IMG/VR virus record: IMGVR_UViG_3300013286_000010
Coordinates: 1 to 64,000 of that record
From: a virus
Direction: 5' to 3' (one strand)
Length of the DNA: 64,000 nucleotides
In this document: positions 1 to 64,000 of the stretch, piece by piece
Layout of the letters: each line of letters opens with the position of its first letter
How positions within the stretch are numbered: position 1 is the first letter of the stretch
Notes under the pieces: model-generated
Seen by the model: the letters and a program-made list of their open reading frames with translations, nothing else
The model's database searches: none
Told to the model about the DNA's origin: nothing
Program-made: the position numbers and the translations under genes

Positions 1-150
1 AAAGGTTGCATGGAATACTATCATCATAAAAAGATGAAGGGCCGTCCTGAAAAATCATTTACCGAAGAGTTGCGTAAAGAACTATGCGAGAAGTTGTTCA
101 ATCATTTCCGCGAAGATATTGTCAAAGACAAATATAAGTTAGGACAATGA
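1..150 (+). CDS. 3' end of a hypothetical protein (truncated by window edge)
   Basis: Open frame from base 1 (KGCMEYYHH...KYKLGQ) ending TGA 148-150, 1 nt before next ATG. Confidence 0.7.
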   Translation, partial: KGCMEYYHHKKMKGRPEKSFTEELRKELCEKLFNHFREDIVKDKYKLGQ

Positions 151-151
151 T

Positions 152-1117
152 ATGAGAATTAGAGAACTACTATCAGAAGGTGGAAATGTATTTGCAGGTA
201 AAACAACTGGCATTAGGCTAGAATATATTGAACCTACTCTTGCAGCATACTTTACAGAATTAAAACATATTTTTCCAAACAAAGCTGGTATTTTTAGTAA
301 ACAAAATTTTGTACCACTAGGGTCGGTTGGTAAGAAAGCAGTTAGCGGAGATATCGATCTAGGCGTTAGCGCAACTGATTTACTAGACAAAGCAATGAGC
401 GACGAGAGTATTGCAGCATGGGGAGTTGATCCCAAAGCAGTACAGGCAGAATTTGAAGCCCTGCAAAAGCGTGCCAGAACCAGTACACCAGAACAGCTAC
501 GCATGAAAGCGTTCCTAAAACAATTAACATTGTATATCAACAGTCATGCACCTAGCCTGTACTGTGATGAAAAGAAAGTTACTGATGGCAACATCTTTGG
601 CTTATTTCCACAGTTAACTGACAAAGGTGAACATGTAGGTAGCGGTGTTCAAATTGATTGGATGATCGGTGATCTAAATTGGTTAAAGTTTAGCTATCAC
701 TCTGCGGCATACCCAGAACAATCTAATGTTAAAGGGCTGCATCGTACACAGTTAATGTTGAGTGCATTCCAAGTAGCCAATTTAAGTTTCAATCATGTGG
801 CTGGCGTTAAGGATAAGGCAACAGGAGAAGTAATTGCCCGTGATCCAGACGATGCATTAAAAGTATTAGGTCAACGTTTGGGATTTAAGATTACACAAGC
901 CGATGCCGAAGACTATTACAAACTACACGCATTGTTAAAAGCTAGATTAAAACCTGAAGATTACAACACATTGTTGAATGTATACTTTAAAATTTTAGAT
1001 AGCACTCGTGCAGATATTCCGGACGACATGCAGGACGAATGGCGTAAGCGCAAGGATGCACTAGGCCTAACTGGCAAGTTCCTCCCGGACAATTCAGCAT
1101 TAAAGGTGAGACAATAA
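152..1117 (+). CDS. Pol-beta-superfamily nucleotidyltransferase with putative capsid-targeting leader
   Basis: hG-S...D-x-D motif (LGSVGKKAVSGDIDL), third Asp in VQIDWM; N-terminus MRIRELLSE. Confidence 0.75.
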   Translation: MRIRELLSEGGNVFAGKTTGIRLEYIEPTLAAYFTELKHIFPNKAGIFSKQNFVPLGSVGKKAVSGDIDLGVSATDLLDKAMSDESIAAWGVDPKAVQAEFEALQKRARTSTPEQLRMKAFLKQLTLYINSHAPSLYCDEKKVTDGNIFGLFPQLTDKGEHVGSGVQIDWMIGDLNWLKFSYHSAAYPEQSNVKGLHRTQLMLSAFQVANLSFNHVAGVKDKATGEVIARDPDDALKVLGQRLGFKITQADAEDYYKLHALLKARLKPEDYNTLLNVYFKILDSTRADIPDDMQDEWRKRKDALGLTGKFLPDNSALKVRQ

Positions 1118-2961
1118 TGAGCGGCGTAGCAGGTGCAGATCGAGTTAAAAGCAGATTAGACTTTCAACAGTTTCTCGCTTCTTATCAACATTTACTGGGA
1201 CAGTTCCCGGGCTTTGTCAGCATGAAGCCAAGTGGTAGTTATAATAGCAATCCAGACAAACAAGACTTTGGTGACATTGACTTAATCGTACATATCCAAA
1301 GCGAAAAGGATAAGGCAACACTAAAGAAAGAACTTCAAGCGTTCTTTATGAAACAACCCGAGACTGTTATTGTTCCGTTCAGTAGTGCCAAACATGCTGG
1401 TAAGCGTACATACAATGCAGGTGAATTAGTCAGTGTTCGCTTCCATGATGATGCACTGGGCTACAGCGCACAAATCGATAACATTGTAGCATTGGATCAT
1501 TTGGAAGCAGGATTCAAACAGCAATTCTTAGACATGCCCGCAGAAATACAAGGACTGGTCTTGGGATTAGTTAAGATCTCTACTATCGAAACCGAGCCTG
1601 CTATCTTATTCCAAAAGTTAGGTATCAAAGCACAACCACAATTAGAACCTGATCAAGAATACGAGTTTAATTTAAGCGGAGTTGAATTGCAACTGCGCAA
1701 GGTCACTTACGAACCAGGTACATTCAAACAAGTTGGCAGAGACATAATCTGGAGTAGTAGGAATTACGACGACCTACAGAAGTTATTATATCAATACGAT
1801 TTGAATACCAACTTTGACAGTTTATTACAACAGGCTAAACAAAACATACGCAACCCACGTAGTAATCAACGTATGCAAGGTGTATTCAGCAGTATGATCA
1901 GCGTTAAGAGCGGCGAAGTCGGAACTCAAAAAGGTGCAGACAAAGAGGCAGCGTTGGCTAGAGTACAACAGGCATTTGGTGAATCTCGTAGATCAATATT
2001 TAGATCGTTGATGGAAAGTAATAATAAAACTGTTGCATTTGCATTTGGACGATTTCAACCTCCGACAATCGGACACGAACTATTGATTGTTGCTGTTAAA
2101 GAGGCCGCTGCTCAAGCAGGTGCCGATCATGTCATTTATGTTTCTAAAACACAGGATGCTAAAACTAACCCATTAGACATCGGAACTAAAATGGCATACT
2201 TACAAAAGATGTTCCCGGGAACAAACTTTGTAGCAGCCGATGCAACTGTAAGAACACCAGTTGAAGCAATCAAACATTTAAATCAAAAGTATAATGGGTT
2301 AATTTGGGTTGCAGGTTCGGATCGTTTGCCTGTATTCACAAAGTTGGCAAATGACTATAACGGTAAAGAATATCAGTATCAAAATATACAGGTCATTTCT
2401 TCCGGGGCACGAGATCCCGATTCAGAAGGAACTGAAGGCATGAGTGGTACAAAGATGCGTGCTGCGGCTTTGGAAGATAACTTGCAGGAATTTATGCAAG
2501 GACTACCAGGAAATATAAGTGAGCAAGATGCTATGAAATTAATGAACTTAATAAAACAAGGTATGCAAAAACCTGTCAAAGCAGCACCTGGCCCTAAATT
2601 GCCTAACACAACTGAAGCGACATTTAAGAAAAGTCCTTATGGTCGTACTGCCGCTAGCCAACAGCGTGCTAAAGATTTATTAAATCCTCCAAAGCCGCCA
2701 GAGCCAAAGAAAGATGAACCAGTTGCAGAAAAGATGATGCCAGCAAGTAATTTTGCAGGAACTCCTAAAAACAAATTAGGTTCAGCAGGACAATTAAAAG
2801 GCAATATGAAGCGTCCAGCAAGAGCAGGTGACCTGGTAGGTAGTGCTGAAGAAAGCCGAATTGTTAAAGGCGTTCCAATCAGTGAAGATGTTCAAAACAT
2901 CATGGACGCATTGATCAATAAGATTATATTCAATGAAGCAGTATCGAATAAGCGTAAATGA
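1117..2961 (+). CDS. Fusion: Pol-beta-fold nucleotidyltransferase + HxGH (cytidylyltransferase-like) nucleotidyltransferase + basic tail
   Basis: SGSYNSNPDKQDFGDIDL and AQIDNI in N-half; FGRFQPPTIGH, GSDR and MSGTKMR motifs in C-half. Confidence 0.75.
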   Translation: MSGVAGADRVKSRLDFQQFLASYQHLLGQFPGFVSMKPSGSYNSNPDKQDFGDIDLIVHIQSEKDKATLKKELQAFFMKQPETVIVPFSSAKHAGKRTYNAGELVSVRFHDDALGYSAQIDNIVALDHLEAGFKQQFLDMPAEIQGLVLGLVKISTIETEPAILFQKLGIKAQPQLEPDQEYEFNLSGVELQLRKVTYEPGTFKQVGRDIIWSSRNYDDLQKLLYQYDLNTNFDSLLQQAKQNIRNPRSNQRMQGVFSSMISVKSGEVGTQKGADKEAALARVQQAFGESRRSIFRSLMESNNKTVAFAFGRFQPPTIGHELLIVAVKEAAAQAGADHVIYVSKTQDAKTNPLDIGTKMAYLQKMFPGTNFVAADATVRTPVEAIKHLNQKYNGLIWVAGSDRLPVFTKLANDYNGKEYQYQNIQVISSGARDPDSEGTEGMSGTKMRAAALEDNLQEFMQGLPGNISEQDAMKLMNLIKQGMQKPVKAAPGPKLPNTTEATFKKSPYGRTAASQQRAKDLLNPPKPPEPKKDEPVAEKMMPASNFAGTPKNKLGSAGQLKGNMKRPARAGDLVGSAEESRIVKGVPISEDVQNIMDALINKIIFNEAVSNKRK

Positions 2962-3196
2962 TGTTCCGCAAGACAGCGGCGATGATGCATATCTAGCACC
3001 CGAAGATCCTATTCATGCTCTAAAAGCAGTTAGTATTATGGGCGGATTAGGTGGGCAACAGCGTCTTGCAGAATACAATGCTACATTAAGACCAGTAGTT
3101 GCGGGCAACAATAAAGGGCAAATACAACGCGAACAGAACATACGTCCTGGCACCGATGCGTGGTTTAAACTTTGGTTTGGACAAAATAATAAATAA
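2933..3196 (+). CDS. hypothetical protein
   Basis: 87-aa ORF filling the gap between neighbours, same strand. Confidence 0.65.
   Translation: MKQYRISVNDVPQDSGDDAYLAPEDPIHALKAVSIMGGLGGQQRLAEYNATLRPVVAGNNKGQIQREQNIRPGTDAWFKLWFGQNNK
3190..3195 (+). promoter_or_regulatory. late-promoter-like TAAATA
   Basis: ATAAATA 8 nt upstream of Dps ATG; similar to T4 late consensus TATAAATA. Confidence 0.5.
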
Positions 3197-3202
3197 TATA
3201 TC

Positions 3203-3646
3203 ATGGATAAATTAATTCAACTTACTCGCATTGGTTTTGGCACAACTTTTAGTTTTTATGTAAAAGTTCATTCTTTTCACTGGAACGTAGAGGGCAGTGA
3301 TTTCTACGAATATCATAAACTGTTTGAAGAAATCTACACAGAAGTCTACGGTGCAATAGACCCCTACGCAGAAAATGTGCGTAAATTAGGGGGATACATT
3401 CCTACTAGTTATCATAACCTCAGCATGTTAACCAAGATCGAAGACGAAGATCGTGTGCCCAACAAAGACGAAATGATACAAGAATTGTTACAAGACAGTG
3501 AGCGTATACAGATTGTTCTCAAGAAAAACTACGATGCTGCTGAAGCTGCGGGTGAACACGGGCTTTCAAACTTCCTTGCCGAAAGGCTTGACAACCATAA
3601 AAAACATGCATGGTTCCTGCGTGCTAGTTTAAAAGGATCAATGTAA
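3203..3646 (+). CDS. dps: Dps/ferritin-like DNA-protection protein
   Basis: HSFHWNVEG..F..YHKLFEE.Y and D..AE ferroxidase motifs, C-terminal KHAWFL. Confidence 0.9.
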   Translation: MDKLIQLTRIGFGTTFSFYVKVHSFHWNVEGSDFYEYHKLFEEIYTEVYGAIDPYAENVRKLGGYIPTSYHNLSMLTKIEDEDRVPNKDEMIQELLQDSERIQIVLKKNYDAAEAAGEHGLSNFLAERLDNHKKHAWFLRASLKGSM

Positions 3647-4017
3647 TGCGAGCTAAAGATTTTGTTAACGAAGTTAGAGGTGATGGTAAGATGCATCCTC
3701 ATATGGACAACGCTAACCAAGGCGCTGTTCGTATGCGTGATATCGGTGGATACGATCGTACCTATCACCTAAACCGTATTTGGATGGCCGCTGCAATGGC
3801 TGATGGTAAGAGTGCAAAAGCTGTTGATATGGATAGTGCCAGTTTTGTCGAAAAGTATAATGTGGCATTTCCTTACACTGATGCAGAACACTTGATGATA
3901 TTGGCTGCTATGGCCACTATTCCAACTGATAGCCAAGAATTAACCAAACGTGGTAAAAGTAAAGAACCGGATGATACTTATACAGTAAGTCCCGTAGCAA
4001 ATTGGATGAAGAAATGA
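3646..4017 (+). CDS. hypothetical protein with putative capsid-targeting leader
   Basis: TAATG coupling; N-terminus MRAKDFVNE. Confidence 0.75.
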   Translation: MRAKDFVNEVRGDGKMHPHMDNANQGAVRMRDIGGYDRTYHLNRIWMAAAMADGKSAKAVDMDSASFVEKYNVAFPYTDAEHLMILAAMATIPTDSQELTKRGKSKEPDDTYTVSPVANWMKK

Positions 4018-6125
4018 ACAACGAATTTAAAAAAGTAAAATCAAATGGCGAAACACGATTCGTGTTAGAATTCTCCGACGGTGGATCAACAAGTGCAGGC
4101 AGTATAGCTAGCGTAGAAAAACCACTAGGTGAACTACAGCGTAGAGCTGAACCGCCAAAACCTCGCAACTTCGTTGCCAAGAATGCCAAGATGGGCGGGG
4201 CTGGTCAGCACAAGGATAAGAAGAAGGCTGATAAGCAGGGTGATGTTAAACATCGTAAACCATTTGCTGAAGGCGATGTTGTTCCACTAGGTAAAAAGCA
4301 TCGTGGAGATTTAGAGGATACACGCTCATGCCCCAAGTGCGGTGGCGACTTACAAGGTGGAACATACATGGGACACCGAGTAAAAGTGTGCCATCCTTGT
4401 TCACAAGTTTATCTACCACCTAACAGCGGTATTGACCAAAAGGGTAATAAAATAGGCGAGCAAGGTGTGGCGGAAGGCTCTGAACAATATGATGAAATTA
4501 GTGACAAAGCATTCGATGAAGGATATGCTGGGTATTCTTATCGCAACATTTATCCCAAAGGCACTAGAGAATATGAGGAATATCACGAAGGGTGGTACGA
4601 CGGTCGCTTGGCTTTTGAAAAAGCAAACGACTACGAAAGCGACTTTTATATTTCAAGACCGGAGCAAGGTGTGGCGGAAGGTGAAAAGACTATGAGTCGC
4701 GCTGCCAAAGGTAATGAGAAATATGGCAAGGACGGCATGAAGGCACTAGCCAAGGCAGGTCGTGAAGGTGCTAGCGATGAGAAGCTAGATAAGATTCGAG
4801 ACAAGTATGACAACTATAATGAAGAAGCCAAACACGGTCTCTACTACAATGTAAACAAACGCAAGGCTGCTGGAACCAGTAGACCCGCATCAAGTCCCAA
4901 AGCACCCACAGCACAGGCGTGGAAGGATGCAGCCAAAACTGCTAAAAAAGAAAGTATAGCAGAGAGTGAAGGACGTTGTATGCAGTGCGGTATGAAAGAC
5001 TGCAAGTGTCCAGGTACCAGTTGCAAATGCAAACCTATTGCAGGTTGGGTACCGGGCAAAGGTTTCAAGAAAGCCACGGACGAAGCTGCCAATGCCGCAC
5101 AACAAGCTGCCATTGCAATTGCCAAAAAGAAAAAGCAAGGTGTAGAAGAAGAGTGGAGCAAGAAATACAAATCTAGTATCAACTGTAGTCATCCAAAAGG
5201 ATTCAGTCAAAAGGCTCACTGTGCCGGTAAGAAGAAGCACAATGAAAGTATGATGACAATGGAAGCGGTGTGCCCAGATTGCGGCATGTGCCAAACACAC
5301 GGCAATATTAGCGAGATTAAAAAAGGTGCTAAAGATTCAAATGGAGTTAGCAGTTGCTGGTCAGGCTATCATGCGGCTGGTACTAAAAAAGGCCGTAATG
5401 GTGGACAGGTTCGCAACTGTGTGCCCAACGAAGGTATAGCAGAAAATCCAGACTGGTACAATGACGAGGCAAATAGTATGTCTAGTAGTCAACTAAAAAG
5501 TCTATATAAACATGCAATGAAATTACGCCAAGCAGTTAAACGAATGCAGGCACAGGGTGATACATTAGAACCATGGCAACAGAGCAAAGTTACCAAAGCT
5601 GCTGATTATTTAGATGCTGTGTTCAATGCGGTGGACGACGAGCATGATATGGGCGAGCAGACTGAATTAGAAAGTGTAGGTATTCCATCATACGGCGTGG
5701 GCGGTTATCGCAATCGTGGCGATGATGAAAGACACGATCTAGATGATCCAGAACTACAACGTAATCGTCAAGAAGTCACATATTACAACATCACAATCGA
5801 CGGCAAACCTATTAATCCTGAACCAATCTTTGGTCGTAGTGCTACAATTGCATGGGGTAAGAAACATGCTGCCACTGGCGTGGATCTTTCCAACGCTATG
5901 ATATCTCCAGTTAAGTATACCGAAGATGCCTATATGGAATCACTGCAAAATATGTTAGAGCGTTCTGTGAGTCAAGCACAACATAACCTAATGGTAGGTG
6001 TTGCACACAATCCAGCATTTGCCCAAAAGGTAAAAGTTAAACGAGCTGTTGGACAAGAGTTTGCCAATGCAGATCAAGGTCACGACATTAGCAAACTACC
6101 AATCCGTGTTCCAAAAAAGAAATGA
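4014..6125 (+). CDS. multi-module putative polyprotein (head internal/cargo protein)
   Basis: Start probably ATG 4014 (ATGA overlap); about 13 short modules separated by E-ending linkers (EQGVAE x2, QGVEE, ESIAE, EGIAE, KPFAE). Confidence 0.75.
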   Translation: MNNEFKKVKSNGETRFVLEFSDGGSTSAGSIASVEKPLGELQRRAEPPKPRNFVAKNAKMGGAGQHKDKKKADKQGDVKHRKPFAEGDVVPLGKKHRGDLEDTRSCPKCGGDLQGGTYMGHRVKVCHPCSQVYLPPNSGIDQKGNKIGEQGVAEGSEQYDEISDKAFDEGYAGYSYRNIYPKGTREYEEYHEGWYDGRLAFEKANDYESDFYISRPEQGVAEGEKTMSRAAKGNEKYGKDGMKALAKAGREGASDEKLDKIRDKYDNYNEEAKHGLYYNVNKRKAAGTSRPASSPKAPTAQAWKDAAKTAKKESIAESEGRCMQCGMKDCKCPGTSCKCKPIAGWVPGKGFKKATDEAANAAQQAAIAIAKKKKQGVEEEWSKKYKSSINCSHPKGFSQKAHCAGKKKHNESMMTMEAVCPDCGMCQTHGNISEIKKGAKDSNGVSSCWSGYHAAGTKKGRNGGQVRNCVPNEGIAENPDWYNDEANSMSSSQLKSLYKHAMKLRQAVKRMQAQGDTLEPWQQSKVTKAADYLDAVFNAVDDEHDMGEQTELESVGIPSYGVGGYRNRGDDERHDLDDPELQRNRQEVTYYNITIDGKPINPEPIFGRSATIAWGKKHAATGVDLSNAMISPVKYTEDAYMESLQNMLERSVSQAQHNLMVGVAHNPAFAQKVKVKRAVGQEFANADQGHDISKLPIRVPKKK
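4458..4681 (+). repeat. 20-nt perfect direct repeat GAGCAAGGTGTGGCGGAAGG (4458-4477 and 4662-4681) encoding EQGVAEG
   Basis: Identical copies 204 nt apart; degenerate copy AGCAAGGTGTAGAAGAAG at 5134-5151. Confidence 0.9.
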
Positions 6126-6913
6126 AAATAAACGATTTATTAGAGTCAGACGACTACGAAATACATAACCAAGAAAAACTAGATCGAATATTGGTCAAGT
6201 TATGTGAGATGGTCATTGAAGCACAACAAGAAGATAGTGAATACTATGGTATGGTTGCTGCCGGTGTCCTCGATCCTGATAATAATTTAGCAGCTGGAGT
6301 AAATTATCCTCATGAAGAAGGCGGTCGTGTCCATGCAGAAAGAGCCGCAATGGAATTATATGAAAGCCAATATGGATCACCGGTTCCCAAAGGCAGCATC
6401 ATTATTACAACATTAAGTCCGTGTAATGAACACGCAGATCGAACAGCAGATAAGCGCCATGGCGAAAGTTGCACTGAACTAGTCAACAATTCTACTGTGC
6501 ATAAAGTATACTGCGGATACATGGATCCTAGTCAAGGTGACGACGAGCACGATGAGAGAACATTCACTTTAGAAGAAACTCGCAACCCTGCTATACGCGA
6601 GCTTTGCAAAAAGTTTGCAGATACATTCCTAGATGGTCATGTGTCTGAATCAGCAGCTTGGCATCGCAAGGCAGGCAAAAGTAAAACAGGTGGACTAAAC
6701 GATAAAGGCATTGCCAGCTATCGTAGAGAGCATCCCGGAAGTCACTTACAAAAAGCTGTAACTACTAAACCTAGTAAATTAAAACCCGGAAGTAAAGCTG
6801 CCAAACGCCGTAAATCATTCTGTGCTAGAATGGGCGGCAGTAAAGGTCCAATGAAAAAACCCAACGGTGAACCAACCCGTAAAGCCCTAGCATTGCGTAA
6901 GTGGAACTGTTAA
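6122..6913 (+). CDS. Zn-dependent cytidine-deaminase-like domain fused to a basic DUF6321-like domain
   Basis: HAE and SPC..C motifs; C-terminal AW.RK.GK...GGLN..G.ASY...RRKSFCARM...ALRKWNC; leader MKINDLLE; junction HVSE/SAAW. Confidence 0.75.
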   Translation: MKINDLLESDDYEIHNQEKLDRILVKLCEMVIEAQQEDSEYYGMVAAGVLDPDNNLAAGVNYPHEEGGRVHAERAAMELYESQYGSPVPKGSIIITTLSPCNEHADRTADKRHGESCTELVNNSTVHKVYCGYMDPSQGDDEHDERTFTLEETRNPAIRELCKKFADTFLDGHVSESAAWHRKAGKSKTGGLNDKGIASYRREHPGSHLQKAVTTKPSKLKPGSKAAKRRKSFCARMGGSKGPMKKPNGEPTRKALALRKWNC

Positions 6914-7107
6914 TGCGTATCTTTGAACTTGTAGAAAACTTTGCAGATGGTCGAAATCCCCAAGACAAGGGCGACAGCAAGAGACATGGCATCAATACCA
7001 AAGCCAGTGTAAGTAGTCTGCGTAAAACTGCCAAACAAGGTGGTCGCAAAGGACAATTAGCTCATTGGCTAGCCAATATGAAAGCTGGACGAGCAAAGAA
7101 GAAATAA
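6913..7107 (+). CDS. small basic protein with putative capsid-targeting leader
   Basis: TAATG coupling at 6911-6915; MRIFELVE/NFADG. Confidence 0.7.
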   Translation: MRIFELVENFADGRNPQDKGDSKRHGINTKASVSSLRKTAKQGGRKGQLAHWLANMKAGRAKKK

Positions 7108-7109
7108 AA

Positions 7110-7208
7110 TCAAGTGCCGATTTACCTTTAAGCCACATTGGCTGTACTACGAAAAAACAGGGAAAGCTCATAGTTAGGGGTCCTCGGATGCCCGGTTAAC
7201 CACTTGAC
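7110..7208 (-). ncRNA. candidate ~100-nt structured small RNA
   Basis: Terminal inverted repeat TCAAGTG (7110-7116)/CACTTGA (7201-7207), two internal hairpins, minus-strand TAAATA at 7213-7218 just upstream. Confidence 0.35.
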
Positions 7209-7212
7209 ATGA

Positions 7213-7228
7213 TATTTACCGATAAATA
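7213..7228. promoter_or_regulatory. back-to-back late promoters TATTTA-CCGA-TAAATA
   Basis: Same architecture as TATTTA-CCAA-TAAATA at 54140-54155. Confidence 0.55.
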
Positions 7229-7233
7229 TATCC

Positions 7234-7776
7234 ATGTATAACTTTATAAAACAACTACAAGAAGGTAGAGTAATTAAAAAATTAGAGCAGGTAACATTGC
7301 CCTATGCTCGTGACGGTCTTGGTCGTAGTCTAAGTAAAAAAGCAATAGATTATCATTATGGCAAATTATACGGCGGATATGTAACACGATTCAACGCCGG
7401 GGAGGGTGATCCAGATTTTAACGAAGCCGGTGCTTTCTTACACAGCATTTATTTCCCACAAATGCAGCCACCAAAAAATTCAAATCAACCTGCTGGTAAA
7501 TCTCTAGAATTTATCAACCAGCATTTTAAAAGTTTTGACAAGTTTAAAGAAACGTTTGAAAAAATTGCTATGGGCATACAGGGCAGCGGATGGGTCTATC
7601 TTGCCAAGAATGGAGAAATCAAAACTATCGTTAATCACCAAATCAAGAATGATATCATACTGCTAATAGACTGGTGGGAACACTCTTGGGTTCTGGATTA
7701 CCAAGCGGACAAGAAAGGTTATTTAAATAACCAATGGAAAATTATTAATTGGAATTTAATTAACGAAAGATTGTAA
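7234..7776 (+). CDS. sod: Fe/Mn superoxide dismutase
   Basis: LPY..., HYGK, FN.AG...H, GSGW and DWWEH motifs, four metal ligands retained; leader MYNFIKQLQE. Confidence 0.85.
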   Translation: MYNFIKQLQEGRVIKKLEQVTLPYARDGLGRSLSKKAIDYHYGKLYGGYVTRFNAGEGDPDFNEAGAFLHSIYFPQMQPPKNSNQPAGKSLEFINQHFKSFDKFKETFEKIAMGIQGSGWVYLAKNGEIKTIVNHQIKNDIILLIDWWEHSWVLDYQADKKGYLNNQWKIINWNLINERL

Positions 7777-7783
7777 TTAAACA

Positions 7784-7805
7784 TAAATACTCGTGGGAGC
7801 ACGAG
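7784..7805 (+). promoter_or_regulatory. late promoter plus RBS-sequestering hairpin
   Basis: TAAATA 7784-7789 followed by CTCGTG-GGAG-CACGAG hairpin (7790-7805) enclosing the SD of the HNH gene. Confidence 0.6.
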
Positions 7806-7806
7806 A

Positions 7807-8274
7807 ATGGCAAAATACGAAACAAAACAGCATAGAAAAATCTACGAACAATATCATGGCATAAAAATTCCAAAAGGAATGGAGATACATCATATAGATG
7901 GAACCCATGCTAATAATGATATTAATAATCTTAAATTAGTTACATGGCAAGAACATTACGATATTCATTATTCGCAAGGTGATTGGGCCGCTTGTTTATT
8001 AATTTCTGGAAGACATTCTATACCTCCGGAAGAAAGAAGCAGATTAGCATCATTAGCCGCTACTAAAGCAAATAAAGAAGGTAAGTGTGGATTTAAATTA
8101 GGACACGCATCTGCTGCCGGAAAAATAGGCGGAAAAAAGGGAGGTAACTATGCTAAAGAAAATCGCACAGGTATTTTTGCTTTAAGTCCTGAAAAAAATA
8201 AAGAAAGGCATCTCAATTCTGTTATATCAAAATTAATAAAAAATGGTAAGATGTGTGCTTGGCCACAACAATAA
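7807..8274 (+). CDS. HNH endonuclease (free-standing homing-endonuclease-like)
   Basis: EIHHIDG.H.NN...NL..V...EH motif. Confidence 0.85.
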   Translation: MAKYETKQHRKIYEQYHGIKIPKGMEIHHIDGTHANNDINNLKLVTWQEHYDIHYSQGDWAACLLISGRHSIPPEERSRLASLAATKANKEGKCGFKLGHASAAGKIGGKKGGNYAKENRTGIFALSPEKNKERHLNSVISKLIKNGKMCAWPQQ

Positions 8275-8278
8275 AAAT

Positions 8279-8307
8279 TTGACACTTCTCCTTGTGTAGT
8301 ATATACT
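8279..8307 (+). promoter_or_regulatory. sigma70-type promoter
   Basis: TTGACA-17 nt-TATACT. Confidence 0.75.
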
Positions 8308-8327
8308 AGCTAACAAGGAGATTTTTT

Positions 8328-8600
8328 ATGAGTAAAGCGTTTGGAGCCCCAGAGCAGGCCAAAATTAAACAAATCGTTGCAGAGGGAATGACGGTAATGC
8401 AGGAAATTCAAGACCTAACTGAAGGTCTCAACGAAACCATCAAAGCTGTAGCAGAAGAACTAGAAGTCAAGCCCAGTGTTATCAAGAAGGCAATTAAGAT
8501 TGCACAGAAAGATACATGGGATCAAGTGTTCCGCGAATTCGACGACTTGGAAACTATTGTGGATATCAGTGGTCACAGCTTCCGTCGTGAGGATCAATGA
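8328..8600 (+). CDS. dsDNA-binding protein, T4 DsbA/GapR-like
   Basis: 90-aa helical protein with I.AVAEEL...P.VIKKAIKIA pattern; strong SD AGGAG. Confidence 0.55.
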   Translation: MSKAFGAPEQAKIKQIVAEGMTVMQEIQDLTEGLNETIKAVAEELEVKPSVIKKAIKIAQKDTWDQVFREFDDLETIVDISGHSFRREDQ

Positions 8601-8893
8601 TCAAAATATTCAAGCCAACATTAGAATGGATCAAAAATGACTACCGTACTAATCCTTTTCGCTTCTGCATTGAGCTGCTTGCTTGGGGCATTAGTATCGG
8701 GTGTTCGATTACCATGGCTATTACAGTCCCGAATCCGCCCCTACTATCTCTCTATCCTATTTGGATCCTCGGCTGCGGTCTCTACGCTTGGGCTGCTTTT
8801 AGCCGGAAATCTTTTGGCATGCTGGCTAACTATATCCTGCTGGTTAGTATAGATTCTATTGGCCTAGTTAGAATGATGGCTAAATATTTTTAA
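8597..8893 (+). CDS. small membrane protein
   Basis: Three hydrophobic segments; ATGA coupling. Confidence 0.65.
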   Translation: MIKIFKPTLEWIKNDYRTNPFRFCIELLAWGISIGCSITMAITVPNPPLLSLYPIWILGCGLYAWAAFSRKSFGMLANYILLVSIDSIGLVRMMAKYF

Positions 8894-8895
8894 GA

Positions 8896-8951
8896 ATGGT
8901 ACGATCAACCATAAGTGATCAACAAGGTATGTGTATGCCGCAAATTACACA
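8896..8951 (+). promoter_or_regulatory. tandem H-type pseudoknot candidate in DNA polymerase leader
   Basis: ATGGT/ACCAT crossed by GATCA/TGATC; GGT/GCC crossed by TGTGTA/TACACA, abutting the SD. Confidence 0.45.
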
Positions 8952-8963
8952 AGGGAGAAAAAT

Positions 8964-11633
8964 ATGAGTTATGTCGATGCTCGGTGGGACCGAGAAAAGG
9001 ACATCGTTCAGGTTATTGAACGTGATCCAAAGAAAGGCAGGTTGTATCAAGAATACCCTGCAAAGTATATGTTCTATTACCCAGACCAACGGGGTAAGTA
9101 TAAATCCATTCACGGAGAGAATCTTTCAAAAGTTACAGCCCGTAATTGGAAAGAGTTCATTAAAGAACAGAAAATTCACAGCGCACACAAGCTATACGAA
9201 AGTGATATTAATCCAGTATTCCGTTGTCTAGAAGAAAATTATCTAGGTAAAGATGCCCCAAAACTAAATGTTGCGTTCTTCGACATTGAGGTGGACTTCG
9301 ATCCAGAACGTGGCTACAGCACTCCTGAAGATGCTTTCATGCCAATTACTGCTATCGCTGTTCACCTACAATGGTTAGATACGCTTGTTTGTCTTGCTGT
9401 GCCGCCAAAGACACTGACTATGGAACAGGCACAAGACCAAATCAAAGACTTTCCTAATACTATGTTGTTTGAAACAGAACACGAGATGTTAGATACTTTC
9501 CTAGATCTTATACAAGACAGTGATGTATTAAGTGGATGGAACAGCGAAGGCTTTGATATTCCATATACAGTAAATAGAGTAACAAAGGTCTTGAGTAAAG
9601 AGGATACACGTAGATTCTGTTTATGGGACCAAATGCCAAAGAAACGGGAGTACGAAAAGTATGGAAAAGCGGCTGTTACTTATGACCTTATTGGTCGTGT
9701 TCATCTGGACAGTCTCGAGTTGTACCGCAAGTACACCTATGAAGAACGCCACACCTACCGATTGGATGCAATCGGAGAGATGGAGGTAGGAGAATCTAAA
9801 ACTGTCTATGAAGGCACATTAGATCAACTATACAACAACGACTTCCGTAAGTTTATCGAATACAACAGGCAGGATACTGCACTGTTAGATAAACTAGATA
9901 AGAAACTAAAGTTCCTAGACCTTGCCTGCACCATCGCACACGAGAACACAGTGTTGCTACAGACTACAATGGGTGCTGTTGCAGTGACTGAACAGGCTAT
10001 TGTAAACGAAGCTCACCATCGTGGACTGATTGTTCCAAGTCGCCCCAAACGAGATGAGGATGCTAACAATCAGGCAGCAGGTGCATATGTTGCATATCCT
10101 AAAAAAGGATTACATGATTACATCGGTTCGATGGACATTAACAGTCTGTATCCTTCAGTGATTCGTGCCCTTAACATGGGTCCAGAAACAATTATTGGTC
10201 AGTTGCGTCAGGATTACACCAAGGCAGAAATTGATGCCAAGATTGCCAAAGGATCTAGCTTTGCGGCTGCATGGGAAGGTAAGTTCGGCAGTAACGAATA
10301 TGAATTTGTTATGGCAAAAGATCGAACTAACGATGTTATCATCGATTGGGAGAATGGCGAAACAGATGTAATGAGTGGCGCACAGATCTATGAACTGATC
10401 TTTGAAAGTAATAAACCTTGGATGTTAAGTGCTAATGGAACAATCTTTACACACGAACGCGAAGGTATTATTCCCGGTTTGTTAAAGCGTTGGTATGCTG
10501 AACGAAAAGAGATGCAGGCTAAACTAAAAGAATGTATCAAAGCGGAGAATAAAATTGAAGAAGAATATTGGGACAAACGTCAATTGGTTAAGAAAATTAA
10601 CCTCAATAGTTTATACGGTGCTATTCTTAATGCTGGTTGTCGTTTCTTTGATAACCGTATTGGTCAATCAACCACCCTTACAGGGCGTGGAATTGCCCGA
10701 CATATGGCTGCTAAAATCAATGAGGTTATCACCGGAGAATACGACCACGTTGGAAAATCAATCATCTACGGTGATACAGACTCTGCATATTTCAGTGCCT
10801 ACAATTCACTAAAGGTTGAAATTGCCAAAGGACAGATACCTTGGGATAAGAACACAGTGGTGCAACTGTATGACACTATTGCCGATGAAGTTAACAGTAC
10901 ATTCCCACAGTTCATGTCGGATGCACATCACTGTCCAAAGAGTCGTGGTGAAGTTATTAAAGCAGGACGTGAGATTGTTGCTATCAAAGGTCTGTTCATT
11001 ACCAAGAAGCGTTATGCAGTTCTTTATTACGATAAAGAAGGCAAGCGTAGTGACGTAGATGGCAAGCCAGGTAAGATTAAAGCCATGGGTTTGGATTTGA
11101 AGCGCAGTGATACTCCGGAATTTATGCAGAAGTTCTTGGAAGAAGTACTGACAAAAGTTCTAAATAATGCTCAAGAGTCAGAAATTCTAGAGATGATTAC
11201 AGAGTTTAGAACTGAATTTAAAGCCCGGCCAGGTTGGGAGAAAGGCAGTCCTAAACGAGCTAACAACATTGCCGAGTATCAAAAGAAAGAAGAAAAACAA
11301 GGCAAGGCCAATATGCCCGGACACGTTCGTGCTGCCATTAACTGGAATACATTAAAACGTATGAACGGCGACAAATATAGTCAACAAATTGTTGACGGTA
11401 TGAAAGTTATTGTCTGCAAGGTCAAGGCAAATCCATTGGGTTATACAAGTATTGCATATCCAGTTGATGAATTGCGTTTGCCAAAGTGGTTCCAAGAACT
11501 GCCATTTGATCATGCAGAAATGGAAGCTACCATTATCAATAACAAGCTAGATAACCTCATCGGTGTTCTAGACTGGGATCTTAATTCCACAACTGAAACA
11601 AATACATTTCACAGCTTATTCAGCTTTGACTAA
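8964..11633 (+). CDS. family B DNA polymerase (T4 gp43-like)
   Basis: Exo DIE, YN..D; Pol DINSLYPS, K..LNS.YG, YGDTDS, KKRY; start ATG 8964 after GGGAG. Confidence 0.97.
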   Translation: MSYVDARWDREKDIVQVIERDPKKGRLYQEYPAKYMFYYPDQRGKYKSIHGENLSKVTARNWKEFIKEQKIHSAHKLYESDINPVFRCLEENYLGKDAPKLNVAFFDIEVDFDPERGYSTPEDAFMPITAIAVHLQWLDTLVCLAVPPKTLTMEQAQDQIKDFPNTMLFETEHEMLDTFLDLIQDSDVLSGWNSEGFDIPYTVNRVTKVLSKEDTRRFCLWDQMPKKREYEKYGKAAVTYDLIGRVHLDSLELYRKYTYEERHTYRLDAIGEMEVGESKTVYEGTLDQLYNNDFRKFIEYNRQDTALLDKLDKKLKFLDLACTIAHENTVLLQTTMGAVAVTEQAIVNEAHHRGLIVPSRPKRDEDANNQAAGAYVAYPKKGLHDYIGSMDINSLYPSVIRALNMGPETIIGQLRQDYTKAEIDAKIAKGSSFAAAWEGKFGSNEYEFVMAKDRTNDVIIDWENGETDVMSGAQIYELIFESNKPWMLSANGTIFTHEREGIIPGLLKRWYAERKEMQAKLKECIKAENKIEEEYWDKRQLVKKINLNSLYGAILNAGCRFFDNRIGQSTTLTGRGIARHMAAKINEVITGEYDHVGKSIIYGDTDSAYFSAYNSLKVEIAKGQIPWDKNTVVQLYDTIADEVNSTFPQFMSDAHHCPKSRGEVIKAGREIVAIKGLFITKKRYAVLYYDKEGKRSDVDGKPGKIKAMGLDLKRSDTPEFMQKFLEEVLTKVLNNAQESEILEMITEFRTEFKARPGWEKGSPKRANNIAEYQKKEEKQGKANMPGHVRAAINWNTLKRMNGDKYSQQIVDGMKVIVCKVKANPLGYTSIAYPVDELRLPKWFQELPFDHAEMEATIINNKLDNLIGVLDWDLNSTTETNTFHSLFSFD

Positions 11634-11641
11634 AATATTTG

Positions 11642-11670
11642 TTGACATTTACTCTAAATCTAAATAAACT
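11642..11670 (+). promoter_or_regulatory. sigma70-type promoter
   Basis: TTGACA-17 nt-TAAACT (a TAAATA also overlaps at 11661-11666). Confidence 0.6.
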
Positions 11671-11687
11671 TATACAAAGGAAACATT

Positions 11688-12437
11688 ATGACATCAAACC
11701 CCATGCAAAGCATATTACAAGACATCGTTGCTCACACCAACAAACTAGGCTTTTTGAACATTGTAAAAATTACAGGTACAGAAGCTAAAACATTGATCGA
11801 CTCTATGGCAGATGACCGTAGCGTTATCATGTATGCAGAAACTACCAATCCACATCCCAACATGATTGGAACATTTGGTATGCCACAGCTTGAGAAACTT
11901 CGCTATCTAGTAGATGGTAAAGAATATCAAGAAGATGCTAAAATTGAAGTTGTCACAGGTCAACGCAACGGTGAAGAAATCCCAGTCGGTCTCCACTTTG
12001 AAAACAAAGACGGTGACTTCAAGAACGATTACCGTTTCATGAATCAAGATATTATCAACGAGAAATTGAAGACTGTCAAGTTCCGTGGCGTTAACTGGCA
12101 CGTTGAAGTTGCTCCTACAGTCAGTGCTGTACAGCGTTTCCAATTCCAAGCAGGTGCTAACACAGAGCACACAACATTCTTGGCTAAAACAGATGGCGAC
12201 AAATTGATCTTTACATTTGGTGATCAAGCTAGTCATGGTGGCGAGTTTGTATTTGCCACAGGCGTTACTGGTAAGATTACCAAAGCGTGGACATGGCCTG
12301 TTATGCCAGTGTTGAGCATTTTGAAGATTGCAGATGCTAACAATGCTAAAATTGGTTTTAGTAATGATGGCGCTATGCAGATTGAATTAGACAGCGGTCT
12401 TGCTACTTACAAATACATTATTCCAGCACAGGCATGA
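11688..12437 (+). CDS. sliding clamp (gp45/PCNA-like)
   Basis: ~250 aa, directly after polymerase, PCNA-like C-terminus GAMQIELDSGLATYKYIIPA. Confidence 0.6.
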   Translation: MTSNPMQSILQDIVAHTNKLGFLNIVKITGTEAKTLIDSMADDRSVIMYAETTNPHPNMIGTFGMPQLEKLRYLVDGKEYQEDAKIEVVTGQRNGEEIPVGLHFENKDGDFKNDYRFMNQDIINEKLKTVKFRGVNWHVEVAPTVSAVQRFQFQAGANTEHTTFLAKTDGDKLIFTFGDQASHGGEFVFATGVTGKITKAWTWPVMPVLSILKIADANNAKIGFSNDGAMQIELDSGLATYKYIIPAQA

Positions 12438-12805
12438 TAAAAGGGATATCCCAAGGCGGGCGTTATATTACGGTAACTGGAGGTAGTCCTTCCAACCCCT
12501 ATATTTCGCCTGGCAGTCAATCAGCAGGCATGATGCGCTATAATACCAACATGAATACTGTAGAAGTGTATGATGGGCAATCTTGGAAAGATATTAGTTC
12601 AAATTATGCCAACATATCATTAACTATGGAAGCAGAATCGTTGCTCGATTGGGCTCGTAAAAAGCGTGATGAAGAATTACAATACAAATCATTAGCCGAG
12701 AGTCATCCTGCTGTTAAAATTGCCATGGACAATTTAGAGAAGGCTAAACTACAATTAGATGCTACAATAATATTAAGTAAAGAACATGATACATCAACAA
12801 GTTAA
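12434..12805 (+). CDS. hypothetical protein
   Basis: ATGA-coupled ORF, 123 aa. Confidence 0.7.
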   Translation: MIKGISQGGRYITVTGGSPSNPYISPGSQSAGMMRYNTNMNTVEVYDGQSWKDISSNYANISLTMEAESLLDWARKKRDEELQYKSLAESHPAVKIAMDNLEKAKLQLDATIILSKEHDTSTS

Positions 12806-14417
12806 TTTAACACCATTACAGCAGGATTATGCTGTATATCTTCCGGCCATCAGCTCGTTTTACAGCACCTATATTGCTAAACAACGTTTAGAAAAGTTTA
12901 TCTCCGACGATCGTATTCCCGCTGGATTTGATCGCGGCGTTGAAGGTATGAACTTCCTTAATCCAGAACAAGGATACTTTACTTACAAGTACGGTTTGTA
13001 TTCAGCAGGTCACGCACAGTTAGATCTACAAAAGAGTCTTACACAAGAGTCAATGATCCAACAACGTGATCGTAATAACACCATGATTCTAGGCGACTCC
13101 GGTGGATACCAGATTGGTAAGGGTGTTCTTAAGTTTGATTGGTTAGATTTTGAAGGTAAAGAAGCCACAAAGACTCGTCAGAAGATTCTTGAGTGGTTAG
13201 AAGTAACTGCTGACTGGTCAATGATGCTAGACGTTCCTACTTGGGCATGTGACCATATTCACAGTCCAAAGACTGGATTGAAAACATTTGAAGACTGTCT
13301 AGACAAAACACGTTATAACAACGATTACTTCTTAATGAATCGGTTGGGTCAAACTAAATGGCTTAACGTGCTACAAGGTGGCGATTGGGAAACTGCCGAG
13401 AAATGGTACGACGGTGTTAAAGAATTCAGCGATCCAGCAGGTAAGTATGCGGGTCGCGAAGCAGAAGGTTGGGCCTTTGGTGGCGCTAACATGTGCAAAA
13501 TGGATATCACGTTAAAGCGTCTCATGACCTTGCGTGAAGACGGTTTGCTGAAGGGCAAAAACTGGATCCACTTCTTGGGTACAGCGCAACTTGACTGGAG
13601 TTGTTACTTAACTTTAATCCAAAGACAAATCAGGAAACATATCAATGAAGAAATTACCATATCTTTTGACTGCGCCTCACCTTTCATCGCAACAGCGCAC
13701 GGACTTGTCTACACGAACGCCCAGCACACGCCAAAAAGGTGGAGTGTTATTATGGACAAAGCCCCAGACAACAAATCACTGTCAGGAAGCGACATCCCGT
13801 TCCCATTCGAGTCAAGTATCGGTCGCAGACTAACAATGGCAGACATTGCCTATTATAATCTAGGCGAGCGTAAAACTGATAAAGAACTAAATGGTGTCAA
13901 GTTTGATCACTTAAATCCAGATCACTATCATGTTGTTCCGCGCCGTAACAAGCTAGATAAGATTCCTAACAAAACATCGTGGGACAGTTTTGCCTATGCA
14001 TTAATGATGGGTCATAACGTAGAATGTCATATTGTTGCTGTACAACGTGCTCAACAATTAATGGACATTGAGATTGCCAAAGTTAAAGATCGGCTAACAT
14101 GGAAACAATGGAAGAAGGTCAAAGGCTCTGATATGAGCGACGAGCACAGCGATTGGGTTCCGCGTAATATCTTGTATTTCTCTAGTCTAATTAAAGACTT
14201 GTTTAATACCAAGACCAAGGCAGAAGCATTTGATATGATTGATAAAGCTGGTCCCTTCCTGCGTAGTTTAGAAGGTGCTCGCTTGCAAGGTGGTCCTGCT
14301 CAAAACACCTTTGGAAATTTGTTCGAAATTGAACAAGTAACATCAGTTGAAGAAATTGATTTAGCTAATCCAGATGACGACGAATTGAGAGCACTTGAAG
14401 AAGCTATAGGAGAATAA
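12786..14417 (+). CDS. dpdA: TGT-fold guanine transglycosylase (DpdA-like, 7-deazaguanine insertion into DNA)
   Basis: GDSGGYQ, MLDVP, VLQG, IHFLG, SFDCAS motifs; clustered with QueE and QueD-like genes. Confidence 0.75.
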   Translation: MIHQQVNLTPLQQDYAVYLPAISSFYSTYIAKQRLEKFISDDRIPAGFDRGVEGMNFLNPEQGYFTYKYGLYSAGHAQLDLQKSLTQESMIQQRDRNNTMILGDSGGYQIGKGVLKFDWLDFEGKEATKTRQKILEWLEVTADWSMMLDVPTWACDHIHSPKTGLKTFEDCLDKTRYNNDYFLMNRLGQTKWLNVLQGGDWETAEKWYDGVKEFSDPAGKYAGREAEGWAFGGANMCKMDITLKRLMTLREDGLLKGKNWIHFLGTAQLDWSCYLTLIQRQIRKHINEEITISFDCASPFIATAHGLVYTNAQHTPKRWSVIMDKAPDNKSLSGSDIPFPFESSIGRRLTMADIAYYNLGERKTDKELNGVKFDHLNPDHYHVVPRRNKLDKIPNKTSWDSFAYALMMGHNVECHIVAVQRAQQLMDIEIAKVKDRLTWKQWKKVKGSDMSDEHSDWVPRNILYFSSLIKDLFNTKTKAEAFDMIDKAGPFLRSLEGARLQGGPAQNTFGNLFEIEQVTSVEEIDLANPDDDELRALEEAIGE

Positions 14418-14418
14418 T

Positions 14419-14655
14419 ATGGCAACACGTAAAAAGAAAACAGATGTTATTATATCTGCTGATATTGCAGAAATGACAGGACCTAAAGTAGTCAAAGGTA
14501 ATCACTTAACAGTGACCACACACCCAGATGGTAGAACAGATTTAGCATGGGATGATGATGCATTGTTAGCAGAAGTCCAAGCAGCATTGGCTAGTGTAGG
14601 AATTAAACCAAAACGTAAAACAAAGTTAAAACAAGACGGCAACTTGGACAATTAA
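14419..14655 (+). CDS. hypothetical protein
   Basis: SD AGGAG, 78 aa. Confidence 0.7.
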   Translation: MATRKKKTDVIISADIAEMTGPKVVKGNHLTVTTHPDGRTDLAWDDDALLAEVQAALASVGIKPKRKTKLKQDGNLDN

Positions 14656-14659
14656 GCTA

Positions 14660-14688
14660 TTGACTCATACTATAAAACCTGCTACAAT
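14660..14688 (+). promoter_or_regulatory. sigma70-type promoter
   Basis: TTGACT-17 nt-TACAAT, 6 nt before ATG 14695 (possibly leaderless). Confidence 0.6.
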
Positions 14689-14694
14689 TAATTT

Positions 14695-15207
14695 ATGAAA
14701 CGTGATTACACAACTGGCGAAGCTGATAACATTCAATTCTTTATTGGTAAAGAAGTTGAGCATACACCTGCATTTGGAAAACTAACCTTGTTTGTTACAG
14801 GTATTCATTCCGCAGAGGAGATTGCCCTAAACTTAAATGGCGCAGAACATATCTTCTTTGGTGCTAATCACAGCTTTAATCCGCAAAATAATTTGGAATG
14901 GCAACGTTGGGAAACTATGATTGAATTCTTTTTACGTAAAGAATATTTGTGTAGTTTAGATATTCCAATGAGTGCTGTAGAAGAATTTAATGAAAACGGT
15001 CTTAACGATTACAATAACTTTATTCCGCAAATTCGTGTCCCAATTCCCTACATTAAATTGTGGAACTACAATACAATGATTAAAATTGATGATAAAGATT
15101 TTAATGCAACTAACCCAGGTGTATGGTCACACAGTCTACATGCACTTAAAGACCGTAGTAAGTTTACGGACTGGGCACAATATAAAAATGACAAGGTAAT
15201 TAAATGA
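14695..15207 (+). CDS. hypothetical protein in DNA-modification cluster
   Basis: 170-aa ORF, G.EVEHTP..G..TLFV, KIDD..F...NPGVW. Confidence 0.75.
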   Translation: MKRDYTTGEADNIQFFIGKEVEHTPAFGKLTLFVTGIHSAEEIALNLNGAEHIFFGANHSFNPQNNLEWQRWETMIEFFLRKEYLCSLDIPMSAVEEFNENGLNDYNNFIPQIRVPIPYIKLWNYNTMIKIDDKDFNATNPGVWSHSLHALKDRSKFTDWAQYKNDKVIK

Positions 15208-15371
15208 TTAATCCTAAACTAACAAAAACAACTCCACAAACAAGCGAAGAGCGACTGTTTAAGTTACTAGAAGGTATTGACTGGAAGCTATGGGAAATAT
15301 ATAATATGATGAAAGACAATCTCCCAGAAAAGGCAAATACTAAAAAATCTGTAAAGAAAGTAAACGAATGA
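15204..15371 (+). CDS. 55-aa hypothetical protein (absent from ORF track)
   Basis: ATGA overlaps at both ends; MINPKLTK...IDWKLWEIYN...KKVNE. Confidence 0.65.
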   Translation: MINPKLTKTTPQTSEERLFKLLEGIDWKLWEIYNMMKDNLPEKANTKKSVKKVNE

Positions 15372-15721
15372 ATAAAACATATATTCGAGTACGCACAGAA
15401 TTTGAAGGCTTTCATTTCTACCCAGGTGCAGGATCAATTAATCCTAAAATTGCATTCCTAGAAAAAGAACATCGTCACATGTTTAAAGTAGAAGTAAAGA
15501 TTTCAGTTGATCATCTTGACAGAGAATTAGAGTTTTTTCTAGTCAAATGGGCACTACAAGATTTCATCAAATCGGGCAATCAAAATCATAAGAGCTGCGA
15601 AATGATGGCAACAGATATTCTGCAACAACATTTAATTCCCAACTACGGATATCAAAGATACTATGAGATCACAGTTTCCGAAGATGGCGAATCGGATGGC
15701 ATTGTAGAATATATTCCCTAA
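15368..15721 (+). CDS. QueD-like T-fold protein (DpdL-type, putative CDG decarboxylase)
   Basis: LxxxHRHxF (LEKEHRHMF) in place of QueD CxxxHGH; SCE and V.ED.E T-fold motifs. Confidence 0.65.
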   Translation: MNKTYIRVRTEFEGFHFYPGAGSINPKIAFLEKEHRHMFKVEVKISVDHLDRELEFFLVKWALQDFIKSGNQNHKSCEMMATDILQQHLIPNYGYQRYYEITVSEDGESDGIVEYIP

Positions 15722-15755
15722 ACTTTTTATCAACTTCCAATTAAGGAAAAACAAA

Positions 15756-15983
15756 ATGGCAAATCTTTCTGCCCATGTTCAAAAAACTCTCCGCATGAAA
15801 CCCGAAGTTACTCGGATCTTTGATGATCTTGATAACTGGTTGGACTATTGCCGGTTCAATATGATTGCATTTAATCCCAGTGATTTGTATCGCAGTCAAG
15901 AGTATCGCAACTTCCAGCGTGGACAAGAATATCTTGAACGTAAGGCTCGTCGCGAAAATCGAGCACCACGTCAGGAATATTAA
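15756..15983 (+). CDS. hypothetical protein
   Basis: SD AAGGA, 75 aa, fits between neighbours. Confidence 0.7.
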   Translation: MANLSAHVQKTLRMKPEVTRIFDDLDNWLDYCRFNMIAFNPSDLYRSQEYRNFQRGQEYLERKARRENRAPRQEY

Positions 15984-15984
15984 A

Positions 15985-17088
15985 ATGGCGAACGTTTTCC
16001 TAGTTGATCTGGAAAGCGTAGAAACTAGGTACACGGGACAATGGAAGTCTCATGTACCTAATCTACTTAAAAAGGCAGGACATAATGTTCAAGTTATCTG
16101 TGGCCCTGAGGATATTCCTTCTGCTACCACTCCAGGCGCTTTTCTTAATTTTGGTGGCACCAATATATATAAGTCTCGTCAAGTTGAAACCATGGGTAGG
16201 CTATTTTGTGACGGAGCCGTTCGCCCCGGCGATCACTTTGTTTTTACTGATGCTTGGCACCCTGGCATTATCAACCTAAAGTACATGAGTGAATTACTGG
16301 GTATTCCTGTAGTTACACATGGGCTTTGGCATGCTGGCAGTTATGATCCTCAAGACTTCCTAGGTCGGCTAGTTGGCAATAAGCCTTGGGTTAGACATGC
16401 AGAACAGAGTTTCTTCTATGCGTTTGATCATAACTACTTTGCTACAGAATTTCATATTGAATTATTCCATAGAGAATTACTCAACGGTGGATTTCAAACT
16501 GAAAATCCTTGGTACGAAGAAGAACTTGCAGAAATACTAAACGGCGAGTACACAAAGATTGTACGCACAGGTTGGCCCATGGAATATATGAACAGTACAT
16601 TGACCATGTACAAGAATATGCCCAAGCGTGACTTAATTCTTTTTCCACATCGCATTGCACCAGAGAAGCAAGTTGAAATATTCAGAGACTTGGCTACACA
16701 CTTACCGCAGTATGAATTTGTAGTGTGTCAGGATCAACAACTAACAAAGAATGAATACCATAATTTACTAGGTGAAGCTAATATTGTGTTTAGTGCAAAC
16801 TTGCAAGAAACACTGGGCATTAGTTGTTACGAAGGTGCATTGGTTGATGCCATTCCTATGGTACCAGATCGGTTGTCATACAGTGAAATGTATTACGATG
16901 GATTCAAGTATCCCAGTGAATGGACACAGGACTGGGACAGTTATTTGCAACATAGACAAGAGTTATGTCATCACATCGTTGTAACAATGACACACTATGA
17001 AAAGAGTCTTCCGCAATTACGCAAGCAGGCAACTGATTTAACAGAAAAGTTTTTTAGTGCAAATAAACTGTTGGAGATGATCAAATGA
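15985..17088 (+). CDS. GT-B (GT4-like) glycosyltransferase
   Basis: FPHR..PEK, ETLGIS..EG, P..P..LSY.E motifs; start ATG 15985. Confidence 0.8.
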   Translation: MANVFLVDLESVETRYTGQWKSHVPNLLKKAGHNVQVICGPEDIPSATTPGAFLNFGGTNIYKSRQVETMGRLFCDGAVRPGDHFVFTDAWHPGIINLKYMSELLGIPVVTHGLWHAGSYDPQDFLGRLVGNKPWVRHAEQSFFYAFDHNYFATEFHIELFHRELLNGGFQTENPWYEEELAEILNGEYTKIVRTGWPMEYMNSTLTMYKNMPKRDLILFPHRIAPEKQVEIFRDLATHLPQYEFVVCQDQQLTKNEYHNLLGEANIVFSANLQETLGISCYEGALVDAIPMVPDRLSYSEMYYDGFKYPSEWTQDWDSYLQHRQELCHHIVVTMTHYEKSLPQLRKQATDLTEKFFSANKLLEMIK

Positions 17089-17546
17089 AATGGTTATTAA
17101 ACTTTTTAGAACGTGTCGGTCGTAAACGTGTTGTAATGGATAGACAAGCAAATGAACCGTATCTCGAACGCTACTATATTTTTCTTAAGGATCGAAAGCA
17201 TTTCCCCTTTAATGTGTTCATTCACAAGTTTCTTAAGTCAGACCCCGACGATGTGCATGATCATCCATGGCCTTACGCTACGCTTATCTTGAAAGGCGGT
17301 TATTACGAATGGACTCCGTTGTTTGATGGAAAAGGAAAGAAGATTGCAGAAACCTGCACATGGCGCGGACCTGGACATTTCCGTATTTCAAGTGCCAGTA
17401 GCTATCATCGAATTGAGCTCGATCCTGCTGTAGAGTGTTGGACTATGTTTATGCCCGGACCACAAAAACGTGAATGGGGTTTCCTTGTCAATAACAAGTG
17501 GATTCACAACGATGTTTATCTAACACAGCGAGCGACTCATGAATGA
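17085..17546 (+). CDS. cupin-fold protein
   Basis: HDHPW....ILKGGYYE and HRIEL motifs. Confidence 0.75.
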   Translation: MKWLLNFLERVGRKRVVMDRQANEPYLERYYIFLKDRKHFPFNVFIHKFLKSDPDDVHDHPWPYATLILKGGYYEWTPLFDGKGKKIAETCTWRGPGHFRISSASSYHRIELDPAVECWTMFMPGPQKREWGFLVNNKWIHNDVYLTQRATHE

Positions 17547-17814
17547 TAAAATCAAAGAAGCGATGGGCATTTTACAAGAAGAATGTGCTGAAGTTATTGT
17601 AGAGGTTAGTAAGTGTAATAGATTTGGTATCAATTCTCTACACTACAAAGCAGGCCTAGCACATAACAAGATGCTAGAAATTGAAGTCGGCGATGTTCTT
17701 GCAATGGTTGATATTTTAATCGAGCAAGGTGTATTAGATACACAAGCATTAGATAGTGCCAAAGCTGCAAAAAGAGAAAAATTAAAAGTTTGGTCAACTA
17801 TCTTTACAGATTAA
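17539..17814 (+). CDS. MazG-like NTP pyrophosphohydrolase
   Basis: EECAE...EVGD motif. Confidence 0.75.
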   Translation: MNDKIKEAMGILQEECAEVIVEVSKCNRFGINSLHYKAGLAHNKMLEIEVGDVLAMVDILIEQGVLDTQALDSAKAAKREKLKVWSTIFTD

Positions 17815-18670
17815 ACTTTGTAATTTGTTGATCGCTTATTGATATACAAGAAATCATTCCGCACTTTTGAGGTTGAGAAGGTGGCGTCCATCCAGAATTC
17901 CAGATATTTCCTAGAGAAATATTGTTACAATTACTACCCGATACCCAACCTAAATGCCCAATAACCAATGATTCAATTCCTGCATTACACATCTGTCCTG
18001 TAAAACTAGGATTAGAATTATATGTGTCTTGATATCGATCATTCCAGCTTTTGTGTGTAACTTCATGCTCGATAACAAGTTCAGGATCTCTACCTTGCAT
18101 AATTGCTAGTTGTTTCGGAGTATAGTTAAATGATCCTGCCATAGGATCTGCATCAATGTTTAATGTAGCTTTACTCACAACAATGCCTTTAGTTTTTTCT
18201 ATCTCAAGTGCCCGATTCAAATCTTTGTCAAAGTGGTCGGGTCTCATAGGAACAATAACTCCAAGTCCCTTATTATTCTTCTGGAATGTATCTATAATAT
18301 AATTGATTAATGCAGGTTGTTGCCAATAATGATATGTAAGACATAAGTGATCTACATAAGGTTCAATTGCCCACCAATCCATCCATAGCTTTCCGCCATT
18401 AGTATGAAGCGTTAACCAATTACCATTCTCTCTACAAAGTTTTAACAATGAGGGGAAGTAATCGTTATCTAAAGGTTCTCCACCATTGAAAGTCCATTCG
18501 ATTGTTCTGCCCATTTTACCGTAGCCATCAATTAGGAGTTGAGCTATCCGTTTATATTCTTCAATGTCCCTAGGTTCTTCACCACCACGCAATGATACTG
18601 GACAGTAACTACATTCCGATTTACAATAGTTGTTTAAACTCCAAGACACTTTGGTTTTTAAATTGTTCAT
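17804..18670 (-). CDS. radical SAM protein with C-terminal Cys cluster (SPASM/twitch-like)
   Basis: CKSECSYC, GGEP, TNG; C-terminal CNAG...C...LGNI...C...C; likely start ATG 18670. Confidence 0.85.
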   Translation of the reverse strand: MNNLKTKVSWSLNNYCKSECSYCPVSLRGGEEPRDIEEYKRIAQLLIDGYGKMGRTIEWTFNGGEPLDNDYFPSLLKLCRENGNWLTLHTNGGKLWMDWWAIEPYVDHLCLTYHYWQQPALINYIIDTFQKNNKGLGVIVPMRPDHFDKDLNRALEIEKTKGIVVSKATLNIDADPMAGSFNYTPKQLAIMQGRDPELVIEHEVTHKSWNDRYQDTYNSNPSFTGQMCNAGIESLVIGHLGWVSGSNCNNISLGNIWNSGWTPPSQPQKCGMISCISISDQQITKFNL

Positions 18671-18675
18671 ATGTA

Positions 18676-18704
18676 TTGACAAGCCTAAATAAACTCTATA
18701 TACT
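18676..18704 (+). promoter_or_regulatory. sigma70-type promoter
   Basis: TTGACA-17 nt-TATACT upstream of queE. Confidence 0.75.
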
Positions 18705-18725
18705 ATACTTATCTCAAGGATTAAC

Positions 18726-19586
18726 ATGAAAATAAAAGTATCCGAATTATTCTATTCCATTCAAGGTGAAGGTCGCTTTATGGGCGTCCCTAGTGTGTTC
18801 TTAAGAACATATGGCTGCAACTTCACCTGTCAAGGTTTTGGTATGCCACGCGGCACATTGAGCACAGAAGCAGACAAGGTTGCAGTAATGCATGCCATGC
18901 ATCCATTTAAAGATTATAAAGAACTACCACTTGTCGGCACAGGGTGTGACAGTTATGCAAGTTGGCATCCAGACTTTAAAGAATTAAGTCCAATGGTAGA
19001 AGTCGACGGACTTGCAAAGAACATAGTAGGTACATTGCCTTTTAAAGAATGGCGTGATGAACATCTTGTCATTACAGGTGGCGAGCCATTGTTAGGGTGG
19101 CAACGGGCATATCCAGAATTATTAGATCAGCCTTGCATGACGAACTTAAAAGAAATTACTTTTGAGACAAACGGAACAATGCGTCTGACCAAAGACTTTA
19201 GACAATATCTACTTAACTGGACATTGGGCAATAAGTCAAGAGGTCGAGATGCACTTACATTTTCCATCAGTACTAAACTGCCGTCGAGTGGTGAAGCATG
19301 GGAAGATGCTATCAAGCCGGAAGTGGTATTAACATACGAAGATGTCGGACACGCATATCTCAAGTTTGTTGTAGCAACAGAACAAGATATCGAAGATGCA
19401 TTAAAGGCAACACAACAATATCGTGATGCTGGATTCAAAGGTAATGTCTACTTAATGCCGGTCGGCGGCGTTGAAAGTGTATACAGCGTTAATAACAAAA
19501 CTGTTGCATTAGCTGCAATGAAACATGGTCTCCGTTATAGTGATCGTTTGCAGGTGCCGTTGTTTAAAAATGAGTGGGGAACTTAA
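18726..19586 (+). CDS. queE: 7-carboxy-7-deazaguanine synthase (radical SAM)
   Basis: ELFYSIQGEG..G.PSVF.R..GCN, CDS, ITGGEP, ETNG, KFVV, YLMP. Confidence 0.88.
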   Translation: MKIKVSELFYSIQGEGRFMGVPSVFLRTYGCNFTCQGFGMPRGTLSTEADKVAVMHAMHPFKDYKELPLVGTGCDSYASWHPDFKELSPMVEVDGLAKNIVGTLPFKEWRDEHLVITGGEPLLGWQRAYPELLDQPCMTNLKEITFETNGTMRLTKDFRQYLLNWTLGNKSRGRDALTFSISTKLPSSGEAWEDAIKPEVVLTYEDVGHAYLKFVVATEQDIEDALKATQQYRDAGFKGNVYLMPVGGVESVYSVNNKTVALAAMKHGLRYSDRLQVPLFKNEWGT

Positions 19587-20044
19587 TGAAAAACTTTTTT
19601 AAAAAGATAACCGGACTAGCTGCTATAGAAGAAGCCAAAGTTAAGGCAATTGCAGAAGCAGAAAAGATTAAATCAGATGCCAAAGAAGCAGCAGTTAAAG
19701 CAGTAAAAGTAGCCGAACAAGCAAAAGAAGAAGCTCGCATTGCCGCCCTATCTCCAAAAGAAGCAGCAACTGAAAAGAAAGAGCCATACATTATGGTTCT
19801 TAACACACATGTTAATATGGACAATGTGCGTAATGGATTCTTTGAGCTTGACTGGAACGAGTACTTTGTGTTACAGTTAAAGAGTGCTGGATACACAGGC
19901 GAATCAGACGAGGCTGTTGTAGATCAATGGTTCAGCGAGCTTTGCCGAAATGTCGGCGCCGAAGAAGGCGTCAACATGGACCGTAGAGGCAGTGGATTTA
20001 TCAGCGTAAATAATTTAGGTAACGGAAAGTCAGAGGTTTCTTAA
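19586..20044 (+). CDS. hypothetical protein
   Basis: TAATG coupling; GFFELDWNEYF. Confidence 0.75.
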   Translation: MKNFFKKITGLAAIEEAKVKAIAEAEKIKSDAKEAAVKAVKVAEQAKEEARIAALSPKEAATEKKEPYIMVLNTHVNMDNVRNGFFELDWNEYFVLQLKSAGYTGESDEAVVDQWFSELCRNVGAEEGVNMDRRGSGFISVNNLGNGKSEVS

Positions 20045-21036
20045 TGTCAAAGACATATATTCTCGTAGATACTGCAAATACTTTCTTTCGGGCACGTCAT
20101 GTTATTCGTGGTAGCTTGGAAGACAAAGTTGGTATGAGCTTACAAACAGTGTTTATGAGTGTGCGTAAGGCATGGCGTGAATTTAAAGGCGATCATGTTA
20201 TCTTCTTTTTGGAGGGGCGTAGCTGGCGCAAAGATTACTATGCTCCTTACAAGCGCCAACGCACAGAAGCTCGTGCGGCACAGAGTCCTCGAGAAGCGGA
20301 AGAAGATCGTGTATTTTGGGAAACGTTTGATCAGTTTAAAGAGTTTATCACTGCAAAGACCAATGCCACAGTATTGCAACATCCACAATTAGAAGCTGAT
20401 GATTTGATTGCAGGTTGGATACAAAGTCATCCAGAAGACAGCCATGTTATTATCTCAACAGATGGCGACTTCGCACAATTGATTGCACCTAATGTGAAAC
20501 AATACAATGGTGTAATGCAGATTACAACAACACATCTAGGATACTTTGATGAAAAAGGTAAGTATGTCGTTGATAAGAAAACTGGATTGCCAAAAGGGCC
20601 GCCGGAGCCTGAATGGCTACTATTCGAAAAGTGTATGCGTGGCGACACCTCCGACAACATCTTTAGTGCATATCCGGGAGTACGTGAGAAAGGGACAAAG
20701 AATAAAGTTGGTCTCCGTGATGCGTTTGCCGATAGAGCGTCCAAAGGATATTCTTGGAACAACATGATGTTGCAACGTTGGACCGACCACGAAGGTGTCG
20801 AACATCGTGTGCTGGATGATTACTTCCGCAATGTAAAACTCTGTGATCTAACTGCTCAACCAGCCGATATTCGTACACTTATCAACGAAACAATCGAAAG
20901 TGCAACTACAGCCGATAAGAATATTTCACAAGTTGGTATCCGTTTGTTAAAACTTTGTTCAGAATTTGACCTAGTAAAGATTAGCGAACAGATACAGAGC
21001 TACGCAGAACCGCTTAACGCAAGGTATATTAAATGA
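20044..21036 (+). CDS. rnh: T4 RNase H-like 5'-3' exonuclease
   Basis: VD..N, EG.SWR, EADD, STDGD, GDTSDNI motifs. Confidence 0.88.
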   Translation: MSKTYILVDTANTFFRARHVIRGSLEDKVGMSLQTVFMSVRKAWREFKGDHVIFFLEGRSWRKDYYAPYKRQRTEARAAQSPREAEEDRVFWETFDQFKEFITAKTNATVLQHPQLEADDLIAGWIQSHPEDSHVIISTDGDFAQLIAPNVKQYNGVMQITTTHLGYFDEKGKYVVDKKTGLPKGPPEPEWLLFEKCMRGDTSDNIFSAYPGVREKGTKNKVGLRDAFADRASKGYSWNNMMLQRWTDHEGVEHRVLDDYFRNVKLCDLTAQPADIRTLINETIESATTADKNISQVGIRLLKLCSEFDLVKISEQIQSYAEPLNARYIK

Positions 21037-21515
21037 TCTCAACAGCCAAGGTATTGATTCCAAATAAAGAATGGTTGGTCCGCGACGAAAGTCGTAAAAT
21101 TGGTAGCATTGCCAAAGGTAAACAAGGCTATAGTTTCTTACATAAAGGAAATCAAATAGATTTTAAAAATCTAGCAGATATCAAAGCTCAATTTGGTATT
21201 GCGATATTTGAAGAAGGTATTAAGAAGGTTAAAAAAGATACCGCAGAAGGTAAGAACTACTATATCTATGACTTTCCTTGCAGTAGCAAACCCTACGAAT
21301 CTGTTTATAGCGTTAAAAAGAAACTGCCGTTGTATGCCAAAAGTGCCAAAAGTAAAAGTCAATATTGTGCAGGACATTACATTATACAATTCCGTAAAGG
21401 TTGGGTAAAAAGTTTCTGTCCAAAATTGATTACATTAGAACGATATCCTTATCAAGGACCGTTTAAAACAGAAACAGAAATGAAAACTGCATTAAATAAT
21501 GTGAATAAATTATGA
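21033..21515 (+). CDS. hypothetical protein
   Basis: ATGA-coupled, 160 aa. Confidence 0.75.
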   Translation: MISTAKVLIPNKEWLVRDESRKIGSIAKGKQGYSFLHKGNQIDFKNLADIKAQFGIAIFEEGIKKVKKDTAEGKNYYIYDFPCSSKPYESVYSVKKKLPLYAKSAKSKSQYCAGHYIIQFRKGWVKSFCPKLITLERYPYQGPFKTETEMKTALNNVNKL

Positions 21516-21733
21516 AACAACTTAACACATTACCAATTGAAGACTTTCTAGACAAGACCCGTATTGCAATTAAGTCAAATCAAAAGAATCTTACACTAAC
21601 TATCAAAGAAGCTACCGATCTTCAAAATAGTTTGAGTGTGGTTATGACTAGATTAGCAGGGGAGCTGGATCAAATGGCTGCAACTGCACAACCTAGCACT
21701 GTAGAAATTAAGATGGATGGTGGCACATTCTAA
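21512..21733 (+). CDS. hypothetical protein
   Basis: ATGA-coupled, 73 aa. Confidence 0.7.
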   Translation: MKQLNTLPIEDFLDKTRIAIKSNQKNLTLTIKEATDLQNSLSVVMTRLAGELDQMAATAQPSTVEIKMDGGTF

Positions 21734-21777
21734 TTAAACCTGCTAAATATATACGCACTTTTCGGAGAGATGTATAT

Positions 21778-22077
21778 ATGAGTAGGCCAAAACCCAAAGT
21801 CTTATTAGAGGTAACTAGTAAAAAGACTTATAAAACAGAACAAGTTCTAGAAGCTGATGCTATCTGGGCAGTATTCTATCAGGATAAACCTATCAATCTG
21901 AAAACAAGTAGTCTTGTAGCACAGCAATTAGGTCCAAAATATAAGAAAGTTAGTTTCTCAAATAGCGGACATGCAATTAATCTTGCCGAAAAGCTCAATA
22001 AGCAATTCAATACTACAGAATTTGCTGTTTTTAAATTGGTAACTGGAGATAAGTTAACCAATGAATCAAAAGACTGA
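21778..22077 (+). CDS. hypothetical basic protein (late promoter upstream)
   Basis: TAAATA 21744-21749, SD GGAG, 99 aa. Confidence 0.75.
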   Translation: MSRPKPKVLLEVTSKKTYKTEQVLEADAIWAVFYQDKPINLKTSSLVAQQLGPKYKKVSFSNSGHAINLAEKLNKQFNTTEFAVFKLVTGDKLTNESKD

Positions 22078-22438
22078 CATAACCAAATACGTAGCAGAGC
22101 AATCTAATCTTTCTACGGACGACAAATCCATTAGAAAACTTATTTCCCAATGGTGGATCAATCCTCGCCAAAAGGTCAAGGGCGGGTTGAGACTATCCGA
22201 CGATGGGTTTGCCAGACTAACTACTCAATTCAAATCCTATAAAGTTAAGTTTGATGAGCCCGTAGACTACACGAATCAACTGATTATCCGTTTGGATAAC
22301 TTCATAGACTGTCCTTGGTATCTTACCAAAAAGGAAATTTATGTTTTTAACGACAAAATGGCTGTGCAATTAGTGTTGTTTTCTGGTAACATTGCAAAAT
22401 TTAGCACTGCAAAGGCAAAAAGTCTAAAATCTGCTTGA
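22061..22438 (+). CDS. hypothetical protein
   Basis: 125-aa overlapping ORF. Confidence 0.7.
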   Translation: MNQKTDITKYVAEQSNLSTDDKSIRKLISQWWINPRQKVKGGLRLSDDGFARLTTQFKSYKVKFDEPVDYTNQLIIRLDNFIDCPWYLTKKEIYVFNDKMAVQLVLFSGNIAKFSTAKAKSLKSA

Positions 22439-22463
22439 CATAGACACTGTTTCCGTGTATAAT
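22435..22463 (+). promoter_or_regulatory. consensus sigma70 promoter
   Basis: TTGACA-17 nt-TATAAT, perfect. Confidence 0.85.
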
Positions 22464-22525
22464 TAATACATACTGAAGCACAAGGCAGTCAGTATTTAAA
22501 TTAACCCAAACACTGAAAGTTTAAA

Positions 22526-23605
22526 ATGGCAGAACAAATTAGTTCAAACCGCACAGTTACACCCAACGAAGCTAAACGCTCAATTCGTAAGTGTGTTAAA
22601 ATCCAGCGTCCTATCTTTATGTGGGGCCCTCCCGGTATCGGTAAGTCCGATATCGTTAAACAAATCGGCGATGAACAAGGTCGTGAAGTTATCGACGTTC
22701 GCCTGTCACTGTGGGAACCCACTGACATTAAAGGTATTCCATATTACAATAGTACCGAAAACACAATGACATGGGCTCCTCCTGCTGAATTGCCCACAGA
22801 TCCAGAGTCTACTGCTATCTTGTTCTTGGATGAGTTGAACTCTGCGGCTCCTGCTACACAGGCAGCGGCTTTTCAATTGGTGTTAAACCGTAAAGTTGGC
22901 ACATATTCATTGCCAAAGGGTGTTTCAATTGTTGCCGCAGGTAACCGTGAAACTGACAAGGGTGTTACTTATCGTATGCCTGCTCCGCTGGCTAACCGTT
23001 TTGTTCACTTGGAACTGAAAACTGACTACGAAGATTGGTTGCAGTGGGCTACTAATAACCATGTGCATGAGCAGGTTGTAGGTTATGTTGGCTTTGCCAA
23101 ACAAGACTTGTACGATTTTGATCCAAAGTCTAGCTCACGTGCATTTGCTACTCCGCGTAGCTGGTCTTTCGTTAGCGAATTGTTGTCAGACGACGACTTG
23201 GATGAAGGCACATTGACTGACTTGGTGTCAGGTGCAGTTGGCGAAGGCTTGGCATGTAAGTTTATGGCACACCGTAAAGTGGCAAAACAAATGCCTAAAC
23301 CCGAAGACATCCTGTCTGGCAAGGTTAAGAAGTCCGATATCAAAGAGATCTCTGCAATGTATTCTTTGACTGTGTCACTATGCTACGAACTTCAAGGCGC
23401 TGACCAGAAGAAAGTTAAAGGTTGGGATGCTATGGCAGACAACTTCTTTGGCTTTATGATGGATAATTTCCCAACTGAATTGGTTGTTATGGGTGCAAAG
23501 GTTGCGTTGACTAACTATCAACTGCCATTTGATGCTAGTAAGATGCAGAACTTTGATCGGTTCCATGCAAAATACGGCAAGTACATTATCCAAGCAATGG
23601 AATAA
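22526..23605 (+). CDS. MoxR-like AAA+ ATPase
   Basis: Walker A GPPGIGKS, Walker B LFLDE, AAGN, ANRF, TPRSW. Confidence 0.9.
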   Translation: MAEQISSNRTVTPNEAKRSIRKCVKIQRPIFMWGPPGIGKSDIVKQIGDEQGREVIDVRLSLWEPTDIKGIPYYNSTENTMTWAPPAELPTDPESTAILFLDELNSAAPATQAAAFQLVLNRKVGTYSLPKGVSIVAAGNRETDKGVTYRMPAPLANRFVHLELKTDYEDWLQWATNNHVHEQVVGYVGFAKQDLYDFDPKSSSRAFATPRSWSFVSELLSDDDLDEGTLTDLVSGAVGEGLACKFMAHRKVAKQMPKPEDILSGKVKKSDIKEISAMYSLTVSLCYELQGADQKKVKGWDAMADNFFGFMMDNFPTELVVMGAKVALTNYQLPFDASKMQNFDRFHAKYGKYIIQAME

Positions 23606-23609
23606 AACT

Positions 23610-23629
23610 GGCCCGCAAGGGCCTTTTTT
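23610..23629 (+). terminator. intrinsic terminator
   Basis: GGCCC-GCAA-GGGCC followed by T6. Confidence 0.85.
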
Positions 23630-23688
23630 ACTCGCATTTTTTCTAATTTGAATGTATAATTGTATATATACACTAGTAAAGGACCGAT

Positions 23689-24945
23689 ATGTCAAGCGTA
23701 ATGAAAACTGAAAAAGTTAAAAAGCCCGTAGCTACCAAAGAGTATACGCAGGCAGAAAAGAATAAAATTGTTGAGAAGCTGGTCACAGCCCGTATTGGCC
23801 TGTTGTTGCGCCATCCGTTTTTTGGCAATTTGGCAACACGCATGAAGTTAATTGATGCATCAGACTGGTGTGCTACACTGGCTACAGATGGTCGTAACTT
23901 CTATTACAATAACGACTTTGTCAACAAACTCAAACCCAAAGAGGCAGAGTTTGGATTTGCACACGAAGTTCTCCATAATGTGTTTGACCATATGGGCCGT
24001 CGTGATCACCGTGATCCCACATTGTCAAACATTGCCGCTGACTATGCCGCCAATCAAATTCTTAAAGATGAGCGCATTGGTGAAGTGCCTACATTCATTA
24101 AGATTTTCCAAGATAACAAATATCGTGGCATGAGCTATGAACAGATCTATGATGACCTGTATGAAAAGGCTGACAAGATTGACATCGGTTCTTTAGGCGA
24201 GCTGTTAGACGAGCACTTGGATGGTGATGACGAAAGTGACGGCGGCGGTGAGGACGGTGATCAAGAAGGTAAGGGCAAACGTCCAAAACTCACTGCTGAA
24301 GAAAAGAAAGCTATCCGCGATGAGATCAAGGAAGCTATGGTAGCGGCTGCACAGGCAGCAGGTGCTGGGAAAGTGCCTGCAGGTATCCAGCGCATGATTA
24401 GTTCATTCACTGAACCTAAAATGGACTGGCGTCAAATGTTGCGTATGAATATCCAAAGTATTCTTAAGAGCAACTTCAGCTTCAGCCGCCCTAACCGCAA
24501 GTCACAACACTGTGGCGCTATCTTGCCAGGCATGATGAACGAAGAAACTATCGATGTGTCCGTAGCAATTGACATGTCTGGTTCTATTAGTGACTCAATG
24601 GCAATGGACTTCTTGAGTGAAGTCAAGGGCATTATGGATGAATATCAAGACTTTAAATTAGATCTGTGGACATTCGATACCCGTGTGTATGGCTATCAAC
24701 GTTTTACTGGTGATACTGCTGATGAGATCTTGTCCTACAAGTGCCAAGGGGGTGGTGGAACTGACTTCGATGTTAACTACGATTTTATGAAAGAGGAAGG
24801 CATCGAGCCCAAGCGTTTCATTATGTTTACAGATGGCTACCCTTGCGGCAGTTGGGGTGATGAGAACTATTGTGAAAGTCTGTTTATTATCCACGGTAAT
24901 GACAGCATCGTTTCTCCATTCGGTCAGACTGCGCATTATAAATAA
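23689..24945 (+). CDS. HExxH metallopeptidase-like + vWA domain protein (DUF2201-like)
   Basis: ATDG, HEVLH, MIDAS DMSGS, GGGGTDF, FTDG. Confidence 0.85.
   Translation: MSSVMKTEKVKKPVATKEYTQAEKNKIVEKLVTARIGLLLRHPFFGNLATRMKLIDASDWCATLATDGRNFYYNNDFVNKLKPKEAEFGFAHEVLHNVFDHMGRRDHRDPTLSNIAADYAANQILKDERIGEVPTFIKIFQDNKYRGMSYEQIYDDLYEKADKIDIGSLGELLDEHLDGDDESDGGGEDGDQEGKGKRPKLTAEEKKAIRDEIKEAMVAAAQAAGAGKVPAGIQRMISSFTEPKMDWRQMLRMNIQSILKSNFSFSRPNRKSQHCGAILPGMMNEETIDVSVAIDMSGSISDSMAMDFLSEVKGIMDEYQDFKLDLWTFDTRVYGYQRFTGDTADEILSYKCQGGGGTDFDVNYDFMKEEGIEPKRFIMFTDGYPCGSWGDENYCESLFIIHGNDSIVSPFGQTAHYK
24937..24944 (+). promoter_or_regulatory. T4-type late promoter TATAAATA
   Basis: Perfect consensus 12 nt before ATG 24957. 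Confidence 0.65.
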
Positions 24946-24956
24946 GTAGGTAGTTA

Positions 24957-25253
24957 ATGCCATTAAGCAGAGGTGAGATTAACCCATTAGGTGTTCTGAA
25001 GTTAAGGAAACTTTCCTTTATTCCAGAACACTTTGGTAAAATATCAGTAGATCAATACGTTGATATCAAACTTATTGACCACTGGATTAGCTACAACTTA
25101 AATAGTAGGTATGCAATAAAGAAGAAGATAACATTAGACCCTAATAAAAAAATGGTTGACGTTATTGAAATAGGCATGGAGGATCCTCGGGAGATTACTA
25201 TGTTGACTTTAGGATGTCCCTACTTACATAAAACATTAAAGGATAAATTTTAA
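24957..25253 (+). CDS. hypothetical protein
   Basis: 98-aa ORF. Confidence 0.7.
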   Translation: MPLSRGEINPLGVLKLRKLSFIPEHFGKISVDQYVDIKLIDHWISYNLNSRYAIKKKITLDPNKKMVDVIEIGMEDPREITMLTLGCPYLHKTLKDKF

Positions 25254-25254
25254 A

Positions 25255-25497
25255 ATGGAAAATCAAGAACAAACTCAAATGCCAACTGAAGAAGGCGTAG
25301 CACCCCAGGCTCCTCAACCAGAGTTGAGCATCAATGATCTTCAAAATCTACGCGGCATTATCAATGTAGCAGTTAAGCGTGGCGCATTTGAAGCCGCAGA
25401 ATTAACTCCAGTCGGTGCTGTATATGATCGATTGAACGCATTTTTAAATGCAGTAACACCAGCACAACCTGCACCAGACCAGGCTCCAGCAGCCTAA
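25255..25497 (+). CDS. hypothetical protein
   Basis: 80-aa ORF with SD AAGGA. Confidence 0.75.
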   Translation: MENQEQTQMPTEEGVAPQAPQPELSINDLQNLRGIINVAVKRGAFEAAELTPVGAVYDRLNAFLNAVTPAQPAPDQAPAA

Positions 25498-25509
25498 TAG
25501 GAGAATCAC

Positions 25510-26121
25510 ATGAAACATGTGGGAAAAATGAAAAACAATGGAGCCAAGGTAGTTGTTGCATATCGCACACTGCCCGGAGATCCACATAGTGCCCTAGTCG
25601 TAGGCACTAATAATCTAGGCGATACTTATCATGATTCATTGATGAGCACCGTTCAAGACAATAGTGCCCAACAGGCAAACGAACTTGCAGACATTTTAGC
25701 TGTTCGTCGTTTCCCCGATGGTAGCAATATGCTGGAATGGTTGCACAGGCGTGGCAATCTTAAGAAAGTTCCCACTGACGGCGTGTTGATGACTCCTACT
25801 CCGCAAACAAGCATTTCGTTAGATGAATTGAATGTATTGATTGCAGAACAAAAGGGTATTACTCTAGATGAGTTAGCTGTCACTGATGGCAACACTCCTA
25901 ATCCAAAGAGTAAAAAATCCGATCCAACTAAAACTACCAGCGCCAGCGTAAATGGTGAGGATGAGATTGTCGTAGTCGAAACTGCTGAAGAAGATATGAC
26001 TCCTGCTCAACTACGTAGCAAGGCCGATGCATTGTTCAAGCAGGCCCAAGTCTTGCGTAAGCAGGCAGACGCTATTGATCCTCCAAAGAGCAAGAAAAAA
26101 GCCTCTGTAGAAGTTGAATGA
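25510..26121 (+). CDS. hypothetical protein
   Basis: 203-aa ORF with SD AGGAG. Confidence 0.8.
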   Translation: MKHVGKMKNNGAKVVVAYRTLPGDPHSALVVGTNNLGDTYHDSLMSTVQDNSAQQANELADILAVRRFPDGSNMLEWLHRRGNLKKVPTDGVLMTPTPQTSISLDELNVLIAEQKGITLDELAVTDGNTPNPKSKKSDPTKTTSASVNGEDEIVVVETAEEDMTPAQLRSKADALFKQAQVLRKQADAIDPPKSKKKASVEVE

Positions 26122-27002
26122 GCCAATCTGAAGTAGCATACCTAAACGCACTGCGAGACATTTTGGATCACGGTGAGGATCGTCCTGATCGTACAGGAAC
26201 TGGTACTCGCAGTATCTTTGGTCTCCAGATGCGTTTTGAGTTGACCGAAGGCTTTCCTGCTATCACTACAAAGAAGTTGGCATGGAAGGCGTGTGTTAGT
26301 GAACTAATTTGGTTTATTGAAGGCAGCGGTGACGAATATCGTTTGAGAGAAATCCTACACGGTGATCGTTATAGCGACAAGAAAACTATTTGGACTGACA
26401 ATGCACAATCTGACTATTGGGTCAAGCAACGTCTCCAACGTCATCCAGGTGACCTAGGTCGTGTCTATGGTGTTCAATGGCGCAGATGGCGCAAGCCTTT
26501 GATCCGTGTTAACAAGGTTGTGCTACAAAATCACGATCAGTTAATTGAATTGATCAACGGCATTAAAGATGATCCATACAGTCGCAGGCACATTATCAGT
26601 GCATGGAATCCTGGAGAATTGGACCTAATGGCACTTCCGCCTTGTCATATGATGGCACAGTTCTATGTCAGCAATGGTAAGTTGAGCTGCCAAATGTATC
26701 AACGTAGTGCTGACATGTTCTTGGGAATGCCCTTTAACATTGCATCATATGCATTGTTCACTCATATGATTGCACAAGTATGTAATTTAGAAGTAGGCGA
26801 TTTGATTATCAGTGTAGGTGATGCTCATATCTATGACAATCACTTTGATCAGGTCAAAGAACAATTGGCTCGTAAGCCGTTTCCATTACCAACATTAAAA
26901 TTGAATCCAGATATTTCTGTTATTACAGAATTTGATATGAATGATATTAATCTAGACGGTTATGAAAGCCACGAAGCTATTAAGGCTCCAATGGCTGTTT
27001 AA
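26118..27002 (+). CDS. thyA: thymidylate synthase
   Basis: DRTGTG, YG.QWR, SRR, LPPCH, YQRSAD, PFN, H.Y.NH. Confidence 0.96.
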   Translation: MSQSEVAYLNALRDILDHGEDRPDRTGTGTRSIFGLQMRFELTEGFPAITTKKLAWKACVSELIWFIEGSGDEYRLREILHGDRYSDKKTIWTDNAQSDYWVKQRLQRHPGDLGRVYGVQWRRWRKPLIRVNKVVLQNHDQLIELINGIKDDPYSRRHIISAWNPGELDLMALPPCHMMAQFYVSNGKLSCQMYQRSADMFLGMPFNIASYALFTHMIAQVCNLEVGDLIISVGDAHIYDNHFDQVKEQLARKPFPLPTLKLNPDISVITEFDMNDINLDGYESHEAIKAPMAV

Positions 27003-28234
27003 ACTACTAATACTTCAATAACTCCGACAGGCCCTTGGAAATCTTCAAGGGCCTTTCCTATTACAGCGTTAGAACTATCTGTAGGTAGTTTAGCACAAGC
27101 ATGTCCTAGACGGGCACTAGTTACTAGAAGATCACCCTTTTTAATACTGCCTATAATTTTGCACGGAACACGGCCTTTTAAGGCAATATAGGGGTGAGTT
27201 TCGTCGGTTCCGGCGTCGGAATTCATCATATAGGCTGGATTTTTAGATACTATGCCTGCGACTGCGGTACTGGCACGTTCTTCACATGCTGTTACTTCTT
27301 TATCTCCACCTATTACAACTACAGTTCCGGATTCGTATAGCATATCGGCAGCATAGCGCTCTGCCAAATCAGCATAACGAGCTGCACTAGCAACAGTTGA
27401 TAATACGTTTGTAGATGGATTATATGTTATGCCTGCATCAGTTTTTAAAGGTTGATCGCCAGTTGCTCCGGGTGCAAATGGTACATAAAATGTAGCATCA
27501 GACGACGAAGCGGAAAGTGTAACATTAGTTGCAGTAGTTGCCCTTTGAGCATTGGCAGCACTAACTGTAGTCAACGATTCGGCTGCTGTTCCCCAAAAAT
27601 AGTAACCAGCATCTTTAGTAGATCCAGATGCATTAGCTCCTGGTAAGGTTATACCGCGTTTAACATTTATAAAATTTTCAGAAAGATCAGATGTTGCTAC
27701 TGGAACAAAATCAGTATCTCCATAATTAGAAATTACAGCAACAGGTGCTGATCCAATTTTAGCTTTAAGTAATGTACTAAAAGAATCGAGACCACCCTGA
27801 CGTGTTTCATCAACTGCGGTCCATGCCGCTTTAGATGCTGCCGGTGATACAGGTCCAATTAATACAAAGTTGTTGCCGTCAAATCCTTTTAATTGTTTGT
27901 TAGAAGAATCCCACCACAGGTCCCCTGCCCTGACTCCAGATGTAGGTTGCAATGCCTGTATTTGTAAATTAGCAATGCCTTTGAAAGACTTTCCATTGTA
28001 AGATACATTAAGTTGTTGTGTAGTGTTATTAAACCAAAGTTGACCTTGTATAGGTTTAGATGGTGCTGTTGTATTTGAAAAATTTTCTAAAAGTTTTAGA
28101 AGGTTTTCGTTAACTATCTCTCCGTATCCGGAATAGTTTCTTCCAACAAATGTTAAGTTAGTAGTAATGTCCGTTGCAGCATCGTTTACTGTAGTAAGAA
28201 CACTTCCGTTGGTTTTGTTTAAAATATATGGCAT
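26999..28234 (-). CDS. tail-fibre-like protein with C-terminal intramolecular-chaperone (peptidase G2/IMC-like) domain
   Basis: Shared N-terminal VGRNY.GYGE...LLENF..GQLW; C-terminal YADLAERY..D..Y..GTVV, GRVP.K, KGDLLV, IGKALE. Confidence 0.7.
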   Translation of the reverse strand: MPYILNKTNGSVLTTVNDAATDITTNLTFVGRNYSGYGEIVNENLLKLLENFSNTTAPSKPIQGQLWFNNTTQQLNVSYNGKSFKGIANLQIQALQPTSGVRAGDLWWDSSNKQLKGFDGNNFVLIGPVSPAASKAAWTAVDETRQGGLDSFSTLLKAKIGSAPVAVISNYGDTDFVPVATSDLSENFINVKRGITLPGANASGSTKDAGYYFWGTAAESLTTVSAANAQRATTATNVTLSASSSDATFYVPFAPGATGDQPLKTDAGITYNPSTNVLSTVASAARYADLAERYAADMLYESGTVVVIGGDKEVTACEERASTAVAGIVSKNPAYMMNSDAGTDETHPYIALKGRVPCKIIGSIKKGDLLVTSARLGHACAKLPTDSSNAVIGKALEDFQGPVGVIEVLVV

Positions 28235-28248
28235 AGTTTATTTTCAAT

Positions 28249-29457
28249 TTAAGATACAAATGTCCATGCTCCGCCGGATATTGTAAATGTTTTTACAACC
28301 CTAGCAACGGATACAGTAGGAATACTTGCACTAGCAGTTGCTCCAGTTAATGCTGGTCCAGTAGTTGACGGGGTTATCATGAATGTGCTGGTTGTGGTAC
28401 TTAAAGTTACTGTAGAAGAACTAACGGTGACTGTTGAGCATAAAATTCTAGCATTTGTACCATTCTTATATTCAGCTACAGGAGCAATTTGAGCAAGGTA
28501 ATTAATAATACCAGAATTATTTAAACCGTCTGATATGTCTATGCTTAGTACAATACTTCTACCATATAGATATTGTCTAGTCACTGCATCTGTGTCAGCG
28601 ATCGGATCTGCCATATTAGTAATTTTATTACTACCCATACTCAACTTTGAAGTTACTACAACATTAGTAAGAGTTGCATTAGTAGCGGTAAAATTTGTAA
28701 TAGTTGCACTGGTTGATACTAAATTTGTAGAAGTAACAGTTCCTGTTGAAACAATATTTTTTGCAGTAAAATTAATAGTAACAATGCCAGCAGATGTTAC
28801 AGTATTGTATACCTTCAGTGAATTAAACAATGTTAAACCACTTTCAACAATAACCGTTGATGTGTTTACTGTAGCTGTAAACTCTGAATATGTAGTTACA
28901 AATGAATTTGTAGAAAGGACACCCAATGTAGTATGGTGATTCTTTAACAATGCTACAAACTGTTTAACGTTGCCAAGATCGTTTACTGGATTTTGATAAG
29001 GGGGTAATACCCATCCACTATCTTGCCCATAATATGCAGGGAATGTTGGACCAACGGTAGTCCACACACTACCGTCCCAAACATTTAATTGAAAATTATC
29101 TTTATCCCACCACAAGTCGCCCGCTGATGGATTAGTTAACGATACAGGAGTAGGAGGATTAGCAACCGACGGAGAAGATACTACTGCACCCGACACAGGT
29201 CTAAATGTACCATCATACACTTTTAATCTTCTAGATGTAGTATCAAACCATAGTTGACCAGTTAGTGGACTGCGTGGAGGACTGCTAGAAGAACTAGCTG
29301 AATTAGCTAATAATCTTACAAAGTTATTGTTAATGTACTGACCATAAGCGTTAATGTTTTTGCCAACAAGAGCTAGACTAGTAGCAGATTGATTAACTGT
29401 ATTATCTGCCAATAACAACAGAGTAGTGCCATCAGTGTTTAAAATTTTATATGCCAT
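28249..29457 (-). CDS. tail-fibre-like protein
   Basis: Same N-terminal domain; T/S-rich beta repeats; KITNMADP....DAVT motif. Confidence 0.7.
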   Translation of the reverse strand: MAYKILNTDGTTLLLLADNTVNQSATSLALVGKNINAYGQYINNNFVRLLANSASSSSSPPRSPLTGQLWFDTTSRRLKVYDGTFRPVSGAVVSSPSVANPPTPVSLTNPSAGDLWWDKDNFQLNVWDGSVWTTVGPTFPAYYGQDSGWVLPPYQNPVNDLGNVKQFVALLKNHHTTLGVLSTNSFVTTYSEFTATVNTSTVIVESGLTLFNSLKVYNTVTSAGIVTINFTAKNIVSTGTVTSTNLVSTSATITNFTATNATLTNVVVTSKLSMGSNKITNMADPIADTDAVTRQYLYGRSIVLSIDISDGLNNSGIINYLAQIAPVAEYKNGTNARILCSTVTVSSSTVTLSTTTSTFMITPSTTGPALTGATASASIPTVSVARVVKTFTISGGAWTFVS

Positions 29458-29461
29458 ATTT

Positions 29462-30967
29462 TTATGTCTTTATAATATAGTAGGAGGTTGCAGTTCCGCC
29501 TGTAGTTGTAGATGTTTCAAATAAGTTTGGGATATAAAACTCACTTCCCGATATAGGTGTACCATATTTATTTTTAATTAATGCAAATAGATCAGGATAA
29601 GTAGCTCGAACTTTTGACGAACCATCACACTTTAACCATCCAGTAGGAGGTACATCCGATACTGACAATTGAAGTGTTCCTACAGGCCATATAACATTTG
29701 AGGAATATACATTAGATGCATATATAGTAGAAACATACAAGGACCTAAAATAGTTAGTAGCAGTTCCAATATCATAACTATTATGATGGTTGGATACGAG
29801 TGCAACCCCCGAACCTGCATTTGCACCAACTGTTATTTTTCCAGTTGATGTTGTCACACCACCGATAATTATACCACTAGTAACAGCTAGACTTTCACCA
29901 ACTGATGCACTTCCTAAAATATTCGTTGACGAAGAAACTGTCAATGTACTTGCAACTAACAAGGTTCCTGTAATCGTAGTAGCAGCATTAATAGATACCA
30001 AATTACTGTTAACACTTAACGAAGCAGTTGTAATTCCGCTAGGGTTTTTAGTTCTAATAACGACAGACCCGCCTGCTTTATTATTATAAAGTACGCCATC
30101 ATTAATATTTTTATATAATTGTATAAATTCTGTAGATATGCCAGCATCAATAACAATACCATTGTTATAGTTAGCACCGTCAGTAGCGGCTGCATTACTT
30201 TGAGAAAAAACAATGTGACCTTTTACTACCTGACCTCGATTAGAATAATCGTTCTTTTGTAAAAATTCTTTGCCTGGTGTAGAGAATCCGTCAACTAAAA
30301 CGTTAGTAGCATTATCAGCAGTACCATGCAATGCGATTCCCACTCTATTATAATCCACATCTGCTGATAAATTAATACCACGCTTAATAGTTGTAAATCC
30401 ATTTATGACAGGATTAGGAATAAATTCTTCATTAGATACAATCGATATAAGAACATCATTTGCATAATTTTTTATTACATTATATGTTTCAGTAGATGTT
30501 TCAATTGTACTTGCTTCAGATCCAGTTCCGTTACTGATTGAAGGACCAACGGTAATCCAATTATCGTTAGCATAGATGCTTAATTTTTTAGCTGACGTAT
30601 TGACCCATATGTCTCCATCCCTTAATCCTGGATTGATTGAGTTTTTAGGATCAATGTCTTGTTGATATATACCTGTAGCAGCCGGCCATCTAGCAGCAGT
30701 TGCAGTACCATCCATTATTCGAAGAACTTTTTTAGATGGTACACTTGTATCATACCACAATTGCCCTTCCATTGGATTCTCTGGAGGAACAGGGCTTGCA
30801 AAGTTTTCTAATAATCGAATTAAATTTGCTGCAAATGTTTCGCCATAGTTAGGATATCCACGACCGACTAAACTTAAACTTGTATCAACAGTATTAACTC
30901 CCGGAGGCATGTCCGGAACGTAAATTGGATCTTTAGTAGGATCTGAATGTTTTATGTAATATGGCAT
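29462..30967 (-). CDS. tail-fibre-like protein with tail-collar domain
   Basis: Same N-terminal domain; C-terminal PVGT......PPTGWLKCDG.....YPDLF. Confidence 0.75.
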   Translation of the reverse strand: MPYYIKHSDPTKDPIYVPDMPPGVNTVDTSLSLVGRGYPNYGETFAANLIRLLENFASPVPPENPMEGQLWYDTSVPSKKVLRIMDGTATAARWPAATGIYQQDIDPKNSINPGLRDGDIWVNTSAKKLSIYANDNWITVGPSISNGTGSEASTIETSTETYNVIKNYANDVLISIVSNEEFIPNPVINGFTTIKRGINLSADVDYNRVGIALHGTADNATNVLVDGFSTPGKEFLQKNDYSNRGQVVKGHIVFSQSNAAATDGANYNNGIVIDAGISTEFIQLYKNINDGVLYNNKAGGSVVIRTKNPSGITTASLSVNSNLVSINAATTITGTLLVASTLTVSSSTNILGSASVGESLAVTSGIIIGGVTTSTGKITVGANAGSGVALVSNHHNSYDIGTATNYFRSLYVSTIYASNVYSSNVIWPVGTLQLSVSDVPPTGWLKCDGSSKVRATYPDLFALIKNKYGTPISGSEFYIPNLFETSTTTGGTATSYYIIKT

Positions 30968-30969
30968 AA

Positions 30970-31626
30970 TTATACTCCGCTGGTAAGACTTTGAATTCTA
31001 ACGGTATAATCAATTTGAATCATTCTGTTCAACGACTTCTGCACGGGATGAAAAATAACGTGTGTTAATAAATCTCCTAAACCTGCTCCGTCAGGTGTAT
31101 ATGCCTTTAATCCCAATTCGTCAAATACAAATGGCCCGTCTGATTGTGTTGTATTATCAAATGCTGATTGACTCAATGGTTCTCCAAAATCTAACAAACA
31201 ACTTACTAAAATATCAGTATATGCTGTTCCAGCAACGTGACGAGTTTCCATAAAATTTCTTACAGGATCTAAATCACTGGATTGTTTAGCATCCACTGTT
31301 TTGTAATAAGTTTGATTATAGAGACTAGCGTTAGTTCCAATAACATTTGGAGTAAGATATGTAATGATACCAGTCTGATCAACTCGTGTTCCACCATTAC
31401 CAAATGCCATTTCTGCAATAGTACCGTATCCCTGATTACTTAATCCGCGGGCCAATGCAATACTAAAATTTTCATAATGGATAGCATTACGTTTATCTAT
31501 AAAGACTTCTTTAGTTTCAGGGTCAAATATTTTAATGTGGCCCTGAACGCCAACCGTTCCCTGCTCGTTAGGCCTAGCTACAGGAGGTGTATTCTGTTGA
31601 TTTTTCATAGTTTCAGTCTGTTCCAT
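30970..31626 (-). CDS. virion structural protein (baseplate/fibre-attachment-like)
   Basis: Position in tail operon; FGNGG, FDELGL, HPVQKS...I.Y; late promoter at 31631-31636. Confidence 0.55.
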   Translation of the reverse strand: MEQTETMKNQQNTPPVARPNEQGTVGVQGHIKIFDPETKEVFIDKRNAIHYENFSIALARGLSNQGYGTIAEMAFGNGGTRVDQTGIITYLTPNVIGTNASLYNQTYYKTVDAKQSSDLDPVRNFMETRHVAGTAYTDILVSCLLDFGEPLSQSAFDNTTQSDGPFVFDELGLKAYTPDGAGLGDLLTHVIFHPVQKSLNRMIQIDYTVRIQSLTSGV

Positions 31627-31643
31627 ATGGTATTTATGCTGTA

Positions 31644-31943
31644 TTAAAATGTGCTTGCAGGAACTCTACGCCAGGTATTTTCTGCTACACAGATATATAC
31701 ATACTCATTGTCAAACGCTATATTTCCAACATGTCCAGTAGATGTACTACTTAACGGTTTAGATTTTGCATTTTGACGACTAGCGGTTGCAAAATTACTA
31801 TAAGCTATAGCATTTATAAGACCTTCAACCGCTAGAGTAGAAACACGAGTTGCTACTCTGTCTTGTATTGATAAAAAGTAATTTGTGTTACCAATAATGC
31901 CGTCAGCGGTAGTTATTGCAGGTAATTCGTTAATATTTGGCAT
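31644..31943 (-). CDS. small virion-associated protein
   Basis: INELP N-terminus; G..G.IAFD..Y.YICVA.NTWRR fibre-type motif. Confidence 0.6.
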   Translation of the reverse strand: MPNINELPAITTADGIIGNTNYFLSIQDRVATRVSTLAVEGLINAIAYSNFATASRQNAKSKPLSSTSTGHVGNIAFDNEYVYICVAENTWRRVPASTF

Positions 31944-34900
31944 TTAAAATCCTTCAGTTAATGGTTTATTGTTATCATCTAACAAGGGAGATCCGTCATT
32001 ATCAGTTAATGTAATATCTCCTCCGTAGTAGTACTTATCAGGTAATTCAGCTGTTTTCTCTTGTAAGAATTTAGCAGGCAATGTTGTGCTATCTATAATT
32101 GATAAAGTTCTTCTAGAATTATTAGGATCAACGTCATTCCATTCTGCAGATTTATCAAATTCTTTTTTAACAACTGCTAACTTAATCCGATCACCGACAC
32201 CGCCTGTAATATTTAATATTAATTGTTGTGTATTCGATATAGTAAATTCGGGAGGTAAGTATTGTAGTCCTCGGTATACATATCCTTTAAACGAATCAGG
32301 TTCGATAGAATCTGTGTAGACCCAGACTTGATTTGTTGATGTTACTGTATATGCCTTGCCAATTTCTGTGGTATACGGCAATCCCGCAACAGTAGATGTT
32401 GTTCCAATTTTAATACCTTTGGTGTCCGGACTGTCATATGTGATAGTAGTATCGTGTATATAGGTTCCAGATTTTCTTAATAATCTACCACCATAAAATA
32501 CCTGTACCTGATCTTCAGGATTGACGATACTATTCAATATTATACCGTCGCTAATTAATACCTCATTGGTGCCAGTAACTGTTAATTTTTGTGTAACAGT
32601 ATTGATACTATATGTCGATACTCCATTACTTGTATAATGAACTTGTGTTTTAATTGTTTCTGTAAAAGGAATAGTTTGATTAACACTTTGGTCTATTACT
32701 TTAGTACCTGGAGCAGAATAACGACTAGGAGCTGTACCTAATGTACCTCTTCTTAATTGACTCAATACAGTCTTACTTGCCTTCATAAATTCAATACGTT
32801 CACCGTCAATAATAACAACGCCGGGTATTTTTTTACTTAACATAGGTTGTGTAAGAACAGTAGCATCAGCCACATGAATTTCAGTATCTTTATAAGACAA
32901 TGGGCTGGTTAGATAAGTTGTATTTTCTTTAGATAAACGTTTAAATGAAGTTCTATTAAACATATCATTGAAAATTCTATAACCTAGCAGAGTAGTAGCC
33001 AACCGTTGATCAACCATACTCCTAATAACAATGGAGTCAGTTGATAGAATTGAATATGCATCACTAATTTGAATTGTTAATTGATCGTCCAATACATCAA
33101 AATCTAATCCGCTAGTTAGAGGTGTTCCGTTCAATTGTACCCATACATAATTTATATTAGTTACAGGGCGAGTAACTTTAAATCTTCTATTTGGATTACC
33201 ATCAAATCTTTCTGTTCTTATCATCATATCGTCATTATCGTTATATGTGAGAACTTTGATTTCTCCTGTAGAAGTACTAACACTTAATTGTAATTTAGGA
33301 ATTCCTGCGTTGTCATAATATATATCATAGTCATAATCTTTATCTCCACCAGTTGGTAGATCTACTATTGCAATTGCATCTCCGCTAACTAGTGCCACAC
33401 GTGATATATCAATTGTCAATAAATTATCAGACACTGTATAATCAAATCCAGGAGTTAGTTTATTTCCATTTCTATATGCCCTAACTGTTCCGTCGTATGT
33501 GTTAAATGTTCCTTGATTGTTGATTAAGAATACATTATTTGTAGACGATGTTACCTGATAGTAATCAATATGAGGAGGTGTCAATTGCTTACGAATCTTT
33601 GTATTAGGATTATAATACTCAACAATAGGAGCAGCAACAATTGGATCTATCTCATTTGATTTTATGTTTATACAGGTAGCAGTAAATGCAGAAGTATTCA
33701 ATGCAATAGTCTGTTCACTGATCTCGTTAAAATAATCGTATTGTGTACCAAAGAACCAAGCCTGTATAGTGCTTGTGGTCCCCGGAGTTAATCCGTAAAC
33801 ATTAACAGCAGCACGATCGTTTTCTATATTAGAAAATGTTAATTCAAAATAAGGTAATGCAGTTGTAATTGTAGTTATTGCAGATCCGTTAACAGTTACA
33901 TATGCGCTCTTGACAGAACTAGTTGATGCTAAACTAGAAACTTGAGCAATAGTTTCAAATCCAAAAATAGTAGAACTACCGGGCAAGTGTGTTGCAGAAG
34001 CAGAATCAATTATTCCATTCTCACGTCCAATATGACCGCCACCTATACTTATGATGGTATAACCTAGATACCCACTAACTGATTGAGGTCCAACTACAAT
34101 TTCATTGTGTTCCCAATCTATATAAAAGAATGGGCTATCAAGTTCAGTAGGAATAAAATCACTTACACTAAACATTTTACCATTAAAGGAAACTGTGATA
34201 TTGTTATTGCTTGGAGGTACTATACCTAATTTTCTGCGAGTAGTAACATTAGATATTATGTCTATTGAATGTGAAAATACAACAGGAGCTCCATAAAATG
34301 TTTTAGTATAGACATTTATTCCTACACTGTCAGATGCTTGTCCAGGTAAAAATTCTTCCGGAGCATGGCTAGTATCCGCTGTATAAAAGGCGTCGCCGTT
34401 AATAATAACTTCAGGAGAACTGCTATTTCCGTCTATTGCACTATCAAGTAAGTTAGAATTCTCTTCATATTTCCAGAATTCTATAACATAACCTTTTGGT
34501 ATTTCTGTGGTAGAAAAGTCACTAACTTCTATAGAACTCGAAAGTGCATAGACTGCACTAACTAATACATTTGTTATCTTAAATACCGTAGACGTGGTAC
34601 TGATAATATTAACATTTTGACCCGCTTCAATACCGGTAACTGAATCTAAAATAAATGTATTAGAACCAATAGTAGCCGTAGTGGTTACTACAGCCGTTGT
34701 ATAAAATCCAACATCGTCAGCATACGGGACAGTATCAAATGTATTTGTAGAGCCAGAACCGTATAAAAAATCCCATGCAGAATTTGTAAATGGCAATCCT
34801 TCAATTATTGTTTTAGGATAATTAATACCTGAAATTAATTGATCAAATTCTGGATTCTCTGGATCAAAACCGGGCATACCAGAAGCCGCTTTATAATAAT

Positions 34901-37900
34901 TTTGAATCCTCTCCGAAGCATTGAAAAGATTTATACTCTTTGTGTATATTACTTTTAATACTTGAGAGACTAATGGTACATAATTTAAAAATACCACTTT
35001 ACTAAACTTTTTTGTATATCCGTTGTACTGCGCTGTAAAATACTTAATTGTATAATCCGAACGTAGCACAACATTGCCATCTAGTGTAATAGTAATTTTA
35101 GATTTGTCTGCATCTGCTAACCAGTTTAAAGTAAACTCTTCAACCGATCCGTTACATACAAATTGATCAACTACAATATTATTTCCTATTTGATCAGTTG
35201 ACCCCACTCTATCAAATTTCATACCTATTTGATTAGTACGAACTTGTTTATTTGTTAAATGCGTGTAGGCAATTGCTACTACTCCAGTTGTTCCGCCTTG
35301 CAACTTAACAGTCGGTTGTCGATAAAAAGTGCTAGTAGTGTTATTAGTAATCTCAATTGAAATTACTTTTCCAGACTCTATATGAGCAATTGCTCTAAAA
35401 TCTTCAATTACTTGATAGTATTCGTTGAACACCAAAACCGTTGGAGCAGATGTATAATTAGTCCCAGGATGTGATACCGAAATATGATCAAGAGCAAAAC
35501 CTCTATTAAGCAAAAATGACTCTTGAGGTTTAGGAAGATTTAAACTTTTGATGTAATCAGTAGTAGCATCTACATCACCGACAGCAAAATTGTCTGTTTG
35601 ATAGTAATCAACCAAGTTGCCGTTTACCCAACGATACGGATTATCAAAATCAGTTGAAAAAGTATTTGTAGGTTCTACCAATGTATGGTTAGATGTAAAG
35701 CTACGAACAATTGTATGATAGGGTTTTACTTCATCTAGATATTGTTCGTAGTAATCGCTACTAGAGATTTTGTAAACAGGTCGTTGATCTAATGCACCTG
35801 CATAATTTACTACGTTAATGAATGAAGTTTTAAATGCCCAGTCCAATAATTTCTGTTCAGACAATGCATACTTAACTGCCTTGAAGAAGAATAAATTCCA
35901 ATTAACTTTTAATTCATTAACAAAAATATCATCTCTCAATGCAATCAACATATATTGCAATTCAATATCTGGAGTTTGATCATACAATGTTTGATCATAA
36001 CTATTATTTTGATCAAACCCATAGCTGCTTAATGGCAGGTCCCAGATAGTATCTAATATTTGTATTGTGCCATTCTCATTGTAGACAATATTGTAATCAG
36101 TACTAAACGATCCAACAATACCCAAAGCAGTTTTTTCTAATATTATGTAATGACCCGATCCGCCATTTTTAATTTTAACATACTGGCCTGCTGACAATGT
36201 TAATTCGTTTATTTCATAAACATCATTGACTGTAGCTGTAAAATCCAAGAAAGGATTATAATCAGTACTGACCCAGTCTACATATTTCCAATATAGAGGA
36301 GTATTATATTGTTGAGTTGCTACTCGTGCCCAAGTTAATGTATCAAGGTCGTAAATAAATTTAGACCATCTGTTTTTAAATTGGGTATCAGCTAATACAA
36401 TAACAGTATAGGGTCTAACTTCTAATGTAGGCGCTTCTGTAAATCCGTTGCCAGCATTGACAACTTTGACAGATATAACCCTACCTTGATTGTCAATTTC
36501 TGTAGAAATTTCTGCATCAGATTTAACATCACTAATAATTTTAACTGTCGGAGATATCTTATATCCAAATCCCGGATTATCAATTATAACAGTTTGAATC
36601 TTACCGTTATCAATTACACATCTTAATTTAGGAATGGCAAATAATCTAGTGTCAATTATTAATAAACCTTCATTATCTTCAACTGTTTGATCGTACTCGT
36701 GGCTATTAATGTCAGAAACTAACTGCTGTTTATTTAGATTTGCAAAACTATAATTTCCAGTTATTCTATTTTTAAGTAGAACAGAATTTGTAAATTCCAC
36801 TAAATTTCTCAACGCTTCCAATCTATCTTTGAACAAAGTTTGTTGAGGTCTAATGCCAATTCCATATCGCGTTCTAGATGTTAGTGTTGGATTAGGAACA
36901 GGATTTCCTAACTTGTCATGTCCTAATAAACTATCAATTAATTTTTTCTCAAGCAATGCATTAGGTCTGCTGGTCGCAGAACCTTCTTGCAATAGCAACC
37001 ATTCAGTATGGCGGTTTGTACTTGATTCAGCAATATTTTTATTAGTAGAATCGATTGCGACATTTAAATGTATTCTATTACCGACTAATAAAGATCCAAT
37101 ATTAGCTAATGCAATTGCATTAGTATCAATAATTGCCGCATATTGAACTCCGTATGCAGTAGGATTATAGATCATAGATGCAACTTGATAGCTACTGGCT
37201 CTTCTATTTTTAACATCAGGAACTGTAGATTTATTCTTAACCCAGTAGTAATAACGAGTGCTGAATGAATTCGTTACAGAATTATAAACTTGTTTAGAAG
37301 ATATTACACTATCATCGGCAACTTTAGGTTGTCCGCTGATTCCTTCTGTTAGGCCCAAGGCAGTATCTGCCAGTTGACTCCACTCACTAGGAAGATAACT
37401 AGATCCAACCCACTCATATACATCGATACTAGCACCTGGGAATAATTTGCCCCAGTTATTCTTTCTATAAGTTAGGTCGCTTTGTTCATACCAAACATAT
37501 TTTGCAGTGCTCAAATCCCACCATAGCTCACCTACGTGGTCTTCTAACCAGTTTGTTTCGGAGTCAATAACGGTTGAAGTAGTTCCTGCAGAATAAACTG
37601 CTGGATCAAATGTTGTTCTATAGGTCAATTCTTGATCAGCAATGCCAACGATCTTTCCTTTTAGAGGATCAACAACATCAAGATAGTTGATAATTTCTTC
37701 AGTAAAAGAGTTAATCAAAGTCACACGTTGTATTGCATCAACCATGGTCAAGCTATCTTGTTCTCTTAAAATTTTAAAACCATTAGTAGATTTATCAATC
37801 TTATTAAACTGATAGAAGGCATTAACTGTATTTGAATTTTTTAAAGAAGGTGCACCTACTAGTATGCAATCATCAATTGTTACGCTAGTTCCGTAGAATG

Positions 37901-40900
37901 TGTCGTCATCAATAACAGTTGATTCTAAATCGTCTGCTAATACGAATCTTGTGTCTTTTCGGTTGTAAACATAGACTGTACCAGAATTTTTAATGGTACC
38001 ATAGAACATAGTCGAGTCAACATCAAATATTGATTCTGTGTTTGTAATATCAAACGTACTATATAGGTTCTTATTATTGCCAATTGCTGAAATAACTAAT
38101 GAATCATTAGATACAGTAATATCAATGTCCTTACCAAAATACATACCCGGACCAGGTGCAGGGTTTGTTAAAACAGACTGTAAAACAAATAGGCCGTTAG
38201 TAGCAGTATAGATTGCAACTTTACCATATGACAAATTGTCATTTTTAGAGTAAGGCGCCGATACAAACAAATATGCACCGTTCGGTGATACTAATAATTT
38301 TTCTCCAAACTGTCCATATTTTCCAAAAGGTGAAACTAAAGTCTGTGAGAATACTGCAGAAGTTCCTGTAAATATAGAAACTAATCCAGTGTTGGTAAAA
38401 TGTCCGGGTGCTCCGATAGCAAGTATGTTAGCATTATCAGATCCACTGATACTATATCCCCATTTACTTCCGATAGTAGTAACTGACGAAGTAGTAAGTT
38501 GTTTAACATATGCTACATTAATTGAATTAGTAGCAGTAGTGATCTGATAAGCATATACAGTTCCGGTGCCGGTGTTGTTTGTGCCCGGAGCTCCGACTAA
38601 CATTAATTTTGTATTGATGTTACGTTGAACGTAAATTGAATGTCCAAAGTGTTGATAACTAGAAGTAGATACCGGTACTGTTAAAACTGCCTGTGTATTT
38701 TCCTCAAGTATTTGGGGATTGATACTACTAATTTTTATTAGACCCTGTTCTACATAATTAGAATAATTTGATCCTGTAGTGGATACATAGCTAGCCAACG
38801 GGGCACTAGCAAAGATTAAACCATAGGTTGTTGTACTAAAAGCAGTATCATCATAAACCACACAATGACCAAAATCTGTAATAGGTGCCCGCTCAACATC
38901 GTAATAATGCAGTGTTCCATCATTTAATGTATAATTTAATTGCCCGCGGAAATCATCTCCTGTCTTTTTATAAACAGAAACTTTACCTCGAATTGCAATG
39001 CTGGTTGCAGTATATGCAGGTGATCCAACAACAAATATATCGCTGCCTTTTCTCTTGCTGATGCTGCGTCCAAGTTGTTCGTTTTTATTTGTACCTGTAG
39101 AAATTACAGGAGTAAAGTTATTAATTTTCTGATAAACTTTCCATTTGTAGTTGTCATCATTGTCTACCCAGAATATAGTATTGTCTGAGAATTTTAATAG
39201 TTCGTCATCTGTAGGTAAATTATCATAAGACGATGTTCTTGCACTCTTAAATTTATACAACGGTATTGGGTCAACTCCTAACGAGGTTAACGAAATAGAA
39301 GGAGAAGCAACAGTGAATTCAGATACAGAAGGAGTTTTGATAACAGTGTATATTCCGTCAGCATCACTACTAAATTTAGATACTGATACAATATCTCCAA
39401 CTGACAAACCGTGGAATAAATTTGTTTTAAATGTAATTTCTCCAGAGTAAGTAACTACATCTACTCCAATAATATCTGCATCTACCCTAGAGTAACGATA
39501 TACATCCCAGTCGCTATTTTTTTTAAATCCCATCCATACAGTGTCACCTTCTTTAATAGTGCCATTGTTTGCAAGATTTAACAAACTAGATTCGTTGTAT
39601 GCGGTTGCAGTTACATCATCAATTCTTACATAACCTGCTGTAATTAATTCAAATTCAAAATCAGTATCTGTTTCTACAGGAAACGTTGTCAACGGATTAT
39701 AGTCCGTAGGAACTATAATTTGATCAGTTACTGCACTGTAGTAGATTAAATCATTAGGTGCAGAAGGTGCAGAATTGACAAAGTTAACAACTTGCGGATT
39801 TTCAATGAACTTACCTTCTGTTAACGGAACTTCTAATTCTTGATAAGTTTCATATGCTCCATAATATCCAATACGGAACGCCCACTCTTCTGAATATCCC
39901 AACTGCCCTTGCAAGTTATGAATACTAGCCTTAGCAAGTTTTGTAATAGCATTACGGGTTCCTTTTTCTTTGATAAATCCTTGATAGAATTTATATTGAG
40001 CAATAGGATTAGTGAAGATATTGTTTAGATAAACACGAGGTGTATATCCAATTAAGTGCTGTGCCATTTTTTGTTGGCCACTATCAAAGTTATCAATATC
40101 TAAACTATAGAAATCTTCAAATTGATTAATCTTGTAATCAAAGTTTGGTAACAATCCAGCAACAGGTTTGTTACCTAGTAAGGTCCACAAATTAAAATCA
40201 AATTTTGCAGAACCAGTAATATTTTTATTAGCAGAATAATATTGACTATTGAATCGAACTACATCACCTGATTGATAATCAGTATATTGCAACCAATCGT
40301 TTATTTGAGCACTGTCATAAACAAACCCAGGACTAAAATAATCACCATTCCAATTTGCAGTACGGAATCCCGTTAACTTCATTCTGCGTTGACGGTATCC
40401 AGTTTCGATATCATAGATAGTATCGTTGAAAATTGTAGTGTTATTAAACACCATTGCATGTTCTTTTTGTACAGAATATATTGTAGCAAAATAGATACCG
40501 TCTGTAGAGTTTGATGTTTTAATTGTGCAAACTCCGTTGTCTCTAGTTACAGAAAGATTTTGTCTAGGAAACGATGTGCCGTTTGCCGACAACAAACTGT
40601 AATCGTAAAAACTATCAAACACACTATCAACAACTGTATTAGCTAATGAATATTTTATTTGATTTGCAAAAGGACTTACGGTGATTATACTGTTGTTAGA
40701 CCAATTCTGACTAGTCCAATATAAAAATTCTTTAGAGGAGAAGTTCCAATCGATAGTTGTTGCAAAATCTGAATTATATTCATCAAATATAAAACCTTGG
40801 GCTTCTAACCATTTTCCGTAACCAACGATTATATCATATACTTCTTGTATAGTAGAAAATTCTGTCTTATAAGGAATCTGTTTAACTTCTGTTTCAAAAC

Positions 40901-43900
40901 TACTCGCTAGCTGAACCGTCGTTCCACCTATGATAGGCAAAGTAGGAATTGATTGAAAGTATACTAGATTAAATGTTGTTCCGCTTTGATGACTAGTTTT
41001 TACTCTGTAATAATTATTATTATAAGAAACTAGTTGACCTGCTTGATAAAATGTTCCTGTAGGTGCAGAATTAGCAGATGTTGTATCTGCCGACGAAAGT
41101 CCAGTTGCTCCAGAAGACGAACCGCTAGTCCATGTTACATATGATTCAGAAACTCCACCAACTGTTATTGTAGGCGTATTAGAATTTCTAACTGGCATGT
41201 ATATATCAAAATAAGGATTACTAGAATCGTAACCTTGGATAGAATATTTGTCATTTATCTTCTGTACAACTAGACCAGAAATGCTTACTTTCTTTACAGG
41301 ATTACTAGTGTTTAAAATTAAATTATAATTTTCTTGAGGCAGTAACGCACCTGGACTAGTGCTATTTGGTTCGTATGCATCAATGACAATTTGTAGTTTA
41401 TCTTTGCTAACAAACCCGCCAACTTTATAGAATAAATTAAAATCAATATAAGATAAATCTTGTTTTAATTGATCAATATAATTTGTAGATCGTTGTTGAC
41501 CCACTTCGGAAACATAAACACTATACCCACTAGTTTGTGTTTTATCAACATCATCGTGAATTTTAACTGCGGTAATATTTAAAAATTCTCCAGCAGTTCC
41601 ATATGTCCATTGTCCGGCGGCATTTTTAATTACTCTGCTAGTATCGTACATCGATGATGCATAGACAGCAGGTTTAGTTAATGCTAATAATTTTTGTACA
41701 ACAAACGGCCAATAGCTACTACGTCGCCACGATGTTTCAGCAGGACCCTGATCACCAAATTTCCAAGGCTGACGCGTGTTATAATCAGTAACGTCAGTTA
41801 CTAAATGTGCAGGGGGCGGTAATAAATGACCAAAGCGGTCAACTGGAATTATTCCTAATAAACCAGGACGAGCATAAACGCTATTGGTAGTGTTATTGTG
41901 ACGATTGTATCCGTTTGATAAATCAGTCCATAGTTTAGTATTTGTAGATAAGTAAGGAGCATTACCATATTCTGCAACCCACCATGATGGCCTTTCAGCA
42001 AATCCTAACATTTCCCAAGGATGAGTATGAGGTTTGTCAGTATCATAAAAATATTTAGATACGCCTCTCCAATATCCCGGAACATACGTTGAGTGAGCTG
42101 CATTATAGCTACCTGTATAATTCCAAGTAAATTCAGCAGTGTTAATACCATCATATAAAATGCCGCTGTCTTCAAACACAGTATTAGTAGTATAATCTAT
42201 GCCGTAGAATCCAGCCCATTTAATGAAGTCACTTTGTAGAATAGAATTAATTTCGTCTACAGAGTAATCAGTAGTTCTAAATGCTCCGGGCATTACACTG
42301 TTAACATCTAATAATTCTGATCTGTATTCTGTTTTGATGTTATTGTAAACACGTTTTTCAAATTCAAGAATAATAGCATCTCTATAATCATTGTAGGCTA
42401 CCATTAAGCTACCATCATGACCTTGAATAACATTTACAGGAGTAAGATATGTGTTATCTTCAAATATGCTAGGAGCAAATCTTGGGAATAATCCCAACTT
42501 AGTAGGAGTAGAAGGTACAAAAGATCCTTCAGTACTAAAGTAATCATCAACAACTAATACATCACCCTTTGTTAAAGATTTTAAAATTCTAACAGATGAA
42601 TCATTAGTTACAAACTCGTAGTCGTGATCACGTAGTAATTGTCCTCCATTTAAGTAAACAATAATAGAACGTAGGCTTAACGTAGAAAGACTAAAGTCAC
42701 TAGTAATAGGATATACAGTATTACGAGAATCTGTTACTGTCCATGTTCTAGTAGTTTTATCAGTTCCGTAGGCAATCATGTCTGATAGATAGTACGGAGA
42801 CAATAAATCTTTATCTACATTTAATTCTTTTAATGCTCTGTCAAGGCTTCCTATTGGATTAGTTTGTGTATCAATTTCAGAAATCTTCTTTAAAAATAAC
42901 AACTTGAATTGATTATATTGATCAGCAGATTTTGTTAGTGCATCGATAACACTGTGTTCTTTCTTACCAATAAAAAAGTTTGCAAATGCTAACGGATTAG
43001 CATTAGAAATTAATCTAGTGCCATAACTAGCAACACCAAAAACATCTCTTAAATTTAAAACGCCAGAATAGTCTCCGTGAAGATGACGATACCTGGTTAA
43101 CGCTGTTTGTAAATGATCACTCAATTCACTTAAGGTTAAAGATGCGATTGGACCATTTAATGGATTGTTAGTTAACGACAATGGCAATTCATAATAGCTA
43201 GAAGTAGCTCCATGAATAATAGGAATCGGATATGGTTTAGAAGTTGCCCAAACATTGCCATATGTACTATTGTTTATAAATTTGAAATAAGTGTCAGCAG
43301 TCGGTACCGTTGTAATATTCTGATTTGTTTCAGAAATATCAAATGTACCGTCCATGAAATAGTTTTTAAACAGATAACTGCCTAGCCCTGCACTATTTTT
43401 ATATTTTAGCGGGAATCCCAATACTGAATCATTTGCACCTGTGCCTATGTCATAACTGAATAATTTGTTCCCTGTAAAATTAGTCAAATAATGTGCAGTA
43501 TCACTATAACTATTTCCGTTACTGTCAAACAAATCAAATAATGGTGCCTGATTTAATGTGGGATGTTGTTGTGCATATTGCCACTTACTGCTATCAAACC
43601 ACCAATTTGTTCCAGCATACTGGTTGCCTGTGTTTATGCTAACATTAACTTTGTCCGATACATTGATAATATTAACTAGCTCTATTCTCGGATACCCACC
43701 AACGGTTACAAAGTTAACTTGAAAAATTTTGTTACGTACTGTTGCATCAGTGTCGGCATTAAAGATAATAGTATTTCCTTGCTCCAGTAAAGTTCCATCA
43801 ACATAATATCCTGCAGAACCTTCTACTTTATTAAATGCGTCTAAAGTAACTGTATCAATAAAATCGATGTTAGAAATTCCAATTTCTCCAAAATTAAATA

Positions 43901-44837
43901 ATTTTAGATTTGCATTAAATTCAACAATAGGACGCTGTGCTCTTTTATTTGCAGGATATAATGGAATTTGATTATTAACTTCCGAACTTATTTTAATTAC
44001 ATCACCGTGTATCCATCTATTGTATTTTGACCAAGGGTTAACATCTTGACTAGCACGGTTGATAGTTATATATTCAGGAGTAATAGGCAATGTTTTAAAA
44101 TTATCAAACGGATAATCATCAAATGCATTAGCATCAAAGTTATCATTAAAGACAGTTTTTATACTCTGAGAGCCCGACAATAAATCATAACTGACTAATT
44201 TAATACTACCTCCTACACCTTCTACAAAATATTCTTTTTCATAATACGACGAAGGAGTAACATTTCCCCTAAAACGTAACTTCATTCCATTTGATAAAGG
44301 CAATTCAGACGCATATGAGACAACTGTACCTATGGTCAGTGTATAATTTGTTTGACCTACTATGGCTTTTTCTAAATTGCCAATAGAAGTTGCATCAACT
44401 ACAATAGTTTCTGGACCAGTTACTAACCAATAATATTCTTGATAATTTATAAGTTTGTCCCAATCAACTTGGGGATCAAAAGAATACACCTCTGATCTAA
44501 ACATCCTATCAAAGTTATCATTTTTTCCGCCTTTTGTAGAGATTTCATTTGTTAAATCATCAATACCTATTACATCGTTAACTGTACTAGAATTATCTTT
44601 AACTACCAATGCGGGCTCTAACTGATAATCTCTACGCAAAGGCAACGATTCAGTAATATAAACATCTGTTAAAGAATTGTATGTTGCAGTTTGTGTGGAT
44701 CCAATGTATCCGTCAATTCGTTCTAACTGGGGAGGCTGTATTAATTGGTCAATAGTACTGGATAAGAATTTTGCGTTCTTATCCGTTCTAAATATTTCAG
44801 GTAGTAGATTGATAGACTTGATAACTTTATTTGCCAT
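31944..44837 (-). CDS. giant (4297 aa) virion structural protein, probable baseplate wedge/fibre scaffold
   Basis: Uninterrupted ORF directly after gp6-like gene; FG-GAP-like propeller repeats (FG....V.AP), I.N.G.GY...P.V repeats, VKPYHT motif. Confidence 0.75.
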   Translation of the reverse strand: MANKVIKSINLLPEIFRTDKNAKFLSSTIDQLIQPPQLERIDGYIGSTQTATYNSLTDVYITESLPLRRDYQLEPALVVKDNSSTVNDVIGIDDLTNEISTKGGKNDNFDRMFRSEVYSFDPQVDWDKLINYQEYYWLVTGPETIVVDATSIGNLEKAIVGQTNYTLTIGTVVSYASELPLSNGMKLRFRGNVTPSSYYEKEYFVEGVGGSIKLVSYDLLSGSQSIKTVFNDNFDANAFDDYPFDNFKTLPITPEYITINRASQDVNPWSKYNRWIHGDVIKISSEVNNQIPLYPANKRAQRPIVEFNANLKLFNFGEIGISNIDFIDTVTLDAFNKVEGSAGYYVDGTLLEQGNTIIFNADTDATVRNKIFQVNFVTVGGYPRIELVNIINVSDKVNVSINTGNQYAGTNWWFDSSKWQYAQQHPTLNQAPLFDLFDSNGNSYSDTAHYLTNFTGNKLFSYDIGTGANDSVLGFPLKYKNSAGLGSYLFKNYFMDGTFDISETNQNITTVPTADTYFKFINNSTYGNVWATSKPYPIPIIHGATSSYYELPLSLTNNPLNGPIASLTLSELSDHLQTALTRYRHLHGDYSGVLNLRDVFGVASYGTRLISNANPLAFANFFIGKKEHSVIDALTKSADQYNQFKLLFLKKISEIDTQTNPIGSLDRALKELNVDKDLLSPYYLSDMIAYGTDKTTRTWTVTDSRNTVYPITSDFSLSTLSLRSIIVYLNGGQLLRDHDYEFVTNDSSVRILKSLTKGDVLVVDDYFSTEGSFVPSTPTKLGLFPRFAPSIFEDNTYLTPVNVIQGHDGSLMVAYNDYRDAIILEFEKRVYNNIKTEYRSELLDVNSVMPGAFRTTDYSVDEINSILQSDFIKWAGFYGIDYTTNTVFEDSGILYDGINTAEFTWNYTGSYNAAHSTYVPGYWRGVSKYFYDTDKPHTHPWEMLGFAERPSWWVAEYGNAPYLSTNTKLWTDLSNGYNRHNNTTNSVYARPGLLGIIPVDRFGHLLPPPAHLVTDVTDYNTRQPWKFGDQGPAETSWRRSSYWPFVVQKLLALTKPAVYASSMYDTSRVIKNAAGQWTYGTAGEFLNITAVKIHDDVDKTQTSGYSVYVSEVGQQRSTNYIDQLKQDLSYIDFNLFYKVGGFVSKDKLQIVIDAYEPNSTSPGALLPQENYNLILNTSNPVKKVSISGLVVQKINDKYSIQGYDSSNPYFDIYMPVRNSNTPTITVGGVSESYVTWTSGSSSGATGLSSADTTSANSAPTGTFYQAGQLVSYNNNYYRVKTSHQSGTTFNLVYFQSIPTLPIIGGTTVQLASSFETEVKQIPYKTEFSTIQEVYDIIVGYGKWLEAQGFIFDEYNSDFATTIDWNFSSKEFLYWTSQNWSNNSIITVSPFANQIKYSLANTVVDSVFDSFYDYSLLSANGTSFPRQNLSVTRDNGVCTIKTSNSTDGIYFATIYSVQKEHAMVFNNTTIFNDTIYDIETGYRQRRMKLTGFRTANWNGDYFSPGFVYDSAQINDWLQYTDYQSGDVVRFNSQYYSANKNITGSAKFDFNLWTLLGNKPVAGLLPNFDYKINQFEDFYSLDIDNFDSGQQKMAQHLIGYTPRVYLNNIFTNPIAQYKFYQGFIKEKGTRNAITKLAKASIHNLQGQLGYSEEWAFRIGYYGAYETYQELEVPLTEGKFIENPQVVNFVNSAPSAPNDLIYYSAVTDQIIVPTDYNPLTTFPVETDTDFEFELITAGYVRIDDVTATAYNESSLLNLANNGTIKEGDTVWMGFKKNSDWDVYRYSRVDADIIGVDVVTYSGEITFKTNLFHGLSVGDIVSVSKFSSDADGIYTVIKTPSVSEFTVASPSISLTSLGVDPIPLYKFKSARTSSYDNLPTDDELLKFSDNTIFWVDNDDNYKWKVYQKINNFTPVISTGTNKNEQLGRSISKRKGSDIFVVGSPAYTATSIAIRGKVSVYKKTGDDFRGQLNYTLNDGTLHYYDVERAPITDFGHCVVYDDTAFSTTTYGLIFASAPLASYVSTTGSNYSNYVEQGLIKISSINPQILEENTQAVLTVPVSTSSYQHFGHSIYVQRNINTKLMLVGAPGTNNTGTGTVYAYQITTATNSINVAYVKQLTTSSVTTIGSKWGYSISGSDNANILAIGAPGHFTNTGLVSIFTGTSAVFSQTLVSPFGKYGQFGEKLLVSPNGAYLFVSAPYSKNDNLSYGKVAIYTATNGLFVLQSVLTNPAPGPGMYFGKDIDITVSNDSLVISAIGNNKNLYSTFDITNTESIFDVDSTMFYGTIKNSGTVYVYNRKDTRFVLADDLESTVIDDDTFYGTSVTIDDCILVGAPSLKNSNTVNAFYQFNKIDKSTNGFKILREQDSLTMVDAIQRVTLINSFTEEIINYLDVVDPLKGKIVGIADQELTYRTTFDPAVYSAGTTSTVIDSETNWLEDHVGELWWDLSTAKYVWYEQSDLTYRKNNWGKLFPGASIDVYEWVGSSYLPSEWSQLADTALGLTEGISGQPKVADDSVISSKQVYNSVTNSFSTRYYYWVKNKSTVPDVKNRRASSYQVASMIYNPTAYGVQYAAIIDTNAIALANIGSLLVGNRIHLNVAIDSTNKNIAESSTNRHTEWLLLQEGSATSRPNALLEKKLIDSLLGHDKLGNPVPNPTLTSRTRYGIGIRPQQTLFKDRLEALRNLVEFTNSVLLKNRITGNYSFANLNKQQLVSDINSHEYDQTVEDNEGLLIIDTRLFAIPKLRCVIDNGKIQTVIIDNPGFGYKISPTVKIISDVKSDAEISTEIDNQGRVISVKVVNAGNGFTEAPTLEVRPYTVIVLADTQFKNRWSKFIYDLDTLTWARVATQQYNTPLYWKYVDWVSTDYNPFLDFTATVNDVYEINELTLSAGQYVKIKNGGSGHYIILEKTALGIVGSFSTDYNIVYNENGTIQILDTIWDLPLSSYGFDQNNSYDQTLYDQTPDIELQYMLIALRDDIFVNELKVNWNLFFFKAVKYALSEQKLLDWAFKTSFINVVNYAGALDQRPVYKISSSDYYEQYLDEVKPYHTIVRSFTSNHTLVEPTNTFSTDFDNPYRWVNGNLVDYYQTDNFAVGDVDATTDYIKSLNLPKPQESFLLNRGFALDHISVSHPGTNYTSAPTVLVFNEYYQVIEDFRAIAHIESGKVISIEITNNTTSTFYRQPTVKLQGGTTGVVAIAYTHLTNKQVRTNQIGMKFDRVGSTDQIGNNIVVDQFVCNGSVEEFTLNWLADADKSKITITLDGNVVLRSDYTIKYFTAQYNGYTKKFSKVVFLNYVPLVSQVLKVIYTKSINLFNASERIQNYYKAASGMPGFDPENPEFDQLISGINYPKTIIEGLPFTNSAWDFLYGSGSTNTFDTVPYADDVGFYTTAVVTTTATIGSNTFILDSVTGIEAGQNVNIISTTSTVFKITNVLVSAVYALSSSIEVSDFSTTEIPKGYVIEFWKYEENSNLLDSAIDGNSSSPEVIINGDAFYTADTSHAPEEFLPGQASDSVGINVYTKTFYGAPVVFSHSIDIISNVTTRRKLGIVPPSNNNITVSFNGKMFSVSDFIPTELDSPFFYIDWEHNEIVVGPQSVSGYLGYTIISIGGGHIGRENGIIDSASATHLPGSSTIFGFETIAQVSSLASTSSVKSAYVTVNGSAITTITTALPYFELTFSNIENDRAAVNVYGLTPGTTSTIQAWFFGTQYDYFNEISEQTIALNTSAFTATCINIKSNEIDPIVAAPIVEYYNPNTKIRKQLTPPHIDYYQVTSSTNNVFLINNQGTFNTYDGTVRAYRNGNKLTPGFDYTVSDNLLTIDISRVALVSGDAIAIVDLPTGGDKDYDYDIYYDNAGIPKLQLSVSTSTGEIKVLTYNDNDDMMIRTERFDGNPNRRFKVTRPVTNINYVWVQLNGTPLTSGLDFDVLDDQLTIQISDAYSILSTDSIVIRSMVDQRLATTLLGYRIFNDMFNRTSFKRLSKENTTYLTSPLSYKDTEIHVADATVLTQPMLSKKIPGVVIIDGERIEFMKASKTVLSQLRRGTLGTAPSRYSAPGTKVIDQSVNQTIPFTETIKTQVHYTSNGVSTYSINTVTQKLTVTGTNEVLISDGIILNSIVNPEDQVQVFYGGRLLRKSGTYIHDTTITYDSPDTKGIKIGTTSTVAGLPYTTEIGKAYTVTSTNQVWVYTDSIEPDSFKGYVYRGLQYLPPEFTISNTQQLILNITGGVGDRIKLAVVKKEFDKSAEWNDVDPNNSRRTLSIIDSTTLPAKFLQEKTAELPDKYYYGGDITLTDNDGSPLLDDNNKPLTEGF

Positions 44838-44838
44838 A

Positions 44839-47800
44839 TTAACTGCTGGTTACTATTGATGTTGTGTTTAATTGTGATGCTGTAATTGCATCAATAATCT
44901 CTATGTCGAATACTGTTGCACCGCTGATAAAAATCTCGTTGCTCAAACAGGCTACCTCATATAGACTTCCAAAATTATTTGATTTGGGAACTATTACAAA
45001 GTTTGTAATATCAGGTGTTAGTAAATTCATTACATAAGTTGATAACTCGCTGAAGTAAAATGTTTGACCAAAATCCCAATTAGATAAAGCAAAAAAATTA
45101 TTAATTGCAGATAATATTCTAGTCTTTAATTCATTATCACTGATTGGTCTAGCAGGATTTTTTACAGCTTTAAAAGTTGCTTGTAGATTAATGGTTGCTT
45201 TTTTACCAAATAATACTTTGTATTTTACAGGTTGGAAAATAATTTCATCGCTAATTGTTTTAATATTTTCTAACGATGCTGCAAAATTTTCTTCTAGACT
45301 CTGACTAGTAGGAGCCAACGGCTCTGTGCCAACACCCGTAGATAACCAATTACGATAACTGGTATCATATGACGAAGTTAACAAATACACATCCATGATG
45401 TTACTCTTACTAGGATCAATTCTTCTGTCTTCTCCACTATTATGTACATAATGGAAATTTAATCCAGACTTACCAGGATATGCAAAGTACGATGGTTCAT
45501 ACACCAATTGGTTATATGTACCAGATGCTGTAGAAACGCTTTTTACAACATTTATTTTAGGATTGTAAAAATAATAAAGCGTACCAGTAGATAATTCAGC
45601 TGGAAGATCGGCTTCTGTAGGATATGTTTCAAACTGATTACTATTCATTAATGTGTATCTTAAACCGTCTGCTGATTTTTTAAAATAAACAAATTTATCT
45701 TTAAAATTAGTATCAGAAGTATCAGGTTCTACGATATTATTAAATGTATCAAGATCAAGAATTTGACCTGAATTATTATAATCATAGAAACTTACTTTGA
45801 CTTTTTTAGGTTCTACATATCCATCAGCTTCAACAACTGCTCCGTCAATTTGCCATTGATAATCTTTTCCTAGACTTCCTGGATTAATTGTATTTGCAAT
45901 AGCGTTAGTGGCTGTATTGATTGATAATACATTAATTTGATCTTTGACTACCTTGTCGTTGACAAAGTCATAGTTAACTGTATTAGGATCGATAAAGAAC
46001 GAAGTTTCTTTTTCACTTTCAAATATAAAATCAGTAGTTCTATATCTAACTTTGTAACCTTTACCTGTCCATACAAATGCAACAAACCAACTAGCATCTA
46101 AACTAGAGTTAGACGTATCGCCTTGTGTATCTAAATTAAAAGGATTAGTTAAATCTAAATTTACAGCTGAAATTATGTTCCATGCCCTATCATCTTTTAA
46201 AAAACTTAATCCAAAATTTATTTGGTTAATGCAAAAATTTGCAAGTTCAGTTTCAAAAGAAGTTGAAAATACATTAACAAATTTAGGAATAATTTTTGTA
46301 GGTATTGCAGAACTAGGAATAACATTATTTAATATGATAGGTCCAGTGCCGTTATCCAATGTACCTAATCCCGAATTAGATCCATCGCCTACCACTTGAG
46401 AAACTTTGACCCAAATATATTTTAATGTTGTTCTAGTTTGTTTATCAACTAGTTTACCGTTAGGAGAAAAATATTTCCCTGTAGGTGGAACAAATTTTAT
46501 CATTGCTCCGGGTGCAGTGTATTTTAAATTATTTGAAGAAAAATACCCAACATTAACCGGACCGTCAGTGTTACTAAAATATCCTCTAGATTGTGTGGAA
46601 GATTTATTAACCTGGTTCCATGTCAATTCTAAATTACTGATATCAGTTTGTTGATATTGATCAAAGTAAAATGAACGCATTGCCGCAGATGCAATAACTG
46701 GTTCTAATTGCTGTTTGATAACAGCCAATATTTCATTACGGCTAGTGAAATTAAATTCAAAACTATCTTCTCTATTATCTTTGTACAAGATACCGTCTGT
46801 CGCAAAGATGTTGGTCTTACTATATTTTCCACTAACATCGCTTAATTCAAAATACTTACTTAACCCACTAGATACTCTGTTGACACTTTTAACTTTAATA
46901 ATATCACTGCCCAATGTTAGTGGAGCAATATTATAATCTTCAGCAGTAACCATTCTATTCTGTACATAGAAAGCCTGCGGAGCTTTGCTTTGTATACTAG
47001 CATTAGATTCTGCGCCAGAACTATTGCTAACAGTATATTGTAGTCCCATGGTCAATGTTAATGTGTGACCTTGCCCATTTTTATTATGATAAGGAATCTC
47101 AATAACAATGCCACTCATCTGTCCTGGTTTAATAGAATATGTTAGTCCATTACTTTGTCTGTAAAATAACTTAAATTGACCTCTTGGTAAATTACCAAAA
47201 CTTCCATCAGCAAAATTTAAATCAATCTGATCACGGTCTCTACTAGTAACACTATAGATGTTTCTTACATCGTTGTTCAAACTATTGTATATAATGTTAT
47301 TACCAACTACATCAGATACTTTAGTCCATAGATTTGAATAAGCACCGTTACTATCAAGTTGCCATAACCATACATCAGTATTATTGATATCGTTAGTATT
47401 AACTCCAACGATTTCATTAGGTACAGGATTATCTATCGAAAAACTAGATAGATTTAATGCACCTTGGCGGAAATATGTAAAGAATCCTGTATTTGCACTA
47501 CCCGATCCTTGATTATCATTTTTATAAATTAAACTAAACGAGTTTGCAGGCAACGGAGCATCTTCATATATAGATGTCTTTCCAGAAAATGTTGCTGGAA
47601 CAATTTCAAAATTCATTGCTGTACCGTTTATGTTCTTTAAAAAACTGTAAACAGGAATATCGTTATTTGTGCTGTTTATTTTATATTGTTCAGTTAGCAT
47701 ACCGTCAATAGTTTTTCTATCGTAAGGTTTTCCAAAAGCAAAACTGCCCGCCATAGTAGAATTGATAATAGTAATAAATTGTTGATACCAATTTGAATTA

Positions 47801-48240
47801 GCAGGATCGTTCCATCCAATTGTAGTGTTGGCTAAATTAATTCCATTGCCATCAATGACATTATCTGTTGTAGAAATGCCGGTAACTTTTAAGAATCCGC
47901 TAGCAGGGGTGTTACGTTTAGGAACATAACTGATTAACTGAGCAAGGCGCAGGATACTATCACGACGTTGGGCTGTTTCTAAAAAGTTTTCGCGGGCATT
48001 TAAGTCAATACGGAAACTTAAATTCTGTCCTAGGTATGCAATAAGGTCAATAAGAGCAACATATTCACTACTGTCAATAAAATCGTTAAAGTCTTCAGGA
48101 AAGTTTTCCTGAAGATATTGAATCATTGTTCGGCGTAGAGTTTCAAAATCATAACTTTGAAAGTCAGCATTGCGGAAGCTCTGATAGATCTTTTTCCAAT
48201 CTTCAGCCACTAGCAGTTTGTTATTTGTAGATGGAATCAT
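44839..48240 (-). CDS. baseplate wedge subunit (T4 gp6-like)
   Basis: DF.SYDFETLR, AY.GQ.LSF..D....ENF..TA.RR.S..RLA..ISY.P, QNRMVTAEDY. Confidence 0.85.
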   Translation of the reverse strand: MIPSTNNKLLVAEDWKKIYQSFRNADFQSYDFETLRRTMIQYLQENFPEDFNDFIDSSEYVALIDLIAYLGQNLSFRIDLNARENFLETAQRRDSILRLAQLISYVPKRNTPASGFLKVTGISTTDNVIDGNGINLANTTIGWNDPANSNWYQQFITIINSTMAGSFAFGKPYDRKTIDGMLTEQYKINSTNNDIPVYSFLKNINGTAMNFEIVPATFSGKTSIYEDAPLPANSFSLIYKNDNQGSGSANTGFFTYFRQGALNLSSFSIDNPVPNEIVGVNTNDINNTDVWLWQLDSNGAYSNLWTKVSDVVGNNIIYNSLNNDVRNIYSVTSRDRDQIDLNFADGSFGNLPRGQFKLFYRQSNGLTYSIKPGQMSGIVIEIPYHNKNGQGHTLTLTMGLQYTVSNSSGAESNASIQSKAPQAFYVQNRMVTAEDYNIAPLTLGSDIIKVKSVNRVSSGLSKYFELSDVSGKYSKTNIFATDGILYKDNREDSFEFNFTSRNEILAVIKQQLEPVIASAAMRSFYFDQYQQTDISNLELTWNQVNKSSTQSRGYFSNTDGPVNVGYFSSNNLKYTAPGAMIKFVPPTGKYFSPNGKLVDKQTRTTLKYIWVKVSQVVGDGSNSGLGTLDNGTGPIILNNVIPSSAIPTKIIPKFVNVFSTSFETELANFCINQINFGLSFLKDDRAWNIISAVNLDLTNPFNLDTQGDTSNSSLDASWFVAFVWTGKGYKVRYRTTDFIFESEKETSFFIDPNTVNYDFVNDKVVKDQINVLSINTATNAIANTINPGSLGKDYQWQIDGAVVEADGYVEPKKVKVSFYDYNNSGQILDLDTFNNIVEPDTSDTNFKDKFVYFKKSADGLRYTLMNSNQFETYPTEADLPAELSTGTLYYFYNPKINVVKSVSTASGTYNQLVYEPSYFAYPGKSGLNFHYVHNSGEDRRIDPSKSNIMDVYLLTSSYDTSYRNWLSTGVGTEPLAPTSQSLEENFAASLENIKTISDEIIFQPVKYKVLFGKKATINLQATFKAVKNPARPISDNELKTRILSAINNFFALSNWDFGQTFYFSELSTYVMNLLTPDITNFVIVPKSNNFGSLYEVACLSNEIFISGATVFDIEIIDAITASQLNTTSIVTSS

Positions 48241-48288
48241 AATTTTATTGTTCTATACCGTATTTATTGTATTAATAAACTTGGTATA

Positions 48289-48723
48289 TTATTGTGTCCT
48301 TAAGCCAATTGACTGGTCAAATGTCAACTTCATGTTAGCAGTTTGATCAGTTCCATTCATTTGCAATGTTAATTCTAATTGATAACCGTTGGCATATTCA
48401 GTTAGATCAATTTGTGTAGGTGTTACTCTAGGATCAAATGTACAAATACGATTAATATCTTCTGTTAACGTATCGCGAACTTGGTCTGTTAATGGCTCCA
48501 TTAATAGGTCCCAAATGATACTACCAAAATTAGGTTTCATTAATCTTTCACCTCTTTTGGTATTGAAGTGATTTATAATGTCTTGTTTAATTAACTCAAA
48601 ATCATATAAACTTGTATTGGCGGTTGTATTTGCAGAATTAAAACCTTTATAAAAATGATCTAATTTTGTCAAAGGCTGGACTGTTGTACCAGGATTATTA
48701 AGTTCAATTGTTTTGTAGGCCAT
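48289..48723 (-). CDS. baseplate wedge protein (gp25-like)
   Basis: T.RGER.M.P.FGS.I..LL.EP, DPRV. Confidence 0.88.
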   Translation of the reverse strand: MAYKTIELNNPGTTVQPLTKLDHFYKGFNSANTTANTSLYDFELIKQDIINHFNTKRGERLMKPNFGSIIWDLLMEPLTDQVRDTLTEDINRICTFDPRVTPTQIDLTEYANGYQLELTLQMNGTDQTANMKLTFDQSIGLRTQ

Positions 48724-48744
48724 GATGTATTTATTTTTTAATTT

Positions 48745-50778
48745 TTATGCAACTGCTGTGCCGCCCGCTTGCTTATAAAGTGCAAGGGCAACAGGCAATG
48801 TTTTAGGATGTTGGTTGTAAGGACTGCCTGGCAGACTAGCCCATATTTTATTTGTCCTAGAAATTGCTTTAGTAAAGTTACCTGCTTTGATATCGTTAAC
48901 TGCACCTTGCATCTGTAATAGATATATGGCTGCAAGATCTTGATTATGTGGGCTAAAATCAGACAAGTTAAGAGCCTTCTTACACATATCCCAAGTCTTT
49001 GATAAGAATTGATATGCGCCTGCTGCCGTAGAAGTTAGACCGCCACCTTTGTTAGCAATACGAGGATGGTCGGCAAAGCTAGTAAACAGTTTACCTGTAA
49101 ACATAGTCTTATATCCATCAGGACCACTAGTTCCTTCACACACTCTGATCATCCATAAAAATGCTGCTAGGTTATCATCAGCAGTATTACCAGTTGGTGT
49201 AGGAGGTGTTCCTTGAACGTTCGGTGCTTTATTAAATGCCACATTTGGCGAACCGCCTACTGAAGAATCTATTGTTGCATCTGTATTATTAGAATTAAAT
49301 TTTGCAGGGTCTGTGCTTTCATGATCCGGCCATGGCTCATGTGTAGGAACACGTTTCATGATACTTATTAGATCATCAGTTTTGTATGCATTGCCATTTT
49401 CCCAGCCTGCACTAACACTCCTGTTAGGCAAACTAAATGTCTTTAATGAATTGGCAGATGCAGCAGATGTAGGAGTTGTAGCGACTGCGGCTGCTGGACC
49501 ATTCATATGTATCTTTGGAGCAGTTTCTTTATAGGTACCACCTGCTTTAACATTAAACTCACCTCCAGATGTTTGATACATTATACCGCTAGATATAACA
49601 TGAACATCTGCCGACGATCCTTGATATAAAGAGCCAATAGCTGTTACATGCAGATCAGCTGCCGATGTTATTTTAGTTGTATCATCTGCATTAATATCTA
49701 GTGTTGATCCAAAATCTAACTTTCCTGCTTGAGAAGAGTTTACGGTATAGTTGCCAGTGACATCTATATGATGATCTCCGCCTACTGATATATTAAAACT
49801 ACCACCAGCTTCCATGTTGATATTTCTATCGGCTCGAAAATTGAAATCTGCTTCTGTATGAATACTAACACTGTCCGCAGCATAGATATCTAACTTGCCT
49901 TCGCTGGTCATTTCTATCCAAGATGTTCCGCCAGCATTGGCAATGTAAATCAAATCTTTTGTATTGTGCATTAAGATTTGATGTCCGGTCCTAGTTCGTA
50001 TTCTAACTAATTCATTATCTCCATTGATGTCACCGTCATCCATTACAAATGTGCTGCCACCTAATCTACTTACAGGTGCCTGTGTATTGCCCGTATATCC
50101 TATCTTACCTCGTTTGGCGCCGGCACTAGTGTCTAAAGGTCCAGGTGTACTGATACCAAATACGCTACTAGGAACTTCACGACGGGCACTACTTGAAGTA
50201 ACACCCCTAACATCATCAAGCAATAACCCTTGAGAAAGCAATCTATCCGCAAACGGATGAACTGGTTTCTTAATTGTTTTAATATTAGGTGTATCTAATT
50301 TTTGACTTTTCTTATGTAACTCTGCACTAGGCAAATAAGATGTGCCGTATTTCTTTTTTTGTTCTTGAGTAGCCTCAATACTGTCTGTAGCAGCGATACC
50401 TGGAACCATTTGATTTTGAAAAATGTCAGGGACACATCCAATCCAATAACATTGATTAGGATCACCGTCAACAAATATAACCAGTACTGTTGTTCCTACA
50501 TCTGGCGGTACCATCCACATGCCATATGATTTCTGTACGTCATTAAACTCGCCTGGATTATTTCCCTCGTATCTAACAGAGGTTGCTCCGTAGAATGGGC
50601 TTAAATATCTAGCAACATAGGTGTTACCTTGTAACACCACTGAACTAGGAACACCTTTAGACAATACTACTTCCACTCCGCCCATGTAAGTAGGATCTAA
50701 ATGATTAGTTATTTCAGCAAGGTACGGACCCGGAGCAGGCAGCTTACCTTTTCGACGCTGTTCAAATCCTGATGACAT
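48745..50778 (-). CDS. baseplate hub spike (gp5/VgrG-like) with C-terminal lambda-R-type muramidase
   Basis: OB-fold DP..G.V.V, PPDVG..VLV.F..GD; RTRTGH; beta-helix repeats; C-terminal IR..EGT..Y, DHP, STAAGAYQFL..TW, WASLPG. Confidence 0.82.
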   Translation of the reverse strand: MSSGFEQRRKGKLPAPGPYLAEITNHLDPTYMGGVEVVLSKGVPSSVVLQGNTYVARYLSPFYGATSVRYEGNNPGEFNDVQKSYGMWMVPPDVGTTVLVIFVDGDPNQCYWIGCVPDIFQNQMVPGIAATDSIEATQEQKKKYGTSYLPSAELHKKSQKLDTPNIKTIKKPVHPFADRLLSQGLLLDDVRGVTSSSARREVPSSVFGISTPGPLDTSAGAKRGKIGYTGNTQAPVSRLGGSTFVMDDGDINGDNELVRIRTRTGHQILMHNTKDLIYIANAGGTSWIEMTSEGKLDIYAADSVSIHTEADFNFRADRNINMEAGGSFNISVGGDHHIDVTGNYTVNSSQAGKLDFGSTLDINADDTTKITSAADLHVTAIGSLYQGSSADVHVISSGIMYQTSGGEFNVKAGGTYKETAPKIHMNGPAAAVATTPTSAASANSLKTFSLPNRSVSAGWENGNAYKTDDLISIMKRVPTHEPWPDHESTDPAKFNSNNTDATIDSSVGGSPNVAFNKAPNVQGTPPTPTGNTADDNLAAFLWMIRVCEGTSGPDGYKTMFTGKLFTSFADHPRIANKGGGLTSTAAGAYQFLSKTWDMCKKALNLSDFSPHNQDLAAIYLLQMQGAVNDIKAGNFTKAISRTNKIWASLPGSPYNQHPKTLPVALALYKQAGGTAVA

Positions 50779-50779
50779 A

Positions 50780-53071
50780 TTATCCTTGTAACGTTAATTT
50801 AGCAAGTGGACTAAACTTACTGGCAACTGAAGATGCATCTGTAACAACCGCAGGCAGATTAAAAGACGGCACAGCAGGCAAAGATGCACTAACTGCTTGA
50901 TCGTTTTTATCTGGTGAAGTTTTCACTGCATCGGCAGGTTTATCTTCAACTACATTACCACCACCTGCATCAATTTGTCCAGGTATCCTTGCTATGCTCA
51001 ATGTCTGCTTAAACTGTCCGTCTTTAAACGAACTTCGTGCAGATAGAACATGATAAACTCCACCAAACGGTACTTTACCATCTTGGAAATACATTAATCC
51101 GCCCGATTCAAAAGTTCCTATATCTATAGGATTTCTAAAAGTAATGGTGATGAATACACTTCCATAATGTTGAGTCGCTTCGCCGTTTACAGTTATTCCT
51201 CTGCTCTTGGGTTTAGGATTAGTATTACCAATTCCACCCGTAGCTATATAAAAAGGATCGCCTAGTATGGTTATTTCTCCAGTGATCAATGAGGCATTTG
51301 AATTAATAATTGCTTCGTGCATACTTTTGGCAAGAATGCTATACGGATCATCTAATGGTTGCCCCGCAGACCCTCCGGATTTTTCTGACATCTCGCCTGC
51401 ATTTGATGCCGGTAATGTTAATCCTCCAGAAGTTTCACTAATTGCTGTACGAGTTATCCTTTGATCCGATGTTTCTAATTTTGGATCAACGGTATTACTA
51501 TTACCAAGTGCTGTTTTTGATCCGGGAATATCATTATTACCCATGGCTCTTGGGATAGCTTCAAAATATAATGTATTAAAATTTAAATTAAAATCTATTA
51601 TATCTAAATTTTTTCCTGTATAGATATAATTATAATCTCGCAAACTTAACAATTTTAATTTTGCAGCGTCTATGGTATCTGTTGCAAATGCCGGAATTGT
51701 AGTATGATAGACTTTATATTTTGTAACAACATAGGTAAACTTTTGATAAGGTCTGCGAGAAATCTTATCAATCACTTCTGAATTTTCAACATTCAGTGTT
51801 ATTAGAAAATAATCCACCATTCCATATGCATCAGGATTTGTTCCCTTACCCATACTACTGTAAATATCTCTAATGTACTTGCTGTCTCTTATCAATGAAG
51901 AAATACAATCATGAATATTTGCTCCGTTGGCAAATTGTACTGTAGAGGTCCTCGGAGTATATGCTACACCCGAAGGTGCTGTTCCTTCAGTAGGAGGTTT
52001 TGTTGCGGCATCGGCATGTAATGCATTTTCTTTTGTAGTAGTAGCCGGATCATCAAACTTATAAAGTTGATTATCTTTAAGTAATTCAACTACATCTGAT
52101 TTTGCAATTTCATTATCGGGATTATTCAAATCAAACCCTGTAGTTTCAGACCAACTGGGGAATTTTATTTCATATGTGTCATGTTCATTTGATGAAAGAT
52201 CGGTTCTAGATGCCTTATCTGCTTCAGCAACTTGTTCAGTAATTTTCTTCATCAAATCTGTTAAAATTTCTTTAACTGTTTTACCTGACATATTTGCAGG
52301 TTGTTTTAATATATTAGATTGACCGTAACCCTTTTGAGCAAATGGTAGACCAGAACATCTATATCTAGTTCCTTTTTCGGTCACTGACACTTCTAAACCA
52401 GAGAATCCAAATACAAAATATCTAGTACCGCCTTCAACAATTTCTGGATCAGTGAATGTATCACTATCAGAATATCCAACAAATTCCATTTTTAAAATAA
52501 AACTTGCCGACGAGTATGTAATATATCCTGCAGCCACCGCAGACACGTGCAATGCTTCAATAAATCCATTAATACTGTAGGGTTCTATTACTTCAAATTT
52601 TATACTGGTAGGAAGAGTTGTGCCGCTAGTTTTAGAAAATGCCATTGTTGCATCAATGTCGACATTGTCAATAAACAAATCAAATCTGCCAGGGCTCTTT
52701 TCGTTAAAATCACTTACTAACTTTTTAACAGATGGAGAAGCTTGAACAATATCTGTAGTGACTCCAGAGACTTCACCATTGTTTTCGTATTGAGTAGTAG
52801 TTTTAGTTGCACTAACTGTTGTTATACCAGAAGTACCTTTACCACCTGTTTTAGCAATGACAAAATTTAATGCACTGTTTTCATATTTTTTAGGATTATT
52901 AACATCAGCTTTATTCAATGCTGCTAATGTAAAATTATATGTATAAGACCTATAGTTGTTTAATACATTCTGCACGCCAGATGATACAACTTTAGGCGGA
53001 ACTTTAGGTAATACAGTCTTACGAGTAGTATCCTCGTATACTCCGGCTTGTACGTCAATTCTTCCGCCCAT
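50780..53071 (-). CDS. baseplate hub protein (gp27-like, putative)
   Basis: Between gp53-like and gp5-like genes; I.GDP and G.Y.V......F..G.F.Q.L motifs. Confidence 0.55.
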   Translation of the reverse strand: MGGRIDVQAGVYEDTTRKTVLPKVPPKVVSSGVQNVLNNYRSYTYNFTLAALNKADVNNPKKYENSALNFVIAKTGGKGTSGITTVSATKTTTQYENNGEVSGVTTDIVQASPSVKKLVSDFNEKSPGRFDLFIDNVDIDATMAFSKTSGTTLPTSIKFEVIEPYSINGFIEALHVSAVAAGYITYSSASFILKMEFVGYSDSDTFTDPEIVEGGTRYFVFGFSGLEVSVTEKGTRYRCSGLPFAQKGYGQSNILKQPANMSGKTVKEILTDLMKKITEQVAEADKASRTDLSSNEHDTYEIKFPSWSETTGFDLNNPDNEIAKSDVVELLKDNQLYKFDDPATTTKENALHADAATKPPTEGTAPSGVAYTPRTSTVQFANGANIHDCISSLIRDSKYIRDIYSSMGKGTNPDAYGMVDYFLITLNVENSEVIDKISRRPYQKFTYVVTKYKVYHTTIPAFATDTIDAAKLKLLSLRDYNYIYTGKNLDIIDFNLNFNTLYFEAIPRAMGNNDIPGSKTALGNSNTVDPKLETSDQRITRTAISETSGGLTLPASNAGEMSEKSGGSAGQPLDDPYSILAKSMHEAIINSNASLITGEITILGDPFYIATGGIGNTNPKPKSRGITVNGEATQHYGSVFITITFRNPIDIGTFESGGLMYFQDGKVPFGGVYHVLSARSSFKDGQFKQTLSIARIPGQIDAGGGNVVEDKPADAVKTSPDKNDQAVSASLPAVPSFNLPAVVTDASSVASKFSPLAKLTLQG

Positions 53072-53072
53072 T

Positions 53073-53375
53073 TTATAATCCTAATGCAGTATTGATAGTA
53101 GTAATTTTAGGGAGATAAATTTTAACTCCTGCAATTAGATCAAATGTAGGATCTTTAATTATAGATTTATTCCTAATGGCAAATACCCACCATAGATTAA
53201 CATCCCCATACAAATCGTATGCTAATAGGTCTGGTCTATTTTCATATGTACTTGTAACTTCAAACAAGATATCATCAGTTTCTGCAGGGATATCTCTAAA
53301 ACTCATAACATCCAGATACCCATTTTCGAGACTGGTAGAATAATAGGGACTTTTTTTACTGTAAGTTGCGACCAT
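53073..53375 (-). CDS. baseplate wedge protein (gp53/LysM-like)
   Basis: RPDLLAYDLYG...LWWVFA.RN. Confidence 0.75.
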   Translation of the reverse strand: MVATYSKKSPYYSTSLENGYLDVMSFRDIPAETDDILFEVTSTYENRPDLLAYDLYGDVNLWWVFAIRNKSIIKDPTFDLIAGVKIYLPKITTINTALGL

Positions 53376-54121
53376 TATAATATTCCTGATTTTCTAACTT
53401 TTGAATCACTTAACCAACCATTGACTGTAAACTGTTGCATCTCTGCTCTGCTGTACATAGGTACACATGTTATTGCAATAGTTGATAATACAGGAACAGA
53501 AGCTTCTCCAAATGAAGGAGTTTTAGTGGTAAAATAATCTACACCGTCCGGAAGTTCTAATCTAAAACTGCCGATTGCTACTGGCACATTAGATAACATG
53601 TAATCTCCATATGCATCTAAACGACAAACTGGCGGAGGAGCTCCGCTATTTGGTTCGCCGCCTGATAACATTTTTGTTAATGATCTTAATAAATGAACTG
53701 TAGCAAGATAAACTGCTGCATCTTTATCATTTTGTACTGTAAATTTTCCCGAAATGCTAATATTGCTAATGCCGCTACGTTGATAAAAATTTTGAGTAAA
53801 GTTGCTATGGATAGGAGTAGCAGTTGCATAGTCGGCTTTTTGTTCATAACTGATACTAGGAGTATAGGGGAAAATAATGCCACCTAAATTGTATAACTCT
53901 CCTGCGGAACCTCTAGTGGTCATTCTGATATAGTTATCGGGCACTCGAATCTTAACACGAAGATCAGAAGGAGGAGTATTTCCAGATATTGATTTAGTGT
54001 TGACTTTTGCGGCAGTAGCATAGTCAGGCATAGCACCTTTTAACAATGATCCAAGCCTGGAACTTTGAACAAAGTTTGAAACCGATGCTCCAAGATTACT
54101 GATAGGGTTAGTGAATGCCAT
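53375..54121 (-). CDS. tail tube initiator-like protein (gp48/gp54-like, putative)
   Basis: FPYTP.I, GAPPP.C.L..YG motifs; first gene of the baseplate operon. Confidence 0.5.
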   Translation of the reverse strand: MAFTNPISNLGASVSNFVQSSRLGSLLKGAMPDYATAAKVNTKSISGNTPPSDLRVKIRVPDNYIRMTTRGSAGELYNLGGIIFPYTPSISYEQKADYATATPIHSNFTQNFYQRSGISNISISGKFTVQNDKDAAVYLATVHLLRSLTKMLSGGEPNSGAPPPVCRLDAYGDYMLSNVPVAIGSFRLELPDGVDYFTTKTPSFGEASVPVLSTIAITCVPMYSRAEMQQFTVNGWLSDSKVRKSGIL

Positions 54122-54139
54122 GTTTATTCCTTTATATGC

Positions 54140-54155
54140 TATTTACCAATAAATA
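54140..54155. promoter_or_regulatory. back-to-back late promoters TATTTA-CCAA-TAAATA
   Basis: Between the divergent tail operon and sigma gene. Confidence 0.6.
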
Positions 54156-54180
54156 AAATGCTAACTTAATATATAAATGG

Positions 54181-54208
54181 TTGACACTATCCAATTATAT
54201 GTTATACT
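54181..54208 (+). promoter_or_regulatory. sigma70-type promoter
   Basis: TTGACA-16 nt-TATACT with TG extension. Confidence 0.65.
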
Positions 54209-54232
54209 AAAATAAGGAATAACAATAATAAG

Positions 54233-55159
54233 ATGAACCTTATACCAACAATACGAAAAGTAAAATACTTAAACAATAGAGACCTGTTAGCAGAAATACA
54301 TTATAGTAAATGCAGTTTTTCAAGTTTTACACAACCTGATTACAGTCAACACGACATTATTTTATCAAGTCTCGACAAAGTTAACATTCGCACACTAGCA
54401 GACGCTAAACGTGCCAGAGCCAAAAGAATAGGTCTTATTGCATTTGCAATAGCTCGCAACGGTGGCGATAAGAAAACCAAACTAGCAGAAGTTACTCCAG
54501 ATTATACCACTGTTGCAAAAACTGATGTTATTATCCGTATAATGACATTTGATCATATTCCGCTAGCACCAGGTCGCAAGAAGACAGTCAAGAGCACAGC
54601 AGATAGCCACGAAAAAGTAAATTTTCCTCCTTTCCAGCATTGGAAGTTTGACGAAGTTACAGGTGAATTAGTATGCGTGGGTAAGAGCCATTGGAAAGGG
54701 CTACTAGATACAGGGTACTTTAGCAAGGACCACGGACGTATTACTGAAAACTTAGGTAAGATGTTTATCAAACTAAGCGAGAGATACGCACAGCGTAGCA
54801 ACTGGCGTGGTTATACCTATATTGAAGAGATGCGCGGACAAGCTATCCTACAGTTAAGTCAGATCGGACTACAGTTTGACGAATCAAAATCTGAAAATCC
54901 ATTTGCCTACTACACCGCAGCAGTAACAAACTCATTTACTCGTATCTTAAACATTGAGAAGAAAAGCCAAAACATCCGTGATGACTTGTTGGAAGAAGCT
55001 GGATTAACTCCTAGTTCAACAAGACAAAACGCTCACGAGTACGCAGATGAGATTGCCCGACAGGCAGTACTGTATAAAAATATGCGTATGCCCAAGAGTG
55101 AAGAAGACGTCTTCGAAGATGGAGAAGGCGATGGCGAAACTGACGAAACTAATCCTTGA
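54233..55159 (+). CDS. late-transcription sigma factor (T4 gp55-like)
   Basis: YLNN..LL; NWRGYTY.EEM...A; FD..KS.NPFAYYT; directly upstream of gp47/gp46 as in T4-like phages. Confidence 0.8.
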   Translation: MNLIPTIRKVKYLNNRDLLAEIHYSKCSFSSFTQPDYSQHDIILSSLDKVNIRTLADAKRARAKRIGLIAFAIARNGGDKKTKLAEVTPDYTTVAKTDVIIRIMTFDHIPLAPGRKKTVKSTADSHEKVNFPPFQHWKFDEVTGELVCVGKSHWKGLLDTGYFSKDHGRITENLGKMFIKLSERYAQRSNWRGYTYIEEMRGQAILQLSQIGLQFDESKSENPFAYYTAAVTNSFTRILNIEKKSQNIRDDLLEEAGLTPSSTRQNAHEYADEIARQAVLYKNMRMPKSEEDVFEDGEGDGETDETNP

Positions 55160-55184
55160 CATTTAAAATACGTCCTGCTAAACT
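55156..55184 (+). promoter_or_regulatory. sigma70-type promoter
   Basis: TTGACA-17 nt-TAAACT. Confidence 0.6.
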
Positions 55185-55204
55185 CGTAGCTAGGAGAATA
55201 ATAA

Positions 55205-56218
55205 ATGCCCTTGTTTAAAAAGGTAGCGTGTTTCACAGATATACACTTTGGTTTAAAATCAAATAGTGGAACACATTTACGAGATTGCGAAGAATTTGTA
55301 GACTGGTTTATCCAAGAAGCGCAGAAAGAGGGTTGCGAGACCTGTATCTTTCTAGGTGACTGGAGCCATAATCGAAATAGTCTAAACTTGTTTACGCTAG
55401 ATAGCAGTCTACGCTGTTTAGAAAAACTAGGTGCAGCATTTGATCAGTTCTACTGGTTCCCAGGTAATCATGATCTCTTTTATAAAGACAAACGTGATAT
55501 CCATAGTAGTGCGTTTGGACGACATATCCCCGGTGTAACCGTAGTCGAAAGTATAACAACAATTGGTGATGTCACGCTTGTTCCGTGGCTTGTGGGCGAC
55601 GAGTGGAAGACTTTAGGTAAGATCAAAAGCAAATATATGTTTGGGCATTTTGAATTGCCCCTGTTCTATATGAATGCCATGGTGCAAATGCCCGATCATG
55701 GTGAGTTATCCCCTGGACATTTTGTACATCAGGACTATGTGTTCAGCGGACATTTCCACAAACGCCAGAATAAAGAACGAGTATGGTATATTGGTAATGC
55801 ATTTCCGCATAACTTTGCAGATACCGGCGACGATGCTCGAGGCATGATGGTCATGGAATGGGGCGGTACTCCAGAGTTTATTGATTGGCTGGACTGCCCG
55901 AAGTATAGAACTGTTAAGCTAAGTGATCTTATCGACAAGAAAGATGAGATCATGAAATCAAAGATGCATATCAAAGTCAATTTAGATATTGATATCAGCT
56001 TTGAAGAAGCCAACTTTATCAAAGAAACATTTATTGCAGACTATGATATCCGTGAGATCAGTCTAATTCAGGATAAAACTAACTTAGACGGAACTATCGA
56101 TGACAATCCAGATGCTACATTTGAAAGTGTTGATCAGATTGTGGCTGAACAATTGATCAATATTGAGAACGGACAGTTTGATAAGAACACACTACTTGAA
56201 ATCTATAATAATCTCTAA
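55205..56218 (+). CDS. recombination nuclease subunit (gp47/Mre11/SbcD-like)
   Basis: DIHFG, LGD, GNHD, GHF, SGHFH metallophosphoesterase motifs. Confidence 0.92.
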   Translation: MPLFKKVACFTDIHFGLKSNSGTHLRDCEEFVDWFIQEAQKEGCETCIFLGDWSHNRNSLNLFTLDSSLRCLEKLGAAFDQFYWFPGNHDLFYKDKRDIHSSAFGRHIPGVTVVESITTIGDVTLVPWLVGDEWKTLGKIKSKYMFGHFELPLFYMNAMVQMPDHGELSPGHFVHQDYVFSGHFHKRQNKERVWYIGNAFPHNFADTGDDARGMMVMEWGGTPEFIDWLDCPKYRTVKLSDLIDKKDEIMKSKMHIKVNLDIDISFEEANFIKETFIADYDIREISLIQDKTNLDGTIDDNPDATFESVDQIVAEQLINIENGQFDKNTLLEIYNNL

Positions 56219-57999
56219 TGTTTAAACTAAAGAATATAACCGTAAAAAACTTTATGAGTGTGGGCAACCAGACTCAAGCAGTTGATTTTGACAAACAAGC
56301 TCTAACATTAGTGCTAGGTAGTAACCACGATCTAGGTGGAGATGACACAGGTTCCCGCAACGGTACTGGTAAAACTACCATTGTCAATGCGTTAAGCTAC
56401 GCGATGTACGGGCAAGCCCTAACCAACATCAAGAAAGAAAATTTGATCAATAAGACCAACGGTAAGAACATGTTGGTCACTGTTGAGTTTGAAAAGAATA
56501 GTACCAAATATCGCATCGAGCGGGGTCGTAAACCTAATGTCCTACAGTTATTTGTCAATGACAATCAATTAAAAACAGATGAACATGAAGATGATAGTCA
56601 GGGCGATAGCCGTGAGACACAGAAGGTAATTGAGCAGATGCTGGAAATGTCGCACACAATGTTCAAACATTTGGTTGCACTAAACACTTATACCGAACCG
56701 TTCCTGTCTATGAAAGCAGCGGATCAACGTGAGGTTATTGAACAGCTATTAGGTATTACATTACTATCGGAAAAAGCCGAAGCCCTTAAAGTATTAGTCA
56801 AAGAAAGCAAGGATCTTATTCAAAAAGAAGAATTTAAGATTGAAGGTATTAAGGCTGCTAATGAAAATGTGCAAAAAAGTATCAACAGTTTAGAGATCAA
56901 GAGTTCTGCCTGGGAAACTAAAAAAGAAAATGATATCGAAGGGTTAGGTCGTGCTATGATGCGATTAGAAAATGTCGACATCGAAACTGAACTAGCTGCA
57001 CATCTGCAACTTAAACAATGGTCCGAGAACAATGTTAAGATTAATAACCTTAACAAACAGAAGGCTACACTAGAATCTGCGGCCATACAAGCTGAAAAAA
57101 CTTTAGCCAAATATAAAAAAGAATTAGAAAGTCTAGCAAATAAAACATGTCATGCGTGTGAACAGGAGTTACACGATCATAAACATGAAGAAATGACTAC
57201 TACGGCTACACAGCACTATGACGAAGCATACGAATATTGGCAACGGATTCGTGCTCAACTTAAACAAGTAATCGAGGAAGTCACTGCAATCGGAGAACAG
57301 CCACATCGCCCGCAGACATTCTATGATACAGAAGCAGAAGCACTGGGTCACAAGAACAATTTAGACGGTCTTGAAAAGAGTTTGACTGCAAAGATTGATG
57401 AATCAAATCCTTACCAAGAACAGATAGCCGAACTTAAGAAGACTGCGATCCAAGAGATCACTTGGGATCATATCAACGAATTGACCAAATTAAAAGATCA
57501 TCAAGAGTTCTTACACAAGCTATTGACCAACAAAGATAGCTTTATCCGTAAGAAGATCATTGATCAGAATTTAAGTTACTTAAACAAACGGTTAGGTTAC
57601 TATATTGACAAGCTAGGGTTGCCGCATCGTGTTGTATTCCAAAACGATCTATCAGTTGAAATTACTCAACTAGGACAAGATCTAGACTTTGATAATCTAT
57701 CTCGTGGCGAGCGCAATCGTTTGATTCTATCAATGAGCTTTGCGTTCCGAGATGTTTGGGAAGGCTTATATCAAAGCATCAATTTATTGTTTATTGACGA
57801 ACTTGTGGATGCAGGTATGGATGCCGCAGGAGTAGAAAGTGCCCTAGCGGTCCTAAAAAAGATGGCACGAGAACGCAATAAGAATATATACTTAATATCA
57901 CACAAGGACGAATTAATAGGTCGTGTAAACAACGTTCTAAGAGTAGTCAAAGAAAACGGTTTTACCTCCTATAGTAATGATGTAGATTATGTTGACTGA
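56218..57999 (+). CDS. recombination ATPase subunit (gp46/Rad50/SbcC-like)
   Basis: NGTGKT Walker A, CHAC hook, LSRGE signature, FIDE, ISH. Confidence 0.93.
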   Translation: MFKLKNITVKNFMSVGNQTQAVDFDKQALTLVLGSNHDLGGDDTGSRNGTGKTTIVNALSYAMYGQALTNIKKENLINKTNGKNMLVTVEFEKNSTKYRIERGRKPNVLQLFVNDNQLKTDEHEDDSQGDSRETQKVIEQMLEMSHTMFKHLVALNTYTEPFLSMKAADQREVIEQLLGITLLSEKAEALKVLVKESKDLIQKEEFKIEGIKAANENVQKSINSLEIKSSAWETKKENDIEGLGRAMMRLENVDIETELAAHLQLKQWSENNVKINNLNKQKATLESAAIQAEKTLAKYKKELESLANKTCHACEQELHDHKHEEMTTTATQHYDEAYEYWQRIRAQLKQVIEEVTAIGEQPHRPQTFYDTEAEALGHKNNLDGLEKSLTAKIDESNPYQEQIAELKKTAIQEITWDHINELTKLKDHQEFLHKLLTNKDSFIRKKIIDQNLSYLNKRLGYYIDKLGLPHRVVFQNDLSVEITQLGQDLDFDNLSRGERNRLILSMSFAFRDVWEGLYQSINLLFIDELVDAGMDAAGVESALAVLKKMARERNKNIYLISHKDELIGRVNNVLRVVKENGFTSYSNDVDYVD

Positions 58000-58297
58000 A
58001 AATTTAGAACGTTATAAACAGTTATATTCAGAATATATAGAGCTGTCTATAGAACTGCATAACTATCAACAAGCGTTCCTTGCTACTCTAGGGCAAGTTC
58101 CTAGAGAGAAAGTAGGGAGCGCCTGGTATAGGATGGGCAAGTTATGTAAAGAAATGAAAAAACTTGCCCGATTAGTACACAGAGACCATTTAGCAAATAG
58201 AATAGAGCTGAAAGCAATTGCAGAAGCAGAAGCCGCTCATAGAAGAGCAAACCCAAAAAAACCGGGCCCAAAAGGTCCATGGAAACATAAAAAATGA
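57989..58297 (+). CDS. hypothetical basic helical protein
   Basis: 102-aa overlapping ORF. Confidence 0.65.
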   Translation: MLTENLERYKQLYSEYIELSIELHNYQQAFLATLGQVPREKVGSAWYRMGKLCKEMKKLARLVHRDHLANRIELKAIAEAEAAHRRANPKKPGPKGPWKHKK

Positions 58298-58491
58298 ACG
58301 ATACAAATACACAACTACAACAACAATTTGCAGAATTCCTAGCCGAAGATGCAAAATTTACAGCAGGTAATGCTGCCGCAGGCACACGCTCACGCAAGGC
58401 TCTAGGAGAGTTAGGCAAGTTAGTCAAAGCTCGCCGTAATGAAATCACTGCCGAGAAGAACGCTCGCAAGGAAGCTAAGGCCGTAAAGTAA
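58294..58491 (+). CDS. Hc1-like (histone H1-like family) small DNA-binding protein
   Basis: KF..GN.AAGTR.RK.L.EL.K..K.RR pattern. Confidence 0.65.
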   Translation: MNDTNTQLQQQFAEFLAEDAKFTAGNAAAGTRSRKALGELGKLVKARRNEITAEKNARKEAKAVK

Positions 58492-58494
58492 TTA

Positions 58495-58923
58495 ATGATT
58501 TGGACTTATCAAGGTCAAGTTGTAAATGAATTACCCGAGGATTGTGTGGGATATGTTTATTGCATAACCAATTTAATCACCGGGCGCCAATATATTGGCA
58601 AAAAATTAGCAAAATTCTCTAAAACGACCTACAAGACAATCACGTTAAAGAACGGCACAAAAAAGAAAAAGAAAATCAGATCTAAAATAGATTCAGATTG
58701 GAAAGAATATTGGGGTAGTAGCCCCAATCTTCAGGCAGATATAGACACCCTAGGCAAAGAAAAATTCTCTCGCGAAATATTATATTATTGTAAAAGTAAA
58801 AGTGAATGTACCTATATAGAAGCAAGAACCCAGTTCGAAAGAAAAGTATTAGAATCAGACGATTATTATAATGGGCAGATAAGTTGCAGGATACACCAGT
58901 CACATATCAAAGGCAAGATATGA
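58495..58923 (+). CDS. GIY-YIG endonuclease (Seg-like)
   Basis: GYVYCITN...GRQYIGKK, Y.GSS, F.REIL, E, YYN. Confidence 0.85.
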   Translation: MIWTYQGQVVNELPEDCVGYVYCITNLITGRQYIGKKLAKFSKTTYKTITLKNGTKKKKKIRSKIDSDWKEYWGSSPNLQADIDTLGKEKFSREILYYCKSKSECTYIEARTQFERKVLESDDYYNGQISCRIHQSHIKGKI

Positions 58924-59201
58924 CAAAACTTGATTATAGCAAAACTAATAAAAGTGACACAGCTTTCTTAAATGATCCGTTTTGGACCAATCCAAAGGCG
59001 GGTTTTGATAAAGCATGGCATGAACAAAGAAATAAACTCAGGCAACATTTAGGCATACACAAAGAACATGATTGGGAAATCATTAACGAACCCACTGGTC
59101 CACATGCAGGCAAAGTAGTCTGTAACACTTGCAAGAGCAAAAAAGGCAAAAGTATGTTCGTATCATGGCTTCCCAAAGGTTATATATCATCTAACACCTA
59201 A
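58920..59201 (+). CDS. hypothetical protein, possible Zn-binding (H...H..CxxC)
   Basis: ATGA overlap at 58920; GPHAGKVVCNTC. Confidence 0.6.
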   Translation: MTKLDYSKTNKSDTAFLNDPFWTNPKAGFDKAWHEQRNKLRQHLGIHKEHDWEIINEPTGPHAGKVVCNTCKSKKGKSMFVSWLPKGYISSNT

Positions 59202-59203
59202 GG

Positions 59204-59560
59204 CTGGCGGGCCGGTTTGTAATACCGCTGTGGAAAAACCGGGGAATAACCGGACACGTGACATATTGAGACACTCCCCTAGGTAGATCCTAGTATCCTG
59301 AAAAATTGGAAGTGAGTATGAGAGCGCGAACCCTAATGCTCGACGTATTGATATAGTATGAATGTTAGCATACGAAAAACCGTGCTATAAACACTTAGAC
59401 ATTAGGAACGAGGTCTAAGACGCATTATGCGAGTCGATGTAGGTTGGGAAAGATCAGAGCCCATTAGCAACACGGTAAAACACCTATTTCCAATGTCTCG
59501 GCTGTGACAACTCACATGAAGACAAAAAGATGGAACCGTGCAAAACGGTTCCGTCTGACT
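59204..59560 (+). ncRNA. candidate large structured non-coding RNA
   Basis: ORF-free, more than 10 complementary segment pairs including long-range and crossing ones (see findings); strand inferred from G-U pairs. Confidence 0.55.
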
Positions 59561-59678
59561 AAAACAATCTACATGAATTTAAAAACACTTCGTGTATATC
59601 ATAATAAGTAAAAACAAACAACTGCTATGAGCGATTAGCGAAAGAGCAAGTGAACGTAGTTCACTTTAATAGATTGAC

Positions 59679-59686
59679 TATAAATA
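59679..59686 (+). promoter_or_regulatory. T4-type late promoter TATAAATA
   Basis: Perfect consensus upstream of ORF 59716. Confidence 0.7.
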
Positions 59687-59715
59687 AAAGATCGTAATCC
59701 CCAAAGGAATAATAT

Positions 59716-60315
59716 ATGAAGATTGAACAGTTAATTAAAGCAGTAAATGAATCCGCAAGTAATGAGGATTTTAATGCAATGTCTCAAAAAGCTAATGCTA
59801 TCAAACAGCAACAGGGTGTTACAAAACCAACAGGTACGGTTCTTCCTTTTCCTAAAACTACCACAGCTACTCCTGGTCCTGCGGGAACTACAGGTCCAAG
59901 TGCTTTAGATAAATTTAAGCAGGGAGCTAGCGCAGTTGGTTCTGCTATTAAAACAGGTGCCCAAGCTGTAGCTAAAAACGCTCCAGCAGTTGGTCAAGGG
60001 GTTAGCAATGTTGCCCAAGGGTTAGGCACAGCAGGTACAGGTATTGTTAAAGGTGCTGGAGATATTGCCAGTCAAGCAGTTGGTGGCGCAACACAAGCAG
60101 TCGGTGCCGGTCTAGGTGGTATTGTTCATGGATACAAAGCTGCTCGTGGTGGACAACAATTTGGCGGAGGTGGTACTGCTGGAACTCCTAGTTCGGCAGG
60201 TGCTCCAAGTACACCTAGTTCTGCAGGTGCCGCAGCAGGCGGTAATGACGAGATGGATCAGTTAAGATCTACACTACAGACAATGGATCAAAGACTACGC
60301 AGGGCAGGTATTTAA
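59716..60315 (+). CDS. Gly/Ala-rich protein with putative capsid-targeting leader
   Basis: MKIEQLIKAVNE; 11-mer amphipathic G/A repeats; late promoter. Confidence 0.7.
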   Translation: MKIEQLIKAVNESASNEDFNAMSQKANAIKQQQGVTKPTGTVLPFPKTTTATPGPAGTTGPSALDKFKQGASAVGSAIKTGAQAVAKNAPAVGQGVSNVAQGLGTAGTGIVKGAGDIASQAVGGATQAVGAGLGGIVHGYKAARGGQQFGGGGTAGTPSSAGAPSTPSSAGAAAGGNDEMDQLRSTLQTMDQRLRRAGI

Positions 60316-60539
60316 AAGAAAGGAAGCTGACTTTCTTTTGTAGTTTCGAGATTTTCTTTAACAATCTCACTTATTATTTCTCTCTCACCTACATCTAGCA
60401 TATATGCTTGCTCAAAGTTTAATGAGCCACGCATGAACCACGCTAGTTTATAAAGTTCTTTCTTTAAGGCTTTTGACTCTTTATCTAATTTTTCGACTTC
60501 TCTATGGATTTCTTCCATAGACATAGTCAAAAGCCTCAT
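60312..60539 (-). CDS. small baseplate/tail assembly protein (possible -1 frameshift extension of upstream gene)
   Basis: ATGA overlap with upstream stop; W.MRG.....A..L...ER pattern. Confidence 0.65.
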   Translation of the reverse strand: MRLLTMSMEEIHREVEKLDKESKALKKELYKLAWFMRGSLNFEQAYMLDVGEREIISEIVKENLETTKESQLPFF

Positions 60540-61405
60540 GCGAAAAAATCAGAATCGTTAAAGTTAATGGGAACTGTGTAAGTAGCAGGTGCACCTAGAG
60601 CCTGCTGTTCTTCGGTAGTGGCAAACTCGAGTGGCTTCAATTCGTTATTTTTCTTTAGCTCATTAAGATGATTCTGTACTGTTTCAAAAATACTCTTATC
60701 AGCATTAGAAACGAACTCTGAAATATAACGCTTTTCAGTTACTTCACCGTCTGCCGTAATGATCTTATATACACTTTCAGATAATAAATCAACTGTAACT
60801 TTGGTCAAGTTATTGAAGCTGTTATTGAACATTTCTAATTTCTTTTCATCGGAAATGCTTTCGTCGTTAACCATATTGAGAATTCTGGTTGTTTCAAAAC
60901 TCTTAATGTTGGTCTGCGTCATATGACGATAGGTCAACGGCTTAACACATATAATAAAATCTGGACTGATTGCAACTTGATCAATCCAATAGTTACTTTG
61001 TTGCTGATCTAACAACATTCTTAAATCAATTTCGTATTCAACATCTTCTGTTGTGTTGGGAATTTTATGCGTAAACGGCATCTTTGCACCGTAGGTTGCT
61101 AGACGGATAGCAATCAATATAGTATCTAAATCTAGTGTAGGAGTTAACCAAGCATCTTTAATATTGGGCATACAACTTTGAATAACATCCACAACTGCCT
61201 GACCGTTCATTAATGCATCGGGTGTTTTAAACAACAGCTCATCTCGAGCCGTCATGGAGAAAACAGGAAACTCACAGTTCTCGGGGATAACAATACTGCC
61301 TTTGGGCCAAAACTCTCCTCCGCTAGGCAGTTTGATATAGATCTTTGGCTGGCGCATATAATTGGCCAGTGGATTGATTCTTGGTTGGAACGTTGGGGTT
61401 TGCAT
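60536..61405 (-). CDS. baseplate hub assembly protein (T4 gp26-like)
   Basis: YI.LPS.G, MTA.DE, D.D.ILIAIR.ATYG, C-terminal DFF. Confidence 0.7.
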   Translation of the reverse strand: MQTPTFQPRINPLANYMRQPKIYIKLPSGGEFWPKGSIVIPENCEFPVFSMTARDELLFKTPDALMNGQAVVDVIQSCMPNIKDAWLTPTLDLDTILIAIRLATYGAKMPFTHKIPNTTEDVEYEIDLRMLLDQQQSNYWIDQVAISPDFIICVKPLTYRHMTQTNIKSFETTRILNMVNDESISDEKKLEMFNNSFNNLTKVTVDLLSESVYKIITADGEVTEKRYISEFVSNADKSIFETVQNHLNELKKNNELKPLEFATTEEQQALGAPATYTVPINFNDSDFFA

Positions 61406-61418
61406 TTTTTATCTCCGA

Positions 61419-61453
61419 TAAATAAACTATATATGGATATTCTCTTTTATTTA
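61419..61453. promoter_or_regulatory. pair of oppositely oriented late promoters
   Basis: TAAATA 61419-61424 (+) and TATTTA 61448-61453 (-) between divergent genes. Confidence 0.55.
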
Positions 61454-61482
61454 TCTATACACTTAATGATGGTTTTTAATCT

Positions 61483-63762
61483 ATGAACGGCGCAACCGAA
61501 GCAACACAAGCAGAACTATTAGCTACTGCCCAAGCCATGAATGTCAATCTAATTAAACTTCAAGGTTTGTTGGGTGGTGCAAGAGGCGCTGGCGGATCCG
61601 GGGGTGGTGTTGCAGGATTAGCGGCCGCAGCAGGGCCCGCTGGGTTAGCAATGAAAGCATTAAGTGGTGCTAGCAGTGTAGTATCTGGATTATTTTCAGC
61701 TATGGGCAATATCATAGGAAAAGTTATTGGCGGGTTGGCCAACACTGCAAGTAATCTTTTTAACTTTGCCAAAGCTGCTGCAAACGGCACAGCTAAATTA
61801 AGCGATTTTTATGATGCCTTTAAAGACTTACCATTCTTTGTAGGCGAAGTTGCAAGTATATTTGCTAGTATTGTTCGATACTCTGAAGGGTTATTAGCGT
61901 CATACAGAGACATGACCAAAGCAGGTGCAAGTTTCAGTGGCGACTTATTTGTTATGGCGCAAATGGCAACTAGGGGTTATTTGTCTCTACAAGAATTTAG
62001 CAAAATAGTTCGTGCAAATTCTGAAATATTCAGCACCCTAGGCGGCAATGTTGAATCGGGCATGGGTAAGTTTGTAGATGTGCAAAACAAGCTAATGGGT
62101 CCGGGTAGTGCATATTCTAAAAGTATTTTAGGATTAGGTTTTACTGCTGAAGAAACTGCCGATGTATTAGCATCTGTAATGAATTTACAAGGCAACTTGA
62201 ACAAGAAAGAACTTGCAAACAATGATAAAGTTGCTGCCAGTGTCAATAATGTTATTAACGAAATGGACCTGTATGCAAAACTAACAGGCAAGACTAGAGA
62301 AGATCAAGAAAAAGCATTAAAGAAAGCATCGTTTGATAATGCATGGAAAACATTTACACAAGGATTAAATCCAGATCAAGCTGCATCAGCAACATTGGCT
62401 GTAGACAGAGCACTGCAAGAAGGTGGAGAAGGTGCCTCTGATAATTTAAGACAAATGTTTATGACTGGTGGAGCAATTTCTACACCTATAACTGATGCAG
62501 CAAAAGCATTTTATGTGCAGACTCAAGGTGCAGGTGATGAGTATACTCGTGCATTGTTTGATTCTGTAATGAATATGAAAGCAGGTAGTAAAGAGCAGGC
62601 AGTTGCACAGGCAAAGGCAAGAACTCTCATTGCTGATCAATACAACGATTACATATCTAAATTTGGACCAATGGGTGGTTTGTTAAGTGTAATGGGCAAC
62701 AAATTTGTTAACAATGCAAACTTAATGGGCAACGCATTAAAGAACGGCGGACTTTCCGCTGATCAGAATGCAAAAAGAGTTGACGATGCATCGAAACAAC
62801 AGGCTAAACAAGCAACAGGGACTGCGGCAGCATTAGGAGAAGCTGGATTGAATATTAAAAACTTTGGTATCATGATAATGGGTTTAGTTAACACTATTAT
62901 TGGACCTATTGCTGGAGAATTAATTAACGTTGGACAAGAGATAACAACTGCACTATTGCCAGTGATGAAATCAGTTGCAGCGTGGTTCAAGACAGCAGTT
63001 ACTGATTTAAGAGGGGCGTTTGACACAGGCGGATTCTCTGGTCTAATGAAGAAGTTTGGTGAAAAAATTACTGAAGGAGCAGGAAATGTGTGGACATTTA
63101 TAAAACCAATTTGGTTAGAGCACATACAACCTGCATTGGAAAGTGCGTTTAAATCAATAATGGATTTCTTACAACCATATTTTAAATCTGCAATGGATCA
63201 AGTATCCGATATGCTTAATGCTTGGGTATATACCTTGCCAGGCGGTAACAAAGTGTTCAATGCAGAGGATCCTGAACAACGGGCTAAACGACGACAATAT
63301 GAACAGGCGCTTGCCGAAGATGATGCAAAAATTAAATCTTTAAAAGATCAAATAGAAGCTAATAGATCTGCTATGGGGGCCGACCGTCGATTAGATGTCA
63401 ATCCTGAATATAAAAGAACAATCTCTAGATTACAAGAGTTACTGGAAGGTGCAGAATTTAAAAGAAGAGCAGATGCAGAAATGGCTAGACCTGGAAAACG
63501 ACATTCCGGAACAATTGGAATGACTGGAAATTGGTGGGAGAAAGCTGATACAACGGTTAATATACAGCAAGGTGAATCAGTAGTTACACAGTCCCAAATG
63601 GATCAAATTGTTAATACAGCAAGTCAGAACGGTGTTGCACAGGCGCTACAACAGTTAAATAGCTTAACTGCACAATTGTTAAGGCAAGCAAAGGATACTG
63701 CCGAAAATACTAGATTGACTCACGAAGCAACTAGAAGATTAGATGGTAATTTATTTGCATAA
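61483..63762 (+). CDS. tape-measure-like protein
   Basis: Long Ala/Gly-rich helical protein with hydrophobic segments and W/F-spaced repeats; adjacent to gp26-like gene. Confidence 0.6.
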   Translation: MNGATEATQAELLATAQAMNVNLIKLQGLLGGARGAGGSGGGVAGLAAAAGPAGLAMKALSGASSVVSGLFSAMGNIIGKVIGGLANTASNLFNFAKAAANGTAKLSDFYDAFKDLPFFVGEVASIFASIVRYSEGLLASYRDMTKAGASFSGDLFVMAQMATRGYLSLQEFSKIVRANSEIFSTLGGNVESGMGKFVDVQNKLMGPGSAYSKSILGLGFTAEETADVLASVMNLQGNLNKKELANNDKVAASVNNVINEMDLYAKLTGKTREDQEKALKKASFDNAWKTFTQGLNPDQAASATLAVDRALQEGGEGASDNLRQMFMTGGAISTPITDAAKAFYVQTQGAGDEYTRALFDSVMNMKAGSKEQAVAQAKARTLIADQYNDYISKFGPMGGLLSVMGNKFVNNANLMGNALKNGGLSADQNAKRVDDASKQQAKQATGTAAALGEAGLNIKNFGIMIMGLVNTIIGPIAGELINVGQEITTALLPVMKSVAAWFKTAVTDLRGAFDTGGFSGLMKKFGEKITEGAGNVWTFIKPIWLEHIQPALESAFKSIMDFLQPYFKSAMDQVSDMLNAWVYTLPGGNKVFNAEDPEQRAKRRQYEQALAEDDAKIKSLKDQIEANRSAMGADRRLDVNPEYKRTISRLQELLEGAEFKRRADAEMARPGKRHSGTIGMTGNWWEKADTTVNIQQGESVVTQSQMDQIVNTASQNGVAQALQQLNSLTAQLLRQAKDTAENTRLTHEATRRLDGNLFA

Positions 63763-63777
63763 GATAAGAGATAATAT

Positions 63778-64000
63778 ATGGCAACTTGGAAAAAATACTT
63801 CACCCCCGTTAATACATCAGGTAAACTGAGCCCAGTTAGCGGCAGCATGGGAGGCGGTGGTAGCAATCCTAGCAGAACAAACTATTCTAGCTATTTGCCC
63901 GATGTATATGCTGGTCATCCAAACCGGTTAGAGCGTTACGGTCAATATGATACAATGGATACAGACAGTGAAGTTAACGCCGCCCTTGATATCCTAGCAG
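63778..64000 (+). CDS. portal protein (T4 gp20-like), N-terminal part truncated by window
   Basis: MATWKKYF...R.ERY.QYDTMD.DSEVNAALDILA, resembling the gp20 Y..M....EV..A motif. Confidence 0.7.
   Translation, partial: MATWKKYFTPVNTSGKLSPVSGSMGGGGSNPSRTNYSSYLPDVYAGHPNRLERYGQYDTMDTDSEVNAALDILA

Follow-up and report, generated by a model that had tools for sequence, protein, structure and literature searches.

Leaders resembling T4 capsid-targeting propeptides suggest packaging of late-cluster enzymes by an uncultured jumbo phage

Results

Leaders and head-assembly genes

In an uncultured T4-like jumbo phage of the Rak2/GAP32 kind we found a set of otherwise unrelated proteins carrying short N-terminal leaders which, judged from their sequences and from comparison with relatives, are likely to be T4-type capsid-targeting propeptides. 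The tag of this late gene cluster is nearly identical to the head-loading tag of T4, so that its cargo, among it a polymerase-like enzyme, a deaminase and a superoxide dismutase (SOD), is probably packed into the virion. This would widen the cargo of a mechanism known from T4. The capsid-targeting reading of the original prediction was supported, and those of its sequence-level predictions that were tested all held. The window analysed here comprises the first 64,000 nucleotides of the 83-kb contig (IMG/VR record IMGVR_UViG_3300013286_000010), and individual genes and promoter cores given as ranges within it lie on the + strand.

The contig encodes a T4-type portal, a gp21-type prohead protease and a gp23 capsid protein (Pfam Portal_T4, Peptidase_S77 and Gp23). 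The Peptidase_S77 homologue (contig position 66967-67596) showed 34% identity to T4 gp21 and retained the catalytic motifs ..HP.. and GVSSRG, and the capsid protein contained L-A-E|S at residue 41, at about the cleavage place of T4 gp23 (L-T-E|A).

All six N-termini named in the original prediction were found as described, namely MRIRELLSE (152), MRAKDFVNE (3646), MKINDLLES (6122), MRIFELVEN (6913), MYNFIKQLQE (7234) and MKIEQLIKAVNE (59716). The leader at 6913 begins at an ATG that lies four codons downstream of the GTG opening its ORF (6901). A seventh leader had been overlooked: MNNEFKKVKSNGETRFVLE, with 19 residues, opens the 4014 ORF, where ATG 4014 is the most likely start of a TTG ORF at 4002, and it equals the T4 IPI propeptide in length and type of ending. 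The leaders of T4 itself, read from AF158101, are MKTYQEFIAE in IPII and IPIII, MKTFKEF... in IPI, MELITELFDE in Alt, MAKINELLRE in gp24 and MLKEQLIAE in gp22. The leaders found here resemble these sequences, MKTYQEFIAE among them, with family members including MRAKEFIAEA and MKSFVEFITE. The premise that T4 internal proteins carry a capsid-targeting sequence (CTS) of about 10 aa, ending in E and cut by gp21, agreed with these T4 leaders and with the literature, according to which gp21 cleaves after L/I-X-E, the first 10 residues of IPIII are enough for packaging, and the targeting sequence is the sole part shared by T-even internal proteins (PMC9026906, PMC3012670). Among hundreds of homologues of our proteins the leaders mostly ended in [L/I/V]-x-E right at the conserved domain, and this combination of a variable middle residue with a fixed E is, at the level of sequence, the known gp21 cleavage motif. 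The leaders lay outside the folds of the nucleotidyltransferase (NTase; AlphaFold) and the SOD (alignment).

The pattern underlying the original prediction, ^M[KR]xx[DEQ][LF][LIV], is post hoc and fitted 5 of the 72 N-termini, where 0.045 were expected. A second motif (E at position 5 or 6, then [FL][ILFTV]) was defined from T4 proteins alone; it occurred at the N-termini of 4 of 72 ORFs in the window (0.43 expected, P ~9e-4) and of 11 of 386 in the complete 355-kb genome of a relative, G002 (1.7 expected, P ~2e-6). As had been claimed, proteins of the replication block lack the leader: none of the replication and nucleotide-modification genes at 8328-27002 matched either motif.

Proteins behind the leaders

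The gene at 152..1117 encodes a 321-aa family-X-polymerase-like NTase, assigned by AlphaFold and fold search (top folds Pol beta, Z 9.2, and ASFV Pol X, Z 9.1), with a GS...D.D motif and an invariant third Asp. Its 9-aa leader (152-178) places L-S-E immediately before an invariant GGNVF and is predicted to be disordered (pLDDT 90.8 for the model, <50 for residues 1-8). Leaders of 9-133 aa were present in 31 of 39 orthologues, every one ending in [LIV]-x-E; all 19 distinct leaders showed this ending before GGNVF, with eight different P2 residues. The eight leaderless orthologues start with MGGNVF, that is, exactly at the boundary, and three orthologues were fused to an upstream module through an LSE|, VSE| or LME| joint. 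The contig-truncated gene ahead of the NTase, of which only the 3' end is present (1..150), encodes the C-terminal part of a leader-bearing family of about 125 aa ('MLLNEFFGK / MKLYEFF'). Members of this family lie upstream of the NTase in relatives and start with MKLYEFF, MLLNEFFG or MNLFEFF, and the product of 1..150 matched the stretch immediately preceding ..RLME|GGNVF, the joint of the fused orthologue in L013.

Downstream, a 614-aa protein (1117..2961) without an N-terminal leader combines an NTase-like N-terminal half with a cytidylyltransferase/NMNAT-like half (Pfam CTP_transf_like, residues 309-449; phrog cytidyltransferase). Its modules meet at a conserved L-x-E (L298-M299-E300, window 2008-2016), represented in orthologues by LLE, LME, LNE or LRE, and in L026 the gene is split exactly at this joint. 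It is followed by an 87-aa conserved protein (MKQYRI..., 2933..3196) with syntenic orthologues in at least 12 loci, which showed neither a clear leader or L-x-E boundary nor a Pfam or PHROG match. A 147-aa Dps/ferritin-like protein (3203..3646; Pfam Ferritin 1.7e-20, NCBIfam Dps models below cut-off) also lacked a leader, its orthologues starting with MDKL.., MEDL.. or MEQL.., and it is therefore not predicted to be leader-targeted. The absence of leaders from three genes of the block (1117, 2933, 3203) speaks against the packaging reading.

Homologue alignment identified the 123-aa protein at 3646..4017 (leader 3646-3672, 9 aa) as putative internal-protein-like cargo, for which the predicted structure had a pLDDT of 66.8. 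The family has 416 homologues; 116 of the 120 among those listed begin with M-R-A-[KRN]-[ED]-F-[IV]-x-E-[A/S/T/G], where I/V7 and E9 are fixed and position 8 is hypervariable. The next ORF (4014..6125) encodes a 703-aa Lys/Cys-rich protein, read from its homologues and linkers as a cargo polyprotein, in which the linkers QGVAE|G, SIAE|S, GVEE|E and GIAE|N recur between small modules. Its homologues in L014, L005, L013, L012 and L034 carry different modules with the same G-[VI]-A-E linker between them, and the WSKKYKSSINCSHP module stands directly behind a short leader in L005 and L010.

The 263-aa protein at 6122..6913 is a RibD/dCMP-type zinc deaminase with a C-terminal basic DUF6321 (Pfam dCMP_cyt_deam_1, DUF6321), whose HAE and PC...C align with the RibD deaminase domain. 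In its leader, MKINDLLE, residues 6-8 form L-L-E; orthologues starting with MKILEF, MRLKEF or MKLREF keep the N-terminal core, and the position of L-x-E is not conserved, a further point against the packaging reading. A very basic 64-aa peptide (6913..7107) consists of the leader MRIFELVE and a module NFADG..., which follows ELKE| within a 610-aa ORF in L012, and IKE| and E| in G002 and L010, respectively. The leaders had been said to precede unrelated folds; this was borne out for NTase, deaminase and SOD, and the fourth example, a 'basic peptide', is better described as a module of polyproteins in relatives.

The 180-aa Fe/Mn SOD (7234..7776; Pfam Sod_Fe_N, Sod_Fe_C) carries a 10-aa leader ending in L-Q-E|G. 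It aligned to FeSOD 8avm from residue 18 on and retained all four metal ligands; the leader of the family reads MYNFIK..[LIV]-x-E-G with P2 free. Far from the cluster, between recombination genes and baseplate/portal genes, ORF 59716..60315 encodes a 199-aa Pro/Thr-rich basic protein with leader ending V-N-E|S, and the syntenic G002 ORF in the same position (133700) starts with MKISQLVQFSLDE. Mature cargo was basic, with a pI of 11.5 for the 6913 product, 9.1 for SOD and 10.1 for the 59716 product.

Promoter motifs

The late-type motifs reported earlier were confirmed in position. ATAAATA at 3189..3195, a T4-late-promoter-like core 8 nt upstream of the Dps-like ATG, is a candidate late promoter of the tightly packed genes 3203-7107, as suggested by sequence. 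A second such core (7222..7228) lies 6 nt upstream of the SOD ATG, and the canonical T4 late-promoter octamer TATAAATA (59679..59686) lies 30 nt upstream of ORF 59716. ATAAATA occurred at 15 sites in the contig, 13 of them 5-78 nt upstream of an ORF start, and the full octamer had only two copies in the window against 9.3 expected. The claim that clean sigma70 promoters mark the replication block stood in part: the best + strand matches (8279, 11642, 14660, 15277, 18676) were located in the replication/modification block, while the total number of matches did not exceed that of shuffled sequences. In G002 the leader ORFs were scattered and tended to lie behind late-promoter cores; their association with late transcription units was a trend only (7/12 vs 133/374, P = 0.10). 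A gp55-like ORF at 54233 on the contig was recognised by eye only and had no Pfam match.

Leaders in the virion proteome of a cultured relative

The proposed comparison of N-termini with virion mass spectrometry was made on the cultured Pseudomonas jumbo phage PA5oct, a member of the wider Rak2-like group with a Peptidase_S77 gene, for which 93 virion proteins were reported by ESI-MS/MS (PMC7318152). Motif-bearing ORFs were enriched among them (9/19 vs 84/426, P = 0.008). The SOD homologue EST35_0261 (39% identity), with an N-terminal extension ending SIAE|A, is annotated as an ESI-MS/MS virion protein, the leader ORFs EST35_0150, 0203, 0237 and 0238 are likewise positive, and ORFs starting with MKINDIITE and MKIKDILVE are flagged as virion-associated. 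The list also includes likely contaminants (FtsH, enzymes), and we thus regard it as supportive evidence, not as proof. NTase and the 123-aa family were absent from PA5oct, and its proteome paper does not discuss leaders, processing or SOD (PMC7318152). The jumbo coliphage phAPEC6 showed no clear set of comparable leaders, which counts against the packaging reading.

Discussion

Possible function of the leaders

We propose that the leader genes would be transcribed late, along with the head genes, and that their first 8-19 encoded residues would form a short amphipathic segment, M-[K/R]-x-x-[E/D]-[F/L]-[I/L/V], which would bind the assembling scaffolding core, thereby enclosing the protein in the prohead. 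The gp21-type serine protease would then cut after the Glu of the terminal [L/I/V]-x-E of each leader, and polyproteins would be cut at their G-[V/I]-A-E and L-x-E joints as well. Cleavage would free basic mature proteins that remain with the packaged DNA, namely the Pol X-like NTase, the RibD-type deaminase, the Fe/Mn SOD, a 114-aa internal protein and small basic peptides. As a further step, the cargo might be ejected together with the DNA and be active ahead of any phage gene expression, as are T4 IPI-III and Alt.

The leaders might instead be prohead-protease propeptides on proteins that are not delivered effectors and act in the particle or during assembly only. SOD and basic peptides could protect or condense packed DNA or be core/scaffold parts, and the cargo could in that case be broken down or expelled ahead of DNA packaging or in its course, as are the fragments of T4 gp22, gp67 and gp68. 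Scaffold/core proteins of the same phage do share this type of N-terminus (MLDAFKQLVE at contig 67613, MLLREFI at 65527 and, from an internal Met of the ORF at 65925, MSTKFEQLLDLLVNE), as do T4 gp24 and gp22; the polyprotein would yield many small peptides comparable to T4 internal peptides, and the Dps-like gene and SOD suggest DNA protection over host take-over. We nevertheless consider this explanation improbable. Folded and apparently active enzymes, with motifs or ligands kept in NTase, SOD and deaminase, appear unlikely as mere scaffold, the T4 precedents with such a leader (IPI-III, Alt) are ejected (PMC9026906), and the SOD homologue of PA5oct is annotated in mature virions.

It is very unlikely that the shared N-termini are a by-product without a sorting role, reflecting a generic amphipathic helix or a translation-initiation bias (A/T-rich start, Lys or Arg at position 2). 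Starts with MK or MR are indeed frequent in the contig, the short and common [LIV]-x-E falls within the first 28 residues of many of its ORFs, and the first codons of several late genes could be constrained by the near absence of a 5' leader. Against this, the T4-derived motif was about 10-fold commoner at N-termini than at internal positions, and the hydrophobic P3, free P2 and invariant P1 Glu coincided exactly with the domain boundary irrespective of leader length. The same motif recurred inside fused orthologues at their joints, where effects of the start codon are no explanation, and the codons differ between leaders, indicating that selection acts on the peptide.

Recognition of the tag by a modifying enzyme, as in RiPP-like systems with one maturase for many precursors, is hardly credible: a QueE-like radical-SAM gene is present at 18726 (assigned from its N-terminal motif only), but it belongs to a 7-deazaguanine block 11 kb away, and the leaders match T4 capsid-targeting/propeptide sequences ending in the gp21 motif, show no Cys, Ser or Thr pattern of the kind usual in modified cores, and in G002 are dispersed and tend to lie behind late-promoter cores.

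Comparison with known systems

The capsid-targeting reading places our leaders closest to those of T4 internal proteins, with the same core and ending in T4 MKTYQEFIAE|A and in MRAKEFIAE|A, MKSFVEFITE|G and MRAKDFVNE|V, with a 19-aa version as in IPI, and with a T4-type protease and head genes on the contig. As in T4, the cargo proteins have nothing else in common, are for the most part basic and differ from one relative to the next. Unlike the T4 internal proteins, the cargo consists mostly of recognisable enzymes instead of small inhibitors, and is also strung in polyproteins with G-[VI]-A-E linkers; the leaders have 8-19 aa, and the commonest form is one residue shorter than the T4 CTS.

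T4 Alt is a virion-packaged ADP-ribosyltransferase from which gp21 removes a 7-residue N-terminal propeptide (PMC9026906). This enzyme in the head is a parallel to the packaging predicted here, and its N-terminus MELITELFDE is similar to MLLTELFN.. and MLLSELFH.. among the NTase leaders. The catalytic folds differ, being Pol X-like NTase, SOD and deaminase in our phage, and Alt has the feature that its C-terminus is also cut. Phages of the phiKZ type show a cleavage logo of the S/A/G-X-E type. In phiKZ, 201phi2-1 and SPN3US, a diverged gp21 homologue cleaves many ejection and inner-body proteins of the head behind the Glu of a short motif, and the propeptides are thought to aid incorporation (PMC9026906). 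These propeptides are long and the phages are not close relatives, whereas both leader and motif are T4-type in the phage described here.

Short N-terminal leaders on unrelated proteins

All six N-termini named in the original prediction, those of the ORFs at 152, 3646, 6122, 6913, 7234 and 59716, were found, and we identified a seventh leader of 19 residues on an ORF that is listed from TTG 4002 and whose likeliest start is ATG 4014, beginning MNNEFKKVKSNGETRFVLE. Based on Pfam, fold search and pI, the predicted cargo identities (deaminase, SOD, basic peptide and NTase) were right or close. The N-terminal pattern proposed earlier occurred at 5 of 72 N-termini in the window against 0.045 expected. 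Since that pattern had been drawn from the window, we used instead an independent motif taken from T4 proteins only, in which position 5 or 6 is Glu and the next two residues are [FL][ILFTV]. This T4-only motif matched 4/72 N-termini in the window, where 0.43 would be expected from internal positions (P ~9e-4), and 11 of the 386 N-termini of a complete relative contig, G002 (1.7 expected, P ~2e-6). None of the replication and nucleotide-modification genes at 8328-27002 matched either motif.

The leaders were encoded by differing codons (e.g. AGA ATT AGA GAA CTA CTA versus CGT ATC TTT GAA CTT GTA), which shows that the peptide is what is conserved; for the same reason a role as DNA-level recombination handles was ruled out. 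Signal peptides were ruled out as well, given the charge of the leaders and their lack of a hydrophobic core.

Conservation at the boundary between leader and domain

The strongest evidence for the proposed capsid-targeting reading was conservation at the boundary between leader and cargo. Among 39 orthologues of the NTase (ORF 152) from related contigs, 31 carried leaders, ranging from 9 to 133 residues. These comprised 19 distinct leaders, including MRIKELLTE, MKSFVEFITE, MITFKEFITE, MRITELLSYLTE, MLLSELFHHKKKLIE and MLLTELFNVLTKPINE, and all 19 ended in [L/I/V]-x-E, with 8 different middle residues, followed by an invariant GGNVF. The 8 orthologues without a leader began MGGNVF, precisely at the boundary, and in three contigs an upstream 125-aa gene was fused to the NTase with the joint LSE/GG, VSE/GG or LME/GG (a slash marks the boundary here and below).

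Leaderless orthologues might be explained by phages that have no protease of the type of gp21, the T4 prohead protease, but this was ruled out by contig G006, which encodes one. This contig represents a smaller T4-like phage with a Peptidase_S77 gene and an NTase orthologue without leader (locus L041). Seven neighbouring ORFs of L041 (6505-8639 and 14221-18482) carried other leaders, MKLTEAKLKALILE... and MKITNQQLKQIIREEL..., also containing [LI]-x-E, which may be another version of the loading tag. Both kinds of orthologue have GGNVF as their predicted mature N-terminus (window 152-178; L030, L035 and L041 among the relatives). It would result from cleavage after Glu in the forms with leader and from Met removal in the MGGNVF forms, and for the enzyme it may be important that its N-terminal Gly is free.

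The 123-aa family (ORF 3646) had 416 metagenome homologues. Among the 120 listed, 116 began M-R-A-[KRN]-[ED]-F-[IV]-x-E plus a small residue, with Glu9 invariant and position 8 hypervariable; MRAKEFIAEA occurred several times, its EFIAEA being common to T4. SOD leaders, taken from 120 listed homologues of 3362 matches to the whole SOD (ORF 7234), followed the form MYNFIK..[LIV]-x-E-G, in which the free position was occupied by Q, A, T, S, V, L, N, G or K. The 64-aa module at 6913, which starts NFADG..., was preceded by ELVE/ in the window, ELKE/ in a 610-aa ORF (L012), IKE/ in G002 and E/ in L010. Comparable joints were found inside proteins: the 614-aa protein at 1117 had no N-terminal leader, the joint of its two modules read LLE, LME, LNE or LRE in orthologues, and in one contig the gene was split at this L-x-E joint. 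The polyprotein at 4014 and its relatives contained varying small modules with G-[VI]-A-E between them. Its QGVAE linker was repeated at the protein level. Deaminase (ORF 6122) orthologues kept the N-terminal core of the leader (MKILEF, MRLKEF, MKLREF), and the L-x-E position was not conserved.

A second group of ORFs with leaders was located at 299981-316862 of G002, with the N-termini MRAKEFTINI, MKTFKDYLRE/A, MKIHHLLNE/T, MRAYEIFLED and MRIHHIID. ATAAATA, the T4 late-promoter core, lay no more than 43 nt upstream in four of the five, at exactly 6 nt in three, and was not found near MRAYEIFLED. The counterpart of this region in the phage described here falls outside the 83-kb contig.

Cargo proteins

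For the NTase no sequence match was found in Pfam, PHROG or PDB. Its AlphaFold model had a pLDDT of 90.8, with values below 50 only at residues 1-8. The best fold matches were Pol beta (Z 9.2) and ASFV Pol X (Z 9.1, rmsd 3.5 over 164/176 residues); TdT, Pol lambda and Pol mu were also matched, and other NTases scored lower (Z 5-6.7). The TM-score was only ~0.4 and identity ~11%, and the tentative placement in family X came from the fold search. Family X members have a palm and thumb of the Pol beta type and three catalytic carboxylates. Residues G57-S58, D67, D69 and D169 were invariant in 19 orthologues.

In the SOD both Pfam domains exceeded the cut-off, Sod_Fe_N at 31.3 bits and Sod_Fe_C at 82.7 bits. 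It aligned to the FeSOD 8avm from residue 18 and kept all four metal ligands (His, His, Asp, His); in the second sphere, two His of the KHH motif were replaced (KLY). In both NTase and SOD the leader was thus separable from the cargo fold, as indicated by the disordered residues 1-8 and the orthologues starting at the boundary in the former, and by the alignment from residue 18 in the latter.

The deaminase was assigned to the cytidine/dCMP type (dCMP_cyt_deam_1, 34.6 bits against a Pfam cut-off of 25) with a C-terminal DUF6321. Its HAE and PC-x14-C aligned to the RibD deaminase domain 2hxv, the motifs expected of a CDA-fold zinc deaminase. DUF6321 covers residues 185-261 of the deaminase (window 6122-6913) and is basic; in PHROGs it forms the C-terminal end of many phage proteins of 99-928 aa that differ in their other parts. 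This domain could be a DNA-binding tail of head-internal proteins. The mature proteins were mostly basic (SOD pI 9.1), as expected of DNA-associated head proteins, and the 64-aa peptide at 6913 had a pI of 11.5. The 123-aa protein gave a poor AlphaFold model (pLDDT 66.8, pTM 0.38), and its family had no relative among cultured phages.

Head-assembly genes and affiliation of the phage

The window comprises the initial 64 kb of an IMG/VR viral contig of 83,092 bp, for which CheckV estimated a completeness of 23%. Just beyond the window the contig encodes a Portal_T4 portal (contig 63778-65511, Pfam 1e-110), followed by a gp21-type prohead protease, Peptidase_S77 (contig 66967-67596, Pfam 5e-26), and a Gp23 major capsid protein (contig 68723-69904, Pfam 6e-97). 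Such a set of T4-type prohead serine protease, portal and capsid protein is expected where head-internal proteins are processed by gp21 as in T4. The protease shared 34% identity with T4 gp21, and the ..HP.. and GVSSRG motifs were aligned and kept. Because the capsid protein was 67-70% identical to those of Sinorhizobium phage Phosso, Vibrio phage 2.275.O, Cronobacter GAP32, Pectobacterium CBB and Serratia BF, we assigned the phage to the Rak2/GAP32-like jumbo group. Related contigs reached 354 kb, G002 (354,680 bp) being rated complete. A megablast search of 50,697 phage records with the initial 9 kb gave no match. Within the baseplate and tail-fibre block the window also encodes a 4297-aa ORF (31944-44837, minus strand), which may be the counterpart of gp245, a 382-kDa virion protein of the jumbo coliphage phAPEC6 whose gene adjoins the baseplate wedge.

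Late-type promoter motifs

The late-type motifs noted in the leader block were present, with ATAAATA at 3189 and 7222 and TATAAATA at 59679 before the ORF at 59716. On the 83-kb contig ATAAATA occurred at 15 sites, of which 13 sit 5-78 nt upstream of an ORF start; such sites precede 3203, 7234 and several structural genes. The site before 3203 could serve as promoter for the packed genes 3203-7107. The complete octamer of T4 late promoters, TATAAATA, was found in 2 copies in the window (24937 and 59679) against 9.3 expected from shuffles, and appears to be avoided outside promoters. Regarding the clean sigma-70 promoters ascribed to the replication block, the best sigma-70-like sites did lie there, but their total count was not above that of shuffles. 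For G002, leaders and late transcription units were associated as a trend only (P = 0.10), in a test limited by crude gene calls.

Several ATAAATA motifs end only 5-8 nt before the ATG (motif/start at window 3189/3203, 7222/7234, 31631/31626 on the minus strand and 48728/48723 on the minus strand, and at contig 65515/65527), and for many late-type genes of G002 the spacing is exactly 6 nt. Provided that transcription begins a few bases downstream, as it does in T4, such late mRNAs would be nearly without 5' leader and without Shine-Dalgarno sequence.

Virion proteomics of cultured relatives

The comparison of leader motif and virion mass spectrometry proposed with the original prediction could be run in part on the cultured Pseudomonas jumbo phage PA5oct (MK797984), which encodes a Peptidase_S77 and in which an ESI-MS/MS note marks 93 proteins from purified particles (PMC7318152). 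Using two fixed patterns, 19 PA5oct ORFs were picked before the MS notes were seen; 9 of them were positive, compared to 84 of 426 other CDS (one-sided Fisher P = 0.008). Positives included MKINDIITE/G, which adjoins the portal gene, MKIKDILVE/S and MFLKDVKITE/S. Among the picked but MS-negative ORFs were primase, a polymerase subunit and ClpA, chance catches of loose patterns. The PA5oct virion list includes likely contaminants, and we therefore regard the enrichment as support, not proof. EST35_0261, an SOD homologue with 39% identity, carried the N-terminus MNDSIKKYISIAE/A, ending in SIAE, and was flagged ESI-MS/MS.

Three adjacent PA5oct genes, EST35_0237-0239 (156341-158178), were all virion MS-positive, and the first two begin with CTS-like leaders (CTS, the T4 capsid-targeting sequence). 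This points to a cluster of genes for internal proteins which, being in a cultured phage, could serve as a test system. A census of phAPEC6, for which 62 virion proteins are listed (PMC7247149), revealed no obvious set of such leaders and was uninformative for this clade; in the MIJ3 paper just four bands were analysed.

Possible payload and comparison with the T4 system

From these analyses we infer that leader-bearing proteins would be packaged, cut and ejected in this uncultured phage. A broader reading is possible, though we hold it tentatively and consider it doubtful as a whole: a vast clade of uncultured jumbo T4-like phages, with metagenome homologue clusters in the hundreds to thousands, might use CTS and L-x-E as a plug-in loader, by which any module behind [LIV]-x-E, single or in polyproteins, is loaded, cut free and delivered. 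The phage described here would then deliver a prepared set of damage-control enzymes that work ahead of any phage transcript, namely an SOD, a nucleotide deaminase, an NMNAT-like enzyme and a Pol X-like enzyme for gap filling or end addition. A parallel may exist in large eukaryotic viruses, among them ASFV, which encode a Pol X that serves in DNA repair. SOD, a Dps-like gene, the Pol X-like enzyme and the NMNAT-like module would fit damage control of incoming DNA or counter-defence equally, and the cargo may act either in the host or within the particle.

If correct, a T4-like leader plus [L/I/V]-x-E at a domain boundary would be a rule predicting capsid-borne proteins of uncultured T4-like phages, and dozens of hypothetical proteins would become candidate first-minute effectors. 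Unusual cargo would also be named (Pol X-like enzyme, SOD, deaminase) that is testable in cultured relatives such as PA5oct. Leaders and linkers could further find use in loading large capsids with foreign proteins, a purpose for which the T4 CTS already serves.

Loading of varied proteins via the CTS is a known idea for T4-like phages, and according to a review of T4 head assembly the CTS may be a general route for this in such phages (PMC9026906). In the literature searched, no paper dealt with CTS leaders of Rak2-like jumbo phages or with the cargo types described here. In T-even internal proteins the CTS is the sole common part (PMC3012670). Residues 1-10 of IPIII are enough for packaging, positions 4 and 7 matter in targeting and positions 8 and 10 in processing, and gp21 cleaves after L/I-X-E (PMC9026906). 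In the T4 record AF158101 the leaders are MKTYQEFIAE/A for IPII and IPIII and MKTFKEFTSTTTPVSTITE/A for IPI, and the N-termini of Alt, gp22 and gp24 read MELITELFDE, MLKEQLIAE and MAKINELLRE. Every feature of the T4 CTS system that can be tested on sequence was found, and the leader system probably works like that of T4. The N-terminal leaders of about 10 residues resemble the T4 CTS, family leaders including MRAKEFIAEA, MKSFVEFITE and MITFKEFITE. The leader ends, hydrophobic at P3, free at P2 and always Glu at P1, agree with the specificity published for gp21.

Follow-up and report, generated by a model that had tools for sequence, protein, structure and literature searches.

We interpret the open reading frame P0001, from a giant freshwater phage related to T4, as the gene of a polyprotein that serves as the precursor of internal head proteins, a reading to which we assign a probability of roughly 60%. 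The frame lies in the stretch of 64,000 nt analyzed here (the window; positions 1 to 64,000 of IMG/VR record IMGVR_UViG_3300013286_000010). It is a genuine gene, carried by a giant lake phage that is related to T4 and uncultured. Its start codon at 4014 overlaps the stop codon of the upstream gene (ATGA), to which it is translationally coupled. Minus-strand ORFs within it (e.g. 4890-5300) were taken as shadow ORFs because all homology lies in the plus frame. All features are listed in Table 1.

Table 1. Features of P0001 and of neighboring genes (window coordinates)
Feature	Position	Strand	Description
Polyprotein ORF (P0001)	4014..6125	+	703 aa; homologues found
Leader, 19 aa	4014..4070	+	ends FVLE; predicted beta-hairpin; putative capsid-targeting propeptide
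Capsid-protein mimic, residues 14-47	4053..4154	+	ungapped alignment across putative maturation cut
Unit 1, aa 20-86	4071..4271	+	capsid-like arm and basic DUF7230-like peptide (PRNFVAKNA..); ends PFAE
Unit 2, aa 87-154	4272..4475	+	predicted CxxC..CxxC zinc ribbon; ends QGVAE
Codon-locked joint, copy 1	4458..4477	+	20 nt; encodes EQGVAEG
Unit 3, aa 155-222	4476..4679	+	acidic Tyr-rich cassette between two identical joints
Codon-locked joint, copy 2	4662..4681	+	20 nt, identical to copy 1
Unit 4, aa 223-271	4680..4826	+	helical MSRAAKG..KYGKDGM module; ends YNE(E)
Unit 5, aa 272-317	4827..4964	+	basic GLYYNVNKRK.. module; ends SIAE
Unit 6, aa 318-357	4965..5084	+	Cys-rich module (6 Cys); ends ATDE
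Unit 7, aa 358-379	5085..5150	+	AAQQAAIAIA helix; ends GVEE
Unit 8, aa 380-477	5151..5444	+	WSxKYK..C..C, Cys cluster, CWxGY..NCV; ends GIAE
Unit 9, aa 478-548	5445..5657	+	helical hairpin (..WQQSKVTKAADYL..); ends DMGE
Unit 10, aa 549-649	5658..5960	+	disordered acidic stretch and alpha/beta domain, pLDDT ~95; ends NMLE
Unit 11, aa 650-703	5961..6122	+	basic helical DUF3008-like tail (phrog_16759)
Neighbor gene	152..1117	+	CTS-like leader MRIRELLSE
Neighbor cytidylyltransferase	1117..2961	+	E-linked basic tail
Neighbor gene	3646..4017	+	CTS-like leader MRAKDFVNE; syntenic in relatives
Neighbor gene	6122..6913	+	leader MKINDLLE, then deaminase domain, VSE linker, DUF6321
Neighbor, 64-aa single-module protein	6913..7107	+	leader MRIFELVE

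The protein is modular. Portions of it match 3,799 clusters (at 50% identity), among which its modules appear in differing orders. The AlphaFold model consists of separate small units (pTM 0.27); most linkers sit in low-confidence gaps that separate the confident units, and the ATDE-357 linker falls within a predicted helix. The initial annotation had described a polyprotein of unrelated modules strung together, and two of the three refutation tests that it named did not refute this: the modules recur in other contexts, and no single integrated fold is predicted. Its count of about 13 micro-domains was revised: homology breakpoints support about 11 units preceded by a 19-aa leader. All the Glu-ending linkers that it had listed occur at the given places, and most of its junctions are backed by homology breakpoints (residues 86, 154/222, 270, 317, 357, ~375-379 and 477), weakly so for the junction at residues 613-652. 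No breakpoint supports the proposed junction at NISE-434, residues 380-477 traveling together in this phage family, and a further backed junction, DMGE-548, had been missed.

Searches of Pfam, NCBIfam, PHROGs, the PDB (by sequence, and by structure with Foldseek) and the ESM Atlas assigned no function to P0001 as a whole or to the majority of its modules, and those of Pfam, NCBIfam and the PDB gave no match to any enzyme or peptidase. Residues 48-83 give a sub-threshold match to DUF7230 (PF23876; E 0.05, 14.2 bits, the curated cut-off being 27), which is matched at E ≤ 0.001 in 12 of 97 relatives; the same unit 1 peptide matches phrog_1359 (E 0.0023). The predicted zinc ribbon (residues 102-137) contains CPKC..CHPC and is modeled as three strands (pLDDT 83-90), with a match to Pfam DZR below that family's cut-off (E 0.004) and a weak Foldseek match to ZifS (E 0.35, probability 0.99). 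Residues 155-222, modeled with a pLDDT of 34-42, had been labeled Rmf-like, which we rejected: they give no Pfam hit at E < 10, to RMF (PF04957) or otherwise, nor do they resemble the part of P0107 that carries RMF. Unit 8 is the most widespread block of P0001.

Homology breaks in P0001 fall on the Glu of hydrophobic-x-Glu linkers. Across 240 relatives, 6.4 homology ends per site were found on the Glu of hydrophobic-Ala-Glu, compared with 0.1 for hydrophobic-x-Lys/-Gln and 0.3 for hydrophobic-x-Asp. The hydrophobic-Ala-Glu motif occurs five times in P0001 (0.9 expected, P ~0.001); only P0001 and the putative scaffold are enriched in it, and the single LAE of the capsid protein is its putative cut site. 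Across 230 distinct contexts, the WSxKYK module is preceded by Glu at P1 in every case (100%) and by a hydrophobic residue at P3 in 95%, whether it follows a linker or an N-terminal T4-CTS-like leader. Linkers other than GVAE are encoded by ordinary codons, and the linker Glu is therefore constrained at the protein level. A candidate eukaryote-type 2A skipping site at GIAENPD was rejected by inspection, as NPGP is missing and such sites are not known to function in bacteria.

Modules are exchanged at these linkers. Lake-metagenome contigs break or rejoin there; those placed on the window come from mixed relatives and so show joints, not population-level excision. A close relative, P0003, lacks exactly residues 150-217, between the two QGVAEG copies, and carries an insert of 117 aa placed exactly at EGI(A/G)E. 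QGVAEG, the commonest linker, is identical even at silent codon positions: one codon set is used at 42 of 52 sites, with GTG at 85% (16% in the background) and GCG at 81% (9%). This is a DNA-level constraint beyond what a protease site alone explains. Because the main linker is both fixed in DNA and a mark of module exchange, it probably has two roles, doubling as a short homology patch for the in-frame gain, loss and swap of cassettes. The initial annotation did not weigh the fixation of this linker at the DNA level.

The N-terminus of P0001 copies the putative maturation site of the phage's own capsid protein. Residues 14-47 align without gaps to residues 36-69 of the major capsid protein, placing FVLE on the capsid HLAE, the putative maturation cut (RHLAE|SATAGATSAG..). 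The alignment scores 53, compared with 22.3 +/- 3.9 for shuffled sequences (0 of 2000 as high; z ~8), and the mimicry is recovered at the family level (hhalign probability 90.9%, E 1e-6). The leader, which ends in V-L-E, is conserved in 138 relatives and equals the T4 IPI propeptide in length. A start of the form M-K/R-x-x-E/D-F/I/L-I/L/V-x-E followed by a module was found in 105 of 334 relatives, whose leaders resemble MKTYQEFIAE of T4 IPIII/IPII and MAKINELLRE of gp24. Stand-alone versions of the modules likewise bear CTS-like leaders.

A protease of the T4 gp21 family (Peptidase_S77) is encoded on the same contig at 66967-67596. The match (67036-67464, E 2.3e-27) exceeds the curated cut-off and aligns to T4 gp21; it is the only protease found on the contig, which covers 23% of the genome. 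The head block has the same order as in T4, i.e. portal, small ORF, acidic ORF, protease, putative scaffold and capsid, with portal, protease and capsid protein identified by Pfam and the scaffold by position only. T4 gp21 cleaves after L/I-x-E, Asp at P1 prevents its cutting, and a 10-aa CTS is enough for packaging in T4 (PMC9026906).

P0001 itself is located about 60 kb from the head genes, in a replication/metabolism region where it adjoins DNA polymerase, and TATAAATA, the late promoter word of T4, shows no enrichment (2 vs 9.3 expected). Several neighboring genes begin with leaders of the same kind (Table 1). The neighboring cytidylyltransferase has 42% identity (E 7e-46) with T4-GC190 of S-SM1, which starts with MKKFSAFLNE and was detected in S-SM1 virions.

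Relatives extend the picture. Tat signal peptides were found internally in seven of them, 2-6 residues past an E-linker; such signals work only once exposed and would therefore be useless without cutting. The DUF6321 module, present in a neighboring gene and absent from P0001, stands behind leaders or within multi-module proteins in T4-like cyanophages, and without leader or hydrophobic-x-Glu in four T7-like podoviruses, a group that is not known to have a gp21-type protease. The C-terminal module of P0001 weakly matches 201phi2-1 gp383, which is not marked as a virion protein in a record that marks those found by mass spectrometry. Accordingly, being a head protein is not an intrinsic property of the modules. 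Their content is hypervariable among phages whose capsid proteins are 91-100% identical.

A link to virions is provided by T4-GC119, a cyanomyovirus multi-module family for which 13 peptide counts were recorded from purified virions of S-SM1 (PMC3037559 Table S8); gp114, the member of this family in Syn9, went undetected in virions (PMC3037559). A direct BLAST of P0001 against the S-SM1 virion protein was not significant (E 0.19), and a DSL-LC02 protein links the two (E 5e-13 and 1e-8 to P0001, E 6e-31 to the S-SM1 protein). Judged by sequence, the S-SM1 protein is mosaic kin of P0001 only, via modules shared through this third protein. The idea lends itself to direct testing, since related proteins of multi-module or leader-bearing type are encoded by cultured cyanophages (S-SM1, S-RIM8 and S-SM2).

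The proposal of a polyprotein with protease linkers, made in the initial annotation, is well supported on comparative grounds by the gp21-family protease, the capsid-mimic leader, the Glu at P1, the CTS-like leaders, the Tat signals and the S-SM1 virion kin. We infer targeting, cutting, retention and injection of P0001, as well as the roles of its individual modules, along the following lines. The leader and the copy of the capsid maturation site would bring the precursor into the assembling prohead core. The gp21-family protease, cutting after the Glu of hydrophobic-x-Glu, would remove the leader and then cut about 10 linkers, releasing about 11 pieces of 22-101 residues, several of them presumably basic or zinc-binding and most of the larger ones about the size of T4 IPI* and IPII*. 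These pieces would be retained together with the DNA and accompany it into the next host. A broader scheme, which we regard as speculative and somewhat unlikely in its entirety, holds that one short sequence serves as both head-protease cut site and DNA homology patch, turning one gene into an in-frame cassette array, something like an integron within a gene, with which giant freshwater phages would assemble, reshuffle and deliver kits of small injected proteins; as an address, the N-terminus would borrow the maturation signal of the capsid protein, and some cassettes of relatives would expose Tat signals on cutting, the injected pieces being re-exported to the periplasm of the new host.

Other readings of P0001 have to be weighed against that of a packaged precursor. 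Possibly, the protein stays uncut in the cytoplasm, its E-linkers being a translated recombination joint and flexible spacers, and its modules acting jointly or as a scaffold of short motifs in host takeover. The fixation of the QGVAEG joint at silent positions, the module swaps exactly at this joint, the position of the gene among replication and metabolic genes and the occurrence of modules in podoviruses without a head protease would all fit. Such a protein nevertheless leaves unexplained why junctions other than GVAE, written in ordinary codons, keep their P1 Glu and hydrophobic P3, why N-terminal leaders end in the same motif and the N-terminus copies a capsid maturation site, and what internal Tat signals would do without cutting; we consider it unlikely. 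If P0001 is cut yet never packaged, a host protease or another phage protease would process it in the cytoplasm. The gene does lie outside the head gene block, but the gp21 type is the only protease on the covered part of the genome, the linker motif equals that of gp21, the leader mimics the capsid cut site, and related multi-module and leader-bearing proteins occur in S-SM1 virions, which makes this course highly improbable.

P0001 might also enter the prohead as a core or filler protein that is chopped like T4 gp22, gp67 and gp68, with pieces that are expelled or are mere counter-ions of the DNA and not effectors. It shares its hydrophobic-Ala-Glu enrichment with the putative scaffold, several pieces measure only 22-49 aa, the pieces carry mixed net charges (+7 to -10), and fragments of T4 core proteins mostly leave the head (PMC9026906). 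An assembly part would hardly be so variable beside a nearly invariant capsid, however, a pattern that fits arms-race cargo; the modules are folded and are also found as genes of their own, and the Tat signals of relatives suggest that the pieces act in living cells. We regard a core or filler role as distinctly unlikely.

Several features of the proposed precursor have counterparts in T4, where IPI, IPII, IPIII and Alt are targeted by a CTS, cut by gp21 and injected with the DNA. As in T4, a short N-terminal propeptide ends in hydrophobic-x-Glu (19 aa, as in IPI), relatives have near-copies of MKTYQEFIAE, the phage genome encodes a gp21-family protease, predicted products are small, often basic and hypervariable among close relatives, and the gene sits outside the head gene block. 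In contrast, a T4 internal-protein gene yields one protein after loss of one short propeptide (Alt is also trimmed C-terminally), whereas P0001 comprises about 11 unrelated modules with about 10 putative internal sites, a leader region that copies the capsid maturation site and a main linker that is fixed in DNA and serves as an exchange point.

In the giant phages phiKZ, 201phi2-1 and SPN3US, a gp21 homologue cleaves head proteins at multiple positions, each time behind a Glu; inner-body and ejection proteins are processed by the gp175/gp245 proteases, and the host receives this cargo by ejection. These are large single proteins with long propeptides and an S/A-x-E motif with a small P3, whereas P0001 consists of shuffled mini-domains with hydrophobic P3; beyond the weak match to 201phi2-1 gp383 they have no sequence relation to it. 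Polyvalent proteins (Iyer et al. 2017, PMC5512222) combine many unrelated domains in one polypeptide, which presumably travels with the DNA and is afterwards split into its domains by proteolysis. With about 11 units and a T4-type portal on its contig, P0001 agrees with their definition of 2-15 unrelated domains in a portal-terminase phage. It has neither their large enzymatic domains nor the zincin-like peptidase (MPTase) that they often carry; it would instead depend on cutting in trans at a short, fixed motif, and its leader resembles a capsid-targeting sequence.

The T4-GC119 proteins, termed 'structural protein' (S-SM1 SSM1_115, Syn9 gp114, S-RIM8 gp147 and S-SSM7_236) and treated as hypothetical in the literature, share CWxGY, WSxKYK, WQQSKVTKAADY helix and DUF6321 modules with P0001, its neighbor and its relatives, and likewise contain hydrophobic-x-Glu spacers. 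Their genes lie between terminase genes in the late region, unlike that of P0001; their N-terminus differs, with no capsid mimic, and the four sequences read have no QGVAEG joint. We did not find the arrangement of P0001 in the searchable literature; it varies the theme of the T4 internal proteins.

The T4 internal-protein system counters host restriction, and the system outlined here would, if true, be a much richer version of it. If the pieces are packaged and injected, then a large and abundant group of uncultured lake phages, with thousands of capsid and polyprotein clusters and contigs of up to ~390 kb, supplies its hosts at the moment of infection with a variable set of a dozen small proteins. 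The linker would then give a rule for finding cargo in metagenomes, namely a leader followed by hydrophobic-x-Glu spacers, and would provide a blueprint from nature for loading T4-type capsids with several cargoes.

P0001, the putative polyprotein, matched no Pfam family over its whole length. In a full HMMER scan, 3,799 clusters (50% identity) matched it at E ≤ 0.001, most over a single stretch, chiefly residues 372-478. Among 119 relatives, the first 86 residues were always N-terminal and the internal pieces occurred in varying order, so that the initial annotation, which described unrelated modules strung together and asked whether they recur in other orders, was borne out. Its check for one integrated fold gave separate units: the AlphaFold2 model (with 50 relatives; pTM 0.27) consisted of confident small units with low-confidence gaps between them, where most linkers fell. 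The modules are real and independent of one another. One is likely a zinc ribbon (residues of unit 2, aa 87-154, matched only zinc-ribbon look-alikes in Foldseek); DUF7230 and DUF3008 showed weak likeness to others. The relative P0003, 86-92% identical across shared stretches, lacked exactly the unit between both QGVAEG linkers and carried a 117-residue insert placed exactly at EGI(A/G)E.

Over 240 relatives, homology ended 6.4 times per site at the Glu of hydrophobic-Ala-Glu and 4.0 times at that of GVAE, compared with 0.1 where hydrophobic-x was followed by Lys or Gln and 0.3 where it was followed by Asp. Breakpoints in P0001 lay at residues 86, 217, 270, 313-317, 357-361, 369-377, 473-480, and 548-550, and weakly at 613-652. 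Glu-ending linkers, proposed earlier as module borders, coincided with breakpoints at most sites, but not at NISE-434. Lake contigs from four runs broke or rejoined at the same places, some with the end of unit 8 (aa 380-477) or unit 9 (aa 478-548) rejoined onto the QGVAE joint. Both QGVAEG linkers are encoded by an identical 20-base joint, present in only two copies in the window (0.01 expected). GGT GTG GCG GA(A/G) was found at 42 of 52 distinct GVAE sites (this contig and 24 related loci), with GTG at 85% (background 16%) and GCG at 81% (background 9%); hydrophobic-Ala-Glu junctions other than GVAE used ordinary codons. Two constraints are found together here, DNA identity at one joint and a protein-level rule at all joints.

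Past the window, a head block follows T4's gene order: T4-type portal, small ORF, acidic ORF, Peptidase_S77 (gp21) protease, putative scaffold (assigned solely from its location), and Gp23-family capsid protein. The T4 prohead protease gp21 cleaves after the Glu of L/I-x-E, P1 Asp prevents cutting, and the 10-residue capsid targeting sequence (CTS) of IPIII suffices for packaging of foreign proteins (PMC9026906). The T4 record gives the leaders MKTYQEFIAE (IPIII and IPII), 19-residue MKTFKEF...ITE (IPI), and MAKINELLRE (gp24). P0001 begins with a 19-residue leader ending in FVLE; 138 of 334 relatives carry this type, and another 105 start with M-K/R-x-x-E/D-F/I/L-I/L/V-x-E, directly followed by a module. 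The WSxKYK module was preceded by 230 distinct contexts, of which 100% had Glu at P1 and 95% a hydrophobic P3, for leaders and linkers alike. Hydrophobic-Ala-Glu occurred five times in P0001 (0.9 expected) and six times in the putative scaffold (1.3 expected), with no enrichment in either the polymerase or the 4,297-aa protein. Only one LAE is present in the capsid protein, at the place where T4 gp23 is cut. From sequence, the linker rule looks like a head-protease site.

Residues 14-47 of P0001 aligned without gaps to residues 36-69 of its own capsid protein, FVLE over HLAE (score 53; shuffles 22.3 ± 3.9, 0/2000 as high). A profile of 124 such N-termini matched the capsid N-terminal profile (probability 90.9%, E 1e-6), and the family consensus past the Glu (SAT.G.TSSGSIAS) is closer still to the capsid's SATAGATSAGNIAT. 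Judged by these alignments, the P0001 N-terminus mimics the capsid site, which is a new point.

Coordinates of features (window positions unless a locus or protein is named)
Feature	Position	Strand	Remark
P0001 gene	4014-6125	+	703 residues; ATG overlaps stop of gene before
Joint, identical 20 bases	4458-4477; 4662-4681		encode the two QGVAEG
Cytidylyltransferase-domain ORF	1117-2961		Glu-linked basic tail, similar to polyprotein unit 1
Ferritin/Dps-like protein and Fe/Mn superoxide dismutase genes	3203-3646 and 7234-7776		adjoin polyprotein
4,297-residue ORF	31944-44837	-	within tail/baseplate region
T4-GC119, metagenome-assembled phage DSL-LC02	L029 928-2925
T4-GC119, Syn9 gp114	L046 3877-5208
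Tat-bearing polyproteins	P0103, P0106, P0116, P0138, P0180, P0202, P0232; up to residue 878

Among relatives of P0001, seven carry Tat signal peptides deep in the chain, 2-6 residues past a Glu-ending linker (RRGFLKG followed by a hydrophobic segment and, in six of the seven, by AxA); a signal so placed can act only once the chain has been cut. The neighbouring deaminase gene ends in the DUF6321 module, which is present in 538 phage records. In T4-like cyanomyoviruses DUF6321 lies behind a CTS-like leader or within multi-module T4-GC119 proteins, and small adjoining genes start with MKSYNEFISE and MKNFQEFQE. The T4-GC119 proteins of Kyanoviridae (440-990 aa, annotated only as hypothetical) adjoin the small terminase gene and have several modules in common with the P0001 family. 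T4-GC119 was detected in purified S-SM1 virions (13 counts; Sullivan et al. 2010, PMC3037559, Table S8), undetected in Syn9, and absent from S-PM2. SSM1_115 was confirmed as the S-SM1 member and as carrying DUF6321; its direct similarity to P0001 was not significant, and the DSL-LC02 protein bridges the two (E 5e-13 and 1e-8 to P0001; 6e-31 and 1e-20 to SSM1_115). The cytidylyltransferase T4-GC190 was likewise reported from S-SM1 virions (PMC3037559); it starts with the CTS-like MKKFSAFLNE, and the window's cytidylyltransferase domain is 42% identical to it (E 7e-46). In four T7-like podoviruses, DUF6321 stands alone (71-93 aa) without leader or hydrophobic-x-Glu. It lies between scaffold and capsid genes in three of them (L033, L035, L036: S-RIP1, S-TIP37, HTVC142P). 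This hints that DUF6321 may be head-associated in T7-like cyanophages and pelagiphages too. P0001-related modules also occur in podoviruses, and one 201phi2-1 homologue is absent from the listed virion proteins; the modules are not inherently head proteins.

On the sequence evidence, we put the probability that P0001 is packaged and cut by the head protease at roughly 0.6. Three alternatives share the remainder. P0001 may stay uncut in the cytoplasm, with linkers that are nothing more than recombination joints. It may be a core filler that is degraded, or it may be cut in the cytoplasm. No published account of such a polyprotein was found in the searchable library; the closest concepts are T4 internal proteins and polyvalent proteins (Iyer et al.).

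The parent contig is an 83 kb IMG/VR virus contig (an estimated 23% of the genome; the window is its first 64 kb). Its family-B DNA polymerase shares 43-51% identity with the polymerases of four giant phages, Phosso, Atu_ph07, CBB, and GAP32. Across the whole window, the late-promoter word of T4, TATAAATA, occurs less often than expected (2 observed, 9.3 expected), so the clade may use a different late promoter. Several studies yielded freshwater and lake metagenomes that contain the P0001-bearing stretch, and a 197-kb contig also encodes an identical protein. Related contigs share the order ferritin-like gene, leader gene, polyprotein (443 to 809 residues), leader-bearing genes (at several loci, one of them homologous to the deaminase gene of the window), small leader genes, and DNA polymerase; the capsid protein maintains 91-100% identity over thousands of clusters. 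Window positions 152-7107 hold clustered genes that are translationally coupled, four of which (152, 3646, 6122, and 6913) have T4-CTS-like leaders (MRIRELLSE, MRAKDFVNE, MKINDLLE, and MRIFELVE), one being the deaminase, fused via a VSE linker to DUF6321. The cluster may be an entire locus of packaged enzymes.

Follow-up and report, generated by a model that had tools for sequence, protein, structure and literature searches.

The gene analysed here is carried by an uncultured giant T4-like lake phage. The record is an 83-kb IMG/VR virus sequence with a GC content of 38%, and the first 64 kb of this sequence, the whole stretch that was analysed, are referred to below as the window. CheckV estimates the completeness of the 83-kb record at 23%, so that the full genome should measure several hundred kb. 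The phage is of the T4 type and encodes a family-B DNA polymerase; the T4-type genes in the record include those for baseplate wedge proteins, a hub lysozyme and an SbcC-like (gp46-type) nuclease subunit, and the genes for the portal, the head maturation protease and the major head protein are located just past the end of the window. An HNH endonuclease gene is present at 7807-8274. The public runs that contain this stretch, which come from several studies, are freshwater or lake metagenomes without exception.

The gene under study, P0001, consists of modules, several of which are bounded by short linkers (Table 1). No Pfam family was identified in P0001. We found more than 2,186 homologues of this gene in metagenomes, each matching parts of it only. 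The nearest eleven share the conserved N-terminal module, which is followed by small unrelated modules that vary in number and order, are separated by the sequence (E/K/Q)QGVAE(G/E/A), and lead to a C-terminal module that is one of two alternatives. When the ten modules of P0001 were mapped onto 120 relatives, modules K, W, M, D, C, R, Z and Y appeared in many orders (e.g., KW, W..K, MK and DCMK), which shows that module order is not fixed. Comparison with related loci by blastn yielded match edges at 4478, 4666, ~4825, 4966, 5130-5148, 5432-5450, 5656 and 5951, all of which correspond to junctions; the edge at 4478, the end of module Z, is where the matches stop in four loci. Against cultured phages, the gene gave no blastn match, and tblastn gave matches to single modules only, from T4-like cyanophages and a single Stenotrophomonas phage. 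In cyanophage Bellamy, a stand-alone gene of 51 aa corresponds to the first half of module K, which also matches annotated hypothetical proteins of other T4-like cyanophages.

Table 1. Modules of gene P0001 and copies of the linker repeat, with positions in the window (the arrow marks a candidate protease cut)
Feature	Position	Strand	Evidence
Modular 'beads-on-a-string' gene P0001, 703 aa, about ten modules (N-Z-R-M-D-C-K-W-Y-E)	4014-6125	+	single open frame; mosaic homologues
Module N, conserved N-terminal; leader ends FVLE, module ends KPFAE↓G	4014-4271	+	first in 98/120 relatives
Module Z, CxxC...CxxC, zinc-ribbon-like	4272-4475	+	weak Pfam zinc-ribbon matches
Left linker repeat copy, EQGVAE↓G	4458-4477	+	between zinc-ribbon module and cassette R
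Cassette R, 68-codon unit (unique part and trailing linker), Tyr/Glu-rich	4476-4679	+	
Right linker repeat copy, EQGVAE↓G	4662-4681	+	between cassette R and module M
Module M	4680-4826	+	homology blocks start 4666/4683
Module D, ends ESIAE↓S	4827-4964	+	homology blocks start 4819-4827, end 4965/4966
Module C, Cys-rich, ends in decayed linker KQGVEE (5133-5152)	4965-5150	+	
Module K (WSKKYKSSINC...NCVPNEGIAE), commonest module	5151-5444	+	in 99/120 relatives
Module W	5445-5657	+	homology block 5442-5656
Modules Y and E, E being C-terminal	E from about 5949; to 6122	+	homology block 5951-6123; architectures

Exact copies of the sequence GAGCAAGGTGTGGCGGAAGG start at 4458 and 4662, and the window contains no other copy even with up to three mismatches allowed; a search across the 83-kb record found no further exact copy. 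Shuffled sequences give 0.01 expected matches, and two matches were reached in 0 of 100 shuffles. The bases that flank the two copies differ, so that the repeat is exactly 20 nt long. Both copies encode E-Q-G-V-A-E-G in the frame of the ORF, and the spacing from copy to copy is 204 nt, or 68 codons, in frame. A perfect repeat bracketing an in-frame cassette, written with the infrequent codons GTG and GCG, had been reported in a preliminary description of this DNA, and the present counts confirm it on each point: among the 24 long ORFs of the window, GTG accounts for 10% of the Val codons and GCG for 7.3% of the Ala codons, with a GC3 of 28%. Given the peptide EQGVAE, the codon string of the repeat has a probability of 3.6 × 10−4, and two independent EQGVAE peptides would have identical codons with a probability of 0.0105. 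Three degenerate copies had been proposed as well. The one at 5133, which encodes KQGVEE, matches the repeat at 15 of 20 positions and is a clear DNA relative, whereas the likeness of those at 4947 (KESIAE, 11 of 20) and 5427 (NEGIAE, 12 of 20) lies mainly in the amino-acid pattern.

To sample relatives independently of synonymous choice, we scanned IMG/VR with a degenerate pattern that accepts any codons for EQGVAEG, which returned at least 120 stretches. In the loci fetched, we identified 270 QGVAE linkers in 150 distinct phage ORFs, of which 185 (69%) read exactly CAAGGTGTGGCGGAA, compared to about 0.4% expected from the codon usage of the same ORFs. The share of GTG among Val codons is 87% in the linkers vs. 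18% in the background of the same ORFs, and the share of GCG among Ala codons is 88% vs. 9%. The conserved element comprises ~21 bp, with the consensus GAGCAAGGTGTGGCGGAAGGC, and extends from −6 to +14 around GGT, with ~0.1 bit just outside. It encodes (E/K/Q)-Q-G-V-A-E-G and joins the modules of polyprotein-like genes in uncultured giant phages of the T4 type from fresh water, the two 20-nt repeats of P0001 being copies of it. The codon that precedes the linker ends in G in 65% of the cases (GAG, AAG or CAG), whether it encodes E, K or Q, although A-ending codons are preferred in these genomes. The EGVAE linkers use the same codons as the QGVAE linkers. In all 276 of 276 distinct contexts, from about 190 loci, the 12-mer core lies in an open frame that reads it as GVAE, and in none of these loci was it found in another frame or in non-coding DNA.

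As a control, we inspected conserved peptide motifs within modules, which vary at silent sites as usual. In 21 matched ORFs, codon identity, scored at amino-acid-identical sites, was 0.957 for the linkers, although the linkers compared occupy non-orthologous positions, vs. 0.605 for a conserved block of 30 aa in module K. Other junctions of the same proteins that end in Glu contain ordinary Ala codons, with GCG in 0 of 11 KP[FLVY]AE and 4 of 29 [ST][IV]AE junctions, indicating that the constancy of the linker DNA is not accounted for by a protease-site peptide alone. Among the variant linkers, DVAE (GAT GTG GCG GAA) and GMAE (GGT ATG GCG GAA) are each one base from the consensus, and GVEE linkers contain the rare codon GAG, one base from GCG, in 13 of 18 cases. 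The variants are thus single-base derivatives, which suggests that the linkers descend from one DNA element and are not convergent peptides. Taken together, these comparisons show that the linker keeps the same DNA even at silent sites, both where the positions compared are not orthologous and where the phages have diverged. Linker identity is 60% within ORFs vs. 51% between ORFs; given this similarity, direct purifying selection on the linker fits equally well as turnover.

We further compared 212 linker-bearing ORFs all-to-all, retaining matches of ≥93% identity over ≥120 nt. Internal match ends coincided with a linker in both ORFs in 124 of 205 cases (60%) and with a linker in one ORF in 43 more, whereas linker windows make up only 5.5% of the positions. 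In 19 matches, representing 11 cassette groups of 144-621 nt that are 95-100% identical, linkers are present on both sides in both ORFs and the flanks are unrelated; L040 and L153, for example, share 100% identity over 199 nt. At such borders, identity extends past the GVAE codons by 0-8 nt upstream and 0-5 nt downstream, which leaves about 12-21 nt of common sequence for a crossover. Comparison of the aligned ORFs thus places the breaks in homology between relatives inside the linker, and the modules have evidently been exchanged there.

Cassette R illustrates this pattern. Its 68 residues (4476-4679) are 97-99% identical in P0030, P0035 and P0121, where it has other neighbours: in P0030 it is preceded by ...DEQGVSE and followed by VAGAQKCWPGY..., and in P0035 it is preceded by ...RKLKGVAE and followed by GSENNNITAQ... 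Comparison at the protein level shows that P0003, which is 92% identical to P0001 in the best local alignment (39% of the query) and 80% identical in the multiple alignment, lacks precisely this 68-residue unit but retains a single linker, reading ...NKIGEQGVAEGERTMSRAAKG. For four lake runs of three studies, we also placed the Logan contigs (k = 31) on positions 3900-6300. Cassette R forms a short contig of its own that ends inside both linkers (4462-4681, 4461-4680 and 4477-4681). The cassette contig has a depth of 41 in run X1, which may be the source sample of the window, compared to 26 and 23 for the flanks, and its loose ends, GATCGTAAGTTGA before 4462 and CTCGGAGAACAATAAT... after 4681, translate to DRKLKGVAEG and GSENNNITAQ, matching the context of the cassette in P0035; a stretch of 220 nt is therefore common, without a mismatch, to two genes of the same lake sample. 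At other contig joints, module K or D ends directly before a linker that leads into cassette R or module M, and the Z-linker-R adjacency was seen again, at 94% identity, in an independent lake run from 2025 (record 12). The contigs show only that several junctions coexist. The exact 204-nt skip appears in no contig of the four lake runs, and contigs cannot show absence; a degenerate pattern for the cassette-less junction found no match in viral contigs, and no Z-linker-M junction was present among the loci fetched.

As to what cassette R encodes, an assignment to ribosome modulation factor (RMF, PF04957) was considered and found no support: the cassette has no Pfam match at E ≤ 1, the assignment is unsupported by a word-index search and by Atlas, phmmer over 1.8 billion proteins returned 6 matches of which none is RMF-sized, and when aligned with the RMF-like region of P0107, the cassette scores no better than shuffles. 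The AlphaFold single-sequence model of the cassette has a pLDDT of 52.

The peptide encoded by the linker may have a function of its own. A gp21-type (Peptidase_S77) prohead protease gene is present at G000:C1:66967-67596 (PF03420, E = 2.3 × 10−27; phrog_207, E = 8 × 10−59). Members of this protease family cleave on the C-terminal side of Glu. The internal proteins of T4 (IPI-III and Alt) carry a capsid-targeting sequence and are processed after Glu by the gp21 prohead protease, and T4 head proteins have N-terminal capsid-targeting propeptides of 10-20 residues (PMC5694885). A hydrophobic-x-Glu form is common to the linkers (VAE↓G), the junctions FAE↓G, IAE↓S and IAE↓N, and the leader (FVLE↓), and the scaffold-like protein contains 28 hydrophobic-x-Glu sites. 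The major capsid protein of the record contains a candidate HLAE↓S site, corresponding to the position at which T4 gp23 is cut. The leader of P0001 ends in FVLE, and RYVLE, RYILE and VYVLE recur in relatives, a likeness to capsid-targeting leaders that is one of resemblance only; many linker-bearing ORFs elsewhere open with leaders like MKTLRDYINLIE. The linker peptide, hydrophobic-Ala-Glu↓Gly, may accordingly double as a candidate cut site of a gp21-type protease, and these features are consistent with a putative head cargo that is cut into pieces. If cut in this manner, P0001 would deliver a set of small head-cargo proteins.

We consider it probable that the linker is a frame-keeping crossover point of ~21 bp at which modules are exchanged by short-homology recombination, and that perhaps it is also a predicted head-protease site. 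A crossover between any two linker copies would insert, delete or swap a whole module, and would leave the frame intact because all linker copies lie in the same reading frame. The exchange would be driven by the general short-homology recombination of the phage; T4-type recombination is regarded as efficient and promiscuous (PMC3157838). Each gain of a cassette would also copy linker DNA, and the silent sites would stay constant if only linkers near the consensus go on recombining, resulting in birth-and-death turnover, or concerted evolution, of a multi-copy junction. A length of 12-21 bp is short for efficient homologous recombination, and a helper enzyme, or some other selective force on the DNA or RNA, is therefore possible. 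The preliminary description had suggested that the linker codons serve as a recombination handle for an in-frame cassette array, a suggestion that codons, module order and breakpoints support well: relatives keep the linker codons, module order varies among them, and the gains, losses and swaps of modules break within the repeat.

The same data bear on several other explanations. That the fixed nucleotides are themselves a DNA or RNA signal (a target bound or cut by a sequence-specific nuclease or recombinase, or a translational pause between modules), with exchange being secondary or enzyme-driven, appears unlikely. In its length of ~21 nt, its sharp borders and its highly conserved core, the motif does resemble the target of a homing endonuclease or a recombinase, the linker consensus is equally uniform within and between ORFs, GTG, GCG and GAG are rare codons, and the HNH endonuclease gene lies in the same window; however, the core is confined to the GVAE frame in about 190 loci, no recombinase was found in the 83-kb record, and a nuclease target would normally be selected for variation. 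Furthermore, CAA, GGT and GAA are the commonest codons, so that the pattern is not merely one of rare codons, and the linker has no Rfam match (E ≤ 1) and folds no better than shuffles. By eye, neither a slippery site nor a stop shortly past a frameshift was detected at the linker, and its likeness to a Shine-Dalgarno sequence is weak. We assign a rather low probability to the related scenario in which the 21-bp linker is a selected signal for a phage-encoded sequence-specific enzyme, cassette exchange would be active and programmed, and the word would serve as spacer and protease site as well, amounting to an intron-free 'exon shuffling' of injected head cargo.

It is very improbable that the repeat is the footprint of one recent insertion or duplication in this genome, that it plays no further part, and that the linker is merely a flexible spacer or protease site constrained as protein. 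A single recent event would leave two copies with identical codons, and the amino-acid motif is indeed conserved, but the same codons recur in more than two thirds of the linkers across 150 ORFs, the neighbouring conserved modules have diverged at silent sites, and the KP[FLV]AE and [ST][IV]AE junctions use ordinary Ala codons. We give hardly any credence to the possibility that the mosaics result from metagenome mis-assembly across shared cassettes. Although near-identical cassettes of 150-600 nt that are shared between genes could mislead assemblers, the linker, at about 21 nt, is shorter than the k-mers used in assembly, both alternative contexts of cassette R are present on the left and on the right as k = 31 contigs, the Z-linker-R adjacency recurs in the independent 2025 run, and the mosaic proteins come from many independent assemblies (JGI, ENA and Logan).

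Among the closest parallels to the phage linker are the 'recer' sequences, which de Chateau and Bjorck reportedly described in 1996 as lying between the domains of surface proteins from Gram-positive bacteria (protein PAB, protein G and protein L). Recers are said to be short, located at module borders and conserved at the nucleotide level, and reportedly were proposed to aid in-frame, intron-less module shuffling and to encode a spacer peptide. In the phage linker, too, the junction DNA is conserved beyond the needs of the peptide, it borders modules that occur independently, and relatives differ by whole modules with breakpoints inside it. Recers belong to bacterial cell-wall proteins and are unrelated in sequence, whereas the phage linker is found in polyprotein-like genes, in hundreds of copies in many phages, and is a possible protease site. 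By these likenesses, the phage linker appears to work like a recer.

Among phage systems, the T-even tail-fibre adhesins recombine at conserved motifs (glycine-rich in gp38, and in gp37), which swaps segments that determine specificity (PMC3157838, citing Tetart et al. 1996, 1998). The glycine-rich motifs form the structural core of one domain and lie between hypervariable loops, whereas the phage linker, with its constant silent sites, joins unrelated modules that occur independently. In the hyperplastic regions of T4-type phages, modular gene shuffling is mediated by PeSL promoter/stem-loop cassettes (PMC2839356, PMC4122927). Like the linker, they are short, repeated, conserved DNA motifs of T4-type phages at which recombination inserts, deletes or replaces modules, but they are intergenic and regulatory and flank whole genes, whereas the linker is coding, in frame and intragenic.

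The preliminary description had called the array integron-like, which holds as an analogy only. Units are gained, lost and reordered at a repeated junction in both; however, the linker array has no IntI, no attI, no attC hairpins and no separate ORF for each cassette. An integron cassette array was therefore rejected, given that neither IntI nor attC-type hairpins were found and that a single ORF of 703 aa contains all the cassettes in frame. No match to tyrosine recombinase PF00589 was detected in the 83-kb record, a 23%-complete fragment, compared to matches in 14 of 14 control genomes. A search for attC-like hairpins was likewise negative: the linker is not palindromic, the folds of the two junctions have z-scores of −0.32 and 0.09, and there is no inverted repeat at the junctions. 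Most likely, the exchange runs on homology and not on a site-specific recombinase.

A full-text search of the literature found 'QGVAEG' in a single paper, on unrelated fungal proteomics, and no paper describing the linker. The array would represent a natural, large-scale case of frame-preserving module shuffling at a nucleotide-fixed junction, a process that so far has been documented only in a few bacterial surface proteins and the T-even adhesins. It would offer a testable answer to the question of how sets of small and possibly injected accessory proteins are put together and reshuffled by phages, and CAAGGTGTGGCGGAA can serve as a search word to find such genes in lake viromes and to split them into functional modules. 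If the protease reading is true, a single short word would specify where to swap as well as where to cut.

With respect to the possible role of the encoded proteins, two known groups can be compared. Polyvalent proteins of phages and conjugative elements are multi-domain proteins that are believed to enter the capsid and to be delivered together with the DNA (PMC5512222); the word linker has 0 occurrences in that paper (Iyer et al. 2017), and no shuffling is mentioned. Other linker-bearing ORFs contain GNAT, ParB_N, NT5C and DUF6321 domains; P0001 is without the hallmark enzymatic domains of polyvalent proteins. With the T4 internal proteins, P0001 has in common the T4-type phage and the S77 protease; it also has many hydrophobic-x-Glu sites, and its short N-terminal leader (FVLE) may be comparable to theirs. 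The T4 internal proteins, however, are single small proteins, whereas P0001 is a string of about ten modules. Leaders ending in Glu are also present in genes that neighbour P0001.

The DNA-fixed linker of the polyprotein also joins enzyme-like domains (GNAT, ParB_N, NT5C, DUF5661 and DUF6321) in other linker-bearing ORFs, the longest of them 1,849 aa, found in the fetched loci L049, L141, L081, L134 and L138. In 27 loci, more than one linker-bearing ORF was identified. Six partial matches to the N-terminal part of the cassette were observed in a very long protein, P0122 (2,806 aa).

Inspection of the major head protein sequence revealed a candidate maturation site, HLAE|SATAG, located 41 residues after the start; like the linkers, this site follows the pattern hydrophobic-Ala-Glu. 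The scaffold-like protein encoded beside the gp21-type prohead protease gene contains 28 hydrophobic-x-Glu sites. The genes within window positions 152-7776 (see the table), including the polyprotein gene itself, could form a head-cargo gene block, and a connection between the nearby HNH endonuclease and the linker is pure speculation.

Genes surrounding the polyprotein and protease genes, and the separate counterpart of module K
Feature	Coordinates	Position or remark
Multi-domain nucleotidyl/cytidylyltransferase gene	within window 152-7776	near polyprotein gene
Dps/ferritin-like protein gene	within window 152-7776	near polyprotein gene
Deaminase-DUF6321 fusion gene	within window 152-7776	near polyprotein gene
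Fe/Mn superoxide dismutase gene	within window 152-7776	near polyprotein gene
HNH endonuclease gene, free-standing	window 7807-8274	1.7 kb downstream of polyprotein gene
Extremely acidic protein, 342 aa	L193:1925-2953	one side of protease gene
Scaffold-like protein, 361 aa	L193:3613-4698	other side of protease gene
Major head protein gene	L193:4723-5904 = G000:C1:68723-69904	
Synechococcus phage Bellamy gene 122	L192:1483-1638	stand-alone 51-aa gene, equivalent to first half of module K

Annotated hypothetical proteins of other marine T4-like cyanophages also match the first half of module K, the commonest module. Given that this half-module is a stand-alone gene in Bellamy, the lake phages string together units that in other phages can stand as small genes of their own.

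An ORF of 4,297 aa in the window (positions 31944-44837, minus strand) adjoins the baseplate genes.

What the first reader, a model, noticed from the sequence alone, without database searches (positions are those of the whole stretch)
59204..59560. Densely paired ~360-nt non-coding region: candidate large ncRNA with pseudoknots
Seen in the only long ORF-free stretch of the window. Crossing pairs: GGCGG(59206)/CCGCT(59225) with CCGGTTT(59212)/AAACCGG(59236). Long-range pairs: GAGACA(59268)/TGTCTC(59494), ATTGGAAGT(59305)/ATTTCCAAT(59486), TCGAC(59340)/GTCGA(59433), ACCGTG-CTA(59379)/TAG..CACGGT(59465-76), TAGGT(59440)/ACCTA(59482). Hairpins: CTAGG/CCTAG, GTATG/CATAC, CTTAGAC/GTCTAAG (its loop CATTAGG at 59400 complements CCTAATG at 59332), TGTGA/TCACA, and a 12-bp stem at 59528-59556. 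I do not recognise tRNA, tmRNA, RNase P or intron cores. Inference: an undescribed ribozyme-scale RNA.
Basis: partly seen in the sequence, partly recalled or inferred. Interest (0 to 1): 0.82.

Follow-up and report, generated by a model that had tools for sequence, protein, structure and literature searches.

The report
Knotted twin-word RNA of lake phages
The gene-free stretch is a real gene for a roughly 400-base, multiply knotted non-coding RNA found in hundreds of uncultured T4-like giant water phages; it is in no RNA catalogue, carries the same 7-letter word twice, and its job is unknown.

Summary
Confirmed: window 59190-59595 (+ strand) encodes a conserved structured RNA. It has no Rfam, tRNA or tmRNA match. 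More than 200 IMG/VR contigs carry it, nearly all at the same place: after a small GIY-YIG gene and before the baseplate hub.

On 59 non-redundant copies, my 94-pair model is 92% paired, against 34-38% for slid controls, and 52 pairs show compensatory changes. His crossing pair and most of his long-range pairs fail. The supported knots are 59191-96 with 59363-68, 59436-38 with 59453-55, and helix 59379-87/59465-76 crossing 59439-43/59483-87.

A 7-letter word (ACAUGAA; 59514-20 and 59571-77) occurs twice. Fifteen versions exist among relatives, and the two copies almost always stay identical.

Most close relatives carry a different RNA at the same place. Its first 141 bases are the orphan Rfam motif Polynucleobacter-1, and it has the same twin-word tail. 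The window's RNA does not match that motif.

Function is unknown. My best guess is a trans-acting folded RNA that presents two identical words to one reader. No partner sequence was found.

This scan had already found the family on other phage DNA. I re-tested its twin-word and Polynucleobacter-1 leads.

The parts
59190..59595 (+). Conserved core of the structured RNA ('type A twin-word RNA')
   Evidence: Homologs align over this span. The 94-pair model is 92.2% paired, against 34-38% for slid controls.
59191..59196 (+). PK1 5' strand CUAACA. It overlaps the stop-codon box AUCUAACACnUAAGG, where the upstream ORFs end.
   Evidence: It pairs with 59363-68 in 100% of cells, and 3 of 6 pairs covary (CUAACA/UGUUAG, CCAACA/UGUUGG, ACAGCA/UGCUGU). 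ORFs of three families end here, in ..SNT* or at the first UAA.
59206..59229 (+). Hairpin H1 (59206-10/59225-29) with conserved loop GCCAGUUUGUAAUA
   Evidence: GCGG/CCGC changes to GCAG/CUGC and to GCCC/GGGC in the wider set.
59230..59257 (+). Helix 59230-32/59255-57 enclosing hairpin 59239-42/59250-53
   Evidence: U59231 to A covaries with A59256 to U. The inner hairpin has many compensatory forms.
59263..59354 (+). Long-range helix 59263-72/59345-54 closing a variable multi-hairpin domain (59273-76/59314-17, 59279-83/59289-93, 59296-98/59308-10, 59322-25/59338-41)
   Evidence: 98.7% of cells are paired and 5 pairs covary. The domain is replaced or shortened in variants.
59356..59373 (+). 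Hairpin 59356-60/59369-73. Its loop UGUUAG (59363-68) is the 3' strand of PK1.
   Evidence: 99.7% of cells are paired and 4 of 5 pairs covary.
59379..59476 (+). Helix P5 (59379-87 with 59465-76). It crosses P6.
   Evidence: Two registers occur, ACCGU..ACGGU and CACCG..CGGUG. The outer part aligns poorly, at 56% paired.
59394..59419 (+). Hairpin 59394-400/59413-19 with near-invariant loop (A/C)UAGGAACGAG
   Evidence: 5 of 7 pairs covary. The loop is unchanged across 114 sequences.
59421..59431 (+). Variable hairpin, the site of large insertions in variants
   Evidence: These are the top covarying pairs of the whole alignment. Insertions are seen.
59436..59455 (+). PK2: GAU 59436-38 pairs with AUC 59453-55, inside the loop of hairpin 59445-48/59460-63
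   Evidence: 100% of cells are paired and all 3 pairs covary (GAU/AUC, GUG/CAC, GAC/GUC, AAU/AUU).
59439..59487 (+). Helix P6 (GUAGG 59439-43 with CCUAU 59483-87)
   Evidence: 99% of cells are paired and 2 pairs covary.
59514..59520 (+). Word copy 1 (ACAUGAA), preceded by ACAACUC
   Evidence: It is identical to copy 2 in 55 of 58 non-redundant homologs. The strongest coupling of each of its three variable positions tested (1, 5, 7) is with the same position of copy 2.
59529..59555 (+). Stable hairpin between the two words. Its 3' strand GGUUCCGUC and the following UGAC are invariant.
   Evidence: 96% of cells are paired, with many G-U pairs on this strand.
59571..59577 (+). Word copy 2 (ACAUGAA), preceded by ACAAUCU
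59585..59595 (+). Small 3' hairpin ACAC-UUC-GUGU
   Evidence: All 4 pairs covary, but only 70% of cells are paired.
58920..59201 (+). Upstream 93-aa ORF (H..CxxC motif). Its last codons and stop lie in the RNA's 5' box. It is not part of the RNA.
   Evidence: It is present in only part of the RNA-bearing loci. In others the GIY gene or a third ORF family ends in the box.
59650..59686 (+). Downstream flank: hairpin GUGAAC-GUA-GUUCAC (59650-64) and a T4-type late promoter word TATAAATA (59679-86) ahead of the next gene
   Evidence: Read from the sequence. This flank is also shared by relatives that carry the other RNA type.

Best explanation
Shown: 59190-59595 (+) is a gene for a roughly 400-nt non-coding RNA with at least three crossing helices. 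It lies at the tail of the gp47-gp46-Hc1-GIY gene row of an uncultured T4-like giant phage of fresh water. It is one of two interchangeable RNA types that occupy this place in the phage group. Type A is the window's RNA. Type B begins with the Rfam motif Polynucleobacter-1. Both end in the same module: word, hairpin, UGAC, 7-8 nt, UCU, same word.

Inferred: the RNA is made by read-through from the upstream genes, because no promoter of its own was found. It works in trans as a folded RNA. The knotted body gives a fixed scaffold that holds two identical single-stranded words (R-N-A-U-N-A-W, each with about 6 more similar bases upstream) about 50-65 nt apart. The same reader binds both words, either as a dimer or as two copies of a protein or short RNA.

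The many word versions, and the swapping of types A and B between close relatives, point to a reader whose specificity varies between phage or host lineages.
For: Reality and strand:
- More than 200 homologous IMG/VR stretches.
- 92.2% paired against 34-38% for slid controls; 52 of 94 pairs with changes on both sides; 0 of 500 shuffles reach the observed values.
- Many G-U pairs that would be A-C mismatches on the other strand.
- Fold z -3.5 on the + strand against -1.5 on the - strand.

Not coding:
- Only short ORFs.
- The spacing between the two words takes every value from 48 to 68 nt.

Twin word:
- 55 of 58 non-redundant copies have identical words.
- Of 117 pattern matches, 21 were unrelated chance matches. 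Among the 96 genuine modules, 94 have identical words and 2 differ by one letter. Shuffles give a mean of 28 and a maximum of 40.
- 15 different words occur.
- The best coupling partner of each word position tested is the same position of the other copy.

Same place, two types:
- 50 of 60 close relatives have the module 300-620 nt after the GIY gene: 45 type B and 5 type A.
- Type B scores 80-116 bits on RF01718.

Transcription:
- No sigma-70-like promoter directly upstream.
- Upstream ORFs end inside the RNA's 5' box.
- Contigs of four metatranscriptome studies cover relatives of 59186-59578, and one joins a GIY gene to the RNA. This is weak evidence: they are contigs, and DNA carry-over is not excluded.
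Against: - No reader has been identified.
- No complementary partner was found in cis, at nearby ORF starts, in the window or in a 95%-complete 331-kb genome.
- Trans action is not shown.
- The ends of the RNA are not mapped.
- Identity of the two words could have another cause, such as two processing sites.
- No cultured phage carries the RNA, so there is no experimental anchor.
Confidence: 0.45

Rival explanations
1. Processing unit. The two identical words are two cut sites for one endoribonuclease, host or phage. Cutting releases the 50-65-nt hairpin piece between them, or trims the RNA. The layout resembles the repeats of type III antitoxin RNAs (ToxI), where each unit must be flanked by the same cut site, and phage pseudo-ToxI decoys.
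For: - The repeat extends about 6 nt upstream of each word (ACAACUC / ACAAUCU), so the layout is about 1.3 copies of a unit.
- The piece between the words is a very stable conserved hairpin.
- The varying words would fit varying nuclease specificity.
Against: - The remaining roughly 320 nt of conserved, knotted RNA are not explained.
- Only the unit ends are repeated, not the unit body.
- No toxin-like nuclease gene is linked.
- No end data exist; one search used contigs only.
Confidence: 0.15
2. A new ribozyme, self-cleaving or other catalytic RNA.
For: - Its size, several pseudoknots and long invariant unpaired stretches (GUGGAAAAACC, UAGGAACGAG, GGGAAAG, GUCUGAC) are typical of catalytic or machine-binding RNAs.
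Against: - No match to any ribozyme family of Rfam 15, even at E up to 10.
- No exon continuity, as an intron would need. Three unrelated ORF families lie upstream.
- Nothing here bears on chemistry.
Confidence: 0.12
3. Cis-acting tail of the upstream messenger: a 3' structure that stabilises the early transcript, or a translation-coupled switch. Ribosomes would open PK1 and H1 when they terminate in the 5' box.
For: - Upstream ORFs of three families stop inside or within a few nt of the PK1 strand.
- No promoter of its own was found.
- A hairpin and a late promoter follow the RNA.
Against: - 400 nt of sequence-invariant knots is far more than protection from exonucleases needs.
- The upstream gene differs between loci, and a few copies sit in unrelated contexts.
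- The RNA is better conserved than its neighbours: 80-90% nt identity where gp46 is 55% aa.
Confidence: 0.12
4. A DNA-level element such as a replication origin, iterons or a recombination site. The two words would be binding sites for a phage DNA-binding protein.
For: - Direct repeats that change in concert are what co-evolving protein sites look like.
- The element lies beside recombination and replication genes.
Against: - Helices keep pairing through G-U intermediates on one strand only.
- Compensatory changes occur in about 50 pairs, including long-range and loop-to-strand pairs that have no meaning in duplex DNA.
Confidence: 0.04

Closest known systems
Polynucleobacter-1 RNA motif (Rfam RF01718; Weinberg et al. 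2010, PMC2864571). It is an orphan, listed there for Burkholderiales and fresh water/estuary.
   Same: - RNAs that begin with this motif occupy the same genomic place in the window's closest relatives.
- They share with the window's RNA a start at UAAGG right at the upstream stop codon and a first hairpin with a GCCA..AU loop.
- They also share the whole 3' module: GUGAC / CUC-word / hairpin / UGAC / AAUCU-same word / downstream flank.
- Their function is unknown too.
   Different: - The window's RNA does not match RF01718 at E up to 10, nor do 5 other records: 4 type A phages plus L083, which is only a chance match.
- Its 5' and middle domains (PK1, the 59263-59354 domain, the UAGGAACGAG hairpin, PK2) have other sequences.
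- The Rfam model covers only 141 nt and has no twin-word module.
Large ornate phage- and bacteria-associated RNAs of unknown function (ROOL, GOLLD; in Rfam; cryo-EM preprint 10.1101/2024.12.08.627333, seen by title and abstract only)
   Same: It is a large, intricately folded, non-coding RNA often found in phages, with no known function.
   Different: There is no Rfam match to ROOL, GOLLD, HEARO, OLE or raiA. This RNA is smaller, at about 400 nt. Self-assembly was not tested.
T4 gene 60 translational bypass (from general knowledge, not tested): matched take-off and landing codons around a 50-nt gap with a hairpin
   Same: Two identical short words flank a roughly 50-60-nt gap that holds a hairpin, and identity is what is conserved.
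   Different: No reading frame runs into the first word. The identical stretch is 7-13 nt, not one codon.
ToxI-type antitoxin RNA repeats and phage pseudo-ToxI decoys (from general knowledge, not tested)
   Same: Direct repeats bound a small folded unit, and the setting is a phage.
   Different: Only the unit borders are repeated. A 320-nt knotted body is attached. No ToxN-like gene is nearby.

Membership tests
Polynucleobacter-1 (RF01718) | Covariance-model score at or above the gathering score of 37 bits | tested here: not met
   No match at E up to 10 in window 59000-59800 or in the whole 83-kb record. No match in 5 further records: 4 type A phages plus L083, a chance match. No match in 4 odd-context loci. 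Positive control: type B RNAs of relatives score 80-116 bits.
Twin-word RNA superfamily of T4-like water phages (defined in this scan; not a published family) | The 3' module CUC-word / hairpin / U(G/C)UGAC / 7-8 nt / UCU-same word, lying after the GIY gene and before the hub | tested here: met
   In the window, the words lie at 59514-20 and 59571-77 and UGAC at 59556-59. 258 of 304 fetched loci have the module. Synteny is shown.
Group I intron (RF00028) | Match to the core model, and a continuous host gene across the insertion | tested here: not met
   No Rfam match at E up to 10. Three unrelated ORF families lie upstream, and no shared downstream exon exists.
tRNA / tmRNA | Detection by ARAGORN or the Rfam tmRNA models | tested here: not met
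RNase P, 6S, SRP, ROOL, GOLLD, HEARO/omega RNA, OLE, raiA and known self-cleaving ribozymes | Match to the Rfam 15 model | tested here: not met
   Nothing at gathering score in the 64-kb window. Nothing relevant at E up to 10 in 59000-59800.
RNA-guided nuclease system (RNA plus the neighbouring GIY-YIG protein) | Obligate co-occurrence of the RNA and the nuclease gene | tested here: not met
   The GIY gene is present with either RNA type. Some RNA copies follow gp46 directly or lie in loci without a GIY gene (L197, L210, L266, L272), and in L253 the GIY gene is downstream.

The most novel reading that the evidence does not exclude
The two identical words are donor and acceptor sites of a copy-or-jump event that needs identity. 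Candidates are a ribosome hop, a polymerase or reverse-transcriptase template switch, or an excision-and-rejoining of the 50-65-nt hairpin piece. The knotted body would carry out or steer that event, making it a new catalytic or recoding RNA class.
Probability: 0.1. Interest if true: 0.92.

Novelty: new variant of a known kind. Interest (0 to 1): 0.72.

Why it matters
Large, sequence-invariant, multiply knotted RNAs are rare, and most known ones turned out to be ribozymes or parts of core machines. This one is near-universal at one place in a big group of uncultured giant T4-like phages of lakes and seas. It comes in two interchangeable types.

It also shows an unusual signature: two short words that change between relatives but stay identical to each other. 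That signature gives a direct handle for experiments, such as changing one word, both words, or swapping words.

The work also shows that the orphan Rfam motif Polynucleobacter-1 is only the first third of a larger phage RNA.

Tried and rejected
- Rfam at gathering and at E up to 10 gave nothing relevant. ARAGORN gave nothing.
- The RNAalifold long-range helix GUGGA 59230-34 / UCUAC 59568-72 is rejected. In the wider set U59231 to A is compensated at 59256, not in word 2.
- L083 shares the 18-mer but is coding DNA of an unrelated phage, so it is a chance match.
- Small ORF 59504-59611, whose two in-frame ATGs lie in the two words (59516 and 59573): not conserved, because indels between the words shift the frame.
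- Words as antisense to start codons: this fits type A words only. The complement of a copy's own word is no more common at ORF starts than complements of other words (11/749 against 117/4520).
- Words as stop codons UGA/UAA: broken by ACAUCAA.
- Words as complements of tRNA anticodon loops: type B words would need a pyrimidine at position 37 (reasoning only).
- A third copy or a complementary 12-mer in large genomes: only two extra same-sense copies, both inside unrelated coding DNA, about as chance expects. The window 14-mer search gave nothing beyond chance.
- Cultured phages: no DNA match for type A or type B. The nearest cultured relatives by gp46 (Sinorhizobium phage Phosso and Pseudomonas phage PA5oct, about 50% aa) have no such RNA near gp46.
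- Prokaryote genomes: one hit, on a 1.6-kb contig of a Flavobacteriales MAG. This says nothing about the host.
- Metatranscriptome contigs cannot show ends, strand or level. Bins without cover are not evidence.
- The catalogue of about 10,000 viral structured RNAs (PMC10690425) holds motifs of 29-151 nt. Its supplements are not held here, so overlap could not be checked.
- A covariance model of the whole RNA was not built, because of the 400-column and time limits.

Full report
**Setting.** The window is part of an 83-kb IMG/VR contig, estimated at about 23% of a genome. Around the finding lie gp47- and gp46-like recombination nuclease genes (55205-57999), a small Hc1-type histone-like gene (58294-58491) and a 142-aa protein with only a SegE-type GIY-YIG domain (58495-58923). 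A 93-aa ORF (58920-59201) follows, then the gene-free stretch, then a T4 late-promoter word TATAAATA (59679-86). After that come a glycine-rich ORF and a baseplate hub gene on the other strand. The nearest cultured phages by gp46 are jumbo phages (Sinorhizobium phage Phosso, Pseudomonas phage PA5oct) at only about 50% aa identity.

**Homologs.**
- Among the 80 closest gp46 loci, five hold a 77-91% identical copy.
- An invariant 18-mer (CCGCTGTGGAAAAACCGG, at 59225) hits 113 IMG/VR stretches. All but one are full-length copies in the same gene order. The exception, L083, is coding DNA and a chance match.
These share about 90 nt at the 5' end and about 150 nt at the 3' end, with a variable middle.
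- A few copies lie in other contexts, next to Bax1-I, aldolase, SHMT or ClpP genes.
- One hit in 185,579 prokaryote species genomes is a 1.6-kb MAG contig. No cultured phage has the RNA.

**Structure.** I derived helices from compensatory changes only, using 59 sequences (alignment A2) and 114 sequences. The model has 94 pairs in 20 helices.
- It is 92.2% paired, against 34-38% when partners are slid by 1-3 columns.
- 52 pairs change on both sides.
- The covariation score is 0.27, against 0.04-0.05 for slid controls, and no shuffle of 500 reaches any observed measure.
- Many pairs pass through G-U on this strand, so the RNA is read from the + strand.

Three crossings are supported:
- PK1: CUAACA 59191-96 with the loop UGUUAG 59363-68. 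It occurs in three or more co-varying forms.
- PK2: GAU 59436-38 with AUC 59453-55. All three pairs covary.
- P5 (59379-87/59465-76) crossing P6 (59439-43/59483-87).

His crossing pair at 59212/59236 and four long-range pairs are contradicted by covariation. RNAalifold's closing helix GUGGA/UCUAC also fails in the wider set.

**The 5' edge.** The upstream ORFs belong to three unrelated families: the 93-aa ORF, the GIY protein and an 88-92-aa ORF. All end inside the RNA's conserved box AUCUAACACnUAAGG. They end either in the shared tripeptide SNT plus stop, or at the first UAA. The RNA gene therefore reaches at least 59190. The box supplies stop codons in two frames to whatever gene lies in front. 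This fits a cassette that recombines into this place.

**The twin word.** Following a lead from earlier notes of this scan, I tested it myself.
- The 7-mer at 59514-20 equals that at 59571-77 in 55 of 58 non-redundant copies.
- The strongest statistical partner of each word position tested (1, 5, 7) is the same position of the other copy.
- Of 117 pattern matches, 21 were unrelated chance matches. Among the 96 genuine modules, 94 have identical words and 2 differ by one letter, against a shuffled mean of 28.
- Fifteen words occur, with the pattern R-N-A-U-N-A-W.
- Similarity extends about 6 nt upstream (ACAACUC / ACAAUCU).
- The spacing takes every value from 48 to 68 nt, so nothing is read in frame. 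UGAC-to-UCU is fixed at 7-8 nt.
- I found no complementary partner in cis, at nearby ORF starts, in the window or in a 95%-complete 331-kb genome.

**Two RNA types at one place.** The relatives that seemed to lack the RNA have another 400-540-nt gene-free element directly after the GIY gene. Its first 141 nt match Rfam Polynucleobacter-1 at 80-116 bits. Its tail has the same module with words such as AGAUGAU, AGAUAAU or GAAUGAU. Of 60 close relatives with enough sequence, 50 have the module: 45 of this type B and 5 of the window's type A. The window's RNA does not match RF01718. Types A and B therefore behave like alternative alleles of one locus. The catalogued motif is only the first third of type B.

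**Expression.** No promoter-like site lies just upstream, and no classical terminator lies on the + strand. A conserved hairpin (59650-64) and the late promoter follow. Contigs of four metatranscriptome studies cover relatives of 59186-59578, and one runs from a GIY gene into the RNA. This is weak evidence, since contigs show neither ends nor strand.

**What it most likely is.** It is a trans-acting folded RNA whose rigid, knotted body displays two identical words to one reader. That reading is inferred; only the RNA gene, its fold and the twin word are shown. The rivals are a processing unit cut at both words, a ribozyme, a cis-acting messenger tail and a DNA-level element. The DNA-level reading is the least likely, given strand-specific G-U pairs and long-range compensation.

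**Novelty.** The RNA is uncatalogued. It is a sibling of the RNAs that contain the orphan Polynucleobacter-1 motif. The twin-word module and the A/B alternation are not in Rfam or in the papers I could read. Earlier follow-ups of this scan reached similar conclusions on other genomes. Their twin-word and Polynucleobacter-1 claims held up in my own tests.

Noticed in passing
L009:8454-8960, L014:5685-6203, L037:7632-8173, L070:3826-4288: The Rfam motif Polynucleobacter-1 (141 nt) is only the 5' third of a roughly 450-nt phage RNA. That RNA ends in a twin-word module and sits after the GIY gene in most relatives of this phage.
   Followed up: partly
window 59189-59201 and homologous loci: Three unrelated upstream ORF families share the C-terminal residues S-N-T. 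These residues and the stop codon are encoded by the RNA's conserved 5' box, which marks a recombination junction.
   Followed up: partly
window 58294-58491 (+): A 65-aa protein matches the chlamydial histone H1-like Hc1 family (Pfam PF07432, E 5e-12). It is conserved next to gp46 in many of these phages.
   Followed up: no
window 58495-58923 (+): The 142-aa GIY-YIG protein has only the SegE-type catalytic domain. It is present at a fixed place in nearly all relatives, so it does not behave like a mobile homing endonuclease gene.
   Followed up: partly
L272:7200-7800 and L266 (same element, - strand): A copy with the same 3' half but another 5' domain lies among cell-like genes: Bax1-I, class II aldolase and SHMT in one locus, ClpP in the other. 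It is either on a bacterial island or among phage auxiliary genes.
   Followed up: partly
window 59532-59552 (- strand): Read on the - strand, the big hairpin is followed by a T run and looks like a terminator. The T run is not conserved in homologs, so this is probably incidental.
   Followed up: partly
window 59716-60315 (+): A glycine/alanine-rich 199-aa ORF behind the late promoter has a faint tape-measure-like match. It is poorly conserved among relatives.
   Followed up: no
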